Assembly (NCBI GenBank): GCA_949482135.1
Contig: CASYFC010000010.1
Coordinates: forward strand, 4,264 to 68,263
Direction of reading: 5' to 3'
From: an uncultured Clostridia bacterium
GTDB lineage: Bacteria > Bacillota > Clostridia > TANB77 > CAG-508
DNA: 64,000 nt
Shown piece by piece: positions 1 to 64,000 of this stretch. The position numbers were made by a program, and so were the translations under genes. The notes beneath the pieces were generated by a model that was not told where the DNA came from, made no database searches, and was given only the letters and a program-made list of their open reading frames with translations. Every line of letters starts with the position of its first letter. The first letter of the stretch is position 1.

Positions 1-131
1 AATTAAAAGCTCATGATGAAAACAATGAATGTAAAGTTGGAGATAAAGTTGAAGTTATGGAAACAAGACCTTTATCAAAAGATAAAAGATACAGACTTGT
101 TAAAATCGTTGAGAAAGCAGTTATAAAATAA
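1..131 (+). CDS. rpsQ: 30S ribosomal protein S17, 3' part (truncated by window edge)
   Basis: Frame from nt 3 reads [42 protein letters not shown]; directly precedes rplN. Confidence 0.97.
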
Positions 132-176
132 GATTATCTATGTTATATAGAGAAAAATAAAAGGAGGAACTAAATA

Positions 177-545
177 ATGGTACAGCAACAAACAAGATTA
201 AAAGTAGCTGACAACACTGGTGCAAAAGAAATTATGTGCATTAGATGTTTAGGTGGTTCACATAGAAAAGTTGCCGAAATAGGAGATATAATAATGGCTT
301 CTGTTAAAACAGCTACACCAGGTGGCGTTGTAAAAAAAGGTGAAGTTGTTAAAGCTGTAGTAGTAAGAACAAGAAAAGGTGTTAGAAGACATGATGGTTC
401 TTATTTAAAATTTGATGAAAATGCAGCTGTTATTATACGTGATGATGGTACACCAAAAGGAACACGTATATTTGGACCTGTAGCTAGAGAATTAAGAGAT
501 AAAGATTATATGAAGATTATTTCTTTAGCTCCAGAAGTTTTATAA
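177..545 (+). CDS. rplN: 50S ribosomal protein L14
   Basis: [29 protein letters not shown] motifs; operon order. Confidence 0.99.
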
Positions 546-546
546 A

Positions 547-672
547 AATTTTAACGAAAAGCGTTGTCTAATGTCGTTAGATTTCAATTAAAAATTTAAA
601 TCACGTATATACATATGCTCTATTTAAATTTTTAATTCATCTGCCTAGTTATACTTGCTTTTGATTAAAATT
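547..672. repeat. ~126-bp palindromic intergenic element (MITE/REP-like), copy 1
   Basis: Ends AATTTTAACGAAAAGC...GCTTTTGATTAAAATT form an imperfect inverted repeat; both ~35-bp ends match the reverse complement of 6574-6694. Confidence 0.8.
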
Positions 673-725
673 AGGAAAATGAAATTATTAAATAGAAACT
701 CATAATAAAGGGGTGAAAAGAAAGA

Positions 726-1034
726 ATGAAAATCAAAAAAGGAGATACAGTTAAAATTTTATCAGGAAATGATAAAGGAAAAACTGGAGAAGTTTTAGAT
801 ATAATACCAAAAACAAATAAAATAGTTGTTAAAGGTGTTAATATTAGAAAAAAACATATCAAACCTAGAAAACAAGGTGAAGAAGGCGGAATCATTTCTG
901 TTGAATGCGCTATACATAGTGCAAAAGCTAATGTAGTTTGCCCAAAATGTAAAGCAGCTACAAAAGTAGGATATGTTGAAGAAAAAGGCGAAAAAGTTCG
1001 TGTTTGCAAAAAATGTGGTGCAAAATTAAAATAG
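726..1034 (+). CDS. rplX: 50S ribosomal protein L24
   Basis: KIKKGDTV..GNDKGKTG KOW motif; operon order. Confidence 0.99.
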   Translation: MKIKKGDTVKILSGNDKGKTGEVLDIIPKTNKIVVKGVNIRKKHIKPRKQGEEGGIISVECAIHSAKANVVCPKCKAATKVGYVEEKGEKVRVCKKCGAKLK

Positions 1035-1064
1035 AAAGTTTTTAGAAAGGAGGAATAGATTTAC

Positions 1065-1604
1065 ATGGAAACACTTAGAGAACAATATGAAAAAGAAGTA
1101 GTTCCAGCAATGATGAAGAAATTTAATTATTCTTCAGTAATGCAAGTTCCTAAATTAGATAAAATAGTTATAAATATAGGATTAGGAGATACAAAGGATA
1201 ATCCTAAAGCTTTAGATAATGCTATGAATGATTTAAGCATAATTACAGGTCAAAAACCAATAGTAACAAAAGCTAGAAAATCAATCGCAGCTTTTAAATT
1301 AAGAGAAGGTGCCAAAATAGGATGCAAGGTTACATTAAGAGCAGGAAAAATGTATGATTTTGCATTAAAACTATTTAATGTTGCTCTTCCAAGAGTTAGA
1401 GATTTCAGAGGAGTTTCAAGCAATTCATTTGATGGTAGAGGAAACTACTCAATGGGTATAAAAGAACAATTAATATTCCCAGAAATCGAATATGATAAAG
1501 TAGATAAATTAAGAGGTATGGATATTATATTTGTAACAACAGCTAAAACTGATGAAGAAGCTAAAGAGTTACTAACATTATTAGGAATGCCATTTAGAGT
1601 TTAG
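1065..1604 (+). CDS. rplE: 50S ribosomal protein L5
   Basis: [21 protein letters not shown] motifs. Confidence 0.99.
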
Positions 1605-1627
1605 TTTTTTGAAGAAAGGAGAAAAAA

Positions 1628-1813
1628 ATGGCTAAAAAATCATTAAAAGTAAAATGTGCAAAACCACAAAAATTTAAAACAAGAGAATATAACAGATGTA
1701 AACTTTGTGGAAGACCACATGCATATATTAGAAAATATGGTATTTGCCGTGTTTGCTTCAGAGAATTAGCTCATAAAGGTGAAATCCCAGGAGTTAAAAA
1801 GGCAAGCTGGTAA
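1628..1813 (+). CDS. rpsN: 30S ribosomal protein S14, zinc-binding type Z
   Basis: 61 aa, CKLC...[13 protein letters not shown]. Confidence 0.99.
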
Positions 1814-1851
1814 TAAAAATATAAAAAATATTAAAAAAGGAGGGTAAAAAA

Positions 1852-2250
1852 TTGAATACAACAGACCCAATAGCAGATATGTTAACAAGAATAAGAAATG
1901 CAAATAGCGCTAAATTTAAAACAGTTGATGTTCCAACATCAAAAATGAAAAAAGCTATTGCAGAAACATTACTTGAAGAAGGTTATATAAAAGCTTTTGA
2001 AGAAATAGAAAGCGATGTACAAGGAATCATTAGAATTTCTTTAAAATATGATGAGAAAGGTAATAGAGTTATAGATGGTTTAAGAAGAATCAGTAAACCT
2101 GGTTTAAGAATTTATGCATCTAAAGATGAATTACCAAAAGTATTAAATGGTTTAGGTGTTGCATTAATTTCTACTTCAAAAGGAATTATGACAGATAAAA
2201 AAGCTAGAGAATTAGGTATAGGTGGAGAAGTTTTAGCTTACATTTGGTAG
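1852..2250 (+). CDS. rpsH: 30S ribosomal protein S8 (TTG start)
   Basis: [30 protein letters not shown]. Confidence 0.99.
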
Positions 2251-2303
2251 AAATATCCACTAATAGAAAAATAAAATAGTTAAAAGAAGGAGGGAAATTC
2301 GAA

Positions 2304-2843
2304 ATGTCTAGAATAGGAAATAAACCTATTACAGTACCAGAAGGTGTTGAAATTAAAATCGATGGACAAAAAATTACTGTAAAAGGTCCTAAAGGAACTT
2401 TAGAGAAAGAATTTCATAAAAATATGAAAATCAATCTTGAAAATAATGTTTTAACAGTAGTTAGACCAGATGATCAACCTGAAAACAGAAGTTTACATGG
2501 TTTAACAAGAACATTATTAAATAACATGATTGAAGGAACAACAAAAGGTTTTGAAAGAAAATTAGAAGTTAATGGTGTTGGATATAGAGCAAGCAAAAAA
2601 GGAAATGACTTATTATTAAACTTAGGTTATTCTCATCCAGTAGAATTAGCTGCACCAGCAGGAATTACTTTTGATGTACCAAATGCAAACGAAATAATTG
2701 TTAAAGGTATGGATAAAGAATTAGTTGGTCAAACTGCAGCTGTTATCAGAACAAAGAGACCACCAGAAGTTTATAGAGGAAAAGGTATCAAATACGCTGA
2801 AGAAGTTATCAGACGTAAAGAAGGTAAAGCTGGTAAAAAATAG
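2304..2843 (+). CDS. rplF: 50S ribosomal protein L6
   Basis: [27 protein letters not shown]. Confidence 0.99.
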
Positions 2844-2998
2844 ACCATTAAATAAATTAAATCATCTGTATAAACAGATAGTTTATGTAGTTAATATGTT
2901 AGGTAAAGTTGCTTTAGGGGGTATATTTAATCCCTTAAAGATATACCAAAATATGGGATTAGATATACCCCTATAAGGAGACCTAGAAAGGAGTAAAA

Positions 2999-3358
2999 AT
3001 GATTACTAAAATAGATAGAAAAGCTGAAAGAGTAAGACGTCACGCAAGAGTACGTACAAAAGTTTCTGGAACAACAGAATGTCCAAGACTTGCAGTAACA
3101 AAATCTAACAAAAACATTATAGCTCAAATTATTGATGATGTTAAAGGAGAAACACTTGTATATGTTTCTACATTAGATAAAGACATTAAAACAAAAGCTG
3201 CAAATGTTGAAGCTGCAAAAGAAGTTGGTAAAGCTGTTGCAGAAAAAGCTTTAAAGAAAAATATCAAACAAGTAGTATTTGATAGAGGTGGATTTATATA
3301 TCACGGTGTTGTTAAAGCCTTAGCTGAATCAGCTCGTGAAGCAGGATTAGAATTTTAA
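2999..3358 (+). CDS. rplR: 50S ribosomal protein L18
   Basis: [25 protein letters not shown]. Confidence 0.99.
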
Positions 3359-3443
3359 GATAGTTCTAAGAACGAAGTGATGTAGAAATATCTTATACAG
3401 CGAAGCTGTATTCATTATTTAAGAAGGAGGAAAAAGTATTCTC

Positions 3444-3932
3444 ATGGAAGAAAAATCAGTAGAATTAAAAGAAACTGTAGTAGCTATCAATAGAGTTGCA
3501 AAAGTTGTTAAAGGTGGTAGAACTTTTAGATTTAGCGCTGTTGTAGTTGTTGGAGATGAGCAAGGACATATTGGTGTTGGTAATGGAAAAGCAGCAGAAG
3601 TTCCAGATGCAATCAAAAAAGCTATTGAAGATGCTAAAAAGAATTTAATAACAGTTCCAATCGTTGGAACAACAATACCACATGAATTTGTTGGCAGATT
3701 TGGTAGTGCTAAAGTTATGTTAAAACCAGGTGCAGAAGGTACTGGAGTTATAGCTGGTGGTAGTGTTAGACCAGTTCTTGAACTTGCAGGTTATAAAGAT
3801 ATAAACACAAAAGTTATTGGAACAAACAATCCAAGAAACGTTGTTTATGCTACTATCGAAGCTCTTAAAAATATGCAAACTGCTGAATCAGTTGCTAAAA
3901 AAAGAGGAAAAAAAGTTAGCGAAATATTATAA
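3444..3932 (+). CDS. rpsE: 30S ribosomal protein S5
   Basis: [21 protein letters not shown]. Confidence 0.99.
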
Positions 3933-3952
3933 TAAAAATTTAATAGAATTTA

Positions 3953-3980
3953 TTGAAATTGTATTATTTAATGATATAAT
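3953..3980 (+). promoter_or_regulatory. Sigma-A-like internal promoter upstream of rplO
   Basis: TTGAAA-16 bp-TATAAT with extended -10 TG (TGATATAAT), in the 90-bp gap where rpmD normally lies. Confidence 0.6.
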
Positions 3981-4022
3981 AAATTCGAATTTAATAAAAC
4001 CAAATAGAGGAGGTGCAAAAAG

Positions 4023-4457
4023 ATGGAATTAGGAAACATTAAGCCAGCTACAAAAAGACAAACTAGAAGAAGAGTAGGTCGTGGAATCGGTTCAGGTCTT
4101 GGAAAAACTTCTGGTAGAGGTCATAAAGGTCAAAAAGCAAGATCTGGTGGCGGAGTAAGAAGAGGATTTGAAGGTGGTCAAACACCATTATATAGAAGAT
4201 TACCAAAAAGAGGATTCACAAACATTCATGCTAAAAATTATACAGAAGTAACTTTAACAATGCTTAATAAATCAGAAGCTACAGAAGTTACAGCTGAAAC
4301 ATTATTAGCAGAAGGAATCATCGGAAAAGTAAACGATGGAATAGTTGTTTTAGCTACTGGAAATTTAGATAAAAAATTAACAGTAAAAGCAAAAAGATTT
4401 ACTAAAGCTGCTGCAGAAAAAATAGAAGCTGCAGGTGGAAAGATTGAGGTGATTTAG
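4023..4457 (+). CDS. rplO: 50S ribosomal protein L15
   Basis: [41 protein letters not shown]. Confidence 0.99.
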
Positions 4458-5783
4458 TTGTTTAAAACTATTAAAAATGCTTGGAAAACTCCAGATGTAA
4501 GAAAAAGAATATTATACACACTATTATTAATAGTAATATTTAGATTTGGTTGTTATATTGCTGTTCCTGGTGTAGATACAATTGCTTTAGCTGAGCAAAT
4601 GAATTCTGCAACAGGTAGTTTAACAGGATTAATCAATACAATATCTGGTGGAGCTTTCTCAAGATTATCAATATTCTCAATGACAATAACTCCATATATT
4701 ACAGCATCAATTGTTATTCAATTGTTAGGTTGGATTATCCCTTCATTAGAAAAAATGATGAAGGAAGGTGGAGAAGCTGGAAAACAAAAAATTAATAAAT
4801 ATACTAAAATGTTAAGTATTGTTTTAGCTTTAATAGAAGGTTTAGGAATTTATATTTCATATAGCTCATCTGGAATATTTATTAATCCAGGATTCTTAAC
4901 AGGATCTGTAGTTGTATTATCTTTAATTACTGGTACTGCAATATTAATGTGGTTAGGTGATCAAATTACAAATAAAGGTATTGGAAATGGTATCTCAATG
5001 ATTATCTTTGTTGGTATCATCTCAAGATTACCTTCAGGAGTAGTTACATTATTCAATATAATTGTAGGAGAAACAGGAATAAGTACTGTTGGTATAGTTA
5101 CTTCACTTGCAATTATATTAGGAGCAATCCTTTTAGTTGCTGGAGTTGTTTTTGTACAACAAGCAGAAAGAAAAGTTCCAGTACAATATGCAAAAAAAGT
5201 TGTAGGAAGAAAAATGTATGGTGGACAAAATACACATATTCCACTTAAGCTAGCAATGGCTGGAGTTATGCCAGTAATTTTCGCATCATCATTCATGACA
5301 TTCCCTGCAATGATTATTCAAATTTTTGCAGCAGATAAAATTGGAGGAACAGGATTTATTGCTGGTCTATACAATTTTTCAATAGCTACTTCTACATCAA
5401 ATGTTGCTTGGGGATATAGTTTAGCAAACGCTATAGTATATTTACTATTAATAGTTGGATTTACATTCTTCTATACATATGCAACATTTAATCCAGCAGA
5501 AGTATCTACTAATATTAAACAAAATGGTGGATTTATTCCAGGTATTAGAGCTGGAAAACCAACAACAGAATATATAACAGCAATATTAAACAAACTAACA
5601 TGGTTTGGTGCTATATTCTTAAGTTTAATAGCAATCCTTCCAATGTTGATGAGATTTACAGATATTGATATTTCATTCGGTGGTACATCAATACTTATTG
5701 TAGTTGGTGTTGCACTAGAAACTGTTCAACAATTAGAATCTCAATTAGTAATGAGACATTATAAAGGATTTTTAGAGAAATAG
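4458..5783 (+). CDS. secY: Preprotein translocase subunit SecY (TTG start)
   Basis: PYITASIVIQLL, GIGNGISMIIF, FIPGIRAG, GGTSILIVVGV. Confidence 0.99.
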   Translation: MFKTIKNAWKTPDVRKRILYTLLLIVIFRFGCYIAVPGVDTIALAEQMNSATGSLTGLINTISGGAFSRLSIFSMTITPYITASIVIQLLGWIIPSLEKMMKEGGEAGKQKINKYTKMLSIVLALIEGLGIYISYSSSGIFINPGFLTGSVVVLSLITGTAILMWLGDQITNKGIGNGISMIIFVGIISRLPSGVVTLFNIIVGETGISTVGIVTSLAIILGAILLVAGVVFVQQAERKVPVQYAKKVVGRKMYGGQNTHIPLKLAMAGVMPVIFASSFMTFPAMIIQIFAADKIGGTGFIAGLYNFSIATSTSNVAWGYSLANAIVYLLLIVGFTFFYTYATFNPAEVSTNIKQNGGFIPGIRAGKPTTEYITAILNKLTWFGAIFLSLIAILPMLMRFTDIDISFGGTSILIVVGVALETVQQLESQLVMRHYKGFLEK

Positions 5784-5908
5784 ATATAAATAAAAGTATA
5801 TAGGGTGGATTAAATCCACCCATATATGCTTTAATTTTATGTTAATTAAATGATAATTAAGTTTTGAGTATTATTTAATTAGCATAAATTTTTAAGGAGG
5901 TAACTATT

Positions 5909-6574
5909 ATGGTTATTATTATGTTAGGAGCTCCAGCTTCTGGAAAAGGAAGTGTAGCAGAAATTCTTTCAAAAGAATTTAATATTCCAGCAATTTCTAG
6001 TGGAGATATTTTTAGAAAATATATTAGTGAAGGAACAGAAATTGGTCAAAGAGCTAATAGTTATATGACAAAAGGACAATTAGTTCCAGATGATTTAACT
6101 GTTGAGTTAATCACATCTAGATTAAAAGAAGATGATGTTCAAAATGGATTAATTTTAGATGGTTTCCCAAGAACAGTAAATCAAGCTAAAGTTTTAGATG
6201 AAATGTTAACAAAAGAAGGAAAGAAAATAGATATAGTAGTTAATTTAGAGACACCAGAAGAAGAAATTCTAGAAAGAATTACTAATAGAATGATTTGTAC
6301 AAATTCAGATTGTAAAACTGTTTATAATACAGTATTACATCCTTCAAAAGTTGAAGGTATTTGTGATAAATGTGGAAGCCCATTATATCAAAGAGATGAT
6401 GATAAATTAGAAAAAGCAAAAAATAGATTAGAAGTATATCATAGAGAAACTGCGCCAGTAGCAGATTATTACAAAGAAACAGGTGCTTTATATTCAACAG
6501 TATTAAGTAAATCTGTAAATAGAATGAAAGATGAAGTTGCTGCTGATGTTATAAATTATCTTAAAAATAAGTAA
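5909..6574 (+). CDS. adk: Adenylate kinase
   Basis: GAPASGKGS P-loop, LDGFPRT, Cys-containing lid. Confidence 0.98.
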   Translation: MVIIMLGAPASGKGSVAEILSKEFNIPAISSGDIFRKYISEGTEIGQRANSYMTKGQLVPDDLTVELITSRLKEDDVQNGLILDGFPRTVNQAKVLDEMLTKEGKKIDIVVNLETPEEEILERITNRMICTNSDCKTVYNTVLHPSKVEGICDKCGSPLYQRDDDKLEKAKNRLEVYHRETAPVADYYKETGALYSTVLSKSVNRMKDEVAADVINYLKNK

Positions 6575-6694
6575 ATTTCAATCAAAAGCAAGTATAACAA
6601 GGCAGAATAAAAATTTTGAACGAAAATATACTAGTGTATATTGAGTACAAAGTTTTGATGATAACGAAGTTAGACAAAGCTTTTCATTAAAATT
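6574..6694. repeat. ~121-bp palindromic intergenic element, copy 2 (inverted relative to copy 1)
   Basis: Reverse complement starts AATTTTAATGAAAAGCTTTGTCTAA and ends CTGCCTTGTTATACTTGCTTTTGATTGAAATT, matching the ends of 547-672. Confidence 0.8.
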
Positions 6695-6710
6695 ATTAGA
6701 GAGGAACAAG

Positions 6711-7481
6711 ATGATTACAATAAAATCAAAAAGAGAAATTGAATTAATGCAAGAAGCTTGTAAAATAACTGCATTAACTTATGAATATATAGAAAAAATA
6801 ATAAAACCAGGAATGAGTACTTTAGAACTTGACCATATGGCAGAAAAATTCATAAAAGAGCATGGTGGAATTTCTGCTCAAAAGGGATATCCAAGTGGAG
6901 TAAGAGGGGTACCAAATTTTCCAGGAACTTTATGTATTTCTATAAATGATGAAGTTATTCATGGAATACCATCAAAAGATATTTATATAAAAGATGGAGA
7001 TGTTGTTAGTGTAGACTTAGTTGTATTAAAGAATGGATATAACGGTGATGCAGCAAGAACATTTTTAGTTGGAAATTGTAGTAAGGAAGCCCAAGAATTA
7101 GTAGCAGTTACAAAACAAGCATTTTTTGAAGCTATGAAATATGCAAAAGCTGGAAACAGAATTGGAGATATTTCAAATGCAGTAGATTCTTATGTAAGAC
7201 AATTTGGATTCTCAGTAGTTAGAGAATTCCAAGGACATGGAATAGGAAAAGAAATGCATGAAGATCCAGGAGTGCCAAATTATGGAAAACCAGGTAGAGG
7301 ACCAAAGCTTGAAGCTGGTATGACAATAGCAGTAGAACCTATGGTAATAGCTGGAAAGCCAGACATTTGGGAATTAGATGATGGATGGACAATTGTAACT
7401 CAAGATGGAAGCTTGGCAGCACATTATGAAAACACAATTTTAATCACAGAAAATGAGCCAAAAATCTTGACATTACTATAA
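6711..7481 (+). CDS. map: Type I methionine aminopeptidase
   Basis: CISINDEVIHGIP, GHGIG..MHEDP, AVEPM, HYENT. Confidence 0.98.
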   Translation: MITIKSKREIELMQEACKITALTYEYIEKIIKPGMSTLELDHMAEKFIKEHGGISAQKGYPSGVRGVPNFPGTLCISINDEVIHGIPSKDIYIKDGDVVSVDLVVLKNGYNGDAARTFLVGNCSKEAQELVAVTKQAFFEAMKYAKAGNRIGDISNAVDSYVRQFGFSVVREFQGHGIGKEMHEDPGVPNYGKPGRGPKLEAGMTIAVEPMVIAGKPDIWELDDGWTIVTQDGSLAAHYENTILITENEPKILTLL

Positions 7482-7596
7482 AAATAAGATATAATATTCT
7501 AGATTATTGCTCAAGAGTCAACTTGAGAGATAATAAATACACGAAAATAATGCCTATAAAGGCTTACTTTGCGTTCTGAGTAAAGGGGGTTTTAAT

Positions 7597-7815
7597 TTGT
7601 CTAAAGAAGATGTAATCGAAGTAGAAGGTACAGTTGTTGAAACATTACCAAATACTAATTTTAAGGTAGAACTTGAAAATGGTCATCAAGTCTTAGCTCA
7701 CATATCTGGAAAGCTTAGAATGAACTATATAAAAATTCTACCAGGTGACAAAGTAAAATTAGAATTATCACCATATGATTTATCTAAAGGAAGAATTACT
7801 TGGAGAGCAAAATAA
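7597..7815 (+). CDS. infA: Translation initiation factor IF-1 (TTG start)
   Basis: [28 protein letters not shown]. Confidence 0.99.
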
Positions 7816-7838
7816 TAATATTTTTAGGAGGAAGAAAG

Positions 7839-7952
7839 ATGAAAGTAAGACCATCAGTTAAGAAAATTTGCGAAAAATGCAAAATCATCAAAAGAAAAGG
7901 CGTTGTTAGAGTTATATGCGAAAACCCTAAGCATAAACAAAGACAAGGATAG
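7839..7952 (+). CDS. rpmJ: 50S ribosomal protein L36 (not in ORF track)
   Basis: [46 protein letters not shown]. Confidence 0.99.
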
Positions 7953-8155
7953 TTAATTATCCAAAAAAATTGATATTAACATAGTCTGGAGCGGCTGTCA
8001 GAAAAAACTGATATTCATACTGTGTTTATATATATGTCAAAAATAATTAGATTACTATTATATTTTATATAATACATTTCAGGTTTAATTATGTATGGCA
8101 ACTAACAATAAAAAAGACAAAGTAAAGATAAAAATTTATGGAGGTGCAAAAATTT

Positions 8156-8521
8156 ATGGCTCGTATAGCAGGAGTTGATTTACCTAGAGAAAAAAGAGTA
8201 GAAATAGGATTAACATACATATATGGTATTGGTTTACCTACTTCTCAAAAAATTTTAAAAGAATCTGGTGTAAACCCAGATACTAGAGTAAAAGATTTAA
8301 CAGATGATGAAGTAGCTAGTATAAGAAAAGCTATGGAAGGATTAAAAGTAGAAGGTGACTTAAGAAGAGAAGTAGCTTTAAATATAAAAAGATTAACAGA
8401 AATCGGATGCTACAGAGGTATTAGACATAGAAGAGGACTACCAGTAAGAGGTCAAAGAACAAAAACTAATGCTCGTACAAGAAAAGGTCCTAGAAAATTA
8501 GTAAGTAAGAGTAAAAAATAA
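8156..8521 (+). CDS. rpsM: 30S ribosomal protein S13
   Basis: [25 protein letters not shown]; start moved to ATG after GGAGG. Confidence 0.99.
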
Positions 8522-8545
8522 AATTAATTAGGAGGTAAATACCAA

Positions 8546-8947
8546 ATGGCTAAAGCTAGTAACGTAAAGAAAACAGGTATCAGAAGAAGAGAAAGAAAAA
8601 ACATAGATAAAGGTTCAGCTCATATTCATTCTAGTTTTAATAATACAATCGTTTCTATCACAGATACTCAAGGAAATGTTATCTCTTGGGCTAGTGCTGG
8701 AGAACTTGGATTTAAAGGATCTAGAAAAAGTACACCATTTGCAGCTGGTCAAGCAGCAGAAACTGCAGCTAAAGCAGCAATGGAACACGGATTAAAAACT
8801 GTTGAAGTTTTCGTAAAAGGACCAGGTGCTGGTCGTGAAGCTGCAATTAGATCATTACAAACAGCTGGATTAGATATAACAATGATTAAAGATGTTACAC
8901 CAATACCACACAACGGATGTAGACCACCAAAAAGAAGAAGAGTGTAA
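8546..8947 (+). CDS. rpsK: 30S ribosomal protein S11
   Basis: [31 protein letters not shown]. Confidence 0.99.
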
Positions 8948-8993
8948 TAGGATTGATATAAAGAAAATTTAAGAAAGAGGTGTATTTAAACAA

Positions 8994-9620
8994 ATGGCAA
9001 GATATAAAGACGAACAATGCCGTATATGCCGTAGAGAAGGGCAAAAATTGTTCTTAAAAGGTTCAAGATGCTATTCTGATAAATGTAGCGTAACAAGAAG
9101 AAATTATGCTCCAGGACAACATGGACAAAAAAGAACAAAATTATCTGAATACGGTACTCAATTAAGAGAAAAACAAAAAACTAAATCATTCTACGGAGTA
9201 GGTGAAAAACAATTTAGAAAATATTTTGAAATGGCTTCTAATAAAAAAGGTATCACAGGTACAGTTTTATTACAAATATTAGAAAGCAGATTAGATAACG
9301 TTGTATATAGATTAGGTTTTGGTGTTTCAAGACCACAAGCTAGACAATTAGTAACACATGGTAACTTTGAAGTTAATGGAGTTAAAACAGATATAGCTTC
9401 TTATTTAGTAAAACCAGGTGATGTTATCACAATAAGAGAAAATAGAAAAGATAATAGTGTTATCAAAACTAACGTTGAAGCAGGTGCTATTAGACCAATA
9501 CCAGAATGGTTAGATTTAGATAACAAAAACTTAAGTGCAAAAGTTGTTAGAGCTGTTAATAGAGAAGAAATTGATCTACCAGTTGAAGAACACTTAATCG
9601 TTGAGTTATACTCTAAATAA
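8994..9620 (+). CDS. rpsD: 30S ribosomal protein S4
   Basis: [26 protein letters not shown]. Confidence 0.99.
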
Positions 9621-9698
9621 TAATTTGAATACTTAGGATACGTACGTAGGATATATATAAATTTTAAAAGGTTATTTTTGTAACCATAGGAGGTAAGA

Positions 9699-10646
9699 AT
9701 GATTGAATTTGAAAAACCAAACATCGAATGTGTAGAGACAGACGATAAGAGGAATTATGCAAAATTCATATGTGAACCATTAGAGCGTGGATATGGAATG
9801 ACAATAGGAAATTCTTTAAGAAGAATTTTATTATCATCATTACCAGGAGCTGCTATAACAAGTGTTAAAATAAACGGCGTAGTACATGAATTTTCTACAG
9901 TTCAAGGAATTGTAGAAGATGTTCCTGAGTTAATTGTTAATTTAAAAAGTGTTAGACTTAAAGTATTTGATAATGAAGAAAAAGTTATTAGAATAGATCA
10001 CAAAGGTGCTGGAGAAATTACAGCTGCTGATATCGTAACAGATGGAACAGTTGAAATATTAAATCCAGAACTACATATAGCAACAACTTCAAATAGCTGT
10101 GATGTTCACATGGAAATGACAGTTAATAGAGGTAGAGGTTACAATGTTGCTGAGAAAAACAAAAAAGATAATAATCCAATAGATGTATTACCAATCGACT
10201 CAATATTTACTCCTGTAAAGAAAGTTAACTATACAGTAGAAAATACTAGAGTTGGACAAATGGTAGATTATGATAAATTAACAATTGAAGTTTGGACAGA
10301 CGGTAGTTTAAAACCTTTTGAAGCTTTGAGTTTAGCTGCTAAAGTTATGACAGGTCACTTAGAGTTATTTATTGACTTATCAGAAACAGCTAAAAATACT
10401 CAAGTTATGGTAGAGAAAGAAGAATCTAAAAAAGAGAAAGTTTTAGAAATGCCTATAGAGGATTTAGAACTTTCTGTAAGATCTTACAATTGCTTAAAGA
10501 GAGCTGGTATCTCAACAGTTGAAGATTTAACAAATAAATCACAAGAAGATATGATGAAGGTTAGAAATCTTGGAAAGAAATCATTAGATGAAGTTACAAA
10601 CAAATTGATTTCTTTAGGATTAAACTTTACATCAGAAGATGAATAA
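9699..10646 (+). CDS. rpoA: RNA polymerase subunit alpha
   Basis: [33 protein letters not shown]. Confidence 0.99.
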
Positions 10647-10669
10647 TATTAAGGAAGGTGGAAAGTAAA

Positions 10670-11179
10670 GTGGCAGGAACAAGAAAACTTGGAAAACCAA
10701 CTGATCAAAGATTAGCAATGTTAAAAACACAAACAACTGATTTAATATTAAATGGTAAATTAGTTACAACAGAAGCTAGAGCTAAAGAAGTAAAAGCTAT
10801 AGTTGATAGTGTTATAGCATTAGCTGTTAAAGAACATAAAAACTACGAAGAAGTAGAAGTTAAAGTTGTAAAAGCTAAACTTGATGACAAAGGTAGAAAA
10901 GTTACTGAAAAAGTAACAAGCAAAAATGGTAAAGAATACCTTAGAGTTGTTAAAGAAGAAAAAATGGAAAAAAGACAAAAAGATATGCCATCAAGATTAA
11001 ATGCTAGAAGAAAATTAATGAAAAAAGTTAACAAAGTTGAAGGTGTTGACTTAATGGATAAATTATTCAACGAATTAGCTCCAAAATATGAAGGAAGAGC
11101 TGGTGGATATACTAGAATATTAAAAATGGAACCAAGAAAAGGTGACAACAGCAAACAAGCTATTTTAATGTTAGTATAA
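10670..11179 (+). CDS. rplQ: 50S ribosomal protein L17, long form with internal insertion
   Basis: [27 protein letters not shown]; GTG at 10670 fits RBS spacing better than 10658. Confidence 0.96.
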
Positions 11180-11185
11180 ATTACA

Positions 11186-11217
11186 GAAAAAGCAAGCCGA
11201 AAGGCTTCTTTTTTTTA
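11186..11217 (+). terminator. Intrinsic terminator of the ribosomal cluster
   Basis: AAGCC-GAAA-GGCTT hairpin followed by T-run. Confidence 0.85.
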
Positions 11218-11266
11218 TTGTAAAAAAATTTTCTATATGTTAATATATAAATTATAGGAGAAAATT

Positions 11267-12967
11267 ATGAATATAGTCACAGAAAAGGAAGTTAATGGCC
11301 GTTTAATAGATGGAATGCAAACAATTTTAACACTAAATGATCAAGATTTTGATAGATTATTAGAAGAGTTAGTTCCACCAAAAGAAAAAGAATATTTAGA
11401 TACTATACGTTTTTATTATGTTACAGATCAATCAGAATGTCCCAATAATCCTATTCAACTAGGATTAGAAAAAACTTTTGAAAGTGGTAAATTTATAGGT
11501 AGATCATATTATGGGGCAAAAAAAGTTCCAACATATGAATTATTTTATCATTTCGAAAAGTTATTATCTAATTTTGATTCTCATTCTAAAAATTATAAAA
11601 GAATTGTAGATTTATTAAAAACAAGAGATGTTAAAGCATTTAAACAAAGTCTATTAGAGAGAGGAATAGCAGATCAGGAATTATTAGATAAAGTTTTTGA
11701 AATTTTATCAGATGAAGAAATTTTTAAGAGATTTCTTGATTTTGAAAATAATAAAGAAGAATTTAATATAGATGGAAAACCAAGAAAAATTTCCGAATAT
11801 TTAAAATGTTTAGGAAGTATTTTCGGGCAAAAAACTTCTGTGGGTCAACTAGAGAAAAGTAATGATATTTATAATAATTATTACATTCCAAATTTTTATG
11901 ATTTACAAGAAAGATACATAAAAATATTTGATAGTTATAATATGGATAGATATGTAAATCCGCTATATGAATTTAGAAGTTTTAATTCATTAGCATATAT
12001 TCATGATAGAATAATTAGAAAAGATGAAGAACCAGATTGGCAAATTAATGCAGAACTTCGTGAGGCAGTATATAAAGAGTTTCCTGAAGATGGTACTCTA
12101 GAAGAAAAAGTTATGCATATTTATTGCAAGCTATGTCAACATCTACAATATGATGAAGGATATTTTTATAAAGATAAATTACCTGAAGAGTGTTATCAAC
12201 ATACATTTTCACAGGAACATTTAGAAGCTATAAAACCAGATTCACCAATTACATGTTGGGACTTTTCTAGAATATGTAGTAAAATGATTAACGAATTGGA
12301 AGGAGATATTGAAGCTGTAATACTTTCAAAAGGTGAGAATCAAGGTCATTTTGCGGTTGGATTTTATACAGATAAAGTTTCAGCTATATTAGAGGCAATT
12401 AATGCTAAATCTAAAGGAACAAACGATTTAATGAAAGCTAAAAATGGAATTGAATTAGAAGGCGTTGAAATTGTTTCAGATAGACAAGGGTTAATTGATA
12501 AAGCTCTAAAAAGTGTATATCCAAAAGTTTTAGGAAGAAATCAAATTAATATAATTAAATATATGATGAGTTTAAAGGCTCTTCCAGAAACTGTTGTTGA
12601 AGATAATTTGGAAAAGAAAATACAAGCATTTGTTGATGTAATGAGAGAAAATAATATTCATGGTAATGAAGCCATGCAAGCATTGAATGTATATTATAAT
12701 ACTGGTTTTTTTGGAGAAAAACTAAAAAAAGCATATGTAGGAAGGGAGCTTGTAAATTCTGAACAAATAAGATTTAAAAGAAGTGTATTAATTGTTCCTA
12801 AAATCGAAAGTATGTTGCTAGATACAGTTGTTTATTCAATAGATACGCAAAGTTTAAAATTATCAACACATACTGCACAAGATATTATAAATAGTTTAAA
12901 TTCAGGGGAACTTGTATATGAAGATAAAAAACATACATTACCAGATGTAGATGGAGAAGGAAGATAA
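11267..12967 (+). CDS. Hypothetical 566-aa protein with putative transglutaminase/papain-like Cys-His-acid core
   Basis: IYCKLCQHLQYDE..ITCWDFSRI..QGHFAVGF..ILEA ordering; GGAG RBS. Confidence 0.55.
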   Translation: MNIVTEKEVNGRLIDGMQTILTLNDQDFDRLLEELVPPKEKEYLDTIRFYYVTDQSECPNNPIQLGLEKTFESGKFIGRSYYGAKKVPTYELFYHFEKLLSNFDSHSKNYKRIVDLLKTRDVKAFKQSLLERGIADQELLDKVFEILSDEEIFKRFLDFENNKEEFNIDGKPRKISEYLKCLGSIFGQKTSVGQLEKSNDIYNNYYIPNFYDLQERYIKIFDSYNMDRYVNPLYEFRSFNSLAYIHDRIIRKDEEPDWQINAELREAVYKEFPEDGTLEEKVMHIYCKLCQHLQYDEGYFYKDKLPEECYQHTFSQEHLEAIKPDSPITCWDFSRICSKMINELEGDIEAVILSKGENQGHFAVGFYTDKVSAILEAINAKSKGTNDLMKAKNGIELEGVEIVSDRQGLIDKALKSVYPKVLGRNQINIIKYMMSLKALPETVVEDNLEKKIQAFVDVMRENNIHGNEAMQALNVYYNTGFFGEKLKKAYVGRELVNSEQIRFKRSVLIVPKIESMLLDTVVYSIDTQSLKLSTHTAQDIINSLNSGELVYEDKKHTLPDVDGEGR

Positions 12968-13191
12968 TGAAATTAGATGATATAAAATTAATGAATGATA
13001 CAATGATAAAATATTTAGAGTCTATGGGTAAATCAACAGAAAGAAATGAAATAATAAAACACATATTAGAAGATGATGACTGCTTTCGAAAGCTATCAAA
13101 AGAAGATGCAGTCATTGTTTTAAGAGATGTTGGTATATCAGATGAAAAAATTGATGTCGTATACTTAAATCTTGTGTCAATAAACAATTAA
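12967..13191 (+). CDS. Small acidic hypothetical protein translationally coupled to upstream gene
   Basis: TAATG stop/start overlap at 12965-12969. Confidence 0.75.
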   Translation: MKLDDIKLMNDTMIKYLESMGKSTERNEIIKHILEDDDCFRKLSKEDAVIVLRDVGISDEKIDVVYLNLVSINN

Positions 13192-13236
13192 TAAACATAA
13201 TATATAGCATAATTGTTATACGAAAAGGAGGAGATT

Positions 13237-13569
13237 ATGCTTGAAATTATTGTTTATGGCCTTATATGGTGTTTTGCTTTATATGGAATTTTAGTAATGA
13301 TACAGGAATTAACAAGAAAAAGTACATATAAAAAAATTGAAGAAAATGTAAAACTTATAATGACTGTAAAAAACGTAGAAGATGGAATAGAAAATTATGT
13401 AAGAGAACTATCTATGGGAAGAAACTTTTATAATAATTTAGTTATTATAGATTTGAATTCTACTGATGAGACACTATCAATTTTAAGAGAATTGGAAAAG
13501 GAGAATATTAATTTAAAAATCTTAACAGAACTAGAAGGAAAAGATTATTTAGAAAATCAAATTGAGTGA
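13237..13569 (+). CDS. Membrane-anchored protein with GT2-like N-terminal fold fragment
   Basis: N-terminal TM helix; VKNVEDGIE and IIDLNSTDET resemble GT-A motifs; AGGAGG RBS before ATG 13237. Confidence 0.6.
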   Translation: MLEIIVYGLIWCFALYGILVMIQELTRKSTYKKIEENVKLIMTVKNVEDGIENYVRELSMGRNFYNNLVIIDLNSTDETLSILRELEKENINLKILTELEGKDYLENQIE

Positions 13570-13580
13570 ATAGATTAATA

Positions 13581-13619
13581 AAAAAAGAAATGCTATTTTA
13601 GAAGTAGCATTTCTTTTTT
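13581..13619. terminator. Bidirectional intrinsic terminator
   Basis: AAAAAAGAAATGCTA..TAGCATTTCTTTTTT between convergent genes. Confidence 0.85.
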
Positions 13620-15069
13620 AACGAATTTCATCGTCAGTAACTATTTTAGGCGTATTTATTTTTATAGTTTGTTTGCCTTTTTGTCTATCTTCAGAAGTTT
13701 CTACAACATAAATTTCAACAACTGGTTTAGAAGATGCAGATGTATTTCTACTTAGAGATAATATACTATCTGTTGCATTAGAAGCTTCTAATATAGATTG
13801 GTATGTTTCCTTACCACTAGATAATTTTTCTAAATCAGCAGTAGATAAGAATATAGGTGTTATGAAATTGTCAACAACTGTTAATTGGTTAGGTTCGTCT
13901 GAAACTTCAAGTCCATGATTTGGATGATAGAATATACGTTTCTTACCATCTATAATTGCTTCTCTTTCATAACTTGTGAATGTATCTCTAAAATCTACTA
14001 AAGATATATCTCTTAAATAAACTCCATTAGGGTCATATATTCTTAAGAATGGAACGTGTCCAAAGTGTTTTCTACAAGATTCTTCTAAGTTTAAAGATTT
14101 AAATCTATTATTTTCTTTACTATATTCTATATAAAATGGAATGGATAATCTGTGATAACTACCAAGTTTTTTATAATTGTCATGACAAAATGTACCATGT
14201 TCAGCTTCATCATTCATTTCTATTGTTCTGATTTGATATTCAAAAGAATATTCGGTTCTTAGTGGTGGAATTATATGGGGTGGAAGTGTAGGTTTATTTA
14301 CAGAAGAAGAATATTCTGGTGTTGCACAAACATGATAACTTTGATATCCAGTATCTTTTGGATGATCTACATAATTTTTTACATAAGGTACTAAATAATC
14401 AGGTAACCTATCTGGATTTCCATCTGCTCTCATTTTTTGTAATTTTTGTGGGTGATTTTTAGTATTTACAGGTATAAATTTATAATTATTTTCTTCAGCC
14501 GCCATTCTAATTCCATGAAAATCTAATAAATCAACAAGAATATCTTGTAAGAAATCTAATTCTGCTGATTCTCCTAAGTCTTTTATTTCTTGTGGAGGAT
14601 TTACAATAATTCTTACTCCCATAAAATCTCTTAGACTTTCATTTAAATATCTTAAATCTGTTTCGTTTTCTAAGTATTCCTCAATTTTATCTTTTATTTT
14701 TTCAATAGCACTTATAGGTGATTTTATTCTACCATTTATTGTTATAACACGAGGTAGAGTTATATCACTTGGATTATATTTTTGTGATAAATAATCATAA
14801 TCTTTTTTCATATTTATTAAAGAGTGATTTAAAAAAGTAGGACCTGTTGAAAAATCAGATGCAGATGAATAAAGAATACTTTTATAGTAATCTAATGCAT
14901 TATAGACAGCAGAATAAACCTCTCTGTTTTTTTTAGGAACAAGAGGGTTTCTTAAATATTTTTCTATATTTCTCTTTAATAATTTTATTGCATCAGAAGG
15001 GTGTCCAGCATAGTGCCTAAGATTTAAATCAACTTCTGGAACTTCCCAAAATCTCTTTTCATCAGACAT
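13618..15069 (-). CDS. Stand-alone RelA/SpoT-type (p)ppGpp synthetase-domain protein
   Basis: GRIKS..SAIEK, DFMGVRII, KNYV..PK.TGYQSYH, EYQIRT, H..YK motifs; no HD hydrolase/TGS/ACT seen; ATG 15069 has GGAG RBS. Confidence 0.85.
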   Translation of the reverse strand: MSDEKRFWEVPEVDLNLRHYAGHPSDAIKLLKRNIEKYLRNPLVPKKNREVYSAVYNALDYYKSILYSSASDFSTGPTFLNHSLINMKKDYDYLSQKYNPSDITLPRVITINGRIKSPISAIEKIKDKIEEYLENETDLRYLNESLRDFMGVRIIVNPPQEIKDLGESAELDFLQDILVDLLDFHGIRMAAEENNYKFIPVNTKNHPQKLQKMRADGNPDRLPDYLVPYVKNYVDHPKDTGYQSYHVCATPEYSSSVNKPTLPPHIIPPLRTEYSFEYQIRTIEMNDEAEHGTFCHDNYKKLGSYHRLSIPFYIEYSKENNRFKSLNLEESCRKHFGHVPFLRIYDPNGVYLRDISLVDFRDTFTSYEREAIIDGKKRIFYHPNHGLEVSDEPNQLTVVDNFITPIFLSTADLEKLSSGKETYQSILEASNATDSILSLSRNTSASSKPVVEIYVVETSEDRQKGKQTIKINTPKIVTDDEIR

Positions 15070-15272
15070 TAATTTACTCCTAATCTTTAAAAATACGAAA
15101 TTCAATCTAAATTATAGCATAAATGTGCTTAAAATTCAATATTTATAAGCATTTTATTTGTATTTTAATAAATTAGTTTATAAGTTAAAACTAATTAGAG
15201 TGCTTGAAGATATTCGATTATAGTGATATAATATTTTTGCAAAATTTAAATATATAAAAAGGAATAAGAAAT

Positions 15273-16502
15273 ATGAAAAAAATAGAATTATTAGCACCAG
15301 CAGGGTCATTTGAAAAAGCAAAAATCGCATTTATGTATGGAGCAGATGCTGTATACTGTGGAACTCCAAAATTATCATTACGTTCAAGATCAGAAATACA
15401 AGATAATGATTTAGAAAAAACAATAAATTATGCGCACAGTATAGGAAAAAGAGTACATGTTGCAATAAATATTTTTGCATGGGACGAAACATATGAAGAA
15501 ATAAAGCTACAGGCAGCAGAGCTAAATAGGTTAAAGGTTGATGCAATTATTGTTGCTGATGGCGGGGTTGTTGATATAATTAGAGAATATGCTCCAGACA
15601 CAGAAATACATATAAGTACTCAAGCAAATACTGTAAGTTATCATACTTGTAAATTCTGGCAAAGAAATGGTGCTAAAAGAATTATTTTAGGTAGAGAATT
15701 AAATAAACAGCAAATAAGAGATATTATGAAAAATAAACCAGAAGGCCTAGATATAGAGATGTTTGGGCATGGAGCATTATGCTTTGGATATTCTGGAAGA
15801 TGTTTCTTAAGTGAATTTTTGGCACAAAGAAATGGTAATTTAGGGGATTGTGCTCAAAGCTGTAGATGGGCATATAATGTTTATGTTGAAGAAACTAATA
15901 ATCCAGGAAACTTAATGCCAGTGGAAACTGATGAAAAAGGTACATACATATTTTCTTCCAAAGATTTATGCTTAATAAAAGAAATTCCAGATATTATAGA
16001 TATGGGAGTAGATAGTTTAAAAATTGAAGGAAGATTAAAAACAGAATATTATGTCGCAACAGTTGTAAATGCCTATAGAAATGCAATAGATGACTACATG
16101 AAAGATCCAGAACATTATGATGCAGAAAAATATTTAGTAGAATTAGAAAAAACCAAAACAAGAGGTCTTACAACATTTTTCTTTAATGATAGAAATAATA
16201 AAGATTTTCAAGATTATTCTGGACGTCAATACAATAGTGATTATGAATTTGGTGGAAAAGTAATAGAAGAAAAAGATGATAAAGTATTAATAGAAATAAG
16301 AAATAAGTTAAGTATTGGAGACACTTTAGAATTAATAATTCCAGGTGAAATAAAACCGTTAGTATTTAATATAGACAAACTATGGGATGCAGATACAATA
16401 GAAGAAATTACAACAGTAAATCCAGGAGTAAAAGAGCAGAAAGTAATATTAAAAATTCCTGCAAAAGTGAAAGAAGGTTGGATTATAAGAAGAAAAAAAT
16501 AG
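15273..16502 (+). CDS. U32-family protein (TrhP-like, probable tRNA hydroxylation)
   Basis: ELLAPAGS, HISTQAN, HGALC..YSGRC..N.G.CAQSCRW, SLKIEGR. Confidence 0.92.
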   Translation: MKKIELLAPAGSFEKAKIAFMYGADAVYCGTPKLSLRSRSEIQDNDLEKTINYAHSIGKRVHVAINIFAWDETYEEIKLQAAELNRLKVDAIIVADGGVVDIIREYAPDTEIHISTQANTVSYHTCKFWQRNGAKRIILGRELNKQQIRDIMKNKPEGLDIEMFGHGALCFGYSGRCFLSEFLAQRNGNLGDCAQSCRWAYNVYVEETNNPGNLMPVETDEKGTYIFSSKDLCLIKEIPDIIDMGVDSLKIEGRLKTEYYVATVVNAYRNAIDDYMKDPEHYDAEKYLVELEKTKTRGLTTFFFNDRNNKDFQDYSGRQYNSDYEFGGKVIEEKDDKVLIEIRNKLSIGDTLELIIPGEIKPLVFNIDKLWDADTIEEITTVNPGVKEQKVILKIPAKVKEGWIIRRKK

Positions 16503-16516
16503 GATAGGAGAATACT

Positions 16517-18874
16517 ATGTTGGAGCTTTTATTACTAATTATTTTCATAGCTTATGTATATAATACTAATAAAAAAGTTGAAAAATTAGAAAAAGAAAAT
16601 TTACTGTTAAAAAAGGAGATAAAGAAGCTAAAAGAAGTTAATTTAGAAATTAATGTTGAAGATAATGCTATTGCAAATACAGTAGTTTCTACTCCAAAAA
16701 CAGAAGAAAAAATTTTGACGGAAGAAGAAAAACAGAAAATAAAGTTAAAGAAAAAAGTAGAAGAGCAGGAAAGAAAAAACACAAGTATATTAATAACAGG
16801 AGCTATATTAATAGTTCTTTCAGCAATTGTATTTTTAACTTCTGCATGGAATTCAATTCCAAATTTAATTAAAACATGTGTAATTATATTGTTAGTGGGG
16901 GTATTTTTAGGAGCAAGTAAAATTGCAAAAGAAAAATTTAATTTAGATAAAACTAGTAGTACATTTTTCCATATTGCAATGGCATATATACCAATATGTT
17001 TAATATCATGTTCTGTATTTGCATTATTTGGTGAATATCTATCAATTTATGGAGAAGGAAGCTTTATATATCTTACATTTGTAATGATATTAACCTCAGT
17101 AATATATTATATAAATTATAAAAGGAAACAATCAATAGGATTATTGTGTTCAAGTATTTTATCACAGATATCTGCTGTAATATTAGGCACTTTAATTTTT
17201 GAACCTAGTTTAAAATTAATAATTATCAATATATTAATATATAATATTACTGCAATACTATTGTCTAAAAACAGTAGTATTGCAGAAATTAGTTTTATAC
17301 AATATATAACAAAAGCAATTCCATATATTACAACATTATTTATAGTAGTAAGTTTAAGCGATATTTCAATGTTAACACTTTTAATGTTAATACTGCTTGA
17401 TATAAATTATTTGCTAAATTATATTAAAGATAAAAAGGCGATACTAGACTGTTACTTATTTAATATAATTATATATATGATTGGATTGTATTTAACATAC
17501 AATTTTGAAGGTTTGAATGAATCATTTAAACTAGTTTTGGAAATGTGCTATGTTTTAATTGTTTTCTTAATTGAAAGAATGGTTGTAAAAACATATAAAG
17601 ACAAAAACTTGGAAAAATCATCTATGATAGTTAGTATTTTAGCAATTGCAGGAGTATATTTAGAAAGTTACGAATATGTAGATATATTCATAAAACCATA
17701 TATGATAGCTATAGTGGAAGAATTATTTTTAATATTTGCATTTATTGGATCAAAGGAAACTGGTAAAAAAATATTAAGCTATTTGATACCAAGCTGTTTT
17801 ATATTAATAGGTGTTAATTTATTAAGTGAGCTGGATGTGACATATCATTATTATATAATCTTTTCAATTATAACTTTTATAATTGGAGAAATGATAAATC
17901 ATAAAGAATTACAAAAGGGATTTTTCGTAATATCAAATATTTGGCTTGTAATAACATATATAGTAGCATTGGTATTTGATTTTAAAGAATTTTCAAATGA
18001 TGTTATATACTTTATGGGATTACTTGCAATTTATGTTTATAACTATTTTAAATATCCAAATTATAAATTGTTTAAATATTTATCTTATGTTGTAGGATAT
18101 ATAGTTTTAAGTTCAATAGCGGAGTTTTTAGAATTAAAAGATGATGCATTAATATTAGTTCCCCTTGTACCAACTATAGTTATAACAATGCTAGAATATA
18201 AGAATAATAAAAAAATTACTATGGATACAATTTTTTCAGCAATATTTTTATGGATGACAATGGATTTTGTAGAAAGCAAAATCATGAATGCAGATTTAAT
18301 AAATGAAATCTTATGTTTAATTTGGTCTGGATCACATATGTATATTTTTACGAGTACAAAAAGTAAAGATATATTTAAAGTAATTGTTTATTTCTGTTCA
18401 TTAGAACTATATAACACTATTTTAGGAATTTTAGAAATAGGACCATATACTGCATTTTCAATGATAGGATTTACAATTTTTGCACTTGCATGTAGTAAAA
18501 CAATCTTAAAAAAATATGTAAAAGAAATAGATATAGTAGAATATATAGCTTTTTCAATAATATATTTGATGGCATTATCAATGTATGTTAATGAAAAAGA
18601 TGGAATGATTTATGTTTTTGCGTTAGTTTGTTTAGTAGCATATAGTTATATGAAAAAATATGGTGCATTATTTATTGTAACAATATTAGCAATTATAGTT
18701 AACGCATTAGCATTAACTAGAGAATTTTGGTTCAGTATACCATGGTGGATGTATTTATTAGTAATAGGTGTTACACTAATTGTATTTGCTATGAAAAACG
18801 AATCAGATACTAACAAAGAAAAACTTACAGTAGGAATGCTATTAAAAAAAGTAAAAGATAATATAGAAAAATAA
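16517..18874 (+). CDS. Large polytopic membrane protein of unknown function
   Basis: N-terminal coiled coil followed by many hydrophobic segments. Confidence 0.8.
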   Translation: MLELLLLIIFIAYVYNTNKKVEKLEKENLLLKKEIKKLKEVNLEINVEDNAIANTVVSTPKTEEKILTEEEKQKIKLKKKVEEQERKNTSILITGAILIVLSAIVFLTSAWNSIPNLIKTCVIILLVGVFLGASKIAKEKFNLDKTSSTFFHIAMAYIPICLISCSVFALFGEYLSIYGEGSFIYLTFVMILTSVIYYINYKRKQSIGLLCSSILSQISAVILGTLIFEPSLKLIIINILIYNITAILLSKNSSIAEISFIQYITKAIPYITTLFIVVSLSDISMLTLLMLILLDINYLLNYIKDKKAILDCYLFNIIIYMIGLYLTYNFEGLNESFKLVLEMCYVLIVFLIERMVVKTYKDKNLEKSSMIVSILAIAGVYLESYEYVDIFIKPYMIAIVEELFLIFAFIGSKETGKKILSYLIPSCFILIGVNLLSELDVTYHYYIIFSIITFIIGEMINHKELQKGFFVISNIWLVITYIVALVFDFKEFSNDVIYFMGLLAIYVYNYFKYPNYKLFKYLSYVVGYIVLSSIAEFLELKDDALILVPLVPTIVITMLEYKNNKKITMDTIFSAIFLWMTMDFVESKIMNADLINEILCLIWSGSHMYIFTSTKSKDIFKVIVYFCSLELYNTILGILEIGPYTAFSMIGFTIFALACSKTILKKYVKEIDIVEYIAFSIIYLMALSMYVNEKDGMIYVFALVCLVAYSYMKKYGALFIVTILAIIVNALALTREFWFSIPWWMYLLVIGVTLIVFAMKNESDTNKEKLTVGMLLKKVKDNIEK

Positions 18875-18877
18875 AAC

Positions 18878-19007
18878 TTGATTTTTTATAAAGATGCAGT
18901 TATAATATTAACATTCTAATAAATTTCAAAAGAATTTCAGAAAATAGGGGCAAAACAAAATAACAAGAAATTGCTATTTTGTTTTGCCTTTTCATTTTAT
19001 TTTTTTT
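18878..19007 (+). ncRNA. Candidate small RNA (orphan promoter plus terminator)
   Basis: TTGATT-17-TATAAT at 18878-18906, then GGCAAAACAAAATA..TATTTTGTTTTGCC hairpin and T-run; no + strand gene downstream. Confidence 0.35.
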
Positions 19008-19188
19008 CAAAGTACTTTTGTACGTCTTATTAAAAATATATTTATTTTTATTCTTATTAGATTTTCAATATTTAATAGCTTTTTTCTTTTGAATAAAAAT
19101 TAGAATATTAGTACTGTAATAAACAGGAAAATTTAGCGTTTTAAAAGCAAAAATGCGTGTAGTTTATACACGCATTTTGCAATATATT

Positions 19189-19935
19189 TTAACATAAATC
19201 ATTCATATTATATAATCCTGGATTTTTATGAACTAGATACATAGCAGCTTTTACAGCACCACTTGCAAAAACAGCTCTAGAAGTTACATTATGAGTGATT
19301 TCTAAGCTTTCATTATCTCCAAAGAAAATAACAGAATGTTTTCCAGCTTCATTTCCACCTCTAATAGAGTGAATACCGATTTCTTTTTTATTTCTTTTTT
19401 CACGTTTTCCATGTCTGTTATATTCATAGTACATTGTATTATCTAGGGCCTGATTAATACTATCTGCAAGAATTAAAGCTGTACCACTTGGACTATCTAT
19501 TTTTCTGTTGTGATGTGTTTCTATAATTTCAATATCTGAATTGGATAGTTTTTTTGCAAGTTCAGCAACAAGTTTTGAAAGCAGATTAACTTCATAAGAC
19601 ATATTAGGTGATCTAAAAATTGGGAATTCTTTTGAATATTTTTCGATTTTTTCTAAATCCATATCAGATAATCCTGTTGTTGCAATAACAGTAGGAATTT
19701 TATTTTTTCTTGCATATTCTAATATATTCATTGTAGATATAGGAACAGAAAAATCAATTATTACATCTGGTAATAAATCTATACTATTAGTATCTGTAAA
19801 AACAGGGAATAGGTTGTCACCTGTATCTGTTCTATCAACTCCGCAAAGAATTTCGATATCTGGAGTTTTTCTTATTTCTTTTGCAACTTCTTGTCCCATC
19901 TTTCCGTTACAACCATTTATCAATACTTTTACCAT
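19189..19935 (-). CDS. dapB: 4-hydroxy-tetrahydrodipicolinate reductase
   Basis: GCNGKMG, IDFS, ATTG, ETHHNRKIDSPSGTA. Confidence 0.97.
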   Translation of the reverse strand: MVKVLINGCNGKMGQEVAKEIRKTPDIEILCGVDRTDTGDNLFPVFTDTNSIDLLPDVIIDFSVPISTMNILEYARKNKIPTVIATTGLSDMDLEKIEKYSKEFPIFRSPNMSYEVNLLSKLVAELAKKLSNSDIEIIETHHNRKIDSPSGTALILADSINQALDNTMYYEYNRHGKREKRNKKEIGIHSIRGGNEAGKHSVIFFGDNESLEITHNVTSRAVFASGAVKAAMYLVHKNPGLYNMNDLC

Positions 19936-19947
19936 TTTTTCTCCAAT

Positions 19948-20484
19948 CTATAAAAATTTAATTTTTTTTCGTAAAACTCTTAACATTTCACGAGAGGCAC
20001 AATATTTATCTACTAAAGTAACAATATAGCTTTCTCTATGAGAAGGAAGTTTTAATGTAAGTGGCCACATATGTTTAAGAATTATATCTTGTTCAAGTTC
20101 ATTAAGATCAAACAAATCTTTAGCATTATTTAAAGCAATTCTAGGGTGTCGAAACGCATGAAACTTTTTTTGACCTTCAACATTTTTATCTCTCCAATCA
20201 TAGTAATAAAAATCATGAAGCATTGCACCACGAGCAGCAGAGATATAATCTAGTTTTAGTCTTTTACAAATTGCATATGTATAAAAAGAAACACATAAAC
20301 AATGATAATATCTAGATTTATTTTTATGCTGAACGCGATTTTTTAGTGATAATACATTAGGATTTGTTGCGATATCACTAATTATAGATTTAAATTCATT
20401 TATACTAGGTTCAGATATAACTAAACTTTGATTATCTTTTGTAATTTCACTGTTCAAGATAAATACTCCTATCTTTTGGCACAT
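19948..20484 (-). CDS. HD-domain phosphohydrolase
   Basis: QH..SRYYH, LHDF, HAFRHP, HMWP, DKYC. Confidence 0.9.
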   Translation of the reverse strand: MCQKIGVFILNSEITKDNQSLVISEPSINEFKSIISDIATNPNVLSLKNRVQHKNKSRYYHCLCVSFYTYAICKRLKLDYISAARGAMLHDFYYYDWRDKNVEGQKKFHAFRHPRIALNNAKDLFDLNELEQDIILKHMWPLTLKLPSHRESYIVTLVDKYCASREMLRVLRKKIKFL

Positions 20485-20528
20485 ACTGAATATGTGATTA
20501 AATTTTTATTATAATTTATTTTAACATA

Positions 20529-21416
20529 TTATTTTATTAAACCAAATGTTAATAATTCACTTTTTAGTTTTTCTTTTCCAGGATTACTCATTTCAAGAAG
20601 AGGTAAACGAGGTGTTCCAACATTGTATCCAATCATATTTAAAGCAGCTTTAACAGGGATTGGATTTACTTCACAGAATAGTGCTTTAATTAGAGGAATA
20701 GCCTTTATTTGGCTATTAATAGATTCTTTTAAATTTCCTTTTTCAAAATTTTCTACAATATTATGAGTATATTCTGGTGCAATATTTGATAAAACTGAAA
20801 TAACACCAATTCCGCCAACTGCCAGAATAGAAGTTATTTGATCATCATTACCAGAATAGATATTTAAATTATCTTTGCAAAGATTTGCAATTTCAGCAAT
20901 TTGTGAAAGATTGCCACTAGCTTCTTTTATAGCAACAATATTTTCAATTTCAGATAATTTTTTGCAAGTTTGAGGCAAAATATTTACACCAGTTCTACTA
21001 GGAACACTATATAAAATTATAGGTAATTTTGTTTGAGTTGCAATAGTAGAATAGTGAGCAATTAAACCATCTTGAGTTGTTTTATTGTAGTAAGGAGTAA
21101 CTATTAAAGCTCCATCTACACCAATACTTTCAGCCCATTTTGTAAATTCAATTACTTGTGCTGTACAATTTCCACCAGTACCAGCGATTACTGGAATTCT
21201 TCCATTAACAGTTTTTACAGCAAATTCAATTGTTTGTTTTCTTTCATCAACAGTCATAGTTGAAGATTCACCAGTAGTTCCACAAACTATAATGCTATCT
21301 ACTTTGTTTGCAATTTGAGATTCGATTAATTTCTCAAATTGGTTAAAATTAACACCATTTTCATTAAAAGGTGTAACAATGGCTGTTCCACAGCCTTTAA
21401 AAATAACTTTTTTCAT
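20529..21416 (-). CDS. dapA: 4-hydroxy-tetrahydrodipicolinate synthase
   Basis: GTTGES, PYYNK, YSVPSRTG, IKEASG, NPIPVK. Confidence 0.98.
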   Translation of the reverse strand: MKKVIFKGCGTAIVTPFNENGVNFNQFEKLIESQIANKVDSIIVCGTTGESSTMTVDERKQTIEFAVKTVNGRIPVIAGTGGNCTAQVIEFTKWAESIGVDGALIVTPYYNKTTQDGLIAHYSTIATQTKLPIILYSVPSRTGVNILPQTCKKLSEIENIVAIKEASGNLSQIAEIANLCKDNLNIYSGNDDQITSILAVGGIGVISVLSNIAPEYTHNIVENFEKGNLKESINSQIKAIPLIKALFCEVNPIPVKAALNMIGYNVGTPRLPLLEMSNPGKEKLKSELLTFGLIK

Positions 21417-21537
21417 AAAAATTTCCTATCTTTAAAGAAACAAAATTCTTTAAAAGGTATTATAAATGTAAAAATATAATTATATTTTTACGATATCATT
21501 ATATGTTAAAATTCTCAAAAAATCAATTGAATTTAGG

Positions 21538-21566
21538 TGAATTTAGGGACGTTCCTTAAATTTCAC
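21538..21566. repeat. Short palindromic REP-like element, copy 1
   Basis: GAATTTAGGGACGTTCCTTAAATTTCA; near-identical copy at 63240. Confidence 0.65.
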
Positions 21567-21572
21567 TCAAAA

Positions 21573-22601
21573 TCATAATAGTTCATTTAATTCTAATATT
21601 AATTTTTCTGTTTTTTCCCAACCTAAACAAGGATCTGTAATTGATTTTCCATATATTTTATCTTGTATAGTGCAAGTACCATCTTCAATATAGCTTTCTA
21701 TCATAAGGCCTTTAACAATTTTTTTTATGTCATTTGATTTATTTCTACTATTTAAAACTTCTTTTGAAATTCTAATTTGTTCTTCATATTTTTTACCAGA
21801 ATTAGAATGATTTGTATCTATAATTACAGATGGATGAATTAAACCCTTTTTTACATATTTATCATTTAAAGAAACTAAATCTTCATAGTGATAATTAGGT
21901 AATGCTTTTCCTTGATTATTTACATATCCTCTTAAAATAGCATGAGCATATTCATTTCCAGAAGTTTGAACTTCCCAGCCTCTATAAATAAATTTATGAG
22001 AACTTTGGGCAGCCATAATAGAATTTAGCATTACAGAAATATCTCCACTTGTTGGATTTTTCATACCAGCAGGCATATCAAATCCACTTGCTGTCATTCT
22101 ATGATGTTGATCTTCAACAGATCTTGCTCCTATAGCAATATAAGATAGAATATCTGAAAGATATTCATAATTTTCTGGGTATAACATTTCATCAGCACAA
22201 GTTAAACCTGTTTCTTTTACAACATTAATATGTAATTTTCTTATAGCCTCTAAGCCATTTTTCATATCCTCTTTTCCTAATACATCTGGTTGATGAAGCA
22301 TACCTTTATATCCAGTACCAGTTGTTCTAGGTTTATTTGTATAAACTCTAGGAATAATAAAAATTTTATCTGAAACTTTTTCTTGGATTTTGGCAAGTCT
22401 TTTTATATAATCTAAAACACTTTCTTCACAATCAGCTGAACAAGGACCAATTATTAATAAAAATTTATTTGATTTTCCTGATAGTATATTTTTTATTTCT
22501 AAATCTCTTTTTTCTTTTAAGATTTTCATATTTTCAGTTACAGGATATTTCTTTTTTATTTCTTCTGGTGATGATAATTTTTCAATATAATTTATTCCCA
22601 T
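21573..22601 (-). CDS. aroF: DAHP synthase, class I-alpha
   Basis: IGPCSA, RVYTNKPRTTG.GYKG, GARSVE, MKNPTSG, DTNHSNS, SITDPCLGW; ATG 22601 after GAGGAGG. Confidence 0.95.
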   Translation of the reverse strand: MGINYIEKLSSPEEIKKKYPVTENMKILKEKRDLEIKNILSGKSNKFLLIIGPCSADCEESVLDYIKRLAKIQEKVSDKIFIIPRVYTNKPRTTGTGYKGMLHQPDVLGKEDMKNGLEAIRKLHINVVKETGLTCADEMLYPENYEYLSDILSYIAIGARSVEDQHHRMTASGFDMPAGMKNPTSGDISVMLNSIMAAQSSHKFIYRGWEVQTSGNEYAHAILRGYVNNQGKALPNYHYEDLVSLNDKYVKKGLIHPSVIIDTNHSNSGKKYEEQIRISKEVLNSRNKSNDIKKIVKGLMIESYIEDGTCTIQDKIYGKSITDPCLGWEKTEKLILELNELL

Positions 22602-22621
22602 TTTTTCCTCCTCAAATTTAT

Positions 22622-22658
22622 AAAACAAAAAACCTTACTTAAGCTAATAAGTAAGGTT
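22622..22658 (-). terminator. Attenuator terminator in the aroF leader
   Basis: Minus strand AACCTTACTTA-TTAGCT-TAAGTAAGGTT-TTTTGTTTT just before aroF RBS. Confidence 0.85.
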
Positions 22659-22696
22659 CTAATTTTATTATATTTTTATTTACGTAAAATATAAAA

Positions 22697-22804
22697 TTAT
22701 AACAACTTACTAATAGCTTTTTCCATACAAAAATAAGCATAGAAACCAAAAAAGGCTACGCTGTAAAAGTTATATGAAAATACGCTATTAATTGAGTGTT
22801 TCAT
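22697..22804 (-). CDS. Phe/Tyr-rich leader peptide (35 aa) of aroF attenuator
   Basis: MKHSINSVFSYNFYSVAFFGFYAYFCMEKAISKLL: 6 Phe and 4 Tyr in residues 9-25; AAGGA RBS. Confidence 0.8.
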   Translation of the reverse strand: MKHSINSVFSYNFYSVAFFGFYAYFCMEKAISKLL

Positions 22805-22832
22805 TTTTTCTTTTCCTTTACAATTTTTTACT

Positions 22833-22861
22833 AATATACAATATTTTTTATTTCTTGTCAA
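22833..22861 (-). promoter_or_regulatory. Promoter of leader-aroF transcript
   Basis: TTGACA-17-TATATT on minus strand. Confidence 0.7.
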
Positions 22862-22954
22862 TAAAAAAATTTTTATAGGAAACAATTAGTATTGTATAAG
22901 TTCTTAAAATATTGTATAATAACAAAGTAGCCAAATTTATTATCATATAATTAT

Positions 22955-23308
22955 GGGGGTGTATTTGGTTTCGACAGTATTCTAGAAGGATAAATAGCGA
23001 GTAGTGGAGATGCCTGGCCACTTAAAAAGGCATAAATTAAAAATAAACGCTGATAATAAAGAATTAGCATTCGCTGCCTAATTGTGGCGACGTCTTACTT
23101 TTGAAACCCACGGCTTAAGATAAGGCGACGATTAGTGGGAAACGAAGCTAATAATTGTTTTCGTTATTAGTGGGATATTTTGAAAACTACTTTAAATAAA
23201 CTTTGTTTGTTTGGGATATTTAGAGGAAATTTTAATAACAAACTGCACTCGGAGAAGTTTATTTTGAAGGGATTCTGGACAGGAGTTCGATTCTCCTCAC
23301 CTCCACCA
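22955..23308 (+). ncRNA. ssrA: tmRNA; tag reading frame ADNKELAFAA* at 23049-23081
   Basis: 5' GGGGGTG..TTCGAC; 3' GGAGTTCGATTCTCC-CACCTCCACCA tRNA-like end; promoter at 22892-22920; terminator 23311-23343. Confidence 0.97.
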
Positions 23309-23373
23309 TAAAAGACACAAAACAATAAGTTTTGTGTCTTTTACTATATTTTAGAAAAATAAAAAAATATATA

Positions 23374-23430
23374 TTGACAAAATTGGATTACAATTGTAAA
23401 CTTGTTATATGAAGATTACAGTTGTAATCT
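23374..23430 (+). promoter_or_regulatory. Promoter with two BlaI/MecI/CopY-type operators
   Basis: TTGACA-17-TAAACT overlapping TACAATTGTA (23389-98) and AGATTACAGTTGTAATCT (23413-30), both matching TACA-NN-TGTA. Confidence 0.85.
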
Positions 23431-23466
23431 AGTTTGCTTTATAGTTGAAAATTAAAAGGAGGAAAT

Positions 23467-23844
23467 ATGAAAGATAAATATGATATAACAAATGCAGAAT
23501 TAGAAATAATGCAAATTCTTTGGGATAACGGTGCTTGTGGTTTAACAGAAGTTTTATTAGAACTAGACAAAACTAAAAAAAGAAATAAGAATACAGTAAA
23601 AACACTTATTTATAGATTAGTAGATAAAGGTTCAATAGTTTCTCAAAAGAATAGTATGCAAGATGCTGTATATCTTCCAACAATAAATGAGAGAGATTAT
23701 TTAGCTAAAGCTAATAAATCTTTTCTAAATAATATATATAAGGGAAATATAAAAAAATTATTATTAAATTTTGTGGAAGATGAAACAGTTTCTAAAGAAG
23801 AATTACAAAATTTAGTTAATTTATTAGAGAGTGAGGAAGAATAA
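23467..23844 (+). CDS. BlaI/MecI/CopY family repressor
   Basis: AELEIMQILW, NTVKTLIYRLVDKG, FLNNIYKG..LLLNF. Confidence 0.93.
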   Translation: MKDKYDITNAELEIMQILWDNGACGLTEVLLELDKTKKRNKNTVKTLIYRLVDKGSIVSQKNSMQDAVYLPTINERDYLAKANKSFLNNIYKGNIKKLLLNFVEDETVSKEELQNLVNLLESEEE

Positions 23845-23846
23845 TT

Positions 23847-25889
23847 ATGTTTTTAGAAATGTTGTCCCAAATAGATTTCTTATCGCCAATATTTTATCAA
23901 GTATTGTATATGACAGTAATTGGAAGTATTGTAGGAATTATCGTTTACTGTATAAGAAATATTTTTGATAAGAAAATATCTGGAAAATGGAAATGCATAA
24001 TGTGGTGTATTGTTTTAGCTGTACTTCTAATTCCTGTTAGATTTGAAATAAAAACTAATAAAACATCAATAATAAATAATCAAATTATAAATAGCGCAGA
24101 AGGAATAAAAAATATTGCAAATTATGAAAATATTCAAAATGAATTAAATGAAAAGCAAAATCCAATGCCAATAAAAATAGAAAATGATAATGAAACTTTA
24201 GAAAAAGATATTCCTCAAATTTCAGACTTGGTAAAAGAAATAGATATAAAAACTATATTTGTTAATATAATAATTCCATATATCTGGTTATTAGGTACTT
24301 GTGTTTTTGTAGTAGTATTTTTCAGTGGAATTTTAAAAATAAATAGTAGAATTTCTAAAAACATATATAAAGATGAACGTTTAGAACTTATATTAGAAGA
24401 GTGTAAAAGAGAATTAAATATTAATAAAAAAGTGAAAATAATTTTTCAAAAATATAAAAGAGTTCCTAGTATTTATGGAATATTTAAACCATCAATATTA
24501 ATAACAGAAAAAACATTAGAAGAAGATGATGAGAGTATTAAATATATTTTCTTACACGAATTAGCTCATTATAAGAGAAAAGATACAATATTTAATTTTA
24601 TTTTATTATGTATATTATCAATTCATTGGTTTAACCCAATCATATGGTTTTTATTTAATAAAATTAGACAAGATATAGAAATTGGTGCAGATGAACTTGC
24701 ATCCCAAAAATTAGATAAAAATCAAAAAAAAGAATATGGAATGGTTTTAATAAATTTACTAAAAAGTAGACAAGAAGAGAGTTATACAGCAAATATGCTT
24801 TGTATGTCAGATACAGCTAAAAATATGGAAAGACGTATAGTTATGATGAAAGGAAAAAAGAAAAATGTTATTTTTAGTTTTATATTATTTAGTGTAATTG
24901 CTGTATTTATTGGAAGAGTTGTATTTATTAAGTTTGTATCTAAAGAAAATAGTACATATAAAGAACCAGAAAATGTAAAAATTCAAACTGAAACAAAAAT
25001 GGAAAATGTAAAAACAAAAAATTTAAAAATAACAGGAGGAAGTGGATTTTCAGACGGACTTGCATGGGTCTCATTAGAAAGATTAGAAGGAGTTTATATA
25101 GATAAACAAGGAAACATTATTTCAATACCATATGCAATAGGAATGGATTTTTCTGATGAATTAACATTAATTCACAAAAGCAGTGCTTATGGATTTGCGG
25201 ATAAAAATGGAAATATAGTTGTAGATTATATATATGAAAATGCGTATCCTTTTTCTTCTGGACTTGCTCAAGTAAAAAAAGGTGGAAAATGGGGATATAT
25301 AGATACAAAAGGAAATGTAGTTATAGATTTTACCTTAGAAGAAAGTCAGGTAGATTATTTTTTTGAAGGATTAAAGATAGTATATGATAGTGAAACAAAC
25401 AAATGTGGTTGCATTGATATGGAAGGAAATATAGTTATAGATTATATATATGATAATATGGGATATTTTTCAGAAGGACTATGTTGTGTAGAAAAAGACG
25501 GAAAAATTGGATATATAGATATCCAAGGAAATATTGCAGTAGATTTTAAATTTGTTCCTTTAGATGGAGGAAATTATGGATTTTCAGATGGACTTGCATT
25601 AGTATATGACGGTACAAAAGAAGTTTTTATAGATACTCAAGGAAATGTTGTTTTAATTCCACAATATGTTGTGTGTAGTAATTTTAGCGAAGATTTGTGC
25701 ATAGTTAAAAAAGTTGATGGCGAAGAACATAAATATGGATTTATGGATAAACAAGGAAATATAGTATTAGATTTTCAATATAATGCAGTACATAGTATAT
25801 TTTCAGAAGGTGTAGCTTTAGTAGAAAAAGACGGAAAATGTGCATTTATAGATCATAATGGAAATGAAGTAATAGGAAGTTTTGATTAA
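23847..25889 (+). CDS. BlaR1-like M56 metallopeptidase with C-terminal WG-repeat sensor
   Basis: HELAHYKRKD, HWFNP, ADE; TM segment then ~6 repeats FSxGLA.V....KxGYID.xG. Confidence 0.92.
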   Translation: MFLEMLSQIDFLSPIFYQVLYMTVIGSIVGIIVYCIRNIFDKKISGKWKCIMWCIVLAVLLIPVRFEIKTNKTSIINNQIINSAEGIKNIANYENIQNELNEKQNPMPIKIENDNETLEKDIPQISDLVKEIDIKTIFVNIIIPYIWLLGTCVFVVVFFSGILKINSRISKNIYKDERLELILEECKRELNINKKVKIIFQKYKRVPSIYGIFKPSILITEKTLEEDDESIKYIFLHELAHYKRKDTIFNFILLCILSIHWFNPIIWFLFNKIRQDIEIGADELASQKLDKNQKKEYGMVLINLLKSRQEESYTANMLCMSDTAKNMERRIVMMKGKKKNVIFSFILFSVIAVFIGRVVFIKFVSKENSTYKEPENVKIQTETKMENVKTKNLKITGGSGFSDGLAWVSLERLEGVYIDKQGNIISIPYAIGMDFSDELTLIHKSSAYGFADKNGNIVVDYIYENAYPFSSGLAQVKKGGKWGYIDTKGNVVIDFTLEESQVDYFFEGLKIVYDSETNKCGCIDMEGNIVIDYIYDNMGYFSEGLCCVEKDGKIGYIDIQGNIAVDFKFVPLDGGNYGFSDGLALVYDGTKEVFIDTQGNVVLIPQYVVCSNFSEDLCIVKKVDGEEHKYGFMDKQGNIVLDFQYNAVHSIFSEGVALVEKDGKCAFIDHNGNEVIGSFD

Positions 25890-25902
25890 AATAGGAGTAA
25901 TT

Positions 25903-27015
25903 ATGAAAAAGGTTTTTGAATATTTAAAAAGCAATATACTAATATCAACAATAATTTGTGGAATTTTATGTGCTATGATAAATACTGCTTTAGAGGCAAT
26001 GCACTTAAAATTTTTATATGTTATTTATATGATATCTAGTATAATGTTTATTATTGCAGTTGTTGCTGGAATATATCAACTTTTATTAAAATTAAAAAGA
26101 TTTAAAATAATTCTAATAGTAATAGTTACAATTATATTAAGTGCTATATTGCCAATTGTATATATAATATTGGCTATAAACTATCAGCCAACACATATAG
26201 TAGAAATAAATGGTGAAAAAATGATAGCACAAGTCTATAATACATTTATGGTAAAAGTGGAGTATTATGATTACATAAATGCTTTAATAATTAATAAAAC
26301 ACCAAGAATGATAAAGGATTATGGAGAAGGCTCATATGACCCAGTTGAAGATAATCATGAAGAATATCTAAATGGTATTTATTATTATGATAAAAAAGGT
26401 AATAGAGTTAGTGATTTTTGTGGTACACCATATATGGATTTATCTTATATAAAAAATTACGATTCTAATGAAGCAAGTACAGAAGAGGCAATTAAGTTTT
26501 TAGAAACTATGCTAGAAAAATACAAAAATAATATATCTAAAATAGATTTATATAGAGAAGATGGATTTTTGATATATTTTTCAGAAAATTCAGAAGAAAT
26601 AGCAGACAAAAATGAATTAAAAAGAGTAGAGTATGTTATAAATAAATATATTGAAGAAATTAAGCTAATGGAAAGTGTACGAAATATATCTAAATATAAT
26701 ATTAGTGTAAATGATTATGGAATGATAAGTATTTATCCTGCTACTACACAATCTTCTACAATAATGAATCTTATTGCAATGGATATAACAGAAGATTTTA
26801 TAAATGAACCTAGAGAAATTAAAGGGAAGGTATATTACAAAGAACTTGAGGCAATTCATTTTAGAACTGATGATAATAAATACTTTATAATAAGAACTGA
26901 TGATAGAATAAAATTTATTGATAGCATAACAAATGAAAAATATAATTTTAAAGATATACATGATGGAAATTATATAAGTACTACAATTGATAGAATAATT
27001 TATATAAATGAATAA
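25903..27015 (+). CDS. Hypothetical membrane protein (three N-terminal TMs), third gene of blaI-blaR operon
   Basis: AGGAG RBS before ATG 25903; terminator 27017-27056. Confidence 0.7.
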   Translation: MKKVFEYLKSNILISTIICGILCAMINTALEAMHLKFLYVIYMISSIMFIIAVVAGIYQLLLKLKRFKIILIVIVTIILSAILPIVYIILAINYQPTHIVEINGEKMIAQVYNTFMVKVEYYDYINALIINKTPRMIKDYGEGSYDPVEDNHEEYLNGIYYYDKKGNRVSDFCGTPYMDLSYIKNYDSNEASTEEAIKFLETMLEKYKNNISKIDLYREDGFLIYFSENSEEIADKNELKRVEYVINKYIEEIKLMESVRNISKYNISVNDYGMISIYPATTQSSTIMNLIAMDITEDFINEPREIKGKVYYKELEAIHFRTDDNKYFIIRTDDRIKFIDSITNEKYNFKDIHDGNYISTTIDRIIYINE

Positions 27016-27092
27016 CAAAACCCCGATGAATTAGAAATCTAACTCATCGGGGTTTATTCATAGAAAATTAGCTTTTTCTAGAAAAGTAAATT

Positions 27093-28061
27093 TTAAGAAA
27101 AAATATTTTCAATCCAATCAAAGTCGTGGCAAGATAAAGAAAGAATTTGATTTTTCTTACCAAAGCCAACAAGTGTATCTGGACCAGAATGAAAATCTGT
27201 ACCGCCACCTATTAAAAGTTTATTTTGTTTTGAAAACTTGTATAAATAATCTCTTTGCTCAAAAGTGTGTGCAGAATGAAAAACTTCTATTCCAGCAGTT
27301 TTTGTGGTTTCTAAAACATGGTTTAAGAAATTCAAAACATCAACTTGATTTTCATAGATATACAGGCAAGGATGTGCAACAATTGCAATACCACCATTAG
27401 CAACAGCCATATCAGCAACTTCGCTTACATGAGGTAATTTTTTTGTAGTATCAATATAGAAATCGCTACTAGGGTGAATACAAAACTTTTTGAAAAATAG
27501 CTTTGGAGAAGTATATACAATTGGATGTGTTGCATCAAAAAATGCTTTGTTTTCAGGATATTTACTCAAATCTTTGCATAAGAATTCTGTTGCAAACATT
27601 CCTTCAGGCACTTGTAAATTTTCAGAGTGTTTCAAATTATGTTTGTCACACTGGCGAATTAAAAATTGAAGTTGCTCATCTTGTGGAACCATACCATAAT
27701 CGTACTTATCAATAAATGCTTGTACGTTTTCCGGATGAGGACCATAATAAAGAAGCTCGATTGGAATGTATACACCAGTTTTTTTGTCCAAAACTTTGCA
27801 AGCAATTTCTGAACCTACAAAAACCTTAATAGATTCTAATTCCTCCTTTGAAATAGACTTTAACTCATTGGCACAGCTTAGAATTTTATTGTGGTCTGTA
27901 ATAACAATTCTTTTCAGTTGTGCATTTTTTGCTAATTCAATTACTTGCTTTAATGTGAAAGAACCATCTGAATATGTTGTGTGAATGTGATGATCACATT
28001 CTGTTTGGCATCCTAAGCTCAAAAGTTCATTTACAAGGTTGAGATTTTGATTGAATAGCAT
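27093..28061 (-). CDS. PHP-domain phosphoesterase
   Basis: HIHTTYSDG, ITDHN, VAHP, GIEVFH, GGTDFH. Confidence 0.92.
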   Translation of the reverse strand: MLFNQNLNLVNELLSLGCQTECDHHIHTTYSDGSFTLKQVIELAKNAQLKRIVITDHNKILSCANELKSISKEELESIKVFVGSEIACKVLDKKTGVYIPIELLYYGPHPENVQAFIDKYDYGMVPQDEQLQFLIRQCDKHNLKHSENLQVPEGMFATEFLCKDLSKYPENKAFFDATHPIVYTSPKLFFKKFCIHPSSDFYIDTTKKLPHVSEVADMAVANGGIAIVAHPCLYIYENQVDVLNFLNHVLETTKTAGIEVFHSAHTFEQRDYLYKFSKQNKLLIGGGTDFHSGPDTLVGFGKKNQILSLSCHDFDWIENIFS

Positions 28062-28147
28062 AAAATATTCCCTCCAAATTTTTTACTTGAATCTAAAATG
28101 AGAATACTCATTCTTACAATGGTTAACATAACTGTTTGCCCTTTTAT

Positions 28148-28351
28148 TTAAATAGGGCTTTTCCGTCCGCCGATTCGGTAATCCAGAATATTGGCAGCCA
28201 AAATACTATCGGACTCAGAGCTGGGATATACATCATGCAGGTATCGAAGTACCGTAGAATGACATAGTCCGAAGTACTTAGCTGTCTGCCGAGATGTGGA
28301 CTCGTTCTGGATGAAATAGTTTACAACCTTTTTTGCAAAAGTATAATCCAT
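28148..28351 (-). CDS. SpoIIID-like small HTH protein (divergent paralog)
   Basis: YFIQNESTSRQTAKYFGLCHSTV..IL..N...R.GG resembles SpoIIID; GGAGG RBS. Confidence 0.6.
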   Translation of the reverse strand: MDYTFAKKVVNYFIQNESTSRQTAKYFGLCHSTVLRYLHDVYPSSESDSILAANILDYRIGGRKSPI

Positions 28352-28392
28352 AGCGCTACCTCCAATAAAATATTAAATTTTTTACCAAATAT

Positions 28393-28432
28393 ATTATAAC
28401 ATGTTTACATAAAAAAGTAAACGTGATATAAT
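28393..28432. promoter_or_regulatory. Overlapping divergent promoters
   Basis: Minus TTTACT-17-TATAAT (28421-28393); plus TTTACA-17-TATAAT (28404-28432). Confidence 0.65.
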
Positions 28433-28477
28433 GACAAATATTTTCGTTATACCACAATAATCATGGAGGTACAAAAT

Positions 28478-30580
28478 ATGAATGCTATAATGAATGCTCC
28501 AGAGCTTGAGTGGCTCAAAGGAAATGTAAATGGAACGCCAGATGGCAAAAGTATTGCTGAAATGGAATTTAAGCGTACTAAGTTAAGCTTGGATTTACTT
28601 CAGTGGGTTTTTGATGGAAATTATGAAAAATTTACTGAGTGTCAGTTAGGTAATACAAAGCTTAGTAGAAAAAGTTTTTATGAAATTCAGCAATATACTC
28701 GTAGCACATTGAAAACAGATGCTGATAAATATGCTATGGAAGCATATTTAGTTATTAACGATTTAGGAAAAATTATTTCTTTTGTTGAAGAAGTCGAAAG
28801 CAAATTACATATTCAGTCTATTGACCATGATGAACTTCTGTATGAAGGATTAAAAAGAATGCCTGAATTGTCTCCTACATTTGTATCACTTTCAGATGAT
28901 TACAAGGAAATTATTTTGAAAGGATTAAGTACAAATTTTAATATGGGACAATTTATTCAGTCTGAGAATTTGCCTGCCAATTTGTTGCCATTGCAAGGCA
29001 TTGATATCAAAAGCTTGAATTACTATATGCTTCATGTATTCTATGATATTGCAGGTGCTGCAGGTCATGTGAAAAGCAATGGAAGTATTATTGTTACAGA
29101 TGATTATTGGAAAAGCTTTAAATCAGCTAATAATGAAATCTGTGATATGGTATGTGGAAAGTTAAGTGCACAGGAGGCATATAACGCATACTTATCAAAA
29201 AGAGCAGAAATGGTAAACTTACAACTTGAGGGCAATCAAGATATTGCAATTGTTAAAATATGTAATCTTCTAAGAGTGTATTCCCCTGATGAGGCTGAGC
29301 AAATTAAAAAAAGCTATTGCAATCTTCCAGTACAGGTTAGAGAAATGTTAACAAAAGAACTATCTAAAGATGGGATTACAGAAAATGGAATCCTTCTTTA
29401 CTATGCTCCTGCTACATTATCTAATGCTGTTAACTATTTCAAAAATAATCGTGATTCAGATGCAATTAATAAGGGAATTGAGATTATTCTTCCAATTTTA
29501 GCCAATATATATGGTTTGGTTAAAGCTAAGATAAATAAAGCAAATAAAGAAGAAAAGGTCTGTACAGTATTTATTGCAGATGTTGCTCAAAAAGCAAAAC
29601 AGCCTTTAGAATTGCCAAATTATAAATTTGATTTTATAGATGTAAATGGGAATTATGATGTTAAATGCGATATTTTGGAGAAAATTAATCTTCCTACTAT
29701 TCAAAAGCCAATTATTACTGGAAGTAATGTACTGGTGATTGCGTTAGGTGGTGGTTCAGACTGTATTCAAGCAACGATGCTTGGGAAATTTGTACTTAAA
29801 GGTTGCAGAAATGTGATTTCTATCCGTACATACAAAACATCTTCCCAGAACGAGAATGGAGAAATGGATAAAGAAAGAAAAATTTATAATCCTAAAGAAG
29901 TTCTTTCTGATGGAGTATATCTTTGTGATATTAATACCAGTGCAGAAGGAAGATTTTTTGAAAATATGCCATCTCAAATAGGAATGAATTCGTATCTGAT
30001 TATTGATAATGAAGATGGAACATTATTTTCTAAAATACAAAGTGTTATTCAACATATTGAGATAAATTCTGGTGATGTTATTGATACTATTTTGGGTGTT
30101 GATACAGGTGGAGATTGTTTGTATCCTATTAAAAAGGATGCTACTAATTCTGAAACTACACCAGACCAGGATAGAATTGGTCTTGAAACAATAATACAGT
30201 TTGAAAAATTTGGATTTAAAGTTTTCAATTCTATTGTTGCTCCTGGAATAGATAGTCCCAATGGCATTACAACTGAAATTTTAACTAAAGCAAATGCTAT
30301 TTCATATCAGTTATCTATGCAGGAGAGAGAAGATATTCTTGAAATGTATTACAAGTGGAATATGACAGGAGATGATATCAAGAGATTTGGTAAGACATCA
30401 CTTATATGGCAGTCAGCTTTGAGAAAACAAAGAGGACTTGTAACAGTCAATATTCCTTTGAAAAATGTTCTTAGCGAAGATAATCCGTGGATTCCGACAG
30501 TTACAATAACAGACATTTCCGAAATGATTATTTTTATGAAAACATCAGATTGCTTGAATGCAATTAGATTGTTTGAATAA
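28478..30580 (+). CDS. Two-domain protein: HD-like N-terminal domain fused to DUF1152-like domain
   Basis: INDLGK..DHD..DIAGAAGH in N half; ALGGGSDC..GVDTGGD..PGID in C half. Confidence 0.6.
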   Translation: MNAIMNAPELEWLKGNVNGTPDGKSIAEMEFKRTKLSLDLLQWVFDGNYEKFTECQLGNTKLSRKSFYEIQQYTRSTLKTDADKYAMEAYLVINDLGKIISFVEEVESKLHIQSIDHDELLYEGLKRMPELSPTFVSLSDDYKEIILKGLSTNFNMGQFIQSENLPANLLPLQGIDIKSLNYYMLHVFYDIAGAAGHVKSNGSIIVTDDYWKSFKSANNEICDMVCGKLSAQEAYNAYLSKRAEMVNLQLEGNQDIAIVKICNLLRVYSPDEAEQIKKSYCNLPVQVREMLTKELSKDGITENGILLYYAPATLSNAVNYFKNNRDSDAINKGIEIILPILANIYGLVKAKINKANKEEKVCTVFIADVAQKAKQPLELPNYKFDFIDVNGNYDVKCDILEKINLPTIQKPIITGSNVLVIALGGGSDCIQATMLGKFVLKGCRNVISIRTYKTSSQNENGEMDKERKIYNPKEVLSDGVYLCDINTSAEGRFFENMPSQIGMNSYLIIDNEDGTLFSKIQSVIQHIEINSGDVIDTILGVDTGGDCLYPIKKDATNSETTPDQDRIGLETIIQFEKFGFKVFNSIVAPGIDSPNGITTEILTKANAISYQLSMQEREDILEMYYKWNMTGDDIKRFGKTSLIWQSALRKQRGLVTVNIPLKNVLSEDNPWIPTVTITDISEMIIFMKTSDCLNAIRLFE

Positions 30581-30694
30581 AGGTGTGCCCCCATTGCTAC
30601 TTGTTAGCAATGGGGGTTACATGCATATTTGAAGAATTTTTTTGGAAAATACTTGAAATAAATTCAACTTTTTAGTATAATTCTAATAGAATAT

Positions 30695-30781
30695 TTAAAA
30701 GGGAGTAACTTGAAAATTACTAATCAACAATCTCGATATTAATCTGGTTAGTAAAACCTTTAAGGTAAGTGAGACTTTTAA
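30695..30781 (+). promoter_or_regulatory. yybP-ykoY (Mn2+) riboswitch
   Basis: TTAAAAG-GGAGTAACT...TCAACAATC...CTGG...AGTGAGA-CTTTTAA with P1 pairing; overlapping terminator 30772-30830; promoter TTGAAA-17-TATAAT at 30653-30681; upstream of a P-type ATPase. Confidence 0.82.
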
Positions 30782-30879
30782 AGAAATAAACTGATTTTAG
30801 CTTATTTCTTTAAGAGTCTTATTTTGTTTAATAGCAATAAATAAGATTTATCTCCAATTAGTTTATGAAAGGAGGATAT

Positions 30880-31773
30880 ATGAATACAGAAATTATTAAT
30901 TTTAAAGCAACAGATGGTTTTGAAAATGATGGATATATAATAAATAGTAATTCAAAAAAAGTTATTATTTCAATTCATGGAATGAGTAGCGATTGCTTTA
31001 AAGAAAGAGATAGATTCATTTCTAGAAAAGCTTTAAAAAATGGATTTGCATATTTTGCATTTAATAATCGTGGAAGTGAACTTGTAAAATATATTAGGAA
31101 AACAATAGATGGAAAACAGATAAAACTTTTGGGTGGAACAACTTATGAAGAACCACTAGAATCATATTATGATATAAAAGGTGCTATTTTAAAAGCAATT
31201 GAGCTTGGATACGAAGAAATTTATTTGCAAGGTCATAGTTTAGGAACAACTAAAATAATTTACACATATAACAAACTAAAAAACGAAAATTCAGAATTGT
31301 TAAAACATATAAAAGGTATTATATTATTATCTCTAGTAGATATACCAAGAACTTTAAAAATATTTTTAAATACAAATTATGATATTATTTTAAAGTATGC
31401 AGAAGAAAAAGAAAGTAAAAATGAATTATTAGATTTGATGCCTAATGGAAGTTTTATTCATCCAATAAGCGTAAAAACATTTTTAAGGTATGCTAAGAAT
31501 AATAAAGAAATAAATTTTGCACAATATAGTAATAAAGAGTATAATTTTGATGAATTAAATAATATAGAAGTTCCACTATTTATGAGATGGGGAAATTCTA
31601 ATGAAATGATAGAACAGGATGCCGAAGTTTTAGTGGAATTATTAAATAGAAAGATAATTAACAAAAATAAAGATATTAATTTTGTTGATGGTGCGGATCA
31701 TGGATATACAGGAAAAGAAGAAGTTTTATCAACAGAAATAATAGATTTTTTAAATAACTTAGCTAAAAAATAA
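30880..31773 (+). CDS. Alpha/beta hydrolase
   Basis: IHG, NNRG, GHSLG nucleophile elbow, ADHGY. Confidence 0.9.
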   Translation: MNTEIINFKATDGFENDGYIINSNSKKVIISIHGMSSDCFKERDRFISRKALKNGFAYFAFNNRGSELVKYIRKTIDGKQIKLLGGTTYEEPLESYYDIKGAILKAIELGYEEIYLQGHSLGTTKIIYTYNKLKNENSELLKHIKGIILLSLVDIPRTLKIFLNTNYDIILKYAEEKESKNELLDLMPNGSFIHPISVKTFLRYAKNNKEINFAQYSNKEYNFDELNNIEVPLFMRWGNSNEMIEQDAEVLVELLNRKIINKNKDINFVDGADHGYTGKEEVLSTEIIDFLNNLAKK

Positions 31774-31802
31774 AATTATAAATAAAATTAGGAGGAATTA
31801 AA

Positions 31803-34493
31803 ATGGAAGAAAAATGGTTTTGTAAATCATTAAAAGAAACTGCCAAAATACTTGAAACAGACATTGAAAAAGGTTTATCTCAAGAAGAAGTAAACAAACG
31901 TTATGAAAAATATGGACATAATGAGTTAAAAGCAAAAGCTAAAAAATCATTGTTACTTAAATTTTTAGAACAATTTAAAGATTTTATGATTATTGTTTTA
32001 ATTGTTGCAGCAGTTGTCTCTGGTATTGTTGGAGTTCAACAAGGTGAAGGAATTGCTGATACAATTATTATTTTAATAGTAGTTGTTGTAAATGCTATTA
32101 TAGGAGTTGCTCAAGAAAATAAAGCTGAAAAATCTTTAGAGGCACTTCAAAAATTAAGTAGTCATGTGGCTAAAGTAATAAGAGATGGTAAATTAACTGT
32201 TGTACAATCAGCAGATTTAGTGCCAGGAGATATTATAGTATTAGATACTGGTGATTTTATTCCAGCAGATTTAAGAATTATTGAAGCTGTAAATTTAAAA
32301 TCTCAAGAATCAGCCTTAACAGGAGAGTCAGTTCCAGTAGAAAAAACAGCAGACACTATTGAAGATGAAAGTGTTGGAATTGGGGATAGAAAAAATATGT
32401 TATTTTCTTCTAGCTTAATAACTTATGGTAGAGGAAAAGGTATAGTTGTTGAAACAGCAATGAAAACAGAAGTTGGTAAAATTGCTGAGATGATAAGTGA
32501 GGTTGAAGATAGCGAAACACCACTTCAAAAGAAATTAAATGGATTAGGAAAAACTTTAGGAATTGTTGCATTGGTAATATGTGCAGTAATATTTGTAGTT
32601 GGATTACTTTATGGAAAAGCACCACTTACAATGTTTATGACAGCAGTATCACTTGCTGTTGCTGCAATACCAGAAGGTTTAGCAGCAGTATCTACAATAG
32701 TTCTTGCTATTGGTGTACAAAGAATGGTAAAAAGAAATGCTATTGTTAAAAAATTACCAGCTGTTGAAACTTTAGGTAGTGCATCAGTTATTTGTTCAGA
32801 TAAAACAGGAACATTAACGCAAAATAAAATGACAGTTAAGAAAATATTTACAAATGGGGAATTAGTAGATTTAGAAAAAATTACAGAGTTTAACGAAGAA
32901 AATACACTTTTATTCCAAGCAGAAATGCTTTGTAATGATACGAAAGTTGCAGAAGATGGAAGTTTAACAGGAGATCCAACAGAAACAGCTTTAATTGATA
33001 TGGGAAATAAAGTAGGATTTAAACTTGAAAATTACCCAAGAGTTGCAGAATTGCCTTTCGATTCAGATAGAAAATTAATGACAACAGTTCACAAAATAGG
33101 TGATAAATTTTACATTTTCACTAAAGGTGGAGTTGACGAATTACTTGCTTGTTGTAGTTCTTATCAGAAAAATGGAGAAGTATTGTCTGATTTAAGTAAT
33201 TATAAAGAAAGAATTCAAGAATGTAATAAAACAATGGCACAAAGTGCATTAAGAGTTTTATCAGCTGCTTATAAAGTGGTAAATCATCCTTTAACAGATG
33301 ATGATATGAAAAAATTAGAGTCTGGTTTAACATTTATTGGTATGGTTGGAATGATAGATCCACCAAGGGAAGAAGCAAAAGAAGCTGTAAAAAAATGTAT
33401 TTCAGCAGGTATAAAAACAGTTATGATTACAGGTGATCATAAAATTACAGCTACAGCGATTGCAAAAGAATTAGGAATTTTAAACGATGAAAAAGAAGCT
33501 ATAACAGGAGCAGAACTTGAAAATATGTCTGATGAAGAATTAAAGAAAAAAGTTAGAAATATTTCAGTTTATGCAAGAGTTTCTCCAGAACATAAAGTTC
33601 GTATAGTAAAAGCTTGGCAAGCAAATGGTGAAATAGTTGCTATGACAGGTGATGGTGTAAATGATGCACCAGCTTTAAAGAAAGCAGATATTGGTTGTGC
33701 AATGGGTGTTGTTGGTACAGATGTTGCTAAAGAAGCTGCAGATGTAATTTTGACTGATGATAATTTCGCAACAGTTGTTGCAGCCGTTGAAGAGGGAAGA
33801 AGAATATATACTAATATTTTAAAAGCAATAGCTTTCTTGTTATCAAGTAATGTTGGTGAAATTGTTGTGTTATTTTTGGCAATATTATTAACACCTATTT
33901 TTGCAAGTCAGTTTGGTATTACAGATGAATATATTAATGAGCTTAATATATTATTACCAGTACAACTTTTATGGATAAACTTAGTTACAGATTCACTTCC
34001 AGCATTAGCTTTAGCAGTAGATCCTGCTGAAAAAGGAATAATGAAAAGAAAACCTTTAAAAAATAAAGGAATATTTACTAAAGGAATGACATGGAGAATT
34101 ATTTATCAAGGAGTTATGATAGGACTTCTTACATTAGCTGCCTTTGTGCTAGGTTTAGCAACAGAAGGTGTATCTGTTTCAGAAAAAATTGCTATAGGTG
34201 AAACAATGGCCTTTACAGTTCTTGCACTTTCAGAACTTGTTCATGTATTTAATATTAGAAATAATAAAGAATCTGTATTTAAAACAAATCCATTTAATAA
34301 TGGAAAATTAATTTTAGCAATATTCGTATCAGCTACTTTAATGCTTACAGTACTATTAGTGCCATCTTTAAGAGATATTTTTGGTATTACAGTATTGCCA
34401 TTACACAAATTAGAAGAAACAATTCTTTTAGTATTTGCTCCTTTAGTTATTGTTGAAATATTTAAATTATTAAAAATAAATGGAAAAGACTAA
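31803..34493 (+). CDS. P-type IIA Ca2+/Mn2+-transporting ATPase
   Basis: TGES, IPEGL, DKTGTLT, TGDGVNDAPAL, WINLVTD. Confidence 0.96.
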   Translation: MEEKWFCKSLKETAKILETDIEKGLSQEEVNKRYEKYGHNELKAKAKKSLLLKFLEQFKDFMIIVLIVAAVVSGIVGVQQGEGIADTIIILIVVVVNAIIGVAQENKAEKSLEALQKLSSHVAKVIRDGKLTVVQSADLVPGDIIVLDTGDFIPADLRIIEAVNLKSQESALTGESVPVEKTADTIEDESVGIGDRKNMLFSSSLITYGRGKGIVVETAMKTEVGKIAEMISEVEDSETPLQKKLNGLGKTLGIVALVICAVIFVVGLLYGKAPLTMFMTAVSLAVAAIPEGLAAVSTIVLAIGVQRMVKRNAIVKKLPAVETLGSASVICSDKTGTLTQNKMTVKKIFTNGELVDLEKITEFNEENTLLFQAEMLCNDTKVAEDGSLTGDPTETALIDMGNKVGFKLENYPRVAELPFDSDRKLMTTVHKIGDKFYIFTKGGVDELLACCSSYQKNGEVLSDLSNYKERIQECNKTMAQSALRVLSAAYKVVNHPLTDDDMKKLESGLTFIGMVGMIDPPREEAKEAVKKCISAGIKTVMITGDHKITATAIAKELGILNDEKEAITGAELENMSDEELKKKVRNISVYARVSPEHKVRIVKAWQANGEIVAMTGDGVNDAPALKKADIGCAMGVVGTDVAKEAADVILTDDNFATVVAAVEEGRRIYTNILKAIAFLLSSNVGEIVVLFLAILLTPIFASQFGITDEYINELNILLPVQLLWINLVTDSLPALALAVDPAEKGIMKRKPLKNKGIFTKGMTWRIIYQGVMIGLLTLAAFVLGLATEGVSVSEKIAIGETMAFTVLALSELVHVFNIRNNKESVFKTNPFNNGKLILAIFVSATLMLTVLLVPSLRDIFGITVLPLHKLEETILLVFAPLVIVEIFKLLKINGKD

Positions 34494-34501
34494 TTATTAA
34501 G

Positions 34502-34546
34502 AACAGAGCCTGTAAAAACTAAAAGTTTAACAGGCTCTGTTTTTTT
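34502..34546 (+). terminator. Intrinsic terminator
   Basis: AACAGAGCCTGT..ACAGGCTCTGTT plus T-run. Confidence 0.85.
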
Positions 34547-34625
34547 ATCTTATCTTAAAATTTGATTAAAGTATTGAATTTTCGACAAAATAATATATAA
34601 TAATATTGTTAGGAGAAAATGAGAT

Positions 34626-35633
34626 ATGCTATATGGAATGGAAGAATTCGATGATGAATTTGGTCTTATCCAAAAAGAGACCTTGAATGTGAAAAAAGTA
34701 AGTTTTGTAATAGCTATAATTGTTTTACTTATTATAGTATTTTCTTGTTTTATATTTTCTAAAGTTTCTAAAAATAAGGAAAATAATGTTTCTCAAGGTA
34801 CAGTACCAAATTATCAAGAACAATTAAATAATGAAGTTAATAATGAACAATTAGCACAGCTACCAAATGAAGATGTACAAGTAGATAAAATAACTAATGT
34901 TAATGCTGTCCAAGAATATAATGGAGATCATAAACAAATTGCTGAACATAGTATAGAATTAAATATACTTCCTGTTGCTAATGTAGAAGGACATAAATTA
35001 ATAAAAGATATATATTATTCTGAAGAAAAACAAGTTTATTTAACCTTTGATGATGGACCTTCTAAAGATATAACACCACAAATCTTAGATATATTAAAAG
35101 AAAATGATGTTAAAGCCACTTTTTTTGTTTTGGGAGCAAGAGTAGATTTATATCCAGAAACTCTAAAAAGAGAATATAACGAAGGTCATTATATAGCAAA
35201 TCATGGTTATTCTCATGAATATTCACGAATATATCAAAATAAAGATACAGTTTATGATGAATTTAATCAATGTGAAGTTTCAATAAAAAATGCTTTAGGA
35301 AAACAAGAGTATAAATCATATTTATTTAGATTTCCAGGAGGCTCGCGAGGAGGTCGTTACGAAAAAGTAAAGGCAGAAGCAAGGCAATTACTTGAAGAAT
35401 ATGGTGTGGCATATACAAATTGGAACTGTCTAACAGGAGATGCAGCAGGTAAAAAAACTAAAGATGCATGTATACAAGAAATGTTAGAATCTAAAGGAAA
35501 TCAAAATAGTGTAGTATTACTTATGCATGATGCTAACGACAAATCTCAAACAGTAGAAGCTCTTCCAGAAATAATTCAATATTATAAAAACGAAGGTTAT
35601 ACTTTTAAAAATTTTTATGAAATATTTAAATAA
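34626..35633 (+). CDS. Membrane-anchored polysaccharide (peptidoglycan) deacetylase, CE4
   Basis: LTFDDGP, NHGYSH, FRFPGG, LLMHD. Confidence 0.94.
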   Translation: MLYGMEEFDDEFGLIQKETLNVKKVSFVIAIIVLLIIVFSCFIFSKVSKNKENNVSQGTVPNYQEQLNNEVNNEQLAQLPNEDVQVDKITNVNAVQEYNGDHKQIAEHSIELNILPVANVEGHKLIKDIYYSEEKQVYLTFDDGPSKDITPQILDILKENDVKATFFVLGARVDLYPETLKREYNEGHYIANHGYSHEYSRIYQNKDTVYDEFNQCEVSIKNALGKQEYKSYLFRFPGGSRGGRYEKVKAEARQLLEEYGVAYTNWNCLTGDAAGKKTKDACIQEMLESKGNQNSVVLLMHDANDKSQTVEALPEIIQYYKNEGYTFKNFYEIFK

Positions 35634-35847
35634 TATAAAATACAATAAAACTACAGTTGGTTTATACTAATTGTAGTTTTTTATTAGCAATTGTAAAAAA
35701 TTAATAATGTTAAAATGAAAACTTTGCTTTTTTATGTAAAGTATGTTATAATATCATCATATTTTTTATAAATCCCTCGAAACACCCGCTTTAGGTGTTT
35801 ATATAGTAATAATGTAACTGAAAATTTATCAACAAATTTAGGAGGGC

Positions 35848-36615
35848 ATGAATATGCTTAAAAGTATTAAAACTCTGGAGGAACTGATGAACGAGGCAAT
35901 CAAAATCAAAAATAAAGAAAAAGTGATTGTTTTTTGGCCACACTTTAACAAACATCAGGAGCAGGCGTACACATTAGCTGATGATTATTTCATAAGTGAA
36001 CGGACTTATAACACTAACAATGGCGTAATAGCATTTTATATGCAGAACGCCTTGTATGTTATTCCATACTTTAATGAAATTACCAAAATTTTAGAAGAAG
36101 AAGGATTTGAACAAAGTGATATGTTTGTTCCATTTTCTAACCGTGAGTACCCCATTGAATACAAGGAAAAATGGGAAGCTCTGATGGTAGAAGCTCATGT
36201 ACTGCAGGAAGAAAGCTACCAGCAGGAATGCCTGGAATATTCAGCAATGTTAGGTGTATCTCCAATAGATCCGGAACTTTTGAGTCAGAAATGTATGATA
36301 GTTCCTGGTGAAGGGATACTTGTAAATCATCCAGATAAAGAGCCTGAAAGAAAATTCCCTGTTGTTTGTGGATATTGCTGTGATAATATGACTTTGGAAT
36401 ACCTGGGGAGATACTTTGTAAATGTCAAGAATGGCATTATCACATTTGTGAATGCAGATGGCAAACAGTATATTACCAGAAGTGAAGAGGTTCACAGACA
36501 ACTGTTTGACAAAGGATATCGATTCACTAGCCGGTTTGAAGAGATTTTTAAAGAAGATGAAGAACCAGCAGAGGATGAGTTTGCGGAACTCTGGAATAAA
36601 CTTACAATAGCATAA
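35848..36615 (+). CDS. Hypothetical protein with internal duplicated domain
   Basis: NG(V/I)I(A/T)F..Y..L...G(F/Y) segment occurs twice; own promoter 35724-35752 and terminator 36648-36682. Confidence 0.7.
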   Translation: MNMLKSIKTLEELMNEAIKIKNKEKVIVFWPHFNKHQEQAYTLADDYFISERTYNTNNGVIAFYMQNALYVIPYFNEITKILEEEGFEQSDMFVPFSNREYPIEYKEKWEALMVEAHVLQEESYQQECLEYSAMLGVSPIDPELLSQKCMIVPGEGILVNHPDKEPERKFPVVCGYCCDNMTLEYLGRYFVNVKNGIITFVNADGKQYITRSEEVHRQLFDKGYRFTSRFEEIFKEDEEPAEDEFAELWNKLTIA

Positions 36616-36776
36616 TTCAAAACTGAATAACGACTGGAAATTCAGAGAAAACGGGTTGAGCAAGTAGAGCTTAACCCGTTTTTACATATTAAAATAATAA
36701 ATAAATTTATACATATCTATTGACAAAACAAATATATTTGTGCTAAGATATTTATTGTTGATGAAACAACAAGTAT

Positions 36777-36859
36777 GCGGATGTGGCGGAACTGGCAGAC
36801 GCGCTAGACTTAGGATCTAGTGGGAGACCGTGGGGGTTCAAGTCCTCTCATCCGCACCA
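36777..36859 (+). tRNA. tRNA-Leu (anticodon TAG)
   Basis: GCGGATG/CATCCGC acceptor stem, CTAGA-CTTAGGA-TCTAG anticodon arm, long variable arm, TTCAA T-loop, encoded CCA. Confidence 0.97.
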
Positions 36860-37005
36860 AAAACAGCTGAATTTAAACCAAATTCAGCTGTTTTCATTTT
36901 TATTCAAAAGTATTGGCAAGTACTGATATAACTATATTATAGGTTCTTTTCATTATTCAACCTATTTTCAAAATTATTTAAAATTATTCATTGTTTTTTC
37001 ACTTC

Positions 37006-37045
37006 TGCACACAATATGCACACAGAATTGCACACATTGCACACA
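37006..37045. repeat. Four TGCACACA repeats, putative integrase arm-type sites (left)
   Basis: Copies at 37006, 37017, 37029 and 37038. Confidence 0.75.
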
Positions 37046-37090
37046 AAAATAAGGCTGTAAAAACAGCCTTATTTTAAATGATTTATATAA

Positions 37091-37399
37091 TTATCTTTCT
37101 TCTTCAAAATCATTTAATATTTGCTTTGTTAATTCTTCAATTTCTTCGTTAATTATATATATCCAGTTGTCAGAGTATTCCGACAACAGCTTTTGTTGTT
37201 TTGGTGTTAGTTGTTCGTTTAAGTCATTAAACATTTTCTGTTCTTCCTTAAATAGTGTATCTAGTTCAGTATTATCTCTTTGCAAATACTCTATAATATC
37301 GTCAACTCTGTATATGTAATATTTTTTCTTAAAATCAGTATATGTTTCCAAAGTTTCTTCTTTTGTTTCAAGTTTTTGTTTTATTTCATTTAAACTCAT
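37091..37399 (-). CDS. Hypothetical protein (element cargo)
   Basis: 102-aa acidic helical ORF downstream of mob; terminator 37046-37075. Confidence 0.65.
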   Translation of the reverse strand: MSLNEIKQKLETKEETLETYTDFKKKYYIYRVDDIIEYLQRDNTELDTLFKEEQKMFNDLNEQLTPKQQKLLSEYSDNWIYIINEEIEELTKQILNDFEEER

Positions 37400-37466
37400 T
37401 ATTTACCATCTTTCAATTATTTTTCCTTATTTAAGCCATATATAAAAGAACCATATATAAAAGAAT

Positions 37467-38402
37467 TTACAGCCTTTTTAATCTTTCTTTTGAAAAATCA
37501 AATAATAAACTAACATACTCGAAAGTTTTATCAATATAATCTCTTAATGTTAAAACTTCTTTTTTCAATTTTTCGTTTTCTTGCTTTAAAGTATAATTTT
37601 CTTCTTGTACCTGTTCAGTTTTATACATTGTTTCTTCAACAATATTCTTAATTCTAGTATATCTTTTGGCAAGAGTATTAAACTTGTTTATTATTCTTTT
37701 ATAATCATTTCTTATAACATCAATATTATCGGTTATTTTCTCTTGTTCTAAACTGTTTGTATCTTTAAACATTTCTTGCATTTCAAAATTAGTAATCTTT
37801 TTTAATTTTTCTATTGGTATATGCTCATTATTTTTGGCATTTCCTCGTTCTAAATCAAAACCATTTTCAGTTACATATTTATAAAATCTATCTTGCAAAA
37901 TTCTATAACTTTCTTTACCTTTCCAAAACTCACTACAAGCTATTTTATTTATTTCTTTTCCTTTTTTATTTGTTGTATGAACTACTGGTATAAATACAAT
38001 ATGAAGATGTGGGGTAGTTTCGTCATTATGGACTTTTGCAGATACTATAAATTCTTCTCCTAAATTATTGTAATTAACAACAAAGTCATAAGCTAACTTG
38101 AAATATCGTTTTGTTTCTTGCTCTCCAATTCTTTCAAAAAAATCTTTGTCAGATGTAATAATCAATTCACACATTACATTACTAACTTTCTTTATTTGAC
38201 CTTTTAATTTGTATTTTTCTTTTATAAGATTAAAGGCTTTTTGATAGGATGTATTTATAGTTTTAAGAGAATAGTTTTTAATAGAATTACTTTTATTTAT
38301 ATCTTTATTAGAATAGTTAGTATTTTTTCTTTCATTGTGCCTATAAATATATGGTAGTTGTCCCATTTTATAGTTTTCATTTCTTATTATTGCATAACTC
38401 AC
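37467..38402 (-). CDS. MOBV (Mob/Pre) relaxase
   Basis: MSYAIIR, HNER, N.DI, HNDETTPHLH HUH motif, C-terminal coiled coil. Confidence 0.93.
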   Translation of the reverse strand: MSYAIIRNENYKMGQLPYIYRHNERKNTNYSNKDINKSNSIKNYSLKTINTSYQKAFNLIKEKYKLKGQIKKVSNVMCELIITSDKDFFERIGEQETKRYFKLAYDFVVNYNNLGEEFIVSAKVHNDETTPHLHIVFIPVVHTTNKKGKEINKIACSEFWKGKESYRILQDRFYKYVTENGFDLERGNAKNNEHIPIEKLKKITNFEMQEMFKDTNSLEQEKITDNIDVIRNDYKRIINKFNTLAKRYTRIKNIVEETMYKTEQVQEENYTLKQENEKLKKEVLTLRDYIDKTFEYVSLLFDFSKERLKRL

Positions 38403-38483
38403 ATTTTAAAATCTCCTTTTTATTTTTTAGGGGAAATCTTCGTAAGCTCTTACTTATGTTCTAATACTTTACAAGCCAGCTGA

Positions 38484-38527
38484 TATAACACAACTAAAAA
38501 GTGTTAGAACATACTAGAACACTTTTT
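38484..38527 (-). promoter_or_regulatory. Putative MOBV oriT
   Basis: Minus strand inverted repeat AAAAAGTGTT..AACACTTTTT followed by AGTTGTGTTATA, resembling the pMV158-family GTGTG/TTATA nick region; just upstream of mob. Confidence 0.65.
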
Positions 38528-38755
38528 ATACGCTATCGCTAAAAGTGTTCTGTATGATTAAGGGCAAGCCCCTAATAACCCCTTACAAGATTATTTGAAA
38601 TTATTTATTGTATTCATTTGAATATCAATAAATAATGTAATTATACTAATTACTATTTCAATAATCTTGTTATTTGGGAAACCTCTGTCGATTTCCCAAA
38701 CCTTTCCACTTCATTTGTGAAATCAATTAAATAAAATTTAATCAATTTCACAAAT

Positions 38756-39022
38756 TTATCTTTCGTGTTCTGCATAAAAGTTAGTATTTTTTCCTTTGCA
38801 AATTCCGTCTATATATGCTTCAACTTCGTTCCAAGTTTTAAAGCAATGCTTATCGTCAACAGAGTACCAGTCTTTATTGCTATATTTTTTATCTACAATA
38901 GCAACAGCTTTATTATATGTATAGTCATTAGAGATTTTTAAAAGTAATAATTTCTTGTCGCTATTTTCTAGCATATATTCATTTAAGCCGTTAATTCTTT
39001 TTTGTATATCTATTTTGCTCAT
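38756..39022 (-). CDS. Hypothetical protein (element)
   Basis: 88-aa ORF overlapping integrase stop (ATGA). Confidence 0.65.
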   Translation of the reverse strand: MSKIDIQKRINGLNEYMLENSDKKLLLLKISNDYTYNKAVAIVDKKYSNKDWYSVDDKHCFKTWNEVEAYIDGICKGKNTNFYAEHER

Positions 39023-40377
39023 CTTTCAATTTCTCCTTTTTCAATTTTTTCTTCAATTTGATTTAATTCTTTCTCTAATTCGTCTAAAAATTTCGTGTAT
39101 GAATTATATTCTTCAATAGGAATAGACCACATTTCAGCCCAATCTTCTATTGATTTTCTTAAATTTAACATTATCTCATTACTATCTTCAATACCAGTAA
39201 TTTCAGGTAAAATTTTTTGGCTATTTGGGTTGATAATATCGTTATTCATATAGTAATCATTAACTTTTTCTAATTCACTTTCTTTATACTTATTGAAAAC
39301 AGAAGTATAGGTATTTAATGTAACAGATACATCAGTATGTCCCATAAGTCTTTGAAGTGCAACGGCTCGCATACCAGCCTCAACACATCTTGTGCCGTAT
39401 GTATGTCTTAAGCTATGAGAACTTATATTTTCTATACCTAGTCTTTTTAATAAGGCTTTTAATTTATCATTAGCAGTAGTTGGTCTAACATAATTGCCGT
39501 TAGTATCTAAAAATAATTGCTTATCTTTATTGTTTTCAGCTAATTTCATTTGATTTATTATGTCATTTCTTATAAATGAGGGAATAGGTACTTCTCTAAT
39601 TCCTGCATAAGTCTTTGTTGCTTTTCCCATTATAACTTTATTGTCTTTATCTCGTGTTAAAGTCTTATTTACTAATAATAAATTTTTTTGTAAGTTTATA
39701 TCTGTACTTTTTAAAGCTAATACTTCACCAATACGCAAGCCTAAATACATTTGTATTAAATAAGCTACTTTATAAGGCTCTTGTGAAATGGGAATACTTG
39801 TTAGATAATCTGTTAATGCTTGTTGTTCTTCAATTTCTAATGCTCTAACAACTTTCTTGTCTTTTGTACTTTTTGGCTTTACAACATCACACATAGGGTT
39901 TCTAAAAAGATACCCTCTATTTACAGCAAGTTCAAAGGCTTGTGAGAATTGTTCTGCTATTTTTTTTATTGTAGAAGTACTGTAATCTTTTAAAGCATTA
40001 AAGTAATTTTGAATATCATTGCTTGTTATATCTATAATGTTTTCTCTTGTTACAGGTGCTTTTTCAATTTGTTTAATAGTTTTTAATATACGACCATAAG
40101 TTCTTTCACCAATTAAATTTAATTCTAATTTTTTATCAGCATTTTCCCTCATAAGTTGGTTTAGAGGGATACCATTATTTTTTATAAATAAATTATTTCC
40201 TTTTTGAAATTGAATACTTGTTAAAAAATCTTGTGCTTCTTTTTCTGTTGGAAAAGATTTAGTTTTTCTAATTTCTTGTCCGCTAGTAATTTCATAAGCA
40301 TAATATATACATCTCCAATTTTTCCTTGTATTATCAAAATAAATGCTTCCAGTTTTTATTTTTTTATCTTTTTCTAT
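39019..40377 (-). CDS. Tyrosine recombinase/integrase (start uncertain: ATA 40377 or TTG 40413)
   Basis: GLRIGE, K, HSLRHTY, LMGH, TLNTY catalytic residues; N-terminal arm-binding-like region. Confidence 0.95.
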   Translation of the reverse strand: MEKDKKIKTGSIYFDNTRKNWRCIYYAYEITSGQEIRKTKSFPTEKEAQDFLTSIQFQKGNNLFIKNNGIPLNQLMRENADKKLELNLIGERTYGRILKTIKQIEKAPVTRENIIDITSNDIQNYFNALKDYSTSTIKKIAEQFSQAFELAVNRGYLFRNPMCDVVKPKSTKDKKVVRALEIEEQQALTDYLTSIPISQEPYKVAYLIQMYLGLRIGEVLALKSTDINLQKNLLLVNKTLTRDKDNKVIMGKATKTYAGIREVPIPSFIRNDIINQMKLAENNKDKQLFLDTNGNYVRPTTANDKLKALLKRLGIENISSHSLRHTYGTRCVEAGMRAVALQRLMGHTDVSVTLNTYTSVFNKYKESELEKVNDYYMNNDIINPNSQKILPEITGIEDSNEIMLNLRKSIEDWAEMWSIPIEEYNSYTKFLDELEKELNQIEEKIEKGEIER

Positions 40378-40388
40378 AATAAATACCT

Positions 40389-40694
40389 CTAAACACGCTT
40401 GCTCATTTTCCAAATAAGATAGGAAAGAAGCATTACTTGATTAGATTTGCCAATATTTATTGAGGGAAAATCATTTCTTTTAAATGTTCTATAAGCTATT
40501 GTTTCACAAATATTCAAATCTCGCATAATATCTTTTACACTTAACATTTTAAAAGGGTTTTTTATTCTTTTTATACTTTGTATAGCCATAAGTTGTTCAG
40601 GGGTTAATGGTGCTGATAAATTTATATTTATTTTCTTTTCTTCTGTATCAATTTCATTTGCAACTTTCGTTGATATATTATCTATTTCGTTCAT
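40389..40694 (-). CDS. Excisionase-like HTH protein
   Basis: MLSVKDIMRDLNICETIAY..F..DFPSINIG; directly upstream of integrase. Confidence 0.75.
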   Translation of the reverse strand: MNEIDNISTKVANEIDTEEKKININLSAPLTPEQLMAIQSIKRIKNPFKMLSVKDIMRDLNICETIAYRTFKRNDFPSINIGKSNQVMLLSYLIWKMSKRV

Positions 40695-40707
40695 TTTATA
40701 AACTCCT

Positions 40708-41250
40708 TTAATTTGAATTATCTTTTATAAATTTCAAAATAATACTTTGTATTCCTAAAATCATTTTTAAAGTTTCGTTTGTTTCAAAACACTCATTATT
40801 ATCAATGGTAGGAGAAACAATATCATTTTCTCCAATTCCTTTTTCTATAATGAGTTTGCCTTTGCTTTTTAAAGAATTTTGTTTAGAGTTTGGAATATAT
40901 CTGCCTTTTTCGTCAAAATTGTCATAGTTGAAACTAGCTCTTTTCAAAAATTCTCTATACTTAATGGCTTGTTCTTTTGTTAATGATTTAAAGTTCTCGT
41001 TTTCTCTACAAATTATAACTACATCTCCTCGTATAGAAGAACCAATACTTAAAAATTCTGTATTGATATAAATATTAGGTTTTAAATGTTCTCTGTTTTT
41101 TCGTGCTATTATTGTTATATCTTCATAGGGTATATAGTCTAGCTCGCCACCTATTAAATCTTCAAAGGTCTTTTGTTCGTTTTTAATCTTCCTAAACTCT
41201 GCATCTGTGCCAACTTTTTTATAAATGATTATAATTTCTTTATTAGTCAT
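40708..41250 (-). CDS. Hypothetical protein, DUF3846-like N-terminus
   Basis: I.NE...FEDLIGGELD..PN..IRGDVVI..FKSL..EQ pattern. Confidence 0.6.
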   Translation of the reverse strand: MTNKEIIIIYKKVGTDAEFRKIKNEQKTFEDLIGGELDYIPYEDITIIARKNREHLKPNIYINTEFLSIGSSIRGDVVIICRENENFKSLTKEQAIKYREFLKRASFNYDNFDEKGRYIPNSKQNSLKSKGKLIIEKGIGENDIVSPTIDNNECFETNETLKMILGIQSIILKFIKDNSN

Positions 41251-41419
41251 ATAAATCACTACTTTCGTTGTTCAAGTTTGCTAGATACTGTTGATATGAT
41301 AGGTTGTCAAAGTATTTTTGATTTTTGCTATCGTCTAAACTAATTACATTTTCTGTAAATAGGTTGTCCTTAATTTTAGTTAGTTTTTCTTTGGTAACAG
41401 GCTTTGAAATTTTTTTCAT
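41243..41419 (-). CDS. 58-aa hypothetical protein (not in ORF track)
   Basis: AAGGAG RBS; MKKISKPVTKEKLTKIKDNLF...DLYD*; overlaps next ATG. Confidence 0.6.
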   Translation of the reverse strand: MKKISKPVTKEKLTKIKDNLFTENVISLDDSKNQKYFDNLSYQQYLANLNNESSDLYD

Positions 41420-41628
41420 TTTGAAATCTCCTTTTTAAAATTAGATTTCCAGAAATCTTTTCTCGTTCGAACAATTTAAGTTTAGCACGGAAGAAGTCTA
41501 TAAAATCATTTTGCCTAGTTATGTGTAAAAATGCGTAGGAAAGCATAGGAATTTATAAAAAAAGACACAAAAATAAGACCTAGCTAATAATCAAAATTTA
41601 CTAGCAAGTCTTATTTTGTGTTTTAGAA

Positions 41629-42006
41629 TTATTGAACATATATCAAACTAACAATTAAGTTAGTAAGAGATTTTGCTGTTATATAATACTCGTCATACTT
41701 AATATTGAAAATTGTTTCAAAGTTTTCTTTTGCTTTTGATGTGTCTTTAAATTTAAAAGCATAATCTATATTAGATTTAATAGTATTTGCCGTTGTATTT
41801 TCCTTTTCAGCTAATTTATTTCTCAAATCTATCAAGCTAATATCATTATAGTTATATTCTTGAATAGCAAGAGTTATAATATCTCTCAAATAAAATGTAC
41901 CTTTACTTGTAGGGCTTAAACCTAGCTCAATAAGTTTAGCTTGTATAAAAGCACGATATGATATTTTTTCTTTATCTTTTGTAAAAACATCATATTTAGT
42001 TTTCAT
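41629..42006 (-). CDS. Spo0A C-terminal DNA-binding-domain-only protein
   Basis: LIELGL....KGTFYLRDII..LAEK..TTANTIKSNIDYA resembles Spo0A effector domain; promoter TTGACT-17-TATAAT at 42076-42048. Confidence 0.75.
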   Translation of the reverse strand: MKTKYDVFTKDKEKISYRAFIQAKLIELGLSPTSKGTFYLRDIITLAIQEYNYNDISLIDLRNKLAEKENTTANTIKSNIDYAFKFKDTSKAKENFETIFNIKYDEYYITAKSLTNLIVSLIYVQ

Positions 42007-42230
42007 ACTTACTAACCTTTCTAATAGATTTAATTACTTATAAATATATTATACTTTCATTATGTAAACAAGTCAAAATATAGCAAATGTGCGTGCTACG
42101 CAACAAATGTTGCACTACACGCACATTTTAGGTTAAAAATGGGTGTTTTTGAGCTGATTTTTATATAAAAAGTTAGAAAAATTAGTAAAAATAGGTAAAA
42201 AGCATAAATTTGTGCGTCCCACGCAACAAA

Positions 42231-42338
42231 TTAAAATATGCAAAGAAAAAGGAGGCTATTACTGCCTCCAAAATCTAGTCTTAGCAACCTCCACCGCCAC
42301 CGTGGAAAAGCAATGACTGTTTTCTTTGATGATTTCAT
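42231..42338 (-). CDS. Small ORF (35 aa as sequenced) in a structured transcript
   Basis: GAAAGGA RBS; MKSSKKTVIAFPRWRWRLLRLDFGGSNSLLFLCIF; promoter 42559-42531; terminator ~42243-42270. Confidence 0.4.
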   Translation of the reverse strand: MKSSKKTVIAFPRWRWRLLRLDFGGSNSLLFLCIF

Positions 42339-42646
42339 CTGTTTGGTTTCCTTTCTATGTAATCTCTATTTCTTGCACATAAATTAGAAAGTCCAAACAA
42401 GTGGAAGTTCTATATATACAATTCGAGCCACTTTGCAGTAGCTCGAATAATAACTTTATGTTACAAACAAGCTACTGCTTGGGCAAAATCGTATATGAAA
42501 AGACTTTACCAAATAGGTATTTATATAAATATTATACCATAAAATGCCTTATAAATCAATTATATCAAGAGTTATACTGATTTTGTGTTGAATATTTTTC
42601 CATATAATAGTATAATAAATTTAATTTATATAAGGGGGTACTCATT

Positions 42647-43351
42647 ATGGCAGAATTTGATAGTAAAGATTTTGGAGAAAGACTAAAAAATTATAGAATA
42701 CAAAAAGGTTTAAGCCAAGAAAATATGGCGATACTTCTTAATAAAAATAGAAGCACTATTGCAAGATACGAAGCAGGAGAAATTTTGCCTGATGTTAGAG
42801 ATATTAGTATAATTTGCGAAGAACTAGGAATATACGAGGCTGACTTATACGGAAATGATACTAATCGAACAAGTCAAAATAATAAATCTAAAAACCCTTT
42901 TGGTACTGATAAATTGTATGTCTATTTCAATGCTTATAATTTTAGGACAAAACAATTTGCACCGGATAAATACATATTAGAATTAGAGCAAAAACAAAAT
43001 ATCTGCAAAGCAAAGTTTGTAGATTATCACGATAAGAGAATATACTCAGAGGGCTACTTAATATGCAATGACGAAATTGTATTTGCTGTAATGGAAAATT
43101 ACAAACCTACAAGCACTCGTGTTGATGTTGCTGTACTTGAAATAAATATTTGCAATGGTACAGACGGCTTAATGCTTGGTGGTTACTTTGGAACAAATGC
43201 AAAATGCGAGCCTAGTTTAAGAAAGTGTTATTTTTCAAAGAAAAATGTTGATTTTAGCAATGAGATGTTTGAACAATTAAAGTTAAATGAAAACGAACAA
43301 GAAATATTAAATAAACAAAATGCTTTATATTTAGATATTTTTAATATATAA
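42647..43351 (+). CDS. XRE-family HTH regulator with C-terminal beta-rich domain
   Basis: FGERLKNYR..KGLSQENMA..RSTIARYEAGEILP. Confidence 0.9.
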   Translation: MAEFDSKDFGERLKNYRIQKGLSQENMAILLNKNRSTIARYEAGEILPDVRDISIICEELGIYEADLYGNDTNRTSQNNKSKNPFGTDKLYVYFNAYNFRTKQFAPDKYILELEQKQNICKAKFVDYHDKRIYSEGYLICNDEIVFAVMENYKPTSTRVDVAVLEINICNGTDGLMLGGYFGTNAKCEPSLRKCYFSKKNVDFSNEMFEQLKLNENEQEILNKQNALYLDIFNI

Positions 43352-43386
43352 TTATAAAGACAAATAGTAATTTGTAGAGGTGTAAT

Positions 43387-43734
43387 ATGTTTAATGAAAT
43401 ATGTATATATGAAGCGAAACTAAACAAACTTGATGAAATTGAAGAACTAATGAAGGAAGTAGCAGAATTTTATTTGAAACAAGATGGAGTTATTGATGTA
43501 CACTATATAAAACGTACTCATCGACAAAAAGATTTTAATGCAGTAAAAAAAGGTGAACTACCTATTAGGCTTACAAGAAATGTAGGTAAGGTTATATATA
43601 TCTTATATTGGGTGCTAGAAAGCGAAGAAGCACATGCAAGAGTGTCTAAACTTGGTGTAGAAAAATTTTATAAACGTTGGAATAGGTGTTTAACGACAAT
43701 GCCTAAAATAATTTTGGGTGAAAATATTGTCTAA
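43387..43734 (+). CDS. Dimeric alpha+beta barrel (ABM-like) protein
   Basis: Ferredoxin-like pattern ..KQDGVIDVH..YILYWVLESEEAH. Confidence 0.5.
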   Translation: MFNEICIYEAKLNKLDEIEELMKEVAEFYLKQDGVIDVHYIKRTHRQKDFNAVKKGELPIRLTRNVGKVIYILYWVLESEEAHARVSKLGVEKFYKRWNRCLTTMPKIILGENIV

Positions 43735-43812
43735 CTAATAAATTACAATTTGTAAAAGAGATGTAAAATGCTTAATATAACATTATATAACATTACATAT
43801 TAGTAAGTTTTT

Positions 43813-43831
43813 TGCACACAATATGCACACA
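43813..43831. repeat. Right-end arm-type repeat
   Basis: TGCACACAATATGCACACA identical to 37006-37024. Confidence 0.8.
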
Positions 43832-44108
43832 AACAATTTCAAAAATGCTTGTAAATAGCATATTACAGCAATTCGAGTTGTATCTACCGCACCAAAAGAA
43901 GTAGTAAATTAAAACTACTTCTTTTTTGTTTATGAAATTAAATATATAAGAGTAATTGAAAAGAACATATAAAAAACAGAAGTGCCTGGGAATTTTCCCA
44001 GGCATTTCTGCTTTTATTCAGGATTTTATAATCTTTTTAGAAAAAGTTGTTTTATTAAAGCGATTTTCTATCCTAAATATGAAATTAAGTGAAGATTTTA
44101 ATTGTTAC

Positions 44109-44648
44109 TTATCGTACATAAGGGAGAAGCAGAATATAGTGCTCACAGTCCTCGGTTTTACCGAAAAAGTAGCCGTAATCAGCAACAGATTTTTTGATAT
44201 TTTCGATTCCGAAAGAAGCCAAAGCTGAGCAGAGCTCCTTAGAACTGTTGAAATTACCACTAACCTTATATTCTCGGTTGTAGATATCTACTGTGACCAG
44301 TTCAAATGGGTCTTCGATACTTTCTTCTTTTGGAATAGAATTAGATTCTTCCTCAGAGCTAGTAGCGGACTCAAGCTGGTTTTCCAGTATAGCATATAAC
44401 TCTTGGTAATGCATTTCAAGTGTTGCCAAGGACATAACAGTGTTTTCTATAAATGTATGGTTGGTTTTCTCGCAATCCTTTGATAGTCTTGTTACTGCTT
44501 CTAACTGAACTTGCATGGTAGAATTACTTGAAGTTAATTTGTCCACTTCAGCTTTGAGGCTAAGATTCATGCTCCAAAGAGCAATACAGCTCACAGTAGA
44601 GAACAGTAGCAGAGATATAGTAGCGATGGTTAAAATCTTCTTTTTCAT
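44109..44648 (-). CDS. Exported or membrane-anchored coiled-coil hypothetical protein
   Basis: MKKKILTIATISLLLF signal/TM; GGAGG RBS before ATG 44648; promoter 44755-44727. Confidence 0.7.
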   Translation of the reverse strand: MKKKILTIATISLLLFSTVSCIALWSMNLSLKAEVDKLTSSNSTMQVQLEAVTRLSKDCEKTNHTFIENTVMSLATLEMHYQELYAILENQLESATSSEEESNSIPKEESIEDPFELVTVDIYNREYKVSGNFNSSKELCSALASFGIENIKKSVADYGYFFGKTEDCEHYILLLPYVR

Positions 44649-44891
44649 GTTTGCATCCTCCAATTATTGATAAATTTAATTGACTGATAGGGAAAATACA
44701 AGATTCTAAAAGAAATCTCACTTATAATTATACTATACTTTACATAAAAAATCAAACTTTCAACAAGAGTGGATATATAGAAAATTAAATTTATTTCTTT
44801 TTCTTTATTAAAATATTAAAAAAATATATTGATACTTATGCTCTTAATGATATAATAAAATTATATAAATTTAAAGAATGGAAAAAATTAT

Positions 44892-47800
44892 ATGGGAGTT
44901 AATTTAGATGGACTTGAAAACGTTCCAAGAGAAGAAAGACAAGTTTTAAGCCAAGAAAAATTTTATGAATATATAAAATCTGTAGAAAGAACTTATTCAG
45001 AATCTATAAATTATTATATAATTTCAGAAGCTATACGAAGAGGTAAAGCAAATTTTGAAAGTATTTATCAAGAATATGTTATAAGTACAAAAGAAGAGTT
45101 AGCAGAAATTCTTGAAAAAGAAGTTGGCTTTAACATTTTAACTTATGATTTAAAAGAATTAATAAAAAATGTACCAGAAGAAATAATTAGTCAAATAGGT
45201 GATTTAGATTCTATAATTGATAGCATCCATGATTATGATGATTATGAAAAAATATCTGATGAAATAGATTTTTCTAATGTAGATGAACTATTTACAAAAA
45301 GATTAATAGATATTGCTACTGAAGTTAGTAAATGTGATTTAAGTCAAATTACTCAAGAATCTTATGCTAGAGCTAAATTTTTAAGATATATTAACTTTCA
45401 AAATACAGGAGCTAAATTAGATTTTGAATATATAAAACAAAATAGAGAAGATTATAAAATATATATAAGTTCTGAAAATTTGAAAGGAACAGAATTAATT
45501 TCATTTGATATTGATTTATATAATAGAACAGAAGAGGAAACTCCAAAGGAAGAATGGCCTTCTTTTATAAAAACTATTCAATTAAATCCCGAGAATTTTG
45601 ATGTATCTCAATATCAAACTGTAATAGATAGCTATAATATTGCAAATAAATGGATTAATAATGAAGTAGGATTATTTTTAGTAAATCAAGAATTACAAAA
45701 AAATAGTAAATGGTTAATAGATTATGCATTTGCCAATATAAAACAAGGTATATTTTTAGCAGAAAATATATGGAGTCAATTAACAAAAGAATCTCAAATT
45801 GAAAATAAAAATTGTTTTAAAAGTATACTAGATTATATTAAAGATTCTGAAAATACATACTTGTGGTCATCAGTATTTAAAACTACTGCTCCTGAGATTA
45901 TGGATGAAAATTCAGAAGATATAAATAAAATATTTACAAATGATGAAGGTATTTTACAGGATTCTTTTTTCTATGTAGCTTTTCCATATTTTAGTAATAA
46001 TTATAAAGAGCAGATGTATAAAGATAGTGAGGATTTGCCTTTTGAAAAAAGAGCTTTAATTTTATCAAAAACAAATCCACAATATATTAATGATAATTTT
46101 ATAGAGTTATTTGATGGACTAATAAATAGTCCGGAAACAAATGTTGGAAGATTTTTTTATACAAATAAATTAATGCAACATTTTACATCTCATGAATTTG
46201 ATGTAGCTAATATGGAACATTTTATGGAGGTTATCAAAGAAGCTTCTATAAATAGTGAATATGATTATTCAACAGCAATAAGTAATATATTTGCTTATTT
46301 AAATTGTAAAAATCAAATAGATTATTATAAAAAAATTATGCAAATAGGAATAGATAATAATATACCTGAGAAAAATATTGCACGCGTTTTCGAAAGTATG
46401 GATTCTCATGTTAAAGAAGAAAACTTTATTGATATATTAGAATTTTCACAAACACTTTCACCTAAGATTGCTCATTATATAAGAGGTTCTGGATATATAA
46501 GAATGGTTCAGAATATGCCAGATAAAAAAAGAGCAGAATTTATAGAGAAAAATTATAAAGATATATTGTTGTCTTTAAGGACTAAATTTACAGATTCAGA
46601 AGTTGGTTTTGAAGATACACTTTCATCATATGAAAGAGAAAAATTTGATAGTAATTATTCAGGAAAATTTGTAGCTATTCTTCTGGCAATGGACAAAAAA
46701 GGAGAGTTAAATTCTGATAATATTAATATAGTTATAGATAATTTGCCAAAACTTGGTGAAGATACTATTAGTAGATTATATAACTCTAATTCAGATATGA
46801 TAAGAGCAAATTCAAGTCAATTAATAACATCAGTATCAGCTTTAGGTAGAGAAGATGCAATTGCATTAATAGAAGATACGGAAAGATTATTTTCAAAAGA
46901 TACAATTCCTGATTTTGTAAAGTTGTATAAATTTTATGAAAACGTTGTAGAGAGGCAAAAACATGTTTTAAGTAATGCAATAAATAAAAAAGAGAATTAT
47001 TCTCCAGAACTACAACAAGCTGGTTCGGAAGAAGCTGGTAAAAGGATTATATTTTCTGATTTATTAAATATTTCTTTAAAATCTAATAATAAGTCTTTAA
47101 AAAAATTTATAGGTTTATTAGAAAAAGGAAATGAAATATATGTTAAATACTTAAATAATGGTAAAGATTTAAGTTCATTAACTGATGAAGAAAAAGATAC
47201 TTTAAGAAAATATTCAGAAACTTTATATACTATTTATGATGAATCTTTAGTTTCAAAATATGATAAAAAAGATCCTAGAAGAAGGATTAAAAATTCTAAA
47301 GATTATATGAAGACATTAGAGGATTTAACTAAAAGATATATAGGTAACGCATTCCCAAAAGATTTATCTAATGAAGTAATAAAAACTGTAATAGGCAGAT
47401 ATGATGAATTAATTGCAGGAAGAAGAACAATTGAAGATTTTAAAAAGTATATGAGAGATGTTAATATAGAATCTAATAAACGTCATGCAAGACTAGAAAA
47501 AACAAAATTAACATTAGAGCCAGGAGATTTAATCAAAGGTGTCCAAAATGCAAACAATTTCTTACAAGATTTATTTTCAAATGGTATTAGAGCTGGAGAA
47601 TTTTTAGGAACAGATACTCATACAGATGCTACACCTCTTGATTCTGATCATTCTATAATATTACCAAATAATGTAGGAGAATCTTTAAGAGATACAATAT
47701 CTAGAACTTCTTCAAACCTTTATGGATCTTTTTATTTAGTAATAAAAAAAGATGAACAAAAGATTAAATATACAAGAAACGACCCCGAATATACTTTTAA

Positions 47801-49217
47801 ATCAGAAAAAGCACCTGAATATCAAAGTAAACTTGGAAAAAATGCTGATAGAGAAGCTATCAAAGCAAGAATTAATAATAGAATTAATGGGTCTTTTGAA
47901 GAACCGAAACTTGAGGCGTTTTCAAGTTATGTAACTGGAATTGATCACTATGGTATAAGAACTGGCATGTCTATTACAGATGTTGATTATATAGTGGTAT
48001 CTAATTATGATAAACGCATAGGATATGAACTTGCTATGAATGGTACATTTATTCCAGTGGTAGATATGTCAACTAACGAGGTTGTTTTTGGAACTCAAGA
48101 TTATAAAAAAATAAGAGAGCAAATGCAAGGTTTATCTTATTTTGGAACAAAAAGATTTGAAGTTGAACAATCAGCATATAATTTACAAGTAGAAAAGAAA
48201 GTGGAGCAATTGTTTCCAGATGGTGATGTTAGAGAATCTATTAGTGAAAAAGATGCTAGAGTGAAAAGAGAAATTATTGAAAGAAAAGTACGTGAATCAA
48301 TACTAGAAAAATTAGGATTAGGATTTGAAAGTAAAATTACAGGAGATATTACTCCAGGATTTATAGAATTTATAGATACAGGCTCAACAGGAAGAGGAAC
48401 TAACCTTCCAGGTGATGGAGATTTTGATTTTTCAGTAAAAATTGATAAATCAATATTTGATAATTCTAAGAAAATGGATGAATTTAGAAGAGTATTAAAA
48501 GATGTACTTGCTATTCCTTCAAATCATGAAGAATGTAAATTAGATGAATTTAATGGTAATTTTAGATATAAAAAAGTACAAATTGAAGGGGCTCCAATAC
48601 CACTAGATATTGATATTACATTTATGCAAAAAAGTGAGGATGTTACATATTCAACAGATATGGCTGTAAAAGATAGACTACAAGGGCTTAAACAAAATGA
48701 TCCAGAAGGGTATAAAAGAGTAATTGCTAATATTGTTATTGCTAAAGAAATGCTAAAAAAAGAAGGTATTTATAAGAAAAAGTCATCAGATGGAGCTACT
48801 CTAGAAGGTGGATTTGGTGGTGTAGGAGTTGAAAATTGGATTTTACAAAATGGAGGATCTTTTGTAAAAGCAATGCAAACATTTTTAGATGCCTCAGAAA
48901 AGGCAGAAAGTTTTAATGAATTTATGGATATATATCCAATATTTGACTTCGGACAAAATCATATGGCAAAGGGATATCAACATGATAGTTTTATAAAAGG
49001 TTTATCTGAATTTGGATATAAAAAAATGCAAGAAAAATTTAAAGAATTTATAGAAGAATTAGCTCCAAATCAAGTTCAAGAAATTACTATGAAAGATTTG
49101 GCACGAAATGCATTAAAACAAGGAATAAGAACAGAAGAATTTAATGAAGCATATAGAAGTATCGCTCAAGAAGAATTGCAATTAGATACAGATAAAGATT
49201 TTATAGGAGGAGAATAA
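44892..49217 (+). CDS. 1441-aa multidomain protein: helical repeats, possible ART-like domain, Pol-beta-superfamily nucleotidyltransferase
   Basis: DTGSTGRGTNLPGDGDFDF, LDIDITF, AKEMLKKEGIY..GGFGGVGVENWILQNGGSF. Confidence 0.8.
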   Translation: MGVNLDGLENVPREERQVLSQEKFYEYIKSVERTYSESINYYIISEAIRRGKANFESIYQEYVISTKEELAEILEKEVGFNILTYDLKELIKNVPEEIISQIGDLDSIIDSIHDYDDYEKISDEIDFSNVDELFTKRLIDIATEVSKCDLSQITQESYARAKFLRYINFQNTGAKLDFEYIKQNREDYKIYISSENLKGTELISFDIDLYNRTEEETPKEEWPSFIKTIQLNPENFDVSQYQTVIDSYNIANKWINNEVGLFLVNQELQKNSKWLIDYAFANIKQGIFLAENIWSQLTKESQIENKNCFKSILDYIKDSENTYLWSSVFKTTAPEIMDENSEDINKIFTNDEGILQDSFFYVAFPYFSNNYKEQMYKDSEDLPFEKRALILSKTNPQYINDNFIELFDGLINSPETNVGRFFYTNKLMQHFTSHEFDVANMEHFMEVIKEASINSEYDYSTAISNIFAYLNCKNQIDYYKKIMQIGIDNNIPEKNIARVFESMDSHVKEENFIDILEFSQTLSPKIAHYIRGSGYIRMVQNMPDKKRAEFIEKNYKDILLSLRTKFTDSEVGFEDTLSSYEREKFDSNYSGKFVAILLAMDKKGELNSDNINIVIDNLPKLGEDTISRLYNSNSDMIRANSSQLITSVSALGREDAIALIEDTERLFSKDTIPDFVKLYKFYENVVERQKHVLSNAINKKENYSPELQQAGSEEAGKRIIFSDLLNISLKSNNKSLKKFIGLLEKGNEIYVKYLNNGKDLSSLTDEEKDTLRKYSETLYTIYDESLVSKYDKKDPRRRIKNSKDYMKTLEDLTKRYIGNAFPKDLSNEVIKTVIGRYDELIAGRRTIEDFKKYMRDVNIESNKRHARLEKTKLTLEPGDLIKGVQNANNFLQDLFSNGIRAGEFLGTDTHTDATPLDSDHSIILPNNVGESLRDTISRTSSNLYGSFYLVIKKDEQKIKYTRNDPEYTFKSEKAPEYQSKLGKNADREAIKARINNRINGSFEEPKLEAFSSYVTGIDHYGIRTGMSITDVDYIVVSNYDKRIGYELAMNGTFIPVVDMSTNEVVFGTQDYKKIREQMQGLSYFGTKRFEVEQSAYNLQVEKKVEQLFPDGDVRESISEKDARVKREIIERKVRESILEKLGLGFESKITGDITPGFIEFIDTGSTGRGTNLPGDGDFDFSVKIDKSIFDNSKKMDEFRRVLKDVLAIPSNHEECKLDEFNGNFRYKKVQIEGAPIPLDIDITFMQKSEDVTYSTDMAVKDRLQGLKQNDPEGYKRVIANIVIAKEMLKKEGIYKKKSSDGATLEGGFGGVGVENWILQNGGSFVKAMQTFLDASEKAESFNEFMDIYPIFDFGQNHMAKGYQHDSFIKGLSEFGYKKMQEKFKEFIEELAPNQVQEITMKDLARNALKQGIRTEEFNEAYRSIAQEELQLDTDKDFIGGE

Positions 49218-49675
49218 TGATAAACTTAAGATATAAAAATGCATATAAAGAAGTATTAGAAATAATAAAATATCTTCCTCCAAAAGATTTTTGTAAAATA
49301 CCTAAAGAGAAAATTGAATACTTTCAAAGAAATCAAAATATAGATTATGATTTTTGTTTGGATGCATCTATTCCATTAGAAAAACAAAAAATTTCAAGGG
49401 AAGCAAATGCAATTATTTTAAATTTATTTAAAGAGTACTTTATAGCTGATAAACAAAAAGTAAACCTTTTAAAATTATTAGATATTAATGAAAAAGAATA
49501 TAATGAAAAACAGAAAGAAAAGTATAATCCAGATAATATTTTTGATAATAGTGAAAAAATTGATAATGAAAAATCAGATTCTAAAAATTTACCTACTGAA
49601 GTTTATAAAGAAAACATATTTATAAAAATAATTCAATATTTAAAAAGGTTCTTTAATAAAAATAAAGAAAGATGA
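49217..49675 (+). CDS. 152-aa hypothetical protein translationally coupled to the nucleotidyltransferase gene
   Basis: TAATG overlap at 49215-49219; AGGAGG RBS inside upstream gene. Confidence 0.8.
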   Translation: MINLRYKNAYKEVLEIIKYLPPKDFCKIPKEKIEYFQRNQNIDYDFCLDASIPLEKQKISREANAIILNLFKEYFIADKQKVNLLKLLDINEKEYNEKQKEKYNPDNIFDNSEKIDNEKSDSKNLPTEVYKENIFIKIIQYLKRFFNKNKER

Positions 49676-49723
49676 ATTTGATTTCATCTTTCTTTATCTT
49701 TATACAAAAGTTATGAAAATGAT

Positions 49724-49903
49724 TTAAGCATTTTGGTCATCTTGTAAATTTTCTAATGCCACCCTTACAGCCTCTATAACAAATGCAGTGAATGTACATT
49801 CTTTTCCTGTAATTGATTCTTCAACTTGTTCAATTACATCATTAGGAAAACGAATACATTTATTTGTTGTTGATGGTGTTGATGGTATTTTAAATTTTTT
49901 CAT
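49724..49903 (-). CDS. Small ribbon-helix-helix-like DNA-binding protein
   Basis: NKCIRFPNDVIEQVE..FTAFVIEAVRVAL; GGGAGG RBS before ATG 49903. Confidence 0.7.
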   Translation of the reverse strand: MKKFKIPSTPSTTNKCIRFPNDVIEQVEESITGKECTFTAFVIEAVRVALENLQDDQNA

Positions 49904-50172
49904 AATTACATCCCTCCCGAGCATTACATATACATATATATGTATATAGTATAAACGGAAAATCGCAATTTATAAGCATAACATATGCGTTGCCAAACAA
50001 AACAAAATATTGTATACTATTTTATGCACAAAAAAATACGGTAAAGCGATAAGTTGCGAAAAAAATTAAAATAAAATAAATTTATAAATATTTATTATAA
50101 TTATTATTTTTAAAGATATATTTTTATGATATAATTTTTCAAATATCTTAAATTTATTAAGAAGGTGAAAAA

Positions 50173-50877
50173 TTGGAAAGAGTAGATAAAATAATTTCAA
50201 ATCAAACTGATTATACAAGAAGTGATGTAAAAAAATTAATAAAATCAAAAAAGATAATGGTAAATAATATTATAATAGATAAATCAGATATAAAAGTAGA
50301 TATAGAAAAAGATACTATTAGTATAGATGGAATAAATGTTGTTTATAAGAAAAATGTATATCTTATTTTAAATAAACCAGCAGGATATATTTCTGCAACA
50401 GAAGATCGAAAAATGCCAACTGTATTAGATATTGTATCTGGCGACTATGGAAATAGAAATTTATTTCCAGTTGGAAGGTTAGATAAGGATACAACAGGTT
50501 TAATGATTTTGACAGATGATGGCGATTTTGCTCATAAAATTTTGTCGCCTAAAAAGGATTCTAAAAAAATATATATTGCAACAATAGATATTCCTGTTAC
50601 TACAGAAATGAAAATAGGCTTTGAAAAAGGTATAAAACTTATTGATGGAGAATGTAAAACGTCAAAATTAGAAATAATTGATAAATATATTGCTAAAGTC
50701 ACTTTAACAGAAGGGAAATATCATCAAATTAAAAGAATGTTTGGATGTTATGGAGCAAAAGTTACTAAGTTGAAAAGAATACAAATTGGAGATTTTTGTT
50801 TACCTGAAAATTTAACTGAAGGTGATTATAGAGAATTAACACAAGAAGAGCTAAAATTAGTACAAGGAATAAAATAA
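50173..50877 (+). CDS. rsuA: 16S rRNA pseudouridine synthase, RsuA family (TTG start)
   Basis: S4 domain, LNKPAGY, VGRLDKDTTGL, EGKYHQIKRMF. Confidence 0.92.
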   Translation: MERVDKIISNQTDYTRSDVKKLIKSKKIMVNNIIIDKSDIKVDIEKDTISIDGINVVYKKNVYLILNKPAGYISATEDRKMPTVLDIVSGDYGNRNLFPVGRLDKDTTGLMILTDDGDFAHKILSPKKDSKKIYIATIDIPVTTEMKIGFEKGIKLIDGECKTSKLEIIDKYIAKVTLTEGKYHQIKRMFGCYGAKVTKLKRIQIGDFCLPENLTEGDYRELTQEELKLVQGIK

Positions 50878-50947
50878 TTTATTTTGCAGAATAATACTTT
50901 TTATAGAACACAACAAGGTTCTAAATTTTAAATAAGAGGAGCTTTAT

Positions 50948-51088
50948 ATGTTAGATAAAAAGGAAAATGTTACTAAATATGGGGAACAAGTATGTTCAGA
51001 ATTTGCTTGGCTTCCACTTGATAAACAAAAAGAGAATGCTGAAAAATTTGCAAAAATAACGTCGAAAAAAAGTAATAATAATAAATAA
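50948..51088 (+). CDS. 46-aa small protein (not in ORF track)
   Basis: GAGGAG RBS; MLDKKENVTKYGEQVCSEFAWLPLDKQKENAEKFAKITSKKSNNNK*. Confidence 0.5.
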   Translation: MLDKKENVTKYGEQVCSEFAWLPLDKQKENAEKFAKITSKKSNNNK

Positions 51089-51167
51089 AACCTGACCACT
51101 AATTTTATAGACAAAGAAATAAATAAATGATAAAATGCTAATATAATAAAAATATGGGAGAAATTAT

Positions 51168-51851
51168 ATGATAGAAATTTTAGGAGAAATAGAACAAATG
51201 TTAGCTATTCAAGAAATTGAAACTTTTTTAAAATTAGTTTTAATAGTAATTTTATCAGGAATAGTTGGTTATGAACGTGAATCTTGGAATAAGCCAGCTG
51301 GTTTTAGAACTCATGTTTTAGTTGGAATAAGTGCTGTTTTAGTAATGATTTGCGGAGAGTATTTATCACAAAAAAGTGGTGCAGATCCAACAAGAATACC
51401 TGCTCAATTGTTATCTGGTATAGGTTTTTTAGGAGCGGGAACAATTTTAAGAGATGGATTTAATGTAAAAGGATTAACAACAGCGGCTGGATTACTTGCA
51501 ATTACATGTATAGGACTTTTTGTTGGTGCAGGTTATTATTTGGGTGCAATTATTGCAACAGCAGTTGTATATGTAGTTTTATCTTATTCACATAAGTTAT
51601 CAAGTAAACTGGAACATACAGATATACTAGATTTAAATATTTCTGCTAATAATCCAAAAGAAATTATAAAAGAACTAAATGAAATATTTAAATTAAGTAA
51701 TGTAGAAATTGTTAGATTAAAAGTAATTGAGAATGAAGATAGAGAAGACTATATAAGAGTTATTTTAAAGTATAAAGAAAATACAGATAAAAATGAAATT
51801 TTGTCAAAGATTATTGAAATAGATAGGGTAAAGGAAGTTGTAGAAGGATAG
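51168..51851 (+). CDS. MgtC/SapB family membrane protein
   Basis: GYERE..KPAGFRTH, GIGFLGAGTI, GLTTAA; ACT-like C-terminus. Confidence 0.93.
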   Translation: MIEILGEIEQMLAIQEIETFLKLVLIVILSGIVGYERESWNKPAGFRTHVLVGISAVLVMICGEYLSQKSGADPTRIPAQLLSGIGFLGAGTILRDGFNVKGLTTAAGLLAITCIGLFVGAGYYLGAIIATAVVYVVLSYSHKLSSKLEHTDILDLNISANNPKEIIKELNEIFKLSNVEIVRLKVIENEDREDYIRVILKYKENTDKNEILSKIIEIDRVKEVVEG

Positions 51852-51852
51852 A

Positions 51853-53097
51853 ATGAAAAGTGTTAGTGAATGCGCAAATTATTGTTTAAATTGTAAATTA
51901 AAACCATGTAGTTTAAAAGGATGTCCAATGCAAACTAAAATTCCAGAATTTATTATGGAAGTAAAAAATGAGAACTATGAAGAAGCATATAAATTGTTAC
52001 AAGAAAATAATGTTTTTTCTCATATTTGTAGTATTGTATGTCCACAAGAAGATCAATGTGAAGGAAGTTGTATAAGAGGCATAAAATCGGAACCAACTAA
52101 TATTGGAATATTAGAAAAATTTGTTAATGAGTGGGCTATTGAAAATAAAATAGAATATAAAATTAATAAAAATAAATCTAATGGAAAAAAAGTAGCTGTA
52201 ATAGGATCTGGACCAGCAGGACTTGAATGCAGTATAGAACTTTTGAAAGCTGGATTTGAAGTAGATATATTTGAAAAAGACGAAACCCCAGGTGGGATAC
52301 TAATTTATGGCATTCCTGATTTTAGATTATCTAAAGATATAGTAAGAGATATAGTAGATAAAATAAAATATTTAGGTGGAAAATTCTATAATAATAGAGC
52401 TTTAGGTATAGATTTTGATATAAAAGAATTATCGCAAAAATATGATGCTGTATTTATTGGAATTGGAGCAACAAAATCTTCTAAATACAAATTAACTGAT
52501 GAAGAAATGGCAGATATTTATGATTCAGATATTTTCCTAAGAGCTTATAGAGAAAATAAATATCCTAAAGATTTAGGAACGGTTGTAGTAATTGGTGGTG
52601 GAAATGTGGCTATGGATTGTAGTAGAGTGGCTGTTCGTATGGGAGCAAAAAATGTAAAAATTCTATATCGTAGAGATAGACAACATATGCCAGCAAGAGA
52701 GATAGAACTTGAAGAAGCAATTCAGGATGGTGCCCAATTTAAAGAATTAACAAGAGTAGAAAGCTGTAATATAGAAAATGGAAAAATTGTTAGCGTAAAT
52801 TGTGTAAAAACTGAAATAATTGATGGAAAAGCAATAGACAAAAATCCAATAGAAACTTTTATTGAAAAAGCTAATACTATTGTTTTTGCAATAGGATTAA
52901 AACCAGACAAAAATCTTATATTAGAAAATGGAATCGAACTTGATGATTGGGGTTATATAAAAATAGATGAAAACGGTAAAACAAATCTAGAAAATGTTTT
53001 TGCAGGAGGAGATAATACAGAAAGTAAGTCAACAGTTTGTAGAGCATTAGCAGCAGGAAAGAAAGCTGCTAATGGTATAATGAAATATTTGACATAA
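51853..53097 (+). CDS. GltD/SudA/NfnB-like Fe-S flavoprotein oxidoreductase
   Basis: CLNC..C..CP, CPQEDQCEGSC, GSGPAGL, YGIPDFRL, GGGNVAMD, FAGGD. Confidence 0.92.
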   Translation: MKSVSECANYCLNCKLKPCSLKGCPMQTKIPEFIMEVKNENYEEAYKLLQENNVFSHICSIVCPQEDQCEGSCIRGIKSEPTNIGILEKFVNEWAIENKIEYKINKNKSNGKKVAVIGSGPAGLECSIELLKAGFEVDIFEKDETPGGILIYGIPDFRLSKDIVRDIVDKIKYLGGKFYNNRALGIDFDIKELSQKYDAVFIGIGATKSSKYKLTDEEMADIYDSDIFLRAYRENKYPKDLGTVVVIGGGNVAMDCSRVAVRMGAKNVKILYRRDRQHMPAREIELEEAIQDGAQFKELTRVESCNIENGKIVSVNCVKTEIIDGKAIDKNPIETFIEKANTIVFAIGLKPDKNLILENGIELDDWGYIKIDENGKTNLENVFAGGDNTESKSTVCRALAAGKKAANGIMKYLT

Positions 53098-53138
53098 TAT
53101 TTTGGGGGCTAATATATTTTACAGGAGACGATGTATAA

Positions 53139-56100
53139 ATGAATTATAATATTGATAAGAATTTAGAAATGGATCAAATATTACAATTAACAGGAAATAT
53201 ATGTAATAGAGCAGATATCATATATAGAAATTATTCAAAAATGAAAGACTCTATTTCAAATTATGTTCAAAATAATGATACCAAAAATGTACAAAATATT
53301 TTGGAAACAATAGATGAAACAATGTTTATTGTAAAAAAGATGAAAAAATATGGTAATGAAATACTTACATCAATTAATACTGATGTAAGTAAAAATGATG
53401 TAATTTATCAAAAAATTGATTTATATAATAATTTCTTAAATAAAAATGAAAATCGTATACTATCAAATAGTTCTTTTATAAAAAGTATGATAGACAATAA
53501 CAATCAATTAGTTCAAAATACAGAATTAGTAAAATTTACTAAAAAAATAAAAGTAAAAACTGATGAAACAATAAAGCCAAAAGTGAATTTGCAATCTATA
53601 GTTGCAGAAAACGAATTAAATGCAGAAAATAATGTTGAGTATTCAGACTTATCAAGAAATATATCAATTTCTGAAGATGATAATCATTTTGAAGAAACTT
53701 ATCAAGAAAGCTATGAAGTTGAAAAGAAAAATAATCGCCAAATAGAAATTCAATTTAAGAAAAGTAAAAAAAATGAAGCAATAGAAAGCAAAATTTTAGT
53801 TAAAGATAAGGAAGAATTAATAGAAGAAAATCAAATATTAAGTGATTCAAATAAAGCGTTATTTGAAGAAAATGAAACTTTATTTAGTGAAAACGAGAGA
53901 CTTCTTAAAGAAAATGAAAAGCTTTCAAAAAGTAAAGAAAAAGTATTAAAAGAAAGACAAGTCTTAACAAGTAAAAATAGCGAATTGTCTAAAGATAAAG
54001 AAGAACTACAAAATGAAAAAGAAAAATTAGAAAATGAATATAATAAATTACTAACTCAAAATAAAGAATTACTTATTCAAAAAGAAGATTTATTCAAATT
54101 AAATAAATTATTAACAAAAGAAGTTCAAGAATTTGAATTGCCTTATAAAAACAAAATAGAGAAAATGGAAAAAGAATATGATAATGTAATTAGTGCAAAA
54201 AATAAATTGGAACAAAGTTGTGAATTATTAAAAAATGACACAGATAAATATAAAGATTTGAATGAATTACAAAAAAATGAAATAGATGATTTAATACAAG
54301 AAAAAAATGAATTATTAAATGATAAAAAAATACTAATAACTGAAATAGAAACATTAGAAGAAGAAATTGAAAATCTGAATAATGATAAATTAGAAGTTAT
54401 AAATGGAAATAAATTGTTAGAAGATAATAATGAGAAAATATTATTAGAAAATCAGGAATTAAAAAACGAAAATGAAAAGATAAATAGTGCTTATGATGTA
54501 TTAGCAGGAGAAAAAGAAGAAGTAGTAAATAAAAATGAAAATCTAAAAAAAGAAATAGAAGATTTAAATATTAATAAATTGGAATTGGAAAACAATAATA
54601 ATTTACTTGAACAGGAAAAAGAAAATTTAATATTAGAAAATCAAGAATTGAAAGTTACTATTGAAAATAAAGATACTGAGTATAATAAATTAGTAGAACA
54701 AAAAGAAGAATTAAATAGTGCATATAATGAGTTAGCTGAACAAAAAGAAGAATTAAGTAGTGCATATAATGAATTAATTGGAGAAAAAGAAGAATTAGAT
54801 ATTGCATACAATAAATTTGCAGAAGAAAAAACAGAATTAAAAAATGAAATCAAAACTTTACATAATAACAACTTAGAATTTTCAATTGCTAATAAATTAT
54901 TGAAACAAGAAAAAGAAGAACTAAATAATCAAAATGAAGAATTAAAACAAGATATAGAAAATTTATTATTAGAAACTCAAGATTTGAAAGGAATTATTGA
55001 AAATAAAGATACTGAGTATAATAAATTAGTAGAACAAAAAGAAAATCTAAATACTACATATAATGAATTAGTACTAAAAAATGAAGAGATGAATGCTATA
55101 TATAATGAATTAGTAGTACAAAAAGAAGAATTAAAACAAGAAAATGAAAGTCTATTATCAGAGAATCAAAACTTTAAAGATGCTATTAAAAGCAAAGAAA
55201 TTGAGTATGATAAATTATTAGAACAAAAAGAATGTTTAAATACTTCATATGATGAATTGGCAAGTCAAAAGAAAGAATTAACAACGATATATAATAAAAT
55301 ATTAAAACAAAAAGAAAAACTAACAAATGAAAAAGAGGAGTTAAAAAAAGAACTTAAAGATTTAAAAAATAACAATTTAGAATTTGTAAATATTAATAAA
55401 GTATTAGAGCAAGAAAAAGAAAAACTATTAGTAGAAATTCAAGAAATAAAAGAAACATCAGAAAAGAAAAATACTGAATATAATGAACTATCAGAACAAA
55501 AAGAAAATTTAAATACTATATACAATGATTTAGTAGAACAAAATAAAAAATTAAACATTACATATAATGAATTAGTAGAAAAAAAAGAAGGATTAAATAT
55601 TGTTTATAATACGTTAGTGGTTCAGAAAGAAAAATTAAATGATGCATATAATACACTAGTAGTACAGAAGGAAAAATTAAATGGTGCATATAATACATTA
55701 GTAGTACAGAAGGAAGAATTAAATAATGCATATAATACACTAGTAGAAGAGAAAAAAGAACTAAATAATGGATATAATACACTAGTAGAAGAGAAAGAAG
55801 AACTAAATAATGCATATAATACACTAGTAGAAGAGAAAGAAGAATTAAATAATAATTATAATAAAATATTAAAACAAAATGAAAAGTTAACAAATGAGAA
55901 AAAAGAATTAAAAAAAGAAATTAAAGAATTAAATAATAATAATTTAGAATCTATAAATGCAAAAAAAATATCAGAACAAGAAAAAGATGAACTAATAAAA
56001 TCATATAAAGCTCTAGAAGAAGTTTATCAAAATAAATTAACAGAATTGGAGATAAAGTATAATAAAATTATTACAGAGAAAGATAAAGTTGAAAAACCTG

Positions 56101-56531
56101 AAAAGAAGGTGCATTCAAGTAATACTATAAATAAATATAGTACAGAACTTAAGGATAATAATGTATTATTAATTTCTAGAAAAGATGGAATGGTTTATTT
56201 ACCATACAATATTCAAGAGATTATAGATTATAAAAAATATAATAAAGTAGATTTAAGCATAGAAGAAATAATAGATGAAAAATATATTATTCCAATTAGA
56301 TACTATAAAAATAAACAAAAAGCTAGATATGCAGAAACATATGATTTAATGAGAAATAAATCTAGAGAAAGTATTGCAAATTCTATAAAAACAGCTTATG
56401 AAATTTCTCAAAATGAAAAGATACATCCAGCTATAATAACTGCTTGTAAGAATAAAGATGAATTAGATACATATATTCTGTGCTTACAAAATAATAGTAA
56501 GTTTAAAATCTTTGATATAAAATACGAATAA
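53139..56531 (+). CDS. Long coiled-coil protein with 14-aa tandem repeats and globular C-terminal domain
   Basis: Heptad-rich E/K/N/L body; (Q/E)KEELNNAYNTLVx repeats. Confidence 0.85.
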   Translation: MNYNIDKNLEMDQILQLTGNICNRADIIYRNYSKMKDSISNYVQNNDTKNVQNILETIDETMFIVKKMKKYGNEILTSINTDVSKNDVIYQKIDLYNNFLNKNENRILSNSSFIKSMIDNNNQLVQNTELVKFTKKIKVKTDETIKPKVNLQSIVAENELNAENNVEYSDLSRNISISEDDNHFEETYQESYEVEKKNNRQIEIQFKKSKKNEAIESKILVKDKEELIEENQILSDSNKALFEENETLFSENERLLKENEKLSKSKEKVLKERQVLTSKNSELSKDKEELQNEKEKLENEYNKLLTQNKELLIQKEDLFKLNKLLTKEVQEFELPYKNKIEKMEKEYDNVISAKNKLEQSCELLKNDTDKYKDLNELQKNEIDDLIQEKNELLNDKKILITEIETLEEEIENLNNDKLEVINGNKLLEDNNEKILLENQELKNENEKINSAYDVLAGEKEEVVNKNENLKKEIEDLNINKLELENNNNLLEQEKENLILENQELKVTIENKDTEYNKLVEQKEELNSAYNELAEQKEELSSAYNELIGEKEELDIAYNKFAEEKTELKNEIKTLHNNNLEFSIANKLLKQEKEELNNQNEELKQDIENLLLETQDLKGIIENKDTEYNKLVEQKENLNTTYNELVLKNEEMNAIYNELVVQKEELKQENESLLSENQNFKDAIKSKEIEYDKLLEQKECLNTSYDELASQKKELTTIYNKILKQKEKLTNEKEELKKELKDLKNNNLEFVNINKVLEQEKEKLLVEIQEIKETSEKKNTEYNELSEQKENLNTIYNDLVEQNKKLNITYNELVEKKEGLNIVYNTLVVQKEKLNDAYNTLVVQKEKLNGAYNTLVVQKEELNNAYNTLVEEKKELNNGYNTLVEEKEELNNAYNTLVEEKEELNNNYNKILKQNEKLTNEKKELKKEIKELNNNNLESINAKKISEQEKDELIKSYKALEEVYQNKLTELEIKYNKIITEKDKVEKPEKKVHSSNTINKYSTELKDNNVLLISRKDGMVYLPYNIQEIIDYKKYNKVDLSIEEIIDEKYIIPIRYYKNKQKARYAETYDLMRNKSRESIANSIKTAYEISQNEKIHPAIITACKNKDELDTYILCLQNNSKFKIFDIKYE
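55605..55870 (+). repeat. 42-bp coding tandem repeat (~6 units)
   Basis: TATAATA starts at 55605, 55647, 55689, 55731, 55773, 55815, 55857. Confidence 0.9.
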
Positions 56532-56613
56532 TACATAAAAATTCCTCTGGTATGAACCAGAGGAGTTTTGTTTTGGACTCTTATTTAAGATTTTCCAAAT
56601 TGCTTTGTGTTTT

Positions 56614-58437
56614 TTAATAGGTAACTGAAGAATTGATATTTTTTATTTTGAGAATTGATGTGTTAAGGTCAGTTGCAAAGGAAATTTCCTTGTTGCAGAT
56701 TGGACGAACCAAATCGACCTGATGTGTTGCTAAGAGAACTATTCGTTTCATATCACGCTGTGTAAAATCATAAACGTACTGAATGCATTGTTTTGCAGTA
56801 TTATCATCTAAACGATTGAATGCTTCATCAAGCGCAATTACTTGATGTGTGGAATCCATTAGGTACAAAAGCTTTACAAGAGCCAATCGCTGTTGCTGAC
56901 CACTGGAGAATTGCTTAATTTTCCTTGACTGTAATAATTCAAAGACCATCTCAGAATCAGATAGATTAGCTAAGTTTAAATCTTTATCAGATTTAGCCAT
57001 TCTTAAAAATTCATAATATAAATTTAATCCACGTAAAATTTCACAGAGTTTGGTATGATTGATATCTCTTTTGCTATCATTACAAAGCGTTATTTCATTT
57101 AGTGCAAATCCGTTAACCATAGCTTTGTCTGTCTGATACGAAATTGAGGAAAGATAACCATTTTCACCATTACTGAAATATATCGGATTGTTGTGAATTC
57201 TAAGCTTTCCAGTAAGAAGCATCAGCAGAGTGCTTTTTCCACATCCAGTAGGTCCCTGAACTAAAGCAAAATCGCCCTTGCTTAAAACAAATGGTGTATC
57301 ATTTTTTAGCAGATAGCATTTTTTTGGATCTTGAGTTGCGAAAAAATGACTAACAGAAATCTCGTCTACATTGCTTTCAGAAAATTGCTTGTTACTCTCT
57401 TCTACATAAACATCATAGATGTTTTTAAAATCATCATATAATGCCTCAATGTCAATTTTATTATCTGCTAAAACTTCAAATTCATGAAGAATATTTCCGA
57501 TTTTAGCAAGAATAGTGCTATATACAGAAGATACTGCTACAACATTTAAAATAACTGACATATCAAGAGCTTGAGCGGTAAAAACTTTAAAAAGCAATAT
57601 TGCTATCATAAAACCAGATGCAATACAACTCCTTTGGATAAAAACACGATTTAATTTAAATCGTTCGGTTTTGCTAATTTCCACCTCTTTCATGAGAACT
57701 TTTTTGAATTCTTTGGCATGATAATCGAAATCGCTTTTTGATATGAAATCAACATTTTTCATTTCAGTAAATAGAACTTCTTTTATGCTTTCAGCTTCTT
57801 TTGATTGCTTGCGATAATTCTTTTTCAGCTGAATTCGTTTCTTTCCAAGAACAAAATATACTGCAATACAGATTATCAAAAGTGTCATGATGAATGCTGT
57901 TTGAACAGGATCGCTTTCATTAATTTCAACGATTATCATTCCAGCAATCATACCAACAAGAATAATACATTCAGATATTGTTTTTGGAAGACACCACCAG
58001 AAATTCCATACAGCACTTAAATACCAATTTGATTTTTGCATAATCTCGGCATTTTCCATCAGTGTTGATTTTCCATTATCCTTTTTGAACACTTTTGAAC
58101 GACACATGTTACAAATATTCATAACAATCTGAATTGTTTCAGTAGAATAAATCTGCCTAAATATGTCATTTTGTAAATCTGCATAAGTGGCATAAGATGT
58201 GTCAATAGTTCTTTGCCCAAAATACAATATGAGCATAAAGATCGATAAAGGAATCATACCAGCAGCCATAGCAGATTCTGCACCTTTTAAGGAAAAACTA
58301 AGAGCATCAAGAATTAATGTTGCCAAAATAGAGATAACAATAATTTTTCCTTTAAAGATCTTGATTTGCTGTGGTTGTTTCAAGATTGGAAAATTAATTT
58401 TTTTCCAGAATTCCCGGAAAGTTTCTTTGTTTGCCAT
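56614..58437 (-). CDS. Divergent fused ABC exporter (TMD + ATPase)
   Basis: GPTGCGKST, FSSGQQQR, IALDEA, ATH; N-terminal TM helices. Confidence 0.88.
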   Translation of the reverse strand: MANKETFREFWKKINFPILKQPQQIKIFKGKIIVISILATLILDALSFSLKGAESAMAAGMIPLSIFMLILYFGQRTIDTSYATYADLQNDIFRQIYSTETIQIVMNICNMCRSKVFKKDNGKSTLMENAEIMQKSNWYLSAVWNFWWCLPKTISECIILVGMIAGMIIVEINESDPVQTAFIMTLLIICIAVYFVLGKKRIQLKKNYRKQSKEAESIKEVLFTEMKNVDFISKSDFDYHAKEFKKVLMKEVEISKTERFKLNRVFIQRSCIASGFMIAILLFKVFTAQALDMSVILNVVAVSSVYSTILAKIGNILHEFEVLADNKIDIEALYDDFKNIYDVYVEESNKQFSESNVDEISVSHFFATQDPKKCYLLKNDTPFVLSKGDFALVQGPTGCGKSTLLMLLTGKLRIHNNPIYFSNGENGYLSSISYQTDKAMVNGFALNEITLCNDSKRDINHTKLCEILRGLNLYYEFLRMAKSDKDLNLANLSDSEMVFELLQSRKIKQFSSGQQQRLALVKLLYLMDSTHQVIALDEAFNRLDDNTAKQCIQYVYDFTQRDMKRIVLLATHQVDLVRPICNKEISFATDLNTSILKIKNINSSVTY

Positions 58438-58686
58438 AATGTATAACCTACCTCTCTAAAATATACTAAATGTCAATGTGCTACAAAGCATGTTATTTCC
58501 TAATAGGGAAAACTATTTACCTAAAAATATATAGAAAAACATGTTAACATAATTTTAACATAAATTGCGAGAAAAATCTATACATTTTAAAAGTTTACAT
58601 AATTGACTTGAACGTATAATTTTGCTATAATATAAAAGTAATAAAAATATGGAAACCAATAACGAAAACTTAAAGGAGGCTATAAT

Positions 58687-59502
58687 ATGCTTAGGCTGAA
58701 TGGTTATGAAATTGAGACGGAACGGTTTGCAAACAATGAGGCTCGTGTAAAGGATTTTGAAGGGCACATTTTGTTTGAAAGGGAAAATGTGCTGGAATTC
58801 AAGTACTTTAACGATGAGGATCTCATTTTATTAATGTTTGTAAAGAAGCGGATTGATGAATTTAATGTGCCATGCACACTCTTTATATGGTACATGTCGT
58901 ACAGCAGGATGGACAGAAAGATAGAAGGAGATTTATTCAATCTCAAGTATATCTGCAGTTATATAAATTGGCTCAACTTTGCAAAGATTATTGTAATGGA
59001 ACCTCATTCTGAGAAAACCTTGGAGTTACTAAAACGAGCTACGGCAGTTTTTCCTGTAAAAGATTGGATAAAACCTGAGAAAATTGGTAGTGGAGTCCAG
59101 ATTGTATTCCCTGATAAAGGTGCAGTTGCACGATACAGTGATTGTGGCTATCAAAATATCTGTGTTATGCAGAAAACCAGAAATCCTTTCAATGGTTGGA
59201 TTACAGATATGCATCTTAAGGAGGGGGATGTTATACCAGGCGCTAAATGCATCATTATCGACGATCTTTGTGCTACTGGCGGAACAATGTATAGGGCAGC
59301 TAATATCTTAAAGGAAAAAGGCGCGAGTGAAATTGTGCTTGTAGTTTCACATTGTGAACCAAAGGTGTTTGATGGAGACTTGTTAAAAGAAGGTTCACCT
59401 ATAAGCAGAATCTATACAAGCAAGTCGATTATGAGCATCGAACATCCCAAAATTCATTATATGGATATCGACGTGATGAAATACGTGAATCAAAATAGTT
59501 AA
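58687..59502 (+). CDS. Divergent ribose-phosphate pyrophosphokinase (PRS)-like protein
   Basis: FANNE, YSRMDR, EPHS, FPDKGA, K.R, IIDDLCATGGT, VSH. Confidence 0.85.
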   Translation: MLRLNGYEIETERFANNEARVKDFEGHILFERENVLEFKYFNDEDLILLMFVKKRIDEFNVPCTLFIWYMSYSRMDRKIEGDLFNLKYICSYINWLNFAKIIVMEPHSEKTLELLKRATAVFPVKDWIKPEKIGSGVQIVFPDKGAVARYSDCGYQNICVMQKTRNPFNGWITDMHLKEGDVIPGAKCIIIDDLCATGGTMYRAANILKEKGASEIVLVVSHCEPKVFDGDLLKEGSPISRIYTSKSIMSIEHPKIHYMDIDVMKYVNQNS

Positions 59503-59649
59503 TTTTTTGTTTTTTGGTTAGCTGGATTTATTAAATTAGGCTTATAAAAAGAGAAAAGTGGGGAAGGCGAATGCCTTCTCCACTTTTTATACAAATTGTA
59601 TTGACAAATTTATGTAAAGGATGTTATTATAATAATTATCAATAACTAA

Positions 59650-59910
59650 AAACTTTGAAAAGGACACGGTAAATAAAAGTAAAACCTTAAGAGAGCAAAC
59701 AATTTGGTGAAATGTTTGTAGGAAAATAGTTTATTTATTATCACCTTGGAGTTGATTATTTGAACATATTATATTATTAAAATAATCCGCATTGCTTTGC
59801 GTTAAAAAGAAAAGAGAATTGTTAAAATAAGTTTTATCAATTAAATTTAGGTGGTACCACGGAAAGTAAGTCATTTCGTCCTATTGTTGGATGGAATGAC
59901 TTTTTTGTTT
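59650..59910 (+). promoter_or_regulatory. T-box riboswitch, Ile specifier
   Basis: AGAGAG and GGTGAA stem I motifs, ATC at 59740-42, AATTTAGGTGGTACCACGG T-box, terminator AAGTCATT..AATGACTTTTTT. Confidence 0.92.
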
Positions 59911-59942
59911 ATAAAAATGAGTAGTAAAGGAGGAGTATCATT

Positions 59943-60428
59943 TTGAGAGAAGAAGTTTTGAACGAATTGCAAGAATTAAATATTGAATATAAAGAGGTTG
60001 AACATGTTCCTGTTTTTACAATTGAGGACATGGATAATTTAGGAAATATTTTTGAAGACGCAAAAATTTGTAAAAATTTATTTGTTAGAGATCAAAAAGG
60101 AAAAAGACATTTTTTAATAGTAATGCCAGAAGAAAAAAGAGCACCACTTAGTGAAATTGCAGAGAAGATTGGAAGTACTAAATTAAGTTTCGCATCAAAT
60201 GAAAGATTAATGAAATATTTAAAACTAACTCCAGGATCTGTAACTCCACTTGCTATCATTAATGATAAGGAAAATGCAGTTGAAGTCATTTTTGATGAAG
60301 AATTAAAAAATGAAAAATTATTAGGAGTTCATCCTTGTGTAAATACATCAACTGTTTTAATAACACCATCAAATTTAGAAAAATATGTAAAAGAACTTAA
60401 TAATAAATTAAAATATATTAAAATTTAA
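59943..60428 (+). CDS. YbaK/ProX-family aminoacyl-tRNA deacylase (ProXp-ala-like; TTG start)
   Basis: EH.PVFT, CKNLF, LSFAS, PGSVTP, HPCVNT. Confidence 0.9.
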   Translation: MREEVLNELQELNIEYKEVEHVPVFTIEDMDNLGNIFEDAKICKNLFVRDQKGKRHFLIVMPEEKRAPLSEIAEKIGSTKLSFASNERLMKYLKLTPGSVTPLAIINDKENAVEVIFDEELKNEKLLGVHPCVNTSTVLITPSNLEKYVKELNNKLKYIKI

Positions 60429-60442
60429 AAGGAGATATAATT

Positions 60443-63226
60443 ATGTGTGATAATTGTGAAGAAAAGAAAGATTATAGCAAAACATTAAATTTGCCAAAAA
60501 CAGACTTTCCAATGAGAGGAAATTTACCAGAAAATGAGCCAAAAATCAAAGAAAAAGTATTTGATAAAGGCTTATATGAAAAAATGTTAAAAAAGAATGA
60601 AGGTAAAACTCCATTTGTATTACATGACGGACCTCCATATGCTAATGGAGAAATTCATTTAGGTCATGCTTTAAATAAAATTTTAAAAGATACAATAGTT
60701 AGATATAAAAATTTACAAGGATATTATACACCATTTATTCCAGGATATGATACACATGGTATGCCAACAGAAAAAAAAGCAATTGAAAAATTAGGATTAA
60801 ATAGAAATGAAATACCAGTAAATACATTTAGAGATACATGTAAGCAATTTACAATGGATTATAAAGATAAACAAACAGAAGGATTTAAGAGATTAGGTGT
60901 TTTAGCAGATTGGGAACATCCATATATAACATATCAACCACAAATGGAAACAAAGCAAATAGGTGTATTTGCAGATATGTATAAAAAAGGTTATATATAT
61001 AAAGGTTTAAAACCAGTATATTGGTGTACAGATTGTGAAACAGCATTAGCTGAAGCTGAAATCGAATACAAAGATATAAATTCAAATACAGCATATGTAA
61101 AATTTCCAGTTGTAGACGGAAAAGGATTAATTCAAAGAGATAATACTTATGTTGTAATATGGACAACAACTCCATGGACATTACCAGGAAATACAATGAT
61201 TGCAGTTGGAGAAGATTTTGATTATGCTGTAGTTAAAGTTGGAACTGAAAGATTAATCTTTGCAAAAGACTTAGTTGAAGAGGTTATGAAAATTGCAGGA
61301 ATTGAAGACTATGAAATAGAAGAAGACTTTAAAGGCAAAGCTTTAGAAGGAATAGTTTGTAAGCATCCTTTCTTAGATAGACAATCAAAAATTGTTTTGG
61401 GAACAGAAGATAGTGTAAATGTAGAACTAGGAACAGGTTCTGGTTGTGTACACTGTGCACCAAGCTATGGTAAAGAAGACTATTTATTAGGTTTAAAACA
61501 TGATAGTGATATAATAGTTACTGTTGATGCAAAAGGTGTTCAAAGAGGAGAAGGTGCAGGACCTTTCCAAGATATGTATTATGCAAAATCAGATAAAGAA
61601 ATTATTAAATGGTTAGATGAACATGGATTACTTTTAGCAAGCCAAGTTGTAAATCACTCATATCCACATTGCTGGAGATGTAAGAAACCAGTTATATTTA
61701 GAGCTACAAGTCAATGGTTTGCATCAGTTGATGGATTTAGAAAAGAAAGTTTAGATGCTATAAAAACAGTAAAATGGTATCCTGCTTGGGGAGAAGAAAG
61801 AATTACAAAAATGATAGAAGATAGAAATGATTGGTGTATTTCTCGTCAAAGAACATGGGGAGTACCAATACCAATATTCTATTGTAAGGATTGCGAAAAA
61901 GAATATGTAACAGAAGAAAGCTTAAAGAAAGTTCAAGAAATTGTAAAAGAAAAAGGCACAAATGCTTGGTTTGATTTAACAGAAAAAGAATTAATGCCAG
62001 AAAATGCAAAATGTGAATGTGGATGTACAGAGTTCAAAAAAGAAACAGATATAATGGATGTTTGGTTTGATTCTGGATCAACACATGAATCTGTTTTAGC
62101 AGAAAGAGGATTACCAGAAGCTAATTTATATTTAGAAGGAAGTGATCAATATAGAGGTTGGTTCCAATCATCACTTCTAACATCTGTTGCAACAAAGGGA
62201 AAAGCACCATATAAAGAAGTTATAACACATGGATATACAGTTGATGAACAAGGAAGAAAAATGTCTAAATCTTTAGGAAATGGTATAGCTCCACAAGATG
62301 TTATTAAAGATTTAGGTGCTGATATTTTAAGACTTTGGGTATTATCATCAGATTATAAATCAGATATAAGTGGATCAAAAAATATCATGAAGCAAGTATC
62401 TGAAGTTTATAGAAAAATAAGAAATACAGCAAGATATATACTTGGAAATATTTCAGACTACGATGTAAATTCTCCAGTAGCTTATGAAGATCTAAAAGAA
62501 ATAGATAAATGGGCTTTAACAAGATTAAACAAATTAATAAAAGATTGTACAAAAGCTTATGACAGTTATGATTTCCATGATGCATATCATGCTATAAATC
62601 AATTCTGTGTTACAGATATGAGCCAATTTTATTTAGATATAATAAAAGATAGATTATATACATTAAAACCTGATTCAATTGAAAGAAGAGCTGCTCAAAC
62701 AACAATGTATGAAATACTTTCTTGTTTAGTAAGAATACTAGCTCCAATGACATGCTTTACAGCAGAAGAAATTTGGAGTTATATGCCACATAAGGATGGA
62801 GAAAATTTAGAGAGTGTAATGCTTGAGAATTATCCAAATGTAAATGATAAATATGAAAATGAAGAATTAGCTTTAAGATGGGCAAAATTAATAAAAATAA
62901 AAGAAGAGGTTGCTAAAAAGTTAGAAATAGCAAGAACTAATAAAGATATAGGACTTTCATTAGAAGCTAAAGTTACATTATTTGCTGAAGGTGATGAATA
63001 TGAATTTATAAAAGGAAAAGAAGAACTTTTAAAAGAAATACTTATTGTATCTGATGTTGAAATCCGTGAAAATAGAAGAAATGAAGACACAGAAGTTGCA
63101 ATAGGTGTTAAAGTAGAAAAAGCCAAAGGCGAAAAATGCGAAAGATGCTGGATGTATTCAGAAACAGTTGGAGAAAATTCAGAGTACCCAACATTATGTG
63201 AAAGATGTAGAGATAATTTAAACTAA
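60443..63226 (+). CDS. ileS: Isoleucine--tRNA ligase (type 1)
   Basis: HDGPPYANG.IHLGH, WTTTPWTLP, DWCISRQR, KMSKS, C-terminal KCERCW zinc finger. Confidence 0.99.
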   Translation: MCDNCEEKKDYSKTLNLPKTDFPMRGNLPENEPKIKEKVFDKGLYEKMLKKNEGKTPFVLHDGPPYANGEIHLGHALNKILKDTIVRYKNLQGYYTPFIPGYDTHGMPTEKKAIEKLGLNRNEIPVNTFRDTCKQFTMDYKDKQTEGFKRLGVLADWEHPYITYQPQMETKQIGVFADMYKKGYIYKGLKPVYWCTDCETALAEAEIEYKDINSNTAYVKFPVVDGKGLIQRDNTYVVIWTTTPWTLPGNTMIAVGEDFDYAVVKVGTERLIFAKDLVEEVMKIAGIEDYEIEEDFKGKALEGIVCKHPFLDRQSKIVLGTEDSVNVELGTGSGCVHCAPSYGKEDYLLGLKHDSDIIVTVDAKGVQRGEGAGPFQDMYYAKSDKEIIKWLDEHGLLLASQVVNHSYPHCWRCKKPVIFRATSQWFASVDGFRKESLDAIKTVKWYPAWGEERITKMIEDRNDWCISRQRTWGVPIPIFYCKDCEKEYVTEESLKKVQEIVKEKGTNAWFDLTEKELMPENAKCECGCTEFKKETDIMDVWFDSGSTHESVLAERGLPEANLYLEGSDQYRGWFQSSLLTSVATKGKAPYKEVITHGYTVDEQGRKMSKSLGNGIAPQDVIKDLGADILRLWVLSSDYKSDISGSKNIMKQVSEVYRKIRNTARYILGNISDYDVNSPVAYEDLKEIDKWALTRLNKLIKDCTKAYDSYDFHDAYHAINQFCVTDMSQFYLDIIKDRLYTLKPDSIERRAAQTTMYEILSCLVRILAPMTCFTAEEIWSYMPHKDGENLESVMLENYPNVNDKYENEELALRWAKLIKIKEEVAKKLEIARTNKDIGLSLEAKVTLFAEGDEYEFIKGKEELLKEILIVSDVEIRENRRNEDTEVAIGVKVEKAKGEKCERCWMYSETVGENSEYPTLCERCRDNLN

Positions 63227-63239
63227 TAAAGTAAAAAAT

Positions 63240-63267
63240 GAAATTTAGGGATGTTCCTTAAATTTCA
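63240..63267. repeat. Short palindromic REP-like element, copy 2; probably doubles as terminator
   Basis: GAAATTTAGGGATGTTCCTTAAATTTCA between convergent genes. Confidence 0.65.
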
Positions 63268-63280
63268 TTTTTTTATTTTT

Positions 63281-63973
63281 TTATGAACTTAATTTATTTG
63301 CAATAAAATTAATTGTAAATTTTGCTGTGATTTTATCTGGATATGTAACTCCAAAATATTTTTCGATTTTTTTCAAAGTTTCATCAGTTGCAGAACCATA
63401 AAGATATAGAATACTCCTTTCAATAGCCCACTTAACAACCTTACTAGTTGTATTATTTAATTCTGCTACATGTGAATATATATCATAAAATACGGTTTCA
63501 AAAGAATAAGATCCTTTATATGAGTTTGCATATAAAATAGAATCTAATAAATAGTTTGTTCCAGAGAGTTTAAAACTAAATCCAATGTTAGATAATATTT
63601 TAATGGCTTTATCTTTTTTTGAAGCCTTTATGTTTTCTTTAACAAAATCAGTAATTTTTTCTGTTATACAAGAAAAGCTTTCACGATAATCTATAATAAT
63701 ATAATTTTTATATGAAATATCATGTTTTACTTTTGAATTTGAAATTAAAACTACTCCAGGAGAATATATAATAAATCTTTCTTGAATTACTTGAAAAATT
63801 TTTTCATTGGTAGTAATAACTAAATCTGGATCAGCTTCTTTTATTATATTTTGAGCTTCATCTATAGTAGTTGCAATACCAACAAGTCTAATATTTTCAA
63901 TCTTAGATACTACCTTATTTATGATCTTTTGTGATGTGCCTAATGTATTGCACAATAGCATTAATTTTAACAT
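63281..63973 (-). CDS. Spo0A-like protein with degenerate receiver domain
   Basis: Receiver-like N-terminus plus IGF..KLSGTNYL..IYSHVA..TTSKVVKWAIERSI Spo0A_C-like domain. Confidence 0.75.
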   Translation of the reverse strand: MLKLMLLCNTLGTSQKIINKVVSKIENIRLVGIATTIDEAQNIIKEADPDLVITTNEKIFQVIQERFIIYSPGVVLISNSKVKHDISYKNYIIIDYRESFSCITEKITDFVKENIKASKKDKAIKILSNIGFSFKLSGTNYLLDSILYANSYKGSYSFETVFYDIYSHVAELNNTTSKVVKWAIERSILYLYGSATDETLKKIEKYFGVTYPDKITAKFTINFIANKLSS

Positions 63974-64000
63974 ATTATTTCACCCCTATATTAATAAAAC

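Follow-up and report, generated by a model that had tools for sequence, protein, structure and literature searches.

The 64,000-nt stretch of DNA analysed here (the window) carries, on its minus strand upstream of aroF, a leader that very probably is a ribosome-mediated (leader-peptide) transcription attenuator of the DAHP synthase gene, as judged from sequence comparison and folding models. In this gut Clostridia bacterium, the attenuator most likely turns aroF on when charged Phe and Tyr tRNAs are scarce. As listed in Table 1, the elements described by the first-pass annotation (promoter, RBS, 35-aa ORF, terminator, and aroF RBS, in that order on the minus strand) were all found where it had placed them, and the 10 Phe/Tyr codons that it had counted among 17 consecutive codons were located at codons 9-25. 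The complementarity that it had noted, linking the last part of the leader ORF to the loop and 5′ arm of the terminator, was also recovered: AGCUAUUAGUAAGUU pairs with AACCUUACUUAUUAGCU in a duplex of -12.9 kcal/mol, compared with -6.2 ± 2.2 kcal/mol in shuffles, 0.3% of which matched this value. Its assignment of the DNA to a firmicute agreed with the presence of SigK/SigE-type sporulation sigma factors in the genome and of a T-box in the window.

Table 1. Positions in the window of the aroF leader elements, aroF, and the ileS T-box.
Feature	Position	Strand	Details
Leader promoter	22833..22861	-	-35 TTGACA 22861-22856, 17-nt spacer, -10 TATATT 22838-22833
RBS of leader ORF	22810..22819	-	AAAGGAAAAG; ATG 5-10 nt downstream
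Leader ORF	22697..22804	-	35 codons + TAA; ATG 22804, TAA 22699-22697; peptide MKHSINSVFSYNFYSVAFFGFYAYFCMEKAISKLL
Putative sensor, codons 9-25 of leader ORF	22730..22780	-	6 Phe + 4 Tyr codons among 17
P1, putative anti-antiterminator or pause hairpin across the F/Y codons	22719..22792	-	MFE fold and RNAalifold consensus (12 sequences)
P1 outer arms	22792-22784 with 22717-22709	-	AUUAAUAGC with GCUAUUAGU
P1 middle pairing		-	UAUUUUCAUAU with GUAUGGAAAA
P1 inner hairpin	22762-22736	-	AGCGUAGCC-U6-GG-UUUCUAUGCU
Region 2, antiterminator 5′ strand	22704..22718	-	AGCUAUUAGUAAGUU; leader codons 29-34
Region 3, terminator 5′ arm + loop	22642..22658	-	AACCUUACUUAUUAGCU; pairs with region 2
Intrinsic terminator	22622..22659	-	12-bp stem 22659-22648 with 22641-22630, loop UUAGCU, U tract 22632-22622
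aroF, RBS + CDS	21573..22613	-	RBS GAGGAGG 22613-22607; ATG 22601, stop ends 21573, 342 aa
T-box before ileS	59646-59886		100.7 bits

The leader promoter matched 11 of 12 consensus positions, and the 12-bp terminator stem had a computed free energy of -13.8 kcal/mol. The peptide encoded by the leader ORF gave no match to a Pfam family. The product of aroF was identified as a class I-alpha DAHP synthase by NCBIfam NF009395 (364 bits; cut-off 343), and it also matched TIGR00034 aroFGH (281 bits; cut-off 173). In two public RNA runs, used as assembled contigs, the stretch was represented by short pieces near the 3′ end of the neighbouring tmRNA and by one 18-nt piece in aroF.

The genome has a GC content of 27%, and F/Y richness by itself is weak evidence in such a genome; at least 10 F/Y in 17 codons were encoded by 29 of its 7,497 ATG ORFs of 20-60 codons (0.4%). 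Promoter-like sites between 21400 and 23500 were also at chance level (16 observed vs 15.8 expected). It is therefore conservation, and not composition, that carries the case. Terminator-like sites in the same interval numbered 4, compared with 0.6 expected, and the 230-nt leader folded at -51.3 kcal/mol (z = -4.06), a value that none of 200 shuffles equalled. When all 25 leaders examined in this study were compared with the proteome, their F+Y share was 0.25-0.43 against 0.09. F/Y-rich small ORFs on the sense strand were more frequent upstream of aroF (8 of 199) than at other places (37 of 5,592), with an odds ratio of 6.3 (p = 1e-4).

Within the genus, aroF was present in 22 of 75 genomes. 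Eleven of these carry the window's aroF type (clade A; AroF identity 79-100%), and the other 11 carry a second aroF type. The promoter, RBS, ATG, F/Y run, region 2, and terminator were retained in all 11 clade-A genomes. The TTGAC of the -35 element was kept in 10/10 congener sequences extending that far, the TGTATAT block of the promoter was invariant in 11/11 sequences, and the GGA/AGG core of the leader RBS was found at the same distance in 11/11. The leader ORF was open with an ATG start in the 11 clade-A genomes and in both of two metagenome contigs. These contigs were the hits obtained when metagenomes were searched for the conserved core motif, and each contained the leader, the terminator, and aroF; both represent the same element and thus added no diversity for covariation. 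All 13 occurrences of the clade-A motif lay upstream of aroF, with none elsewhere, and an nhmmer profile of the clade-A leader run over 188 loci matched clade-A loci only. Within the F/Y run, F and Y interchange between species and a 3-nt indel preserves the frame; most clade-A peptides share an unchanged core, VAFFGFYAYF. In region 2, the core AGUAAG was invariant in 11/11 sequences. A 1-nt deletion (L019) or a 1-nt insertion (L005 and L017) altered or shortened the C-terminal peptide in three leaders, and the nucleotides of region 2 were retained in each. At the level of sequence, these patterns support a leader whose F/Y run would function through its codons and whose region 2 would function as RNA.

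The first-pass annotation had proposed conservation of the F/Y codons and covariation upstream of aroF as a check on its reading. As described above, the F/Y run was present throughout clade A, and the terminator covaried within the clade: changes affected both sides in 7 cells, and none of 500 shuffles reached the observed score. For the antiterminator this part of the expectation did not hold: no covariation was found within clade A; the core does not vary there, and the observed values were reached by 120-150 of 500 shuffles. P1 was paired in 86.7% of cells across 11 sequences, compared with 37-52% when the partner was slid, and it showed few covarying pairs; P1 may act as a pause hairpin.

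Two kinds of folding calculation were applied to the switch. An equilibrium switch, computed with the complete terminator and with the ribosome footprint masked, was rejected, as no switch appeared and the terminator probability was at least 0.75 at every ribosome position. Because the full terminator wins at every position, a switch would have to be kinetic, like that of trp. In a crude co-transcriptional model, in which folding was stopped before the 3′ arm of the terminator is made, the 5′ arm of the terminator was 0.67-0.90 paired when the ribosome was placed at the F/Y codons vs 0.13-0.30 when it was placed at the stop codon, in 8 of 11 clade-A leaders. In the window leader and 7 further clade-A leaders, the model thus had the antiterminator masked by a ribosome that finishes and free upon stalling. 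Run without a ribosome, the same model still gave a 5′ arm that was 0.56 paired. No switch was obtained in the remaining 3 of 11 clade-A leaders (L005, L017, and L019), in 2 of 5 leaders of the second aroF type, or in 9 leaders of a third kind (both described below). The logic put forward initially, that a stalled ribosome frees the antiterminator strand, draws support from this simple model and from the comparative evidence.

F/Y-rich leaders were also found before aroF genes outside clade A. Of the 11 genomes that carry the second aroF type, 5 had a non-homologous, TTG-started leader with 11-13 F/Y, followed by a terminator, and 6 had no such leader. In other Clostridia, 9 of 79 AroF loci carried a third kind of leader (e.g. 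MNVKYYFYYFFKKGCPFFVIG) with a terminator, at an upstream GC of 0.33-0.48, and 70 of 79 were without one. One further candidate of the third kind, L026, was rejected, since it consisted of the terminator of an upstream gene plus a repeat. No homology among the three leader kinds was detected by nhmmer. Each of the 25 leaders in these three unrelated families contained three or more codons for Phe and likewise for Tyr, and an intrinsic terminator was present in 25/25. When region 2:3 duplexes were computed, cognate pairs averaged -13.0 kcal/mol vs -7.8 ± 2.3 kcal/mol for 398 non-cognate pairs. Region 2:3 complementarity was seen in all three families, with sequences that differ from one family to another. 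In the second aroF type, three different pairs of complementary sequences serve as region 2:3; none of the 9 region 2:3 duplexes in third-kind leaders was better than 95% of shuffles.

A matching leader for another aromatic amino acid lies in the same genome. There, trpB is preceded by a promoter, an RBS, a 27-codon ORF with MWQVW, and a terminator of -21 kcal/mol, and a (L/M/W)W(Q/N)VW leader was found at 17/17 trpB loci of the genus. The first 40 nt of the aroF and trpB leader promoters are 85% identical. The trpB leader carries W in place of F/Y, which is the swap that codon sensing expects. A genome-wide scan for further leader-type attenuators recovered the trpB leader and nothing else convincing, and the region upstream of pheA showed neither a leader nor a terminator.

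Three other explanations of the aroF leader were weighed. In the first of these, the leader would be an RNA switch read by a trans-acting factor, such as a diverged T-box binding tRNA, a TRAP/PyrR-type protein, or a small ligand, and the ORF would be incidental. In favour of it, the nucleotides within the ORF, third positions among them, are very highly conserved and P1 and its U6 loop hardly vary, which points to constraint on the RNA itself. T-boxes that have diverged may evade Rfam (PMC5314783), and the published description of the candidate motif uORFC-13-1 mentions an additional base-paired substructure of unknown role (PMC8632094). Even so, such a switch appears improbable. The T-box covariance model (Rfam RF00230) gave no match to 22300-23500 at E <= 10, whereas the T-box before ileS, also in the window, reaches 100.7 bits; Rfam 15 (4,227 models) gave no match to the window's leader at E <= 10, nor to 15 loci covering all three leader kinds at E <= 1. 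The aroF leader is about 200 nt long and translated, with no specifier or T-box sequence. Moreover, its start codon, RBS, and frame survive indels, three sequence-unrelated families have in common only a translated F/Y-rich ORF, a terminator, and an antiterminator, and at trpB the F/Y codons give way to W.

Slightly less probable still is a reading in which the ORF constitutes a small gene of its own, encoding a hydrophobic peptide, and aroF is expressed through constitutive leakage or from another promoter. The ORF does have its own promoter, RBS, and terminator, its core peptide hardly varies in clade A, and the spacer between terminator and aroF, at 60-100 nt in four congeners, could house a promoter there. 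In the window, the U tract lies just 20 nt from the aroF ATG, so that no space is left for a second promoter, and no promoter-like site was found between them. Also speaking against a separate gene, the C-terminus of the peptide varies across frameshifts while the RNA stays, other lineages have F/Y-rich peptides of unrelated sequence at this site ahead of aroF, the motif occurs always upstream of aroF, and the peptide matches no protein family. A chance origin of the leader in AT-rich DNA, where a random TTT/TAT-rich frame would happen to lie beside a terminator, is very unlikely indeed. The frequency of equally F/Y-rich small ORFs and the chance level of promoter-like matches, both given above, favour it, but it is already contradicted by the comparative sequence data: the leader is kept in 11/11 species, for which AroF identities of 79-94% argue against near-identical strains, it recurs in GC-richer Clostridia, its terminator covaries, and a matched Trp leader is found at trpB.

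For ribosome-mediated attenuation, the following course of events is proposed. The conserved promoter would start the transcript, and a ribosome would load onto the 35-codon leader. When Phe-tRNA and Tyr-tRNA are ample, the ribosome would reach the end of the ORF and cover region 2 (codons 29-34); region 3 would then pair with region 4, the terminator would form, and the polymerase would halt at the U tract before aroF. Under a shortage of charged tRNA-Phe or tRNA-Tyr, the ribosome would stall within codons 9-25, holding P1 open and leaving region 2 free to pair with region 3 before region 4 is synthesized, and the polymerase would continue into aroF. If the leader is not translated, P1 would sequester region 2, and termination would be the default. 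We infer the stalling, the kinetic competition, the pausing at P1, and the sensing of both amino acids; dual Phe and Tyr sensing, as also suggested initially, may apply in that all 25 leaders encode both residues, but limitation of Phe alone was effective in C. glutamicum (see below).

Leader-peptide attenuation is a textbook mechanism in proteobacteria and is known in actinobacteria; amino-acid operons of Firmicutes are thought to depend on T-boxes, TRAP, and protein regulators. The leader in the window resembles the pheL-pheA and trpL-trp systems of E. coli, as these are described in PMC11802643 and PMC3082878, in having a promoter, a translated leader with clustered cognate codons, and a terminator just before a biosynthetic gene, and in its predicted alternative 1:2, 2:3, and 3:4 hairpins. 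Unlike the E. coli attenuators, it belongs to a member of the Clostridia, shows no sequence relation to them (no Rfam match), and encodes two amino acids (6 Phe + 4 Tyr) over 17 codons. Its F/Y codons sit in the loop of the 1:2 hairpin and not in the 5′ strand of that hairpin, and its target catalyses the first step of the common pathway rather than one in a terminal branch. It shares with T-boxes and TRAP the control of read-through by a choice between terminator and antiterminator that reports tRNA charging or amino-acid level; unlike these, it would sense through the ribosome and not through tRNA-RNA binding or a Trp-binding protein.

Control of a DAHP synthase gene by a leader peptide through Phe/Tyr codons has precedent. 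In Corynebacterium glutamicum, a leader peptide with Phe-Tyr-Phe (aroR) lies upstream of an aroF-containing operon (Neshat et al. 2014, as cited in PMC11802643). According to the same source, ribosome stalling there raises transcription, with Phe limitation being effective and Tyr limitation not. The two leaders, set side by side by description, have in common a Phe/Tyr-codon peptide upstream of a DAHP synthase gene; C. glutamicum differs in being an actinobacterium and its leader in having just three aromatic codons (PMC11802643). A second precedent is uORFC-13-1 (Brewer et al. 2021, RNA Biol, PMC8632094), a candidate motif with 24 representatives that consists of a predicted Phe uORF and a terminator, is found exclusively upstream of aroF, and is assigned only to Acholeplasma and unassigned environmental sequences. 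That description, which is the basis of the comparison, fits the window leader as an aroF-upstream uORF with a Phe-coding U run directly before a terminator, and it also covers the GCC-UUUUUU-GG hairpin loop of the window (PMC8632094). Fifty aroF loci were collected from 201 genomes belonging to the same order as a MAG titled Acholeplasmatales, a set that may or may not include true Acholeplasma, and no F/Y leader or attenuator-like terminator was found among them; the 10 terminators present at these loci all belong to upstream genes. In Firmicutes, leader-peptide attenuators have been described for His at hisS/hisZ in bacilli (PMC2965389), for Leu at leuA in streptococci (PMC5314783), and, as a Leu-rich attenuator peptide, at ilv-leu in Staphylococcus aureus (PMC5794164). 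These are of the same mechanism class and the same phylum as the window leader and concern other amino acids and genes; none is aromatic and none is from Clostridia. The first-pass annotation had regarded the design as unusual for a firmicute. T-boxes and TRAP are indeed the usual controls, but the Corynebacterium, Acholeplasma, and Firmicutes His/Leu precedents make it less unusual than had been suggested. In the clostridial group of the host, the mechanism is little documented.

The clade-A genomes appear to be without aroB, aroC, aroE, aroK, chorismate mutase, and a true aroA, and to retain prephenate dehydratase and prephenate dehydrogenase. With the rest of the shikimate pathway apparently missing, the regulated DAHP synthase looks orphaned. 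This counts against the attenuator reading, as the induction of DAHP synthase would then have no evident purpose. We put forward, as a tentative and rather doubtful proposal, that F/Y-codon attenuators recur on class I-alpha DAHP synthase genes across Clostridia with at least three separate origins, are paired with a trpB Trp leader in the window's genus, and in clade A govern an orphan enzyme that has been selected in 11 species after loss of the shikimate genes. If this were true, it would point either to a new route from DAHP towards Phe/Tyr or to pathway intermediates being exchanged with other microbes of the gut. That leader-bearing genomes apparently do without the rest of the shikimate pathway poses a concrete metabolic question.

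The known range of leader-peptide attenuation would be widened by these leaders, which would constitute three new RNA/uORF families overlooked by annotation pipelines and Rfam, and which may provide compact Phe/Tyr- and Trp-responsive parts for anaerobes. Moreover, a single genus of gut Clostridia would employ ribosome sensing on both aroF, through F/Y codons, and trpB, through W codons, alongside its T-boxes.

The elements that the first-pass annotation had placed ahead of aroF, namely a promoter, an RBS, a 35-codon Phe/Tyr (F/Y) ORF, a terminator and the aroF RBS, were all present in that order on the minus strand. Codons 9-25 of the leader comprise six Phe and four Tyr codons, and in the ORF listing the frame is part of a longer, TTG-started ORF. 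The gene product was assigned to the class I-alpha DAHP synthases (NF009395, 364 bits, cut-off 343; TIGR00034, 281 bits, cut-off 173). Four terminator-like sites were found where 0.6 were expected, one of them being that of the aroF leader; promoter-like sites overall were at chance level (16 vs 15.8 expected). Given that the 20 nt from the U tract to the aroF ATG hold no promoter-like site, transcription of aroF must pass the terminator. The 230-nt leader was predicted to fold at -51.3 kcal/mol (z = -4.06), which was matched by 0 of 200 shuffles. A tmRNA gene is divergent from the leader promoter, and in true RNA runs coverage within the window was found at the tmRNA 3′ end only.

Positions of the aroF leader, of the trpB leader and of other features
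Feature	Position	Strand	Details
aroF leader promoter	-35 22861-22856; -10 22838-22833	minus	TTGACA, 17-nt spacer, TATATT; 11/12 consensus positions
aroF leader RBS	22819-22810	minus	AAAGGAAAAG
aroF leader ORF	ATG 22804; TAA 22699-22697	minus	35 codons; peptide MKHSINSVFSYNFYSVAFFGFYAYFCMEKAISKLL
Longer TTG-started ORF	22697-22885	minus	
Region 2	22718-22704	minus	antiterminator 5′ strand
Region 3	22658-22642	minus	terminator 5′ arm and loop
Terminator	22659-22630	minus	12-bp hairpin, then UUUUUUGUUUU
aroF	21573-22601	minus	GAGGAGG RBS; ATG at 22601
tmRNA gene	22955-23308	plus	RF00023, 175 bits
trpB leader (outside the window)	contig C3, L011 1501-1810		promoter TTGACA-18-TATAAT, 85% identity over 40 nt with aroF leader promoter; RBS; 27-codon ORF MNNFENIKLNNMWQVWAENRSYSFVVL, two Trp codons; terminator -21 kcal/mol, 5′ arm UGUAUGAG complementary to CUCAUACA at ORF end; then trpB
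U32-family protein	15273-16499	plus	best NCBIfam match TrhP, 358 bits (cut-off 534)
BlaI-type repressor (Penicillinase_R), then BlaR1-type M56 peptidase fused to WG beta-repeats	23467-25889	plus	
tRNA gene, then minus-strand MobV-family relaxase and tyrosine recombinase	36777-36856; 37470-38402; 39022-40413		within 36777-41259
Two very long ORFs	44892-49214; 53139-56528	plus	1,441 and 1,130 aa; no Pfam or NCBIfam match
T-box leader	59646-59886	plus	100.7 bits; ~550 nt upstream of ileS
161-aa ORF between T-box and ileS	59943-60425		no NCBIfam family
ileS	60443-63223		
aroA-like fragments (congeners)	G057:C19:12727-13787; G084:C22:21660-22851; G017:C91:2880-4071		24-67 bits; two or three pieces

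AroF was found in 22 of the 75 genomes of the genus and is of two types. The window type (79-100% identity) occurs in 11 genomes (clade A), and the leader precedes it in all 11. Throughout clade A the RBS, ATG, F/Y run, region 2 and terminator are present; the -10 block TGTATAT is invariant, and the -35 TTGAC is kept in 10/10 sequences long enough to show it. Within the F/Y run, a 3-nt indel leaves the frame intact and aromatic positions interchange (NFY, NYF, YYF or YFF). A 1-nt deletion 3′ of the run in locus L019 alters the C-terminal peptide, and a 1-nt insertion in L005 and L017 creates UAA UAA just ahead of region 2, leaving a 27-codon leader; in all three the region 2 nucleotides are unchanged. 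Because indels keep the F/Y frame and frameshifts spare region 2, codon constraint acts on the front of the frame and RNA constraint on its back, as a leader peptide predicts and unlike a functional peptide. Searching metagenomes with the conserved core returned two contigs, each with leader, terminator and aroF, and an nhmmer leader profile run against 188 loci matched at clade-A aroF loci only.

The F/Y codons might instead be an artefact of AT bias. In the window's own genome, G000 (27% GC), 29 of 7,497 ATG ORFs of 20-60 codons hold at least 10 F/Y in 17 codons; since such small ORFs arise elsewhere in the genome, the concern is fair and comparison was needed. The second AroF type (59-65% identity) was found in 11 genomes, five of which carry a different, unrelated leader, with a TTG start 5-9 nt past a GGAG-type RBS, 11-13 F/Y codons and then a terminator (e.g., (M)KKANNYANFNYFFSSYNFFKVYSLFAYKFVFSE). 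The other six have no F/Y leader, and in three of them aroF lies inside an aro operon. The ORF at second-type locus L026 was rejected as a leader, being the terminator of the upstream gene. For a wider Clostridia set, a contig scan gave 80 AroF loci; L029, which comes from a close relative and carries the clade-A leader, was set apart. Nine of the remaining 79 (L034, L053, L071, L075, L077, L078, L092, L096 and L105), labelled Lachnospiraceae, Acutalibacteraceae, Faecousia and unclassified Clostridia, show a third, again unrelated kind of leader, 20-32 codons long (e.g., MSANKFFYYFYYYSKGCPMIEFKR). Immediately 3′ of its F/Y run stands a conserved GGGCUGCCCGU, complementary at 10/11 positions to ACGGACAGUCC, which extends into the terminator 5′ arm. 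Upstream GC at these loci is 0.33-0.48, so AT bias cannot account for the F/Y codons there. When small ORFs of the 79 loci were screened for F/Y richness (a minimum of 7 in 17 codons), 8/199 qualified in the sense-upstream 300 nt, L079 and L097 included, vs 37/5,592 elsewhere (odds ratio 6.3; one-sided Fisher p = 1.2e-4, related loci not being independent). All 25 leaders of the three kinds have at least three Phe and at least three Tyr codons, with an F+Y fraction of 0.25-0.43 vs 0.09 in the proteome, and Trp codons are missing from 23 of them. Many other Clostridia/Bacilli MAGs have, directly upstream of aroF, a conserved ORF of ~40 codons that ends ...MMR(I/L/T)STERR..FDK and is not F/Y-rich (L059, L068, L082, L083, L089, L101 and others; L140, L142, L143).

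A genome-wide scan of G000 for an RBS, small ORF, terminator and gene yielded a second candidate element, before trpB. TrpB matches were obtained in 18 of the 75 genus genomes, and 17 loci whose 5′ end is intact were compared (the 3′ fragment L186 and the 3′ halves of split genes L184 and L188 were left out). All 17 have an (L/M/W)W(Q/N)VW leader, that is, two or three Trp codons in five, a strong signal because AT-rich DNA of this sort contains few UGG codons. The leader amino acid appears to follow the gene's product, F/Y at aroF and W at trpB, which is a hallmark of ribosome-mediated attenuation. Another W/Y-rich small ORF (MEGDWYWYNKK...) overlaps the trpB start.

The proposed complementarity between the leader end and the terminator 5′ arm and loop was borne out, the duplex of region 2 with region 3 being -12.9 kcal/mol (fold, -14.8; terminator, -13.8). 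Covariation, also proposed as a check, upheld the terminator and not the clade-A antiterminator. In the clade-A terminator, 93.9% of cells are paired and seven have both sides changed, a score reached by 0/500 shuffles; the antiterminator lacks covariation there because its core AGUAAG:CUUACU is invariant. Its complementary pairs vary by family, with three solutions in the second type: GUUUUUAGUGAGUA with GAUUCACUAAAAAA, UUUAAUGAGUA with AACUCAUUAAG, and AGGUCUAUUUUGCAUAC with AUAUGUAAAGUAGAUUUC. Cognate region 2:3 duplexes averaged -13.0 kcal/mol vs -7.8 ± 2.3 in 398 non-cognate pairs. The duplex ranked within the best 5% of shuffles in 8/11 clade-A, 4/5 second-type and 0/9 third-kind leaders, the test window having missed region 2 in L005 and L017, where it follows the early stop. 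RNAalifold, run on 12 sequences, independently returned the terminator and P1, a hairpin across the F/Y codons. P1 is 86.7% paired across clade A vs 37-52% with slid partners, double changes being few. Because the window P1 is predicted to be extended by AUUAAUAGC (codons 5-7) paired with GCUAUUAGU, it would sequester region 2.

In equilibrium folding the full terminator was favoured at all ribosome positions (P at least 0.75); therefore, the choice must be kinetic. A co-transcriptional model was examined at the moment before the terminator 3′ arm exists, for a ribosome footprint reaching 13 nt past the A site. For the window leader, the terminator 5′ arm was 0.73 paired when the ribosome stood on any of the F/Y codons vs 0.05-0.25 at codons 29-36. 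The same switch was obtained in 8/11 clade-A leaders (0.67-0.90 vs 0.13-0.30) and not in L005, L017 or L019; a drop was seen in 3/5 second-type leaders and in none of the third kind. Taken together, these data support the ribosome-dependent interpretation as far as sequence comparison reaches, and we consider it very likely that the aroF leader is a ribosome-mediated leader-peptide attenuator.

Family searches of G000 (92% complete) gave no match for aroB, aroC, aroE, shikimate kinase (SKI) or chorismate mutase (CM_2), and for aroA a sub-cut-off match only (108 bits; cut-off 287), which is taken to be MurA. Prephenate dehydratase, adjoined by an aminotransferase, and prephenate dehydrogenase are present. 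The TrhP-like match in the window (a prephenate-dependent tRNA U34 hydroxylase) is curious, as G000 apparently cannot make prephenate. The congener G063 carries, at locus L166, the complete operon aroE-aroK-aroB-aroA-aroC-aroQ-aroF-chorismate mutase; tblastn of its proteins against G000 returned AroF (63%) and a 25% AroA match only, flanking genes being at 75-91%. The aroC gene occurs in 4/75 genus genomes and 0/11 of clade A. In five further clade-A genomes aroB was absent from all and aroA gave sub-cut-off matches only, including in three genomes broken aroA-like fragments, which may have been left by the decay of an aro operon; those in G057 adjoin the aroF leader. Incompleteness might explain a missing operon in a single MAG, but it is an unlikely explanation for all eleven. 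Prephenate dehydratase was found in 17/22 aroF carriers vs 17/53 other genus genomes. Invariant AroF columns include C54, H265, E302 and D323, the probable counterparts of the E. coli metal ligands (Cys, His, Glu, Asp). Species in which the known route from DAHP seems missing thus conserve both an apparently intact DAHP synthase and its putative Phe/Tyr sensor.

No Rfam 15 family matched the window leader or 15 loci with the three leader kinds; the ileS T-box of the window was found normally. Given this T-box and the aroF leader, T-boxes and leader peptides coexist in G000. Elsewhere in the window, the segment with the relaxase and recombinase resembles a small mobilisable element that has integrated.

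The pheL and trpL leaders of E. coli are leader-peptide precedents. Together with the C. glutamicum aroR-aroF attenuator and the candidate uORFC-13-1, a predicted aroF uORF motif, they are the closest precedents for the aroF leader, which is best assigned to the leader-peptide attenuator class; its mechanism is not new. A review (PMC11802643) describes the C. glutamicum leader as containing Phe-Tyr-Phe and as responding when Phe, but not Tyr, is limiting. Firmicutes leader peptides are described for His (PMC2965389) and Leu (PMC5314783 and PMC5794164). A literature search, with bioRxiv preprint supplements and PDFs outside its range, found no report of such a Phe/Tyr aroF leader in Clostridia. 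In Brewer et al. 2021 (PMC8632094), uORFC-13-1 is placed upstream of aroF only and immediately before a terminator, with -35/-10, RBS, start, a Phe-coding U run and one further helix, and its sequences include unassigned environmental ones; compared by this text description only, the window leader is a good fit. An F/Y leader of that sort was not found in 50 aroF loci from the order of the MAG titled Acholeplasmatales. The aroF leader is possibly identical or related to uORFC-13-1. If the window family is uORFC-13-1, the element was already published as a candidate, and the present analysis contributes its host range and the F/Y reading.

Follow-up and report, generated by a model that had tools for sequence, protein, structure and literature searches.

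On the forward strand of the window (the whole 64,000-nucleotide stretch of DNA that was analysed), two adjacent genes encode a giant protein of 1441 aa, P0001 (44892..49217), and a partner of 152 aa, P0002 (49217..49675). The ORF list and translations bore out both reading frames, which an earlier note had proposed from the letters alone, and all of the motifs quoted from P0001 were found in it. The host is a small-genome gut bacterium (genome 92% complete) in which the P0001 gene is single copy. P0002 is translationally coupled to P0001, as that note had also described: the junction reads GGAGGAGAATAATG, the stop and start codons share bases in TAATG, and the 3' end of the P0001 gene contains an AGGAGG shortly before the P0002 start. 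The top-scoring promoter-like site of the region (44829..44856, forward strand; TTGATA-16-TATAAT with an extended TG, 11 of 12 matches) lies about 36 nt 5' of the ATG and is a candidate only, because the 42 promoter-like sites observed in the region are not in excess of the 40.5 expected from shuffles. A strong hairpin predicted by RNA folding on the same strand (49656..49703; -20.1 kcal/mol, z -7.4, with 0 of 200 shuffles folding equally well) overlaps the P0002 stop codon and is likely the operon terminator; no terminator was called at the locus by a consensus scan, whose criteria require stems rich in G+C.

P0001 matched nothing in Pfam or NCBIfam. It has neither a secretion signal nor a transmembrane segment (its hydropathy peaks at 0.84), and from its sequence it is best explained as a soluble, cytoplasmic protein. 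A sensor NTPase domain was not recognized in it. Its N-terminal region (aa 1-572, 44892..46607) is clade-specific and could not be aligned to the distant clade, whereas aa 573-1390 are 34% identical between the clades. The helical repeats of about 35 aa that had been reported from this region were recovered at the profile level as weak units of about 35-65 aa (about aa 282-565, nt 45735-46586): a profile-profile comparison of clade alignments matched aa 291-354 to aa 361-416 (probability 80%, E 1.4e-5) and, more weakly, the same unit to aa 488-565, and the three motifs originally quoted (aa 293, 328 and 499) fall within units. In the single sequence the repeats did not rise above shuffles, since self-alignment of aa 1-860 gave a top score of 41 versus shuffle maxima of 39-50. 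A conserved region of unknown fold follows (aa 573-859, 46608..47468), which is alignable in both clades, contains polar motifs that hardly vary (SNS, SP.L and FSDL...SNN.S among them), and had no match among families, the PDB or the Atlas. The remainder of the protein comprises an ADP-ribosyltransferase (ART)-fold domain (aa 860-1095, 47469..48176), a predicted Pol-beta nucleotidyltransferase with a PAP/OAS-type helical lobe (aa ~1096-1395, 48177..49076) and a clade-specific two-helix tail (aa 1396-1441, 49077..49214), all on the forward strand.

The ART-fold domain carries the motifs GDLIKGV (aa 878), LQDLFSNGI (891), YGSFYLVIK (944), HYGIRTG (1019) and VDYIVV (1031), corresponding to nt 47523-47999, together with a clade-specific insert of about 35 aa. 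Invariant or nearly so are G878 D879, K882 G883, D912-x-T-P-L-D917-x-D919, E1008 and H1019-Y-G-x-R-T-G1025. The AF2 model of the domain had a pLDDT of 78. A VIA wide search with the model of aa 840-1095 returned Z>=2 in only 69 chains, of which rows 1-35 all belong, by title or known classification, to the ART superfamily. The best match was Tpt1 (7yw4_A, Z 7.9, rmsd 2.6, 103 aligned; also 7yw2_A, 5.6, and 7kw9_A, 3.6), followed by DarT (7omv, Z 7.1; 7yk3_C, DarTG, 6.5; 8baq, 5.9), a Z of 7-8 being "middling" by the tool's own scale. Foldseek gave nothing at E<=0.001, although its top rows were ARTs, headed by DarT1 (E 0.078); the ART Pfam families were matched by 0 of 54 domain sequences, even at E<=1, and strand 1 has no H or R at the expected place. 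K882, S921 and E1008 may be the ART catalytic positions, a mapping by secondary-structure order and not by residue superposition. The call of an ART-like central segment, weak when first made, is thus upheld at the level of fold: aa 860-1095 are modelled, by fold alone, as an ART domain nearest to Tpt1 and DarT.

Membership in either of these two families was rejected. With Tpt1/KptA (H-H-h clade of the ART superfamily; PF01885), P0001 shares the fold of a nucleic-acid-directed, NAD+-using enzyme, but PF01885 was not matched, hhalign against small Tpt1 and DarT alignments gave a probability of 0.4%, and the RH-R-R signature was not identifiable; only the NAD lobe (residues 111-230) is matched, the winged-helix RNA lobe is absent, and the strand-1 H-x-[ST] of Tpt1 is K-G in P0001. 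For DarT (the ssDNA thymidine ADP-ribosyltransferase of DarTG, PF14487), sequence-profile similarity was likewise lacking, no DarG-type macrodomain partner was found in the host genome or conserved near the family genes, and, unlike DarT, the domain sits inside a 1441-aa protein. The invariant Glu of P0001, on the fifth strand, could by secondary-structure order equal the catalytic E160 given for DarT in Table 1 of PMC8120803.

The nucleotidyltransferase domain has the catalytic motif G1164-S-x11-D1177-F-D1179 (GSTGRGTNLPGDGDFDF at aa 1164), a spacing of GS-x11-DFD and not GS-x9-DFD as first read, with a third carboxylate in D1239-I-D1241; the GS...DxD...D pattern was invariant in all 48 aligned sequences. 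The sequence GGFGGVGVEN occurs at aa 1306, and the G-F-x-G-G...E...GSF motif is one that we take to resemble that of PAP and class I CCA enzymes. The AF2 model (pLDDT 81) gave 23 Foldseek matches at E<=0.001, headed by 1r89 (E 1.2e-6), and its VIA matches were AfCCA (4x4n_A, Z 13.4), Cid1 (12.2), TUT7 (12.1), CdnB (11.9) and CdnC (11.6), with CdnE and OAS1 also close and the CD-NTases and OAS at Z 9-12. PF01909 was above its cut-off in two of 12 giant relatives. By fold and motif, aa ~1096-1395 are predicted to be a Pol-beta nucleotidyltransferase with its catalytic carboxylates intact, as had been suggested from the sequence. The Z scores of the CCA, TUTase, PAP, CD-NTase and OAS neighbours, whose chemistries differ widely, span only about 2 units, so that the fold singles out no substrate class. 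The archaeal class I CCA enzyme, the best match of the domain by both Foldseek and VIA, and other PAP/TUTase-type terminal nucleotidyltransferases share the GS...DxD...D pattern and the helical lobe, but are only 17-18% identical in sequence; P0001 was rejected as a CCA enzyme for want of the body and tail domains and of phyletic complementarity to the bacterial CCA enzyme.

A search with P0001 recovered 216 relatives at E<=0.001, with no precomputed Pfam domain in the 120 listed, and on these sequence comparisons the protein belongs to a large family that is, as earlier supposed, undescribed. At E<=0.001 the ART-domain profile picked up 965 clusters, the longest reaching 6114 aa; family members come almost entirely from uncultured gut Firmicutes. 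The ART-nucleotidyltransferase fusion is obligate, both profiles occurring together in 134 of 136 representatives and the two exceptions ending at the ART domain. A strongly hydrophobic C-terminal anchor closes 7 of 256 relatives, and some family copies are interrupted by stops. Of 201 genomes sampled from the same order, 13 had a profile match and only about 7 of these the catalytic core. The P0001 gene is not in a defence island; neighbours are mostly housekeeping genes, and apart from the partner family no neighbouring family reaches more than 7 of the 80 loci. PADLOC gave no significant match of P0001 to any known defence system. The relaxase and integrase genes adjoining P0001 are part of a 7-kb element inserted at tRNA-Leu, and the P0001 gene lies outside it, in the chromosomal backbone. 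By its behaviour the family is an accessory, stand-alone gene with a patchy chromosomal distribution. Polyvalent proteins of phages and conjugative elements, as described in PMC5512222, are very large and multidomain and may combine ART with other enzymatic domains; some giant relatives of P0001 are like them in adding a transglutaminase-like protease domain, but searches of viral contigs, phage records and plasmids yielded no homologue of P0001.

The observations of the earlier note were therefore confirmed and its interpretation partly supported. We favour the reading, at a probability of roughly 0.45, that P0001 is a self-contained conflict (defence-type) enzyme on nucleic-acid ends, because its nearest structural relatives (Tpt1 and DarT for one domain, the CCA enzyme and TUTases for the other) act on ends or bases.

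The same two top neighbours, Tpt1 and a class I CCA-adding enzyme, would also suit RNA repair or tRNA 3'-end maintenance, in which a Tpt1-like domain clears a 2'-phosphate or heals an end and a CCA-like nucleotidyltransferase rebuilds it, a housekeeping or counter-ribotoxin role and not an attack. Translation genes are often neighbours, the host genome lacks both the class II CCA enzyme (PF01743) and Tpt1, and a precedent, for this reading as for the favoured one, is provided by bacterial operons, described in PMC8120803, that join Tpt1 with the RNA-repair polymerase/nucleotidyltransferase Thg1. We nevertheless regard repair as unlikely. CCA is encoded in 30 of 30 predicted tRNA genes, and the family does not complement PF01743, which is present in 69 of the 201 sampled genomes: of the seven genomes carrying the catalytic core, four have it (G028, G079, G094 and G109), G089 has a short frame and two lack it (G000 and G065), while about 130 of the 201 lack both. 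The AfCCA match covers chain residues 3-252 of 437, leaving the tRNA-binding body and tail without a counterpart, and a giant size, a diverging N-terminus and a patchy spread are unusual for a repair enzyme.

That P0001 ADP-ribosylates and AMPylates or UMPylates proteins, whether host regulators or proteins of an invader, also seems improbable to us. The ubiquitin-directed ART CteC ranked high among the ART matches (Z 6.1), the invariant Glu lies, by secondary-structure order, on the strand used by R-S-E and H-Y-E enzymes, and protein targets are known for many ARTs and some Pol-beta nucleotidyltransferases (PMC8120803, Table 1, and established knowledge). The closest ART neighbours are nonetheless nucleic-acid enzymes, a helical lobe of the PAP/CCA type is characteristic of enzymes adding to a 3'-OH, and no linked gene for a target or a regulator was found.

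A self-contained second-messenger synthase, in which the nucleotidyltransferase, alone or together with the ART domain, would respond to infection by producing a cyclic or linear signal, had been offered in the earlier note and appears distinctly unlikely. The CD-NTases and OAS1 are close fold neighbours, but structurally no closer than terminal transferases, and P0001 is far larger and fused to an ART fold. The sole sequence support is a sub-threshold PADLOC 'Cyclase' match (aa 1156-1204, E 0.0068), which scores 13.8 bits and spans the 49 residues that surround the generic GS..DxD. Genes for an effector, Cap2/Cap3 or a receptor were neither found in the window nor conserved in the 80 loci, in agreement with the earlier remark that no CBASS genes lie nearby, and membership in the CD-NTase/CBASS group was rejected.

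In P0002 an N-terminal domain of about 115 aa is joined by an acidic linker to an amphipathic helix at the C-terminus, which has a hydrophobic moment of 0.78 (family median 0.69, 42 members; 1.7% of shuffles reach the observed value). Only one sub-clade has the partner, at 11 of 80 loci. In the predicted P0001-P0002 complex the ipSAE was 0.80 (runs 0.79-0.82; best of three controls 0.00), a mark that 58 of 80 solved complexes attained in the tool's calibration, compared with 2 of 110 mismatched pairs; that calibration holds only roughly here because our own alignments were used. The runs shared at least 67% of contacts, with a partner pLDDT of at least 70. The predicted interface on P0001 (fragment residues 537-568, aa 1396-1427) is far from both active sites, in the C-terminal tail, which the partner-bearing clade possesses and the relatives L013, L016, L033 and L055 lack. 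That P0002 is an antitoxin or immunity protein neutralizing a toxic P0001, as the earlier note had entertained, is very unlikely despite the tight overlap, the adjacency kept in the closest relatives L001-L004 (gaps of -1, -1, 0 and +9 nt) and the strong predicted complex, given that 66 of 80 loci have no partner-family member within about 8 kb and keep all catalytic residues, that the predicted grip is not on a catalytic domain, that five further paralogues of the six in the host genome adjoin unrelated genes, which encode an HD protein and a transglutaminase-like protein or lie close to rplM and infC, and that neither secretion signals nor immunity genes support a toxin. Because the predicted grip is on a clade-specific tail and not an active site, P0002 is more suggestive of an adaptor than of an inhibitor.

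For the favoured conflict enzyme, the conserved business end would pair the ART fold with a template-independent Pol-beta nucleotidyltransferase in an invariable tandem, preceded by the conserved region of about 290 aa and, before that, the fast-diverging helical N-terminus. NAD+ would serve one domain as substrate and NTPs the other, the variable N-terminus would sense or regulate, and the modified ends would most likely be RNA termini, possibly DNA termini. In this clade P0002 would dock on the C-terminal tail and, judging from its amphipathic helix only, probably tethers or localizes P0001, for example at the membrane, a tethering that some relatives may obtain directly from their fused transmembrane anchor.

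P0001, the giant protein of 1441 amino acids, is encoded at window positions 44892-49217 (+) and its 152 amino acid partner, P0002, at 49217-49675 (+), both defined by ORF calling and translation. At the junction, GGAGGAGAATAATG, the stop of the P0001 gene overlaps the start of the P0002 gene, and an AGGAGG lies within the last codons of the P0001 gene. Among promoter-like sites of the region, the best (TTGATA-16-TATAAT with a TG, 11/12) is at 44829-44856. A consensus terminator scan of the region returned no terminator; RNA folding instead placed a strong A+U-rich hairpin (-20.1 kcal/mol, z -7.4) at 49656-49703, closing the gene pair. Judged from sequence, the pair appears to be transcribed as a single unit. 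P0001 is single-copy in the 2.02-Mb, 91.9%-complete genome of the window (G000). Searches of Pfam, NCBIfam and PHROGs with both proteins gave nothing useful, and neither matches Pfam or NCBIfam. A 66 amino acid ORF with no Pfam match (49724-49924, -) is convergent with the P0002 gene, and this stretch is kept in L001, the locus of the closest relative. DNA near-identical to window 43800-50300 was found in gut and feces metagenome runs from 8 studies, with mouse gut among the labels and 16 of the 20 rows flagged as possible sources of this very DNA; three runs had zero differing letters, and two labelled RNA-Seq were judged 'probably DNA'.

An AF2 model of P0001 residues 860-1441 (pLDDT 81, pTM 0.76) gave 23 Foldseek matches at E<=0.001, headed by an archaeal class I CCA-adding enzyme (E 1.2e-6) and followed by Cid1, CdnC, PAP, OAS1 and CdnE. 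Structural alignment with VIA placed AfCCA first (Z 13.4, rmsd 3.6, 227 residues aligned, chain residues 3-252 of 437), and Cid1 (12.2), TUT7 (12.1) and CdnB (11.9) next. The catalytic motif reads G1164-S-x11-D1177-F-D1179 with a third carboxylate in D1239-I-D1241, which agrees with the Pol-beta superfamily pattern hG[GS]-x9-13-Dh[DE]h and its third carboxylate on a neighbouring strand. The corresponding G305, S306, D318, D320 and D382 (fragment numbering) do not vary across 48 aligned sequences, and PF01909 scored above cut-off in 2 of 12 giant relatives. By model and motifs, the C-terminal domain is a bona fide Pol-beta nucleotidyltransferase (NTase) with a PAP/OAS-type lobe. The predicted fold would fit terminal transferase and cyclase chemistry alike and does not discriminate between them.

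The central domain was modeled separately (residues 840-1095, pLDDT 78). Foldseek gave no match at E<=0.001 to this model; the top rows, all at E>=0.078, were DarT1 (E 0.078), the cholix and diphtheria toxins, and tankyrases. A wide VIA search, which does not depend on Foldseek, returned only 69 chains with Z>=2, with Tpt1 at Z 7.9 (rmsd 2.6, 103 aligned), DarT at 7.1, DarTG at 6.5, CteC at 6.1 and DarT1 at 5.9. Toxins and PARPs ranked below these, and a clearly unrelated fold appeared only at row 36 (Z 3.0). The model has the split beta-sheet of the NAD+-binding ADP-ribosyltransferase (ART) fold. Since ARTs dominate the VIA list from Z 7.9 downwards, the earlier note, which had called this domain ART-like with reservations, was right at the level of fold. 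At the level of sequence the call found no support: hhalign gave a probability of 0.4% against a small Tpt1 alignment (4 sequences) and again 0.4% against a small DarT alignment, no ART Pfam family matched any of 54 ART-domain sequences at E<=1, and phmmer and profile hmmsearch against PDB sequences gave nothing useful, the ART-domain profile finding nothing. The ESM Atlas, queried with residues 860-1095, returned only unnamed clusters (best score 0.85).

Invariant or near-invariant positions of the ART domain are G878-D879, K882-G883, D912-x-TPL-D917-x-D919, E1008 and H1019-Y-G-x-R-T-G. By strand order in the model, K882-G883 belongs to strand 1, D919-x-S921 to strand 2 and the invariant E1008 to strand 5. 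PMC8120803 gives the ART catalytic triad classes as H-Y-E, R-S-E and H-H-h. In P0001 position 1 of the triad is neither H nor R, as mapped by strand order and conservation; K882 may occupy the H/R position of the ARTs, and E1008 that of the catalytic glutamate.

HMMs for the ART and NTase domains matched together in 134 of 136 representatives, with about 10 residues between the domains, while the remaining two end at the ART domain. ART and NTase are obligately fused. No prior description of an ART-NTase fusion family was found in literature listings or in the passages of PMC9503650 and PMC8120803 consulted, and one could exist.

The N-terminal arm had been described in the earlier note as a series of helical repeats. 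In a single-sequence self-alignment, residues 1-860 did not rise above shuffles, so the repeats did not hold for the sequence by itself; they did hold in profile-profile comparison of the close clade, where residues 291-354 matched 361-416 (probability 80%, E 1.4e-5) and, more weakly, 488-565. A distant clade, alignable to P0001 only over residues 573-1390 (34% identity), has a different repeat of about 145 amino acids marked by P.EL...FY.[RK], which occurred 146 times in 121 proteins versus once in shuffles, and not at all in P0001. Because the repeats differ between clades and the N-terminus cannot be aligned, the arm is variable and built of repeats, and it is the C-terminal 870 residues that are conserved. 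The ESM Atlas gave no usable match to residues 573-860. Four further repeat-arm giants of 803-1636 amino acids in the same order (L099 1502-5470, -; L102 2939-6907, +; L100 2436-7346, +; L101 1815-4226, -) have in common with the family only the N-terminal repeat region of the distant clade (profile ~125-700) and no ART-NTase module; in all four the next gene encodes a 408-439 amino acid protein that partially matches Aldedh over a short stretch. The repeat arm may thus be a scaffold that is reused with different partners.

A word-indexed search with P0001 identified 216 relatives at E<=0.001; among the 120 listed, most were 1200-1600 amino acids (range 806-1621) and none had a Pfam domain. 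Scanning one genome per species yielded 327 stretches encoding family members, and the 80 loci retained from these were almost all from MAGs of uncultured gut Clostridia or 'Bacilli'. The central-domain profile alone gave 965 clusters at E<=0.001, of which 816 reached E<=1e-10; the longest member has 6114 amino acids. Within the order to which G000 belongs, 13 of 201 sampled genomes matched the profile, only about seven of them with the catalytic core. Stops break up some copies, and shortened ORFs occur at some loci. The family is real, large and unannotated, and, since P0001 matches neither Pfam nor NCBIfam and the listed relatives have no Pfam domain, it is invisible to annotation and to defence-system finders. 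Among the enormous relatives, with proteins of up to 6114 amino acids, is a 3952 amino acid ORF at L074 24-11882 (+); P0145 and P0131 are further very large relatives, and P0148 and P0171 have an added Transglut_core (transglutaminase-like) domain. Locus L038 contains two apparent copies of the ART-NTase module, at 3344-4822 and 11508-12110, about 7 kb apart.

A mobile island was first suspected because genes for a Mob_Pre relaxase (37467-38402, -), a tyrosine integrase (39019-40413, -) and a DUF3846 protein lie upstream of P0001. In blastn comparison, L001 is collinear with window 34492-36860 and 43887-51000 and lacks 36861-43886. The relaxase and integrase block is therefore an integrated mobilisable element of about 7 kb, inserted just after a tRNA-Leu gene (36777-36859); the element also encodes a Spo0A_C-like protein and an HTH protein. 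P0001 as cargo of a mobile element was thus rejected, these genes sitting in a separate insertion without counterpart in L001, and the P0001 gene belongs to the chromosomal backbone. At L002, another relative's locus, the giant gene likewise directly follows a tRNA-Leu gene. About nine bases of L001 were matched at both sides of the insertion, and a 22-nt direct repeat is located at 37003-37024 and 43810-43831. Elsewhere in the window are a tmRNA gene (22955-23308, +; tag peptide ADNKELAFAA) and a 1130 amino acid ORF (53139-56531, +) that has no Pfam match, is unrelated to P0001 and includes reiterated coiled-coil repeats of the 'EELNNAYNxLVEEKxEL' type; the DNA there is very rich in A+T (GC 0.196 at 54-56 kb).

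Around 12 relatives, 145 ORFs annotated with Pfam were mostly housekeeping genes and formed no recurring operon, and when neighbours of the 80 loci were clustered the P0002 family alone was present in more than 7. Its HMM found a member in 14 of the 80 loci, directly downstream in 11, all of these in or near the clade of the window. Members have a conserved domain of about 115 amino acids, an acidic linker and, at the C-terminus, an amphipathic helix. In P0002 the hydrophobic moment of this helix is 0.78 (family median 0.69, 42 members), a value reached by 1.7% of shuffles, and we infer that P0002 binds membrane. Five further paralogues occur in G000 on contigs C1, C3 and C7 (L094-L098). One (L095) follows a transglutaminase-like protein in a cluster with HopA1-effector-family and LRR proteins, another (L094) follows an HD-domain protein and a 152 amino acid ORF, and the others are near rplM and infC. 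BLASTP of P0001 against the proteins upstream of these paralogues found no common region.

The predicted complex of P0002 with residues 860-1441 had an ipSAE of 0.80 (0.79-0.82), compared to 0.00 for the best of three controls. In the calibration of the tool, 58 of 80 solved complexes but just 2 of 110 mismatched pairs attained this mark, counts that are only a rough guide here because the complex prediction used self-built alignments. At least 67% of contacts agreed between runs, P0002 had a pLDDT of at least 70, and the predicted interface joins P0001 residues 1396-1427 to P0002 residues 2-95. This C-terminal tail is kept in the partner-bearing relatives compared and missing from four that have no partner; in L005 and L006 a similar tail occurs, yet no partner lies inside the locus. 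Seven of 256 family proteins have a strongly hydrophobic C-terminal tail anchor. Together, the tail interface, the co-distribution of tail and partner, and the tail anchors of relatives point to P0002 as a probable adaptor or tether and not an inhibitor of the active site. The small inhibitor proposed in the earlier note is disfavored by the predicted position of the interface on the tail and by a directly downstream partner in so few loci, and the same counts make a toxin-antitoxin pair unlikely.

The pairing of an ART with an NTase echoes Tpt1-Thg1 RNA repair as well as nucleic-acid toxins of the DarT and MenT types, and matches none of these. Tpt1/KptA (PF01885), characterized by an N-terminal winged-helix lobe with RH-R-R, was rejected: neither P0001 nor the 54 domain sequences matched at E<=1, and the structural match was limited to chain residues 111-230. 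DarT/DarTG (PF14487) was rejected with no Pfam match, the hhalign probability of 0.4% and no macrodomain partner; a macrodomain (PF01661) was not found in the 92%-complete genome, and no such conserved neighbour appeared in the 80 loci either.

A class I CCA-adding enzyme has, besides head and neck, a tRNA-binding body and tail, whereas P0001, whose match to AfCCA covers only residues 3-252, has only about 46 residues past the helical lobe, which form the predicted partner-binding tail. The class II CCA enzyme (PF01743) was not found in G000, in which all 30 predicted tRNA genes encode CCA. Across the order, PF01743 was found in 69 of 201 sampled genomes and not in the other 132; 4 to 5 of the 7 genomes that carry the catalytic core have it as well, and about 130 of the 201 have neither. 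P0001 as a replacement CCA enzyme was rejected, its distribution not being complementary to that of PF01743, and P0001 is not the CCA enzyme of the cell.

As to a signalling enzyme, CD-NTases gave structural Z scores of 9-12, no better than the TUTases, and PADLOC returned only a sub-threshold 'Cyclase' match at residues 1156-1204 (E 0.0068, 13.8 bits over 49 residues). Membership in CBASS is unlikely: no adjacent effector, Cap2/Cap3 or HORMA/TRIP13 was present in the window, in the 12 annotated loci of relatives or among conserved clusters from the 80 loci. A polymorphic toxin is unlikely in view of the lack of a signal or transmembrane segment and of a conserved C-terminus with a variable N-terminus, the reverse of the arrangement in such toxins. 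Polyvalent proteins of mobile elements were dismissed, the adjoining 7-kb element being separate and no relatives being found in viral contigs (37 pattern stretches, 0 confirmed), phage records or plasmids. Foldseek against the BFVD viral models gave nothing at E<=0.001 (best 1.6e-3, a Tupanvirus ORFan).

At the core of the family, a sequence-orphan ART fold is paired with an NTase of the terminal-transferase type. How the family is distributed and built suits a self-standing conflict enzyme that acts on the ends of nucleic acids better than it suits repair, signalling or a secreted toxin, each of which keeps some probability. We propose, tentatively and at a probability of only about 15%, that the tandem is a new two-step machine for modifying nucleic-acid ends, membrane-held and controlled by a sensor arm, and that in uncultured gut Firmicutes it is a widespread immune or conflict system made of one protein. 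The ART site would join NAD+-derived ADP-ribose to the end of an RNA or DNA molecule, or use ADP-ribose to take off a terminal phosphate. The polymerase-type site next to it would extend or cap that end, giving a hybrid modification not yet described. A tail anchor or a dedicated small adaptor family would hold the enzyme at the membrane, and the giant variable arm would control it.

The ART fold gains a sequence-orphan branch with non-canonical active-site residues, obligatorily fused to a terminal-transferase-type enzyme, and about 1000 clusters (50% identity) of very large proteins of gut Firmicutes carry this tandem. The P0002 family, with six paralogues here and one predicted at high confidence to clasp the tail of P0001, may serve these organisms more generally as an adaptor for docking or tethering. 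Knowing the substrate of the ART-NTase tandem could bring to light a new modification of nucleic acids or a new kind of conflict system encoded by a single gene.
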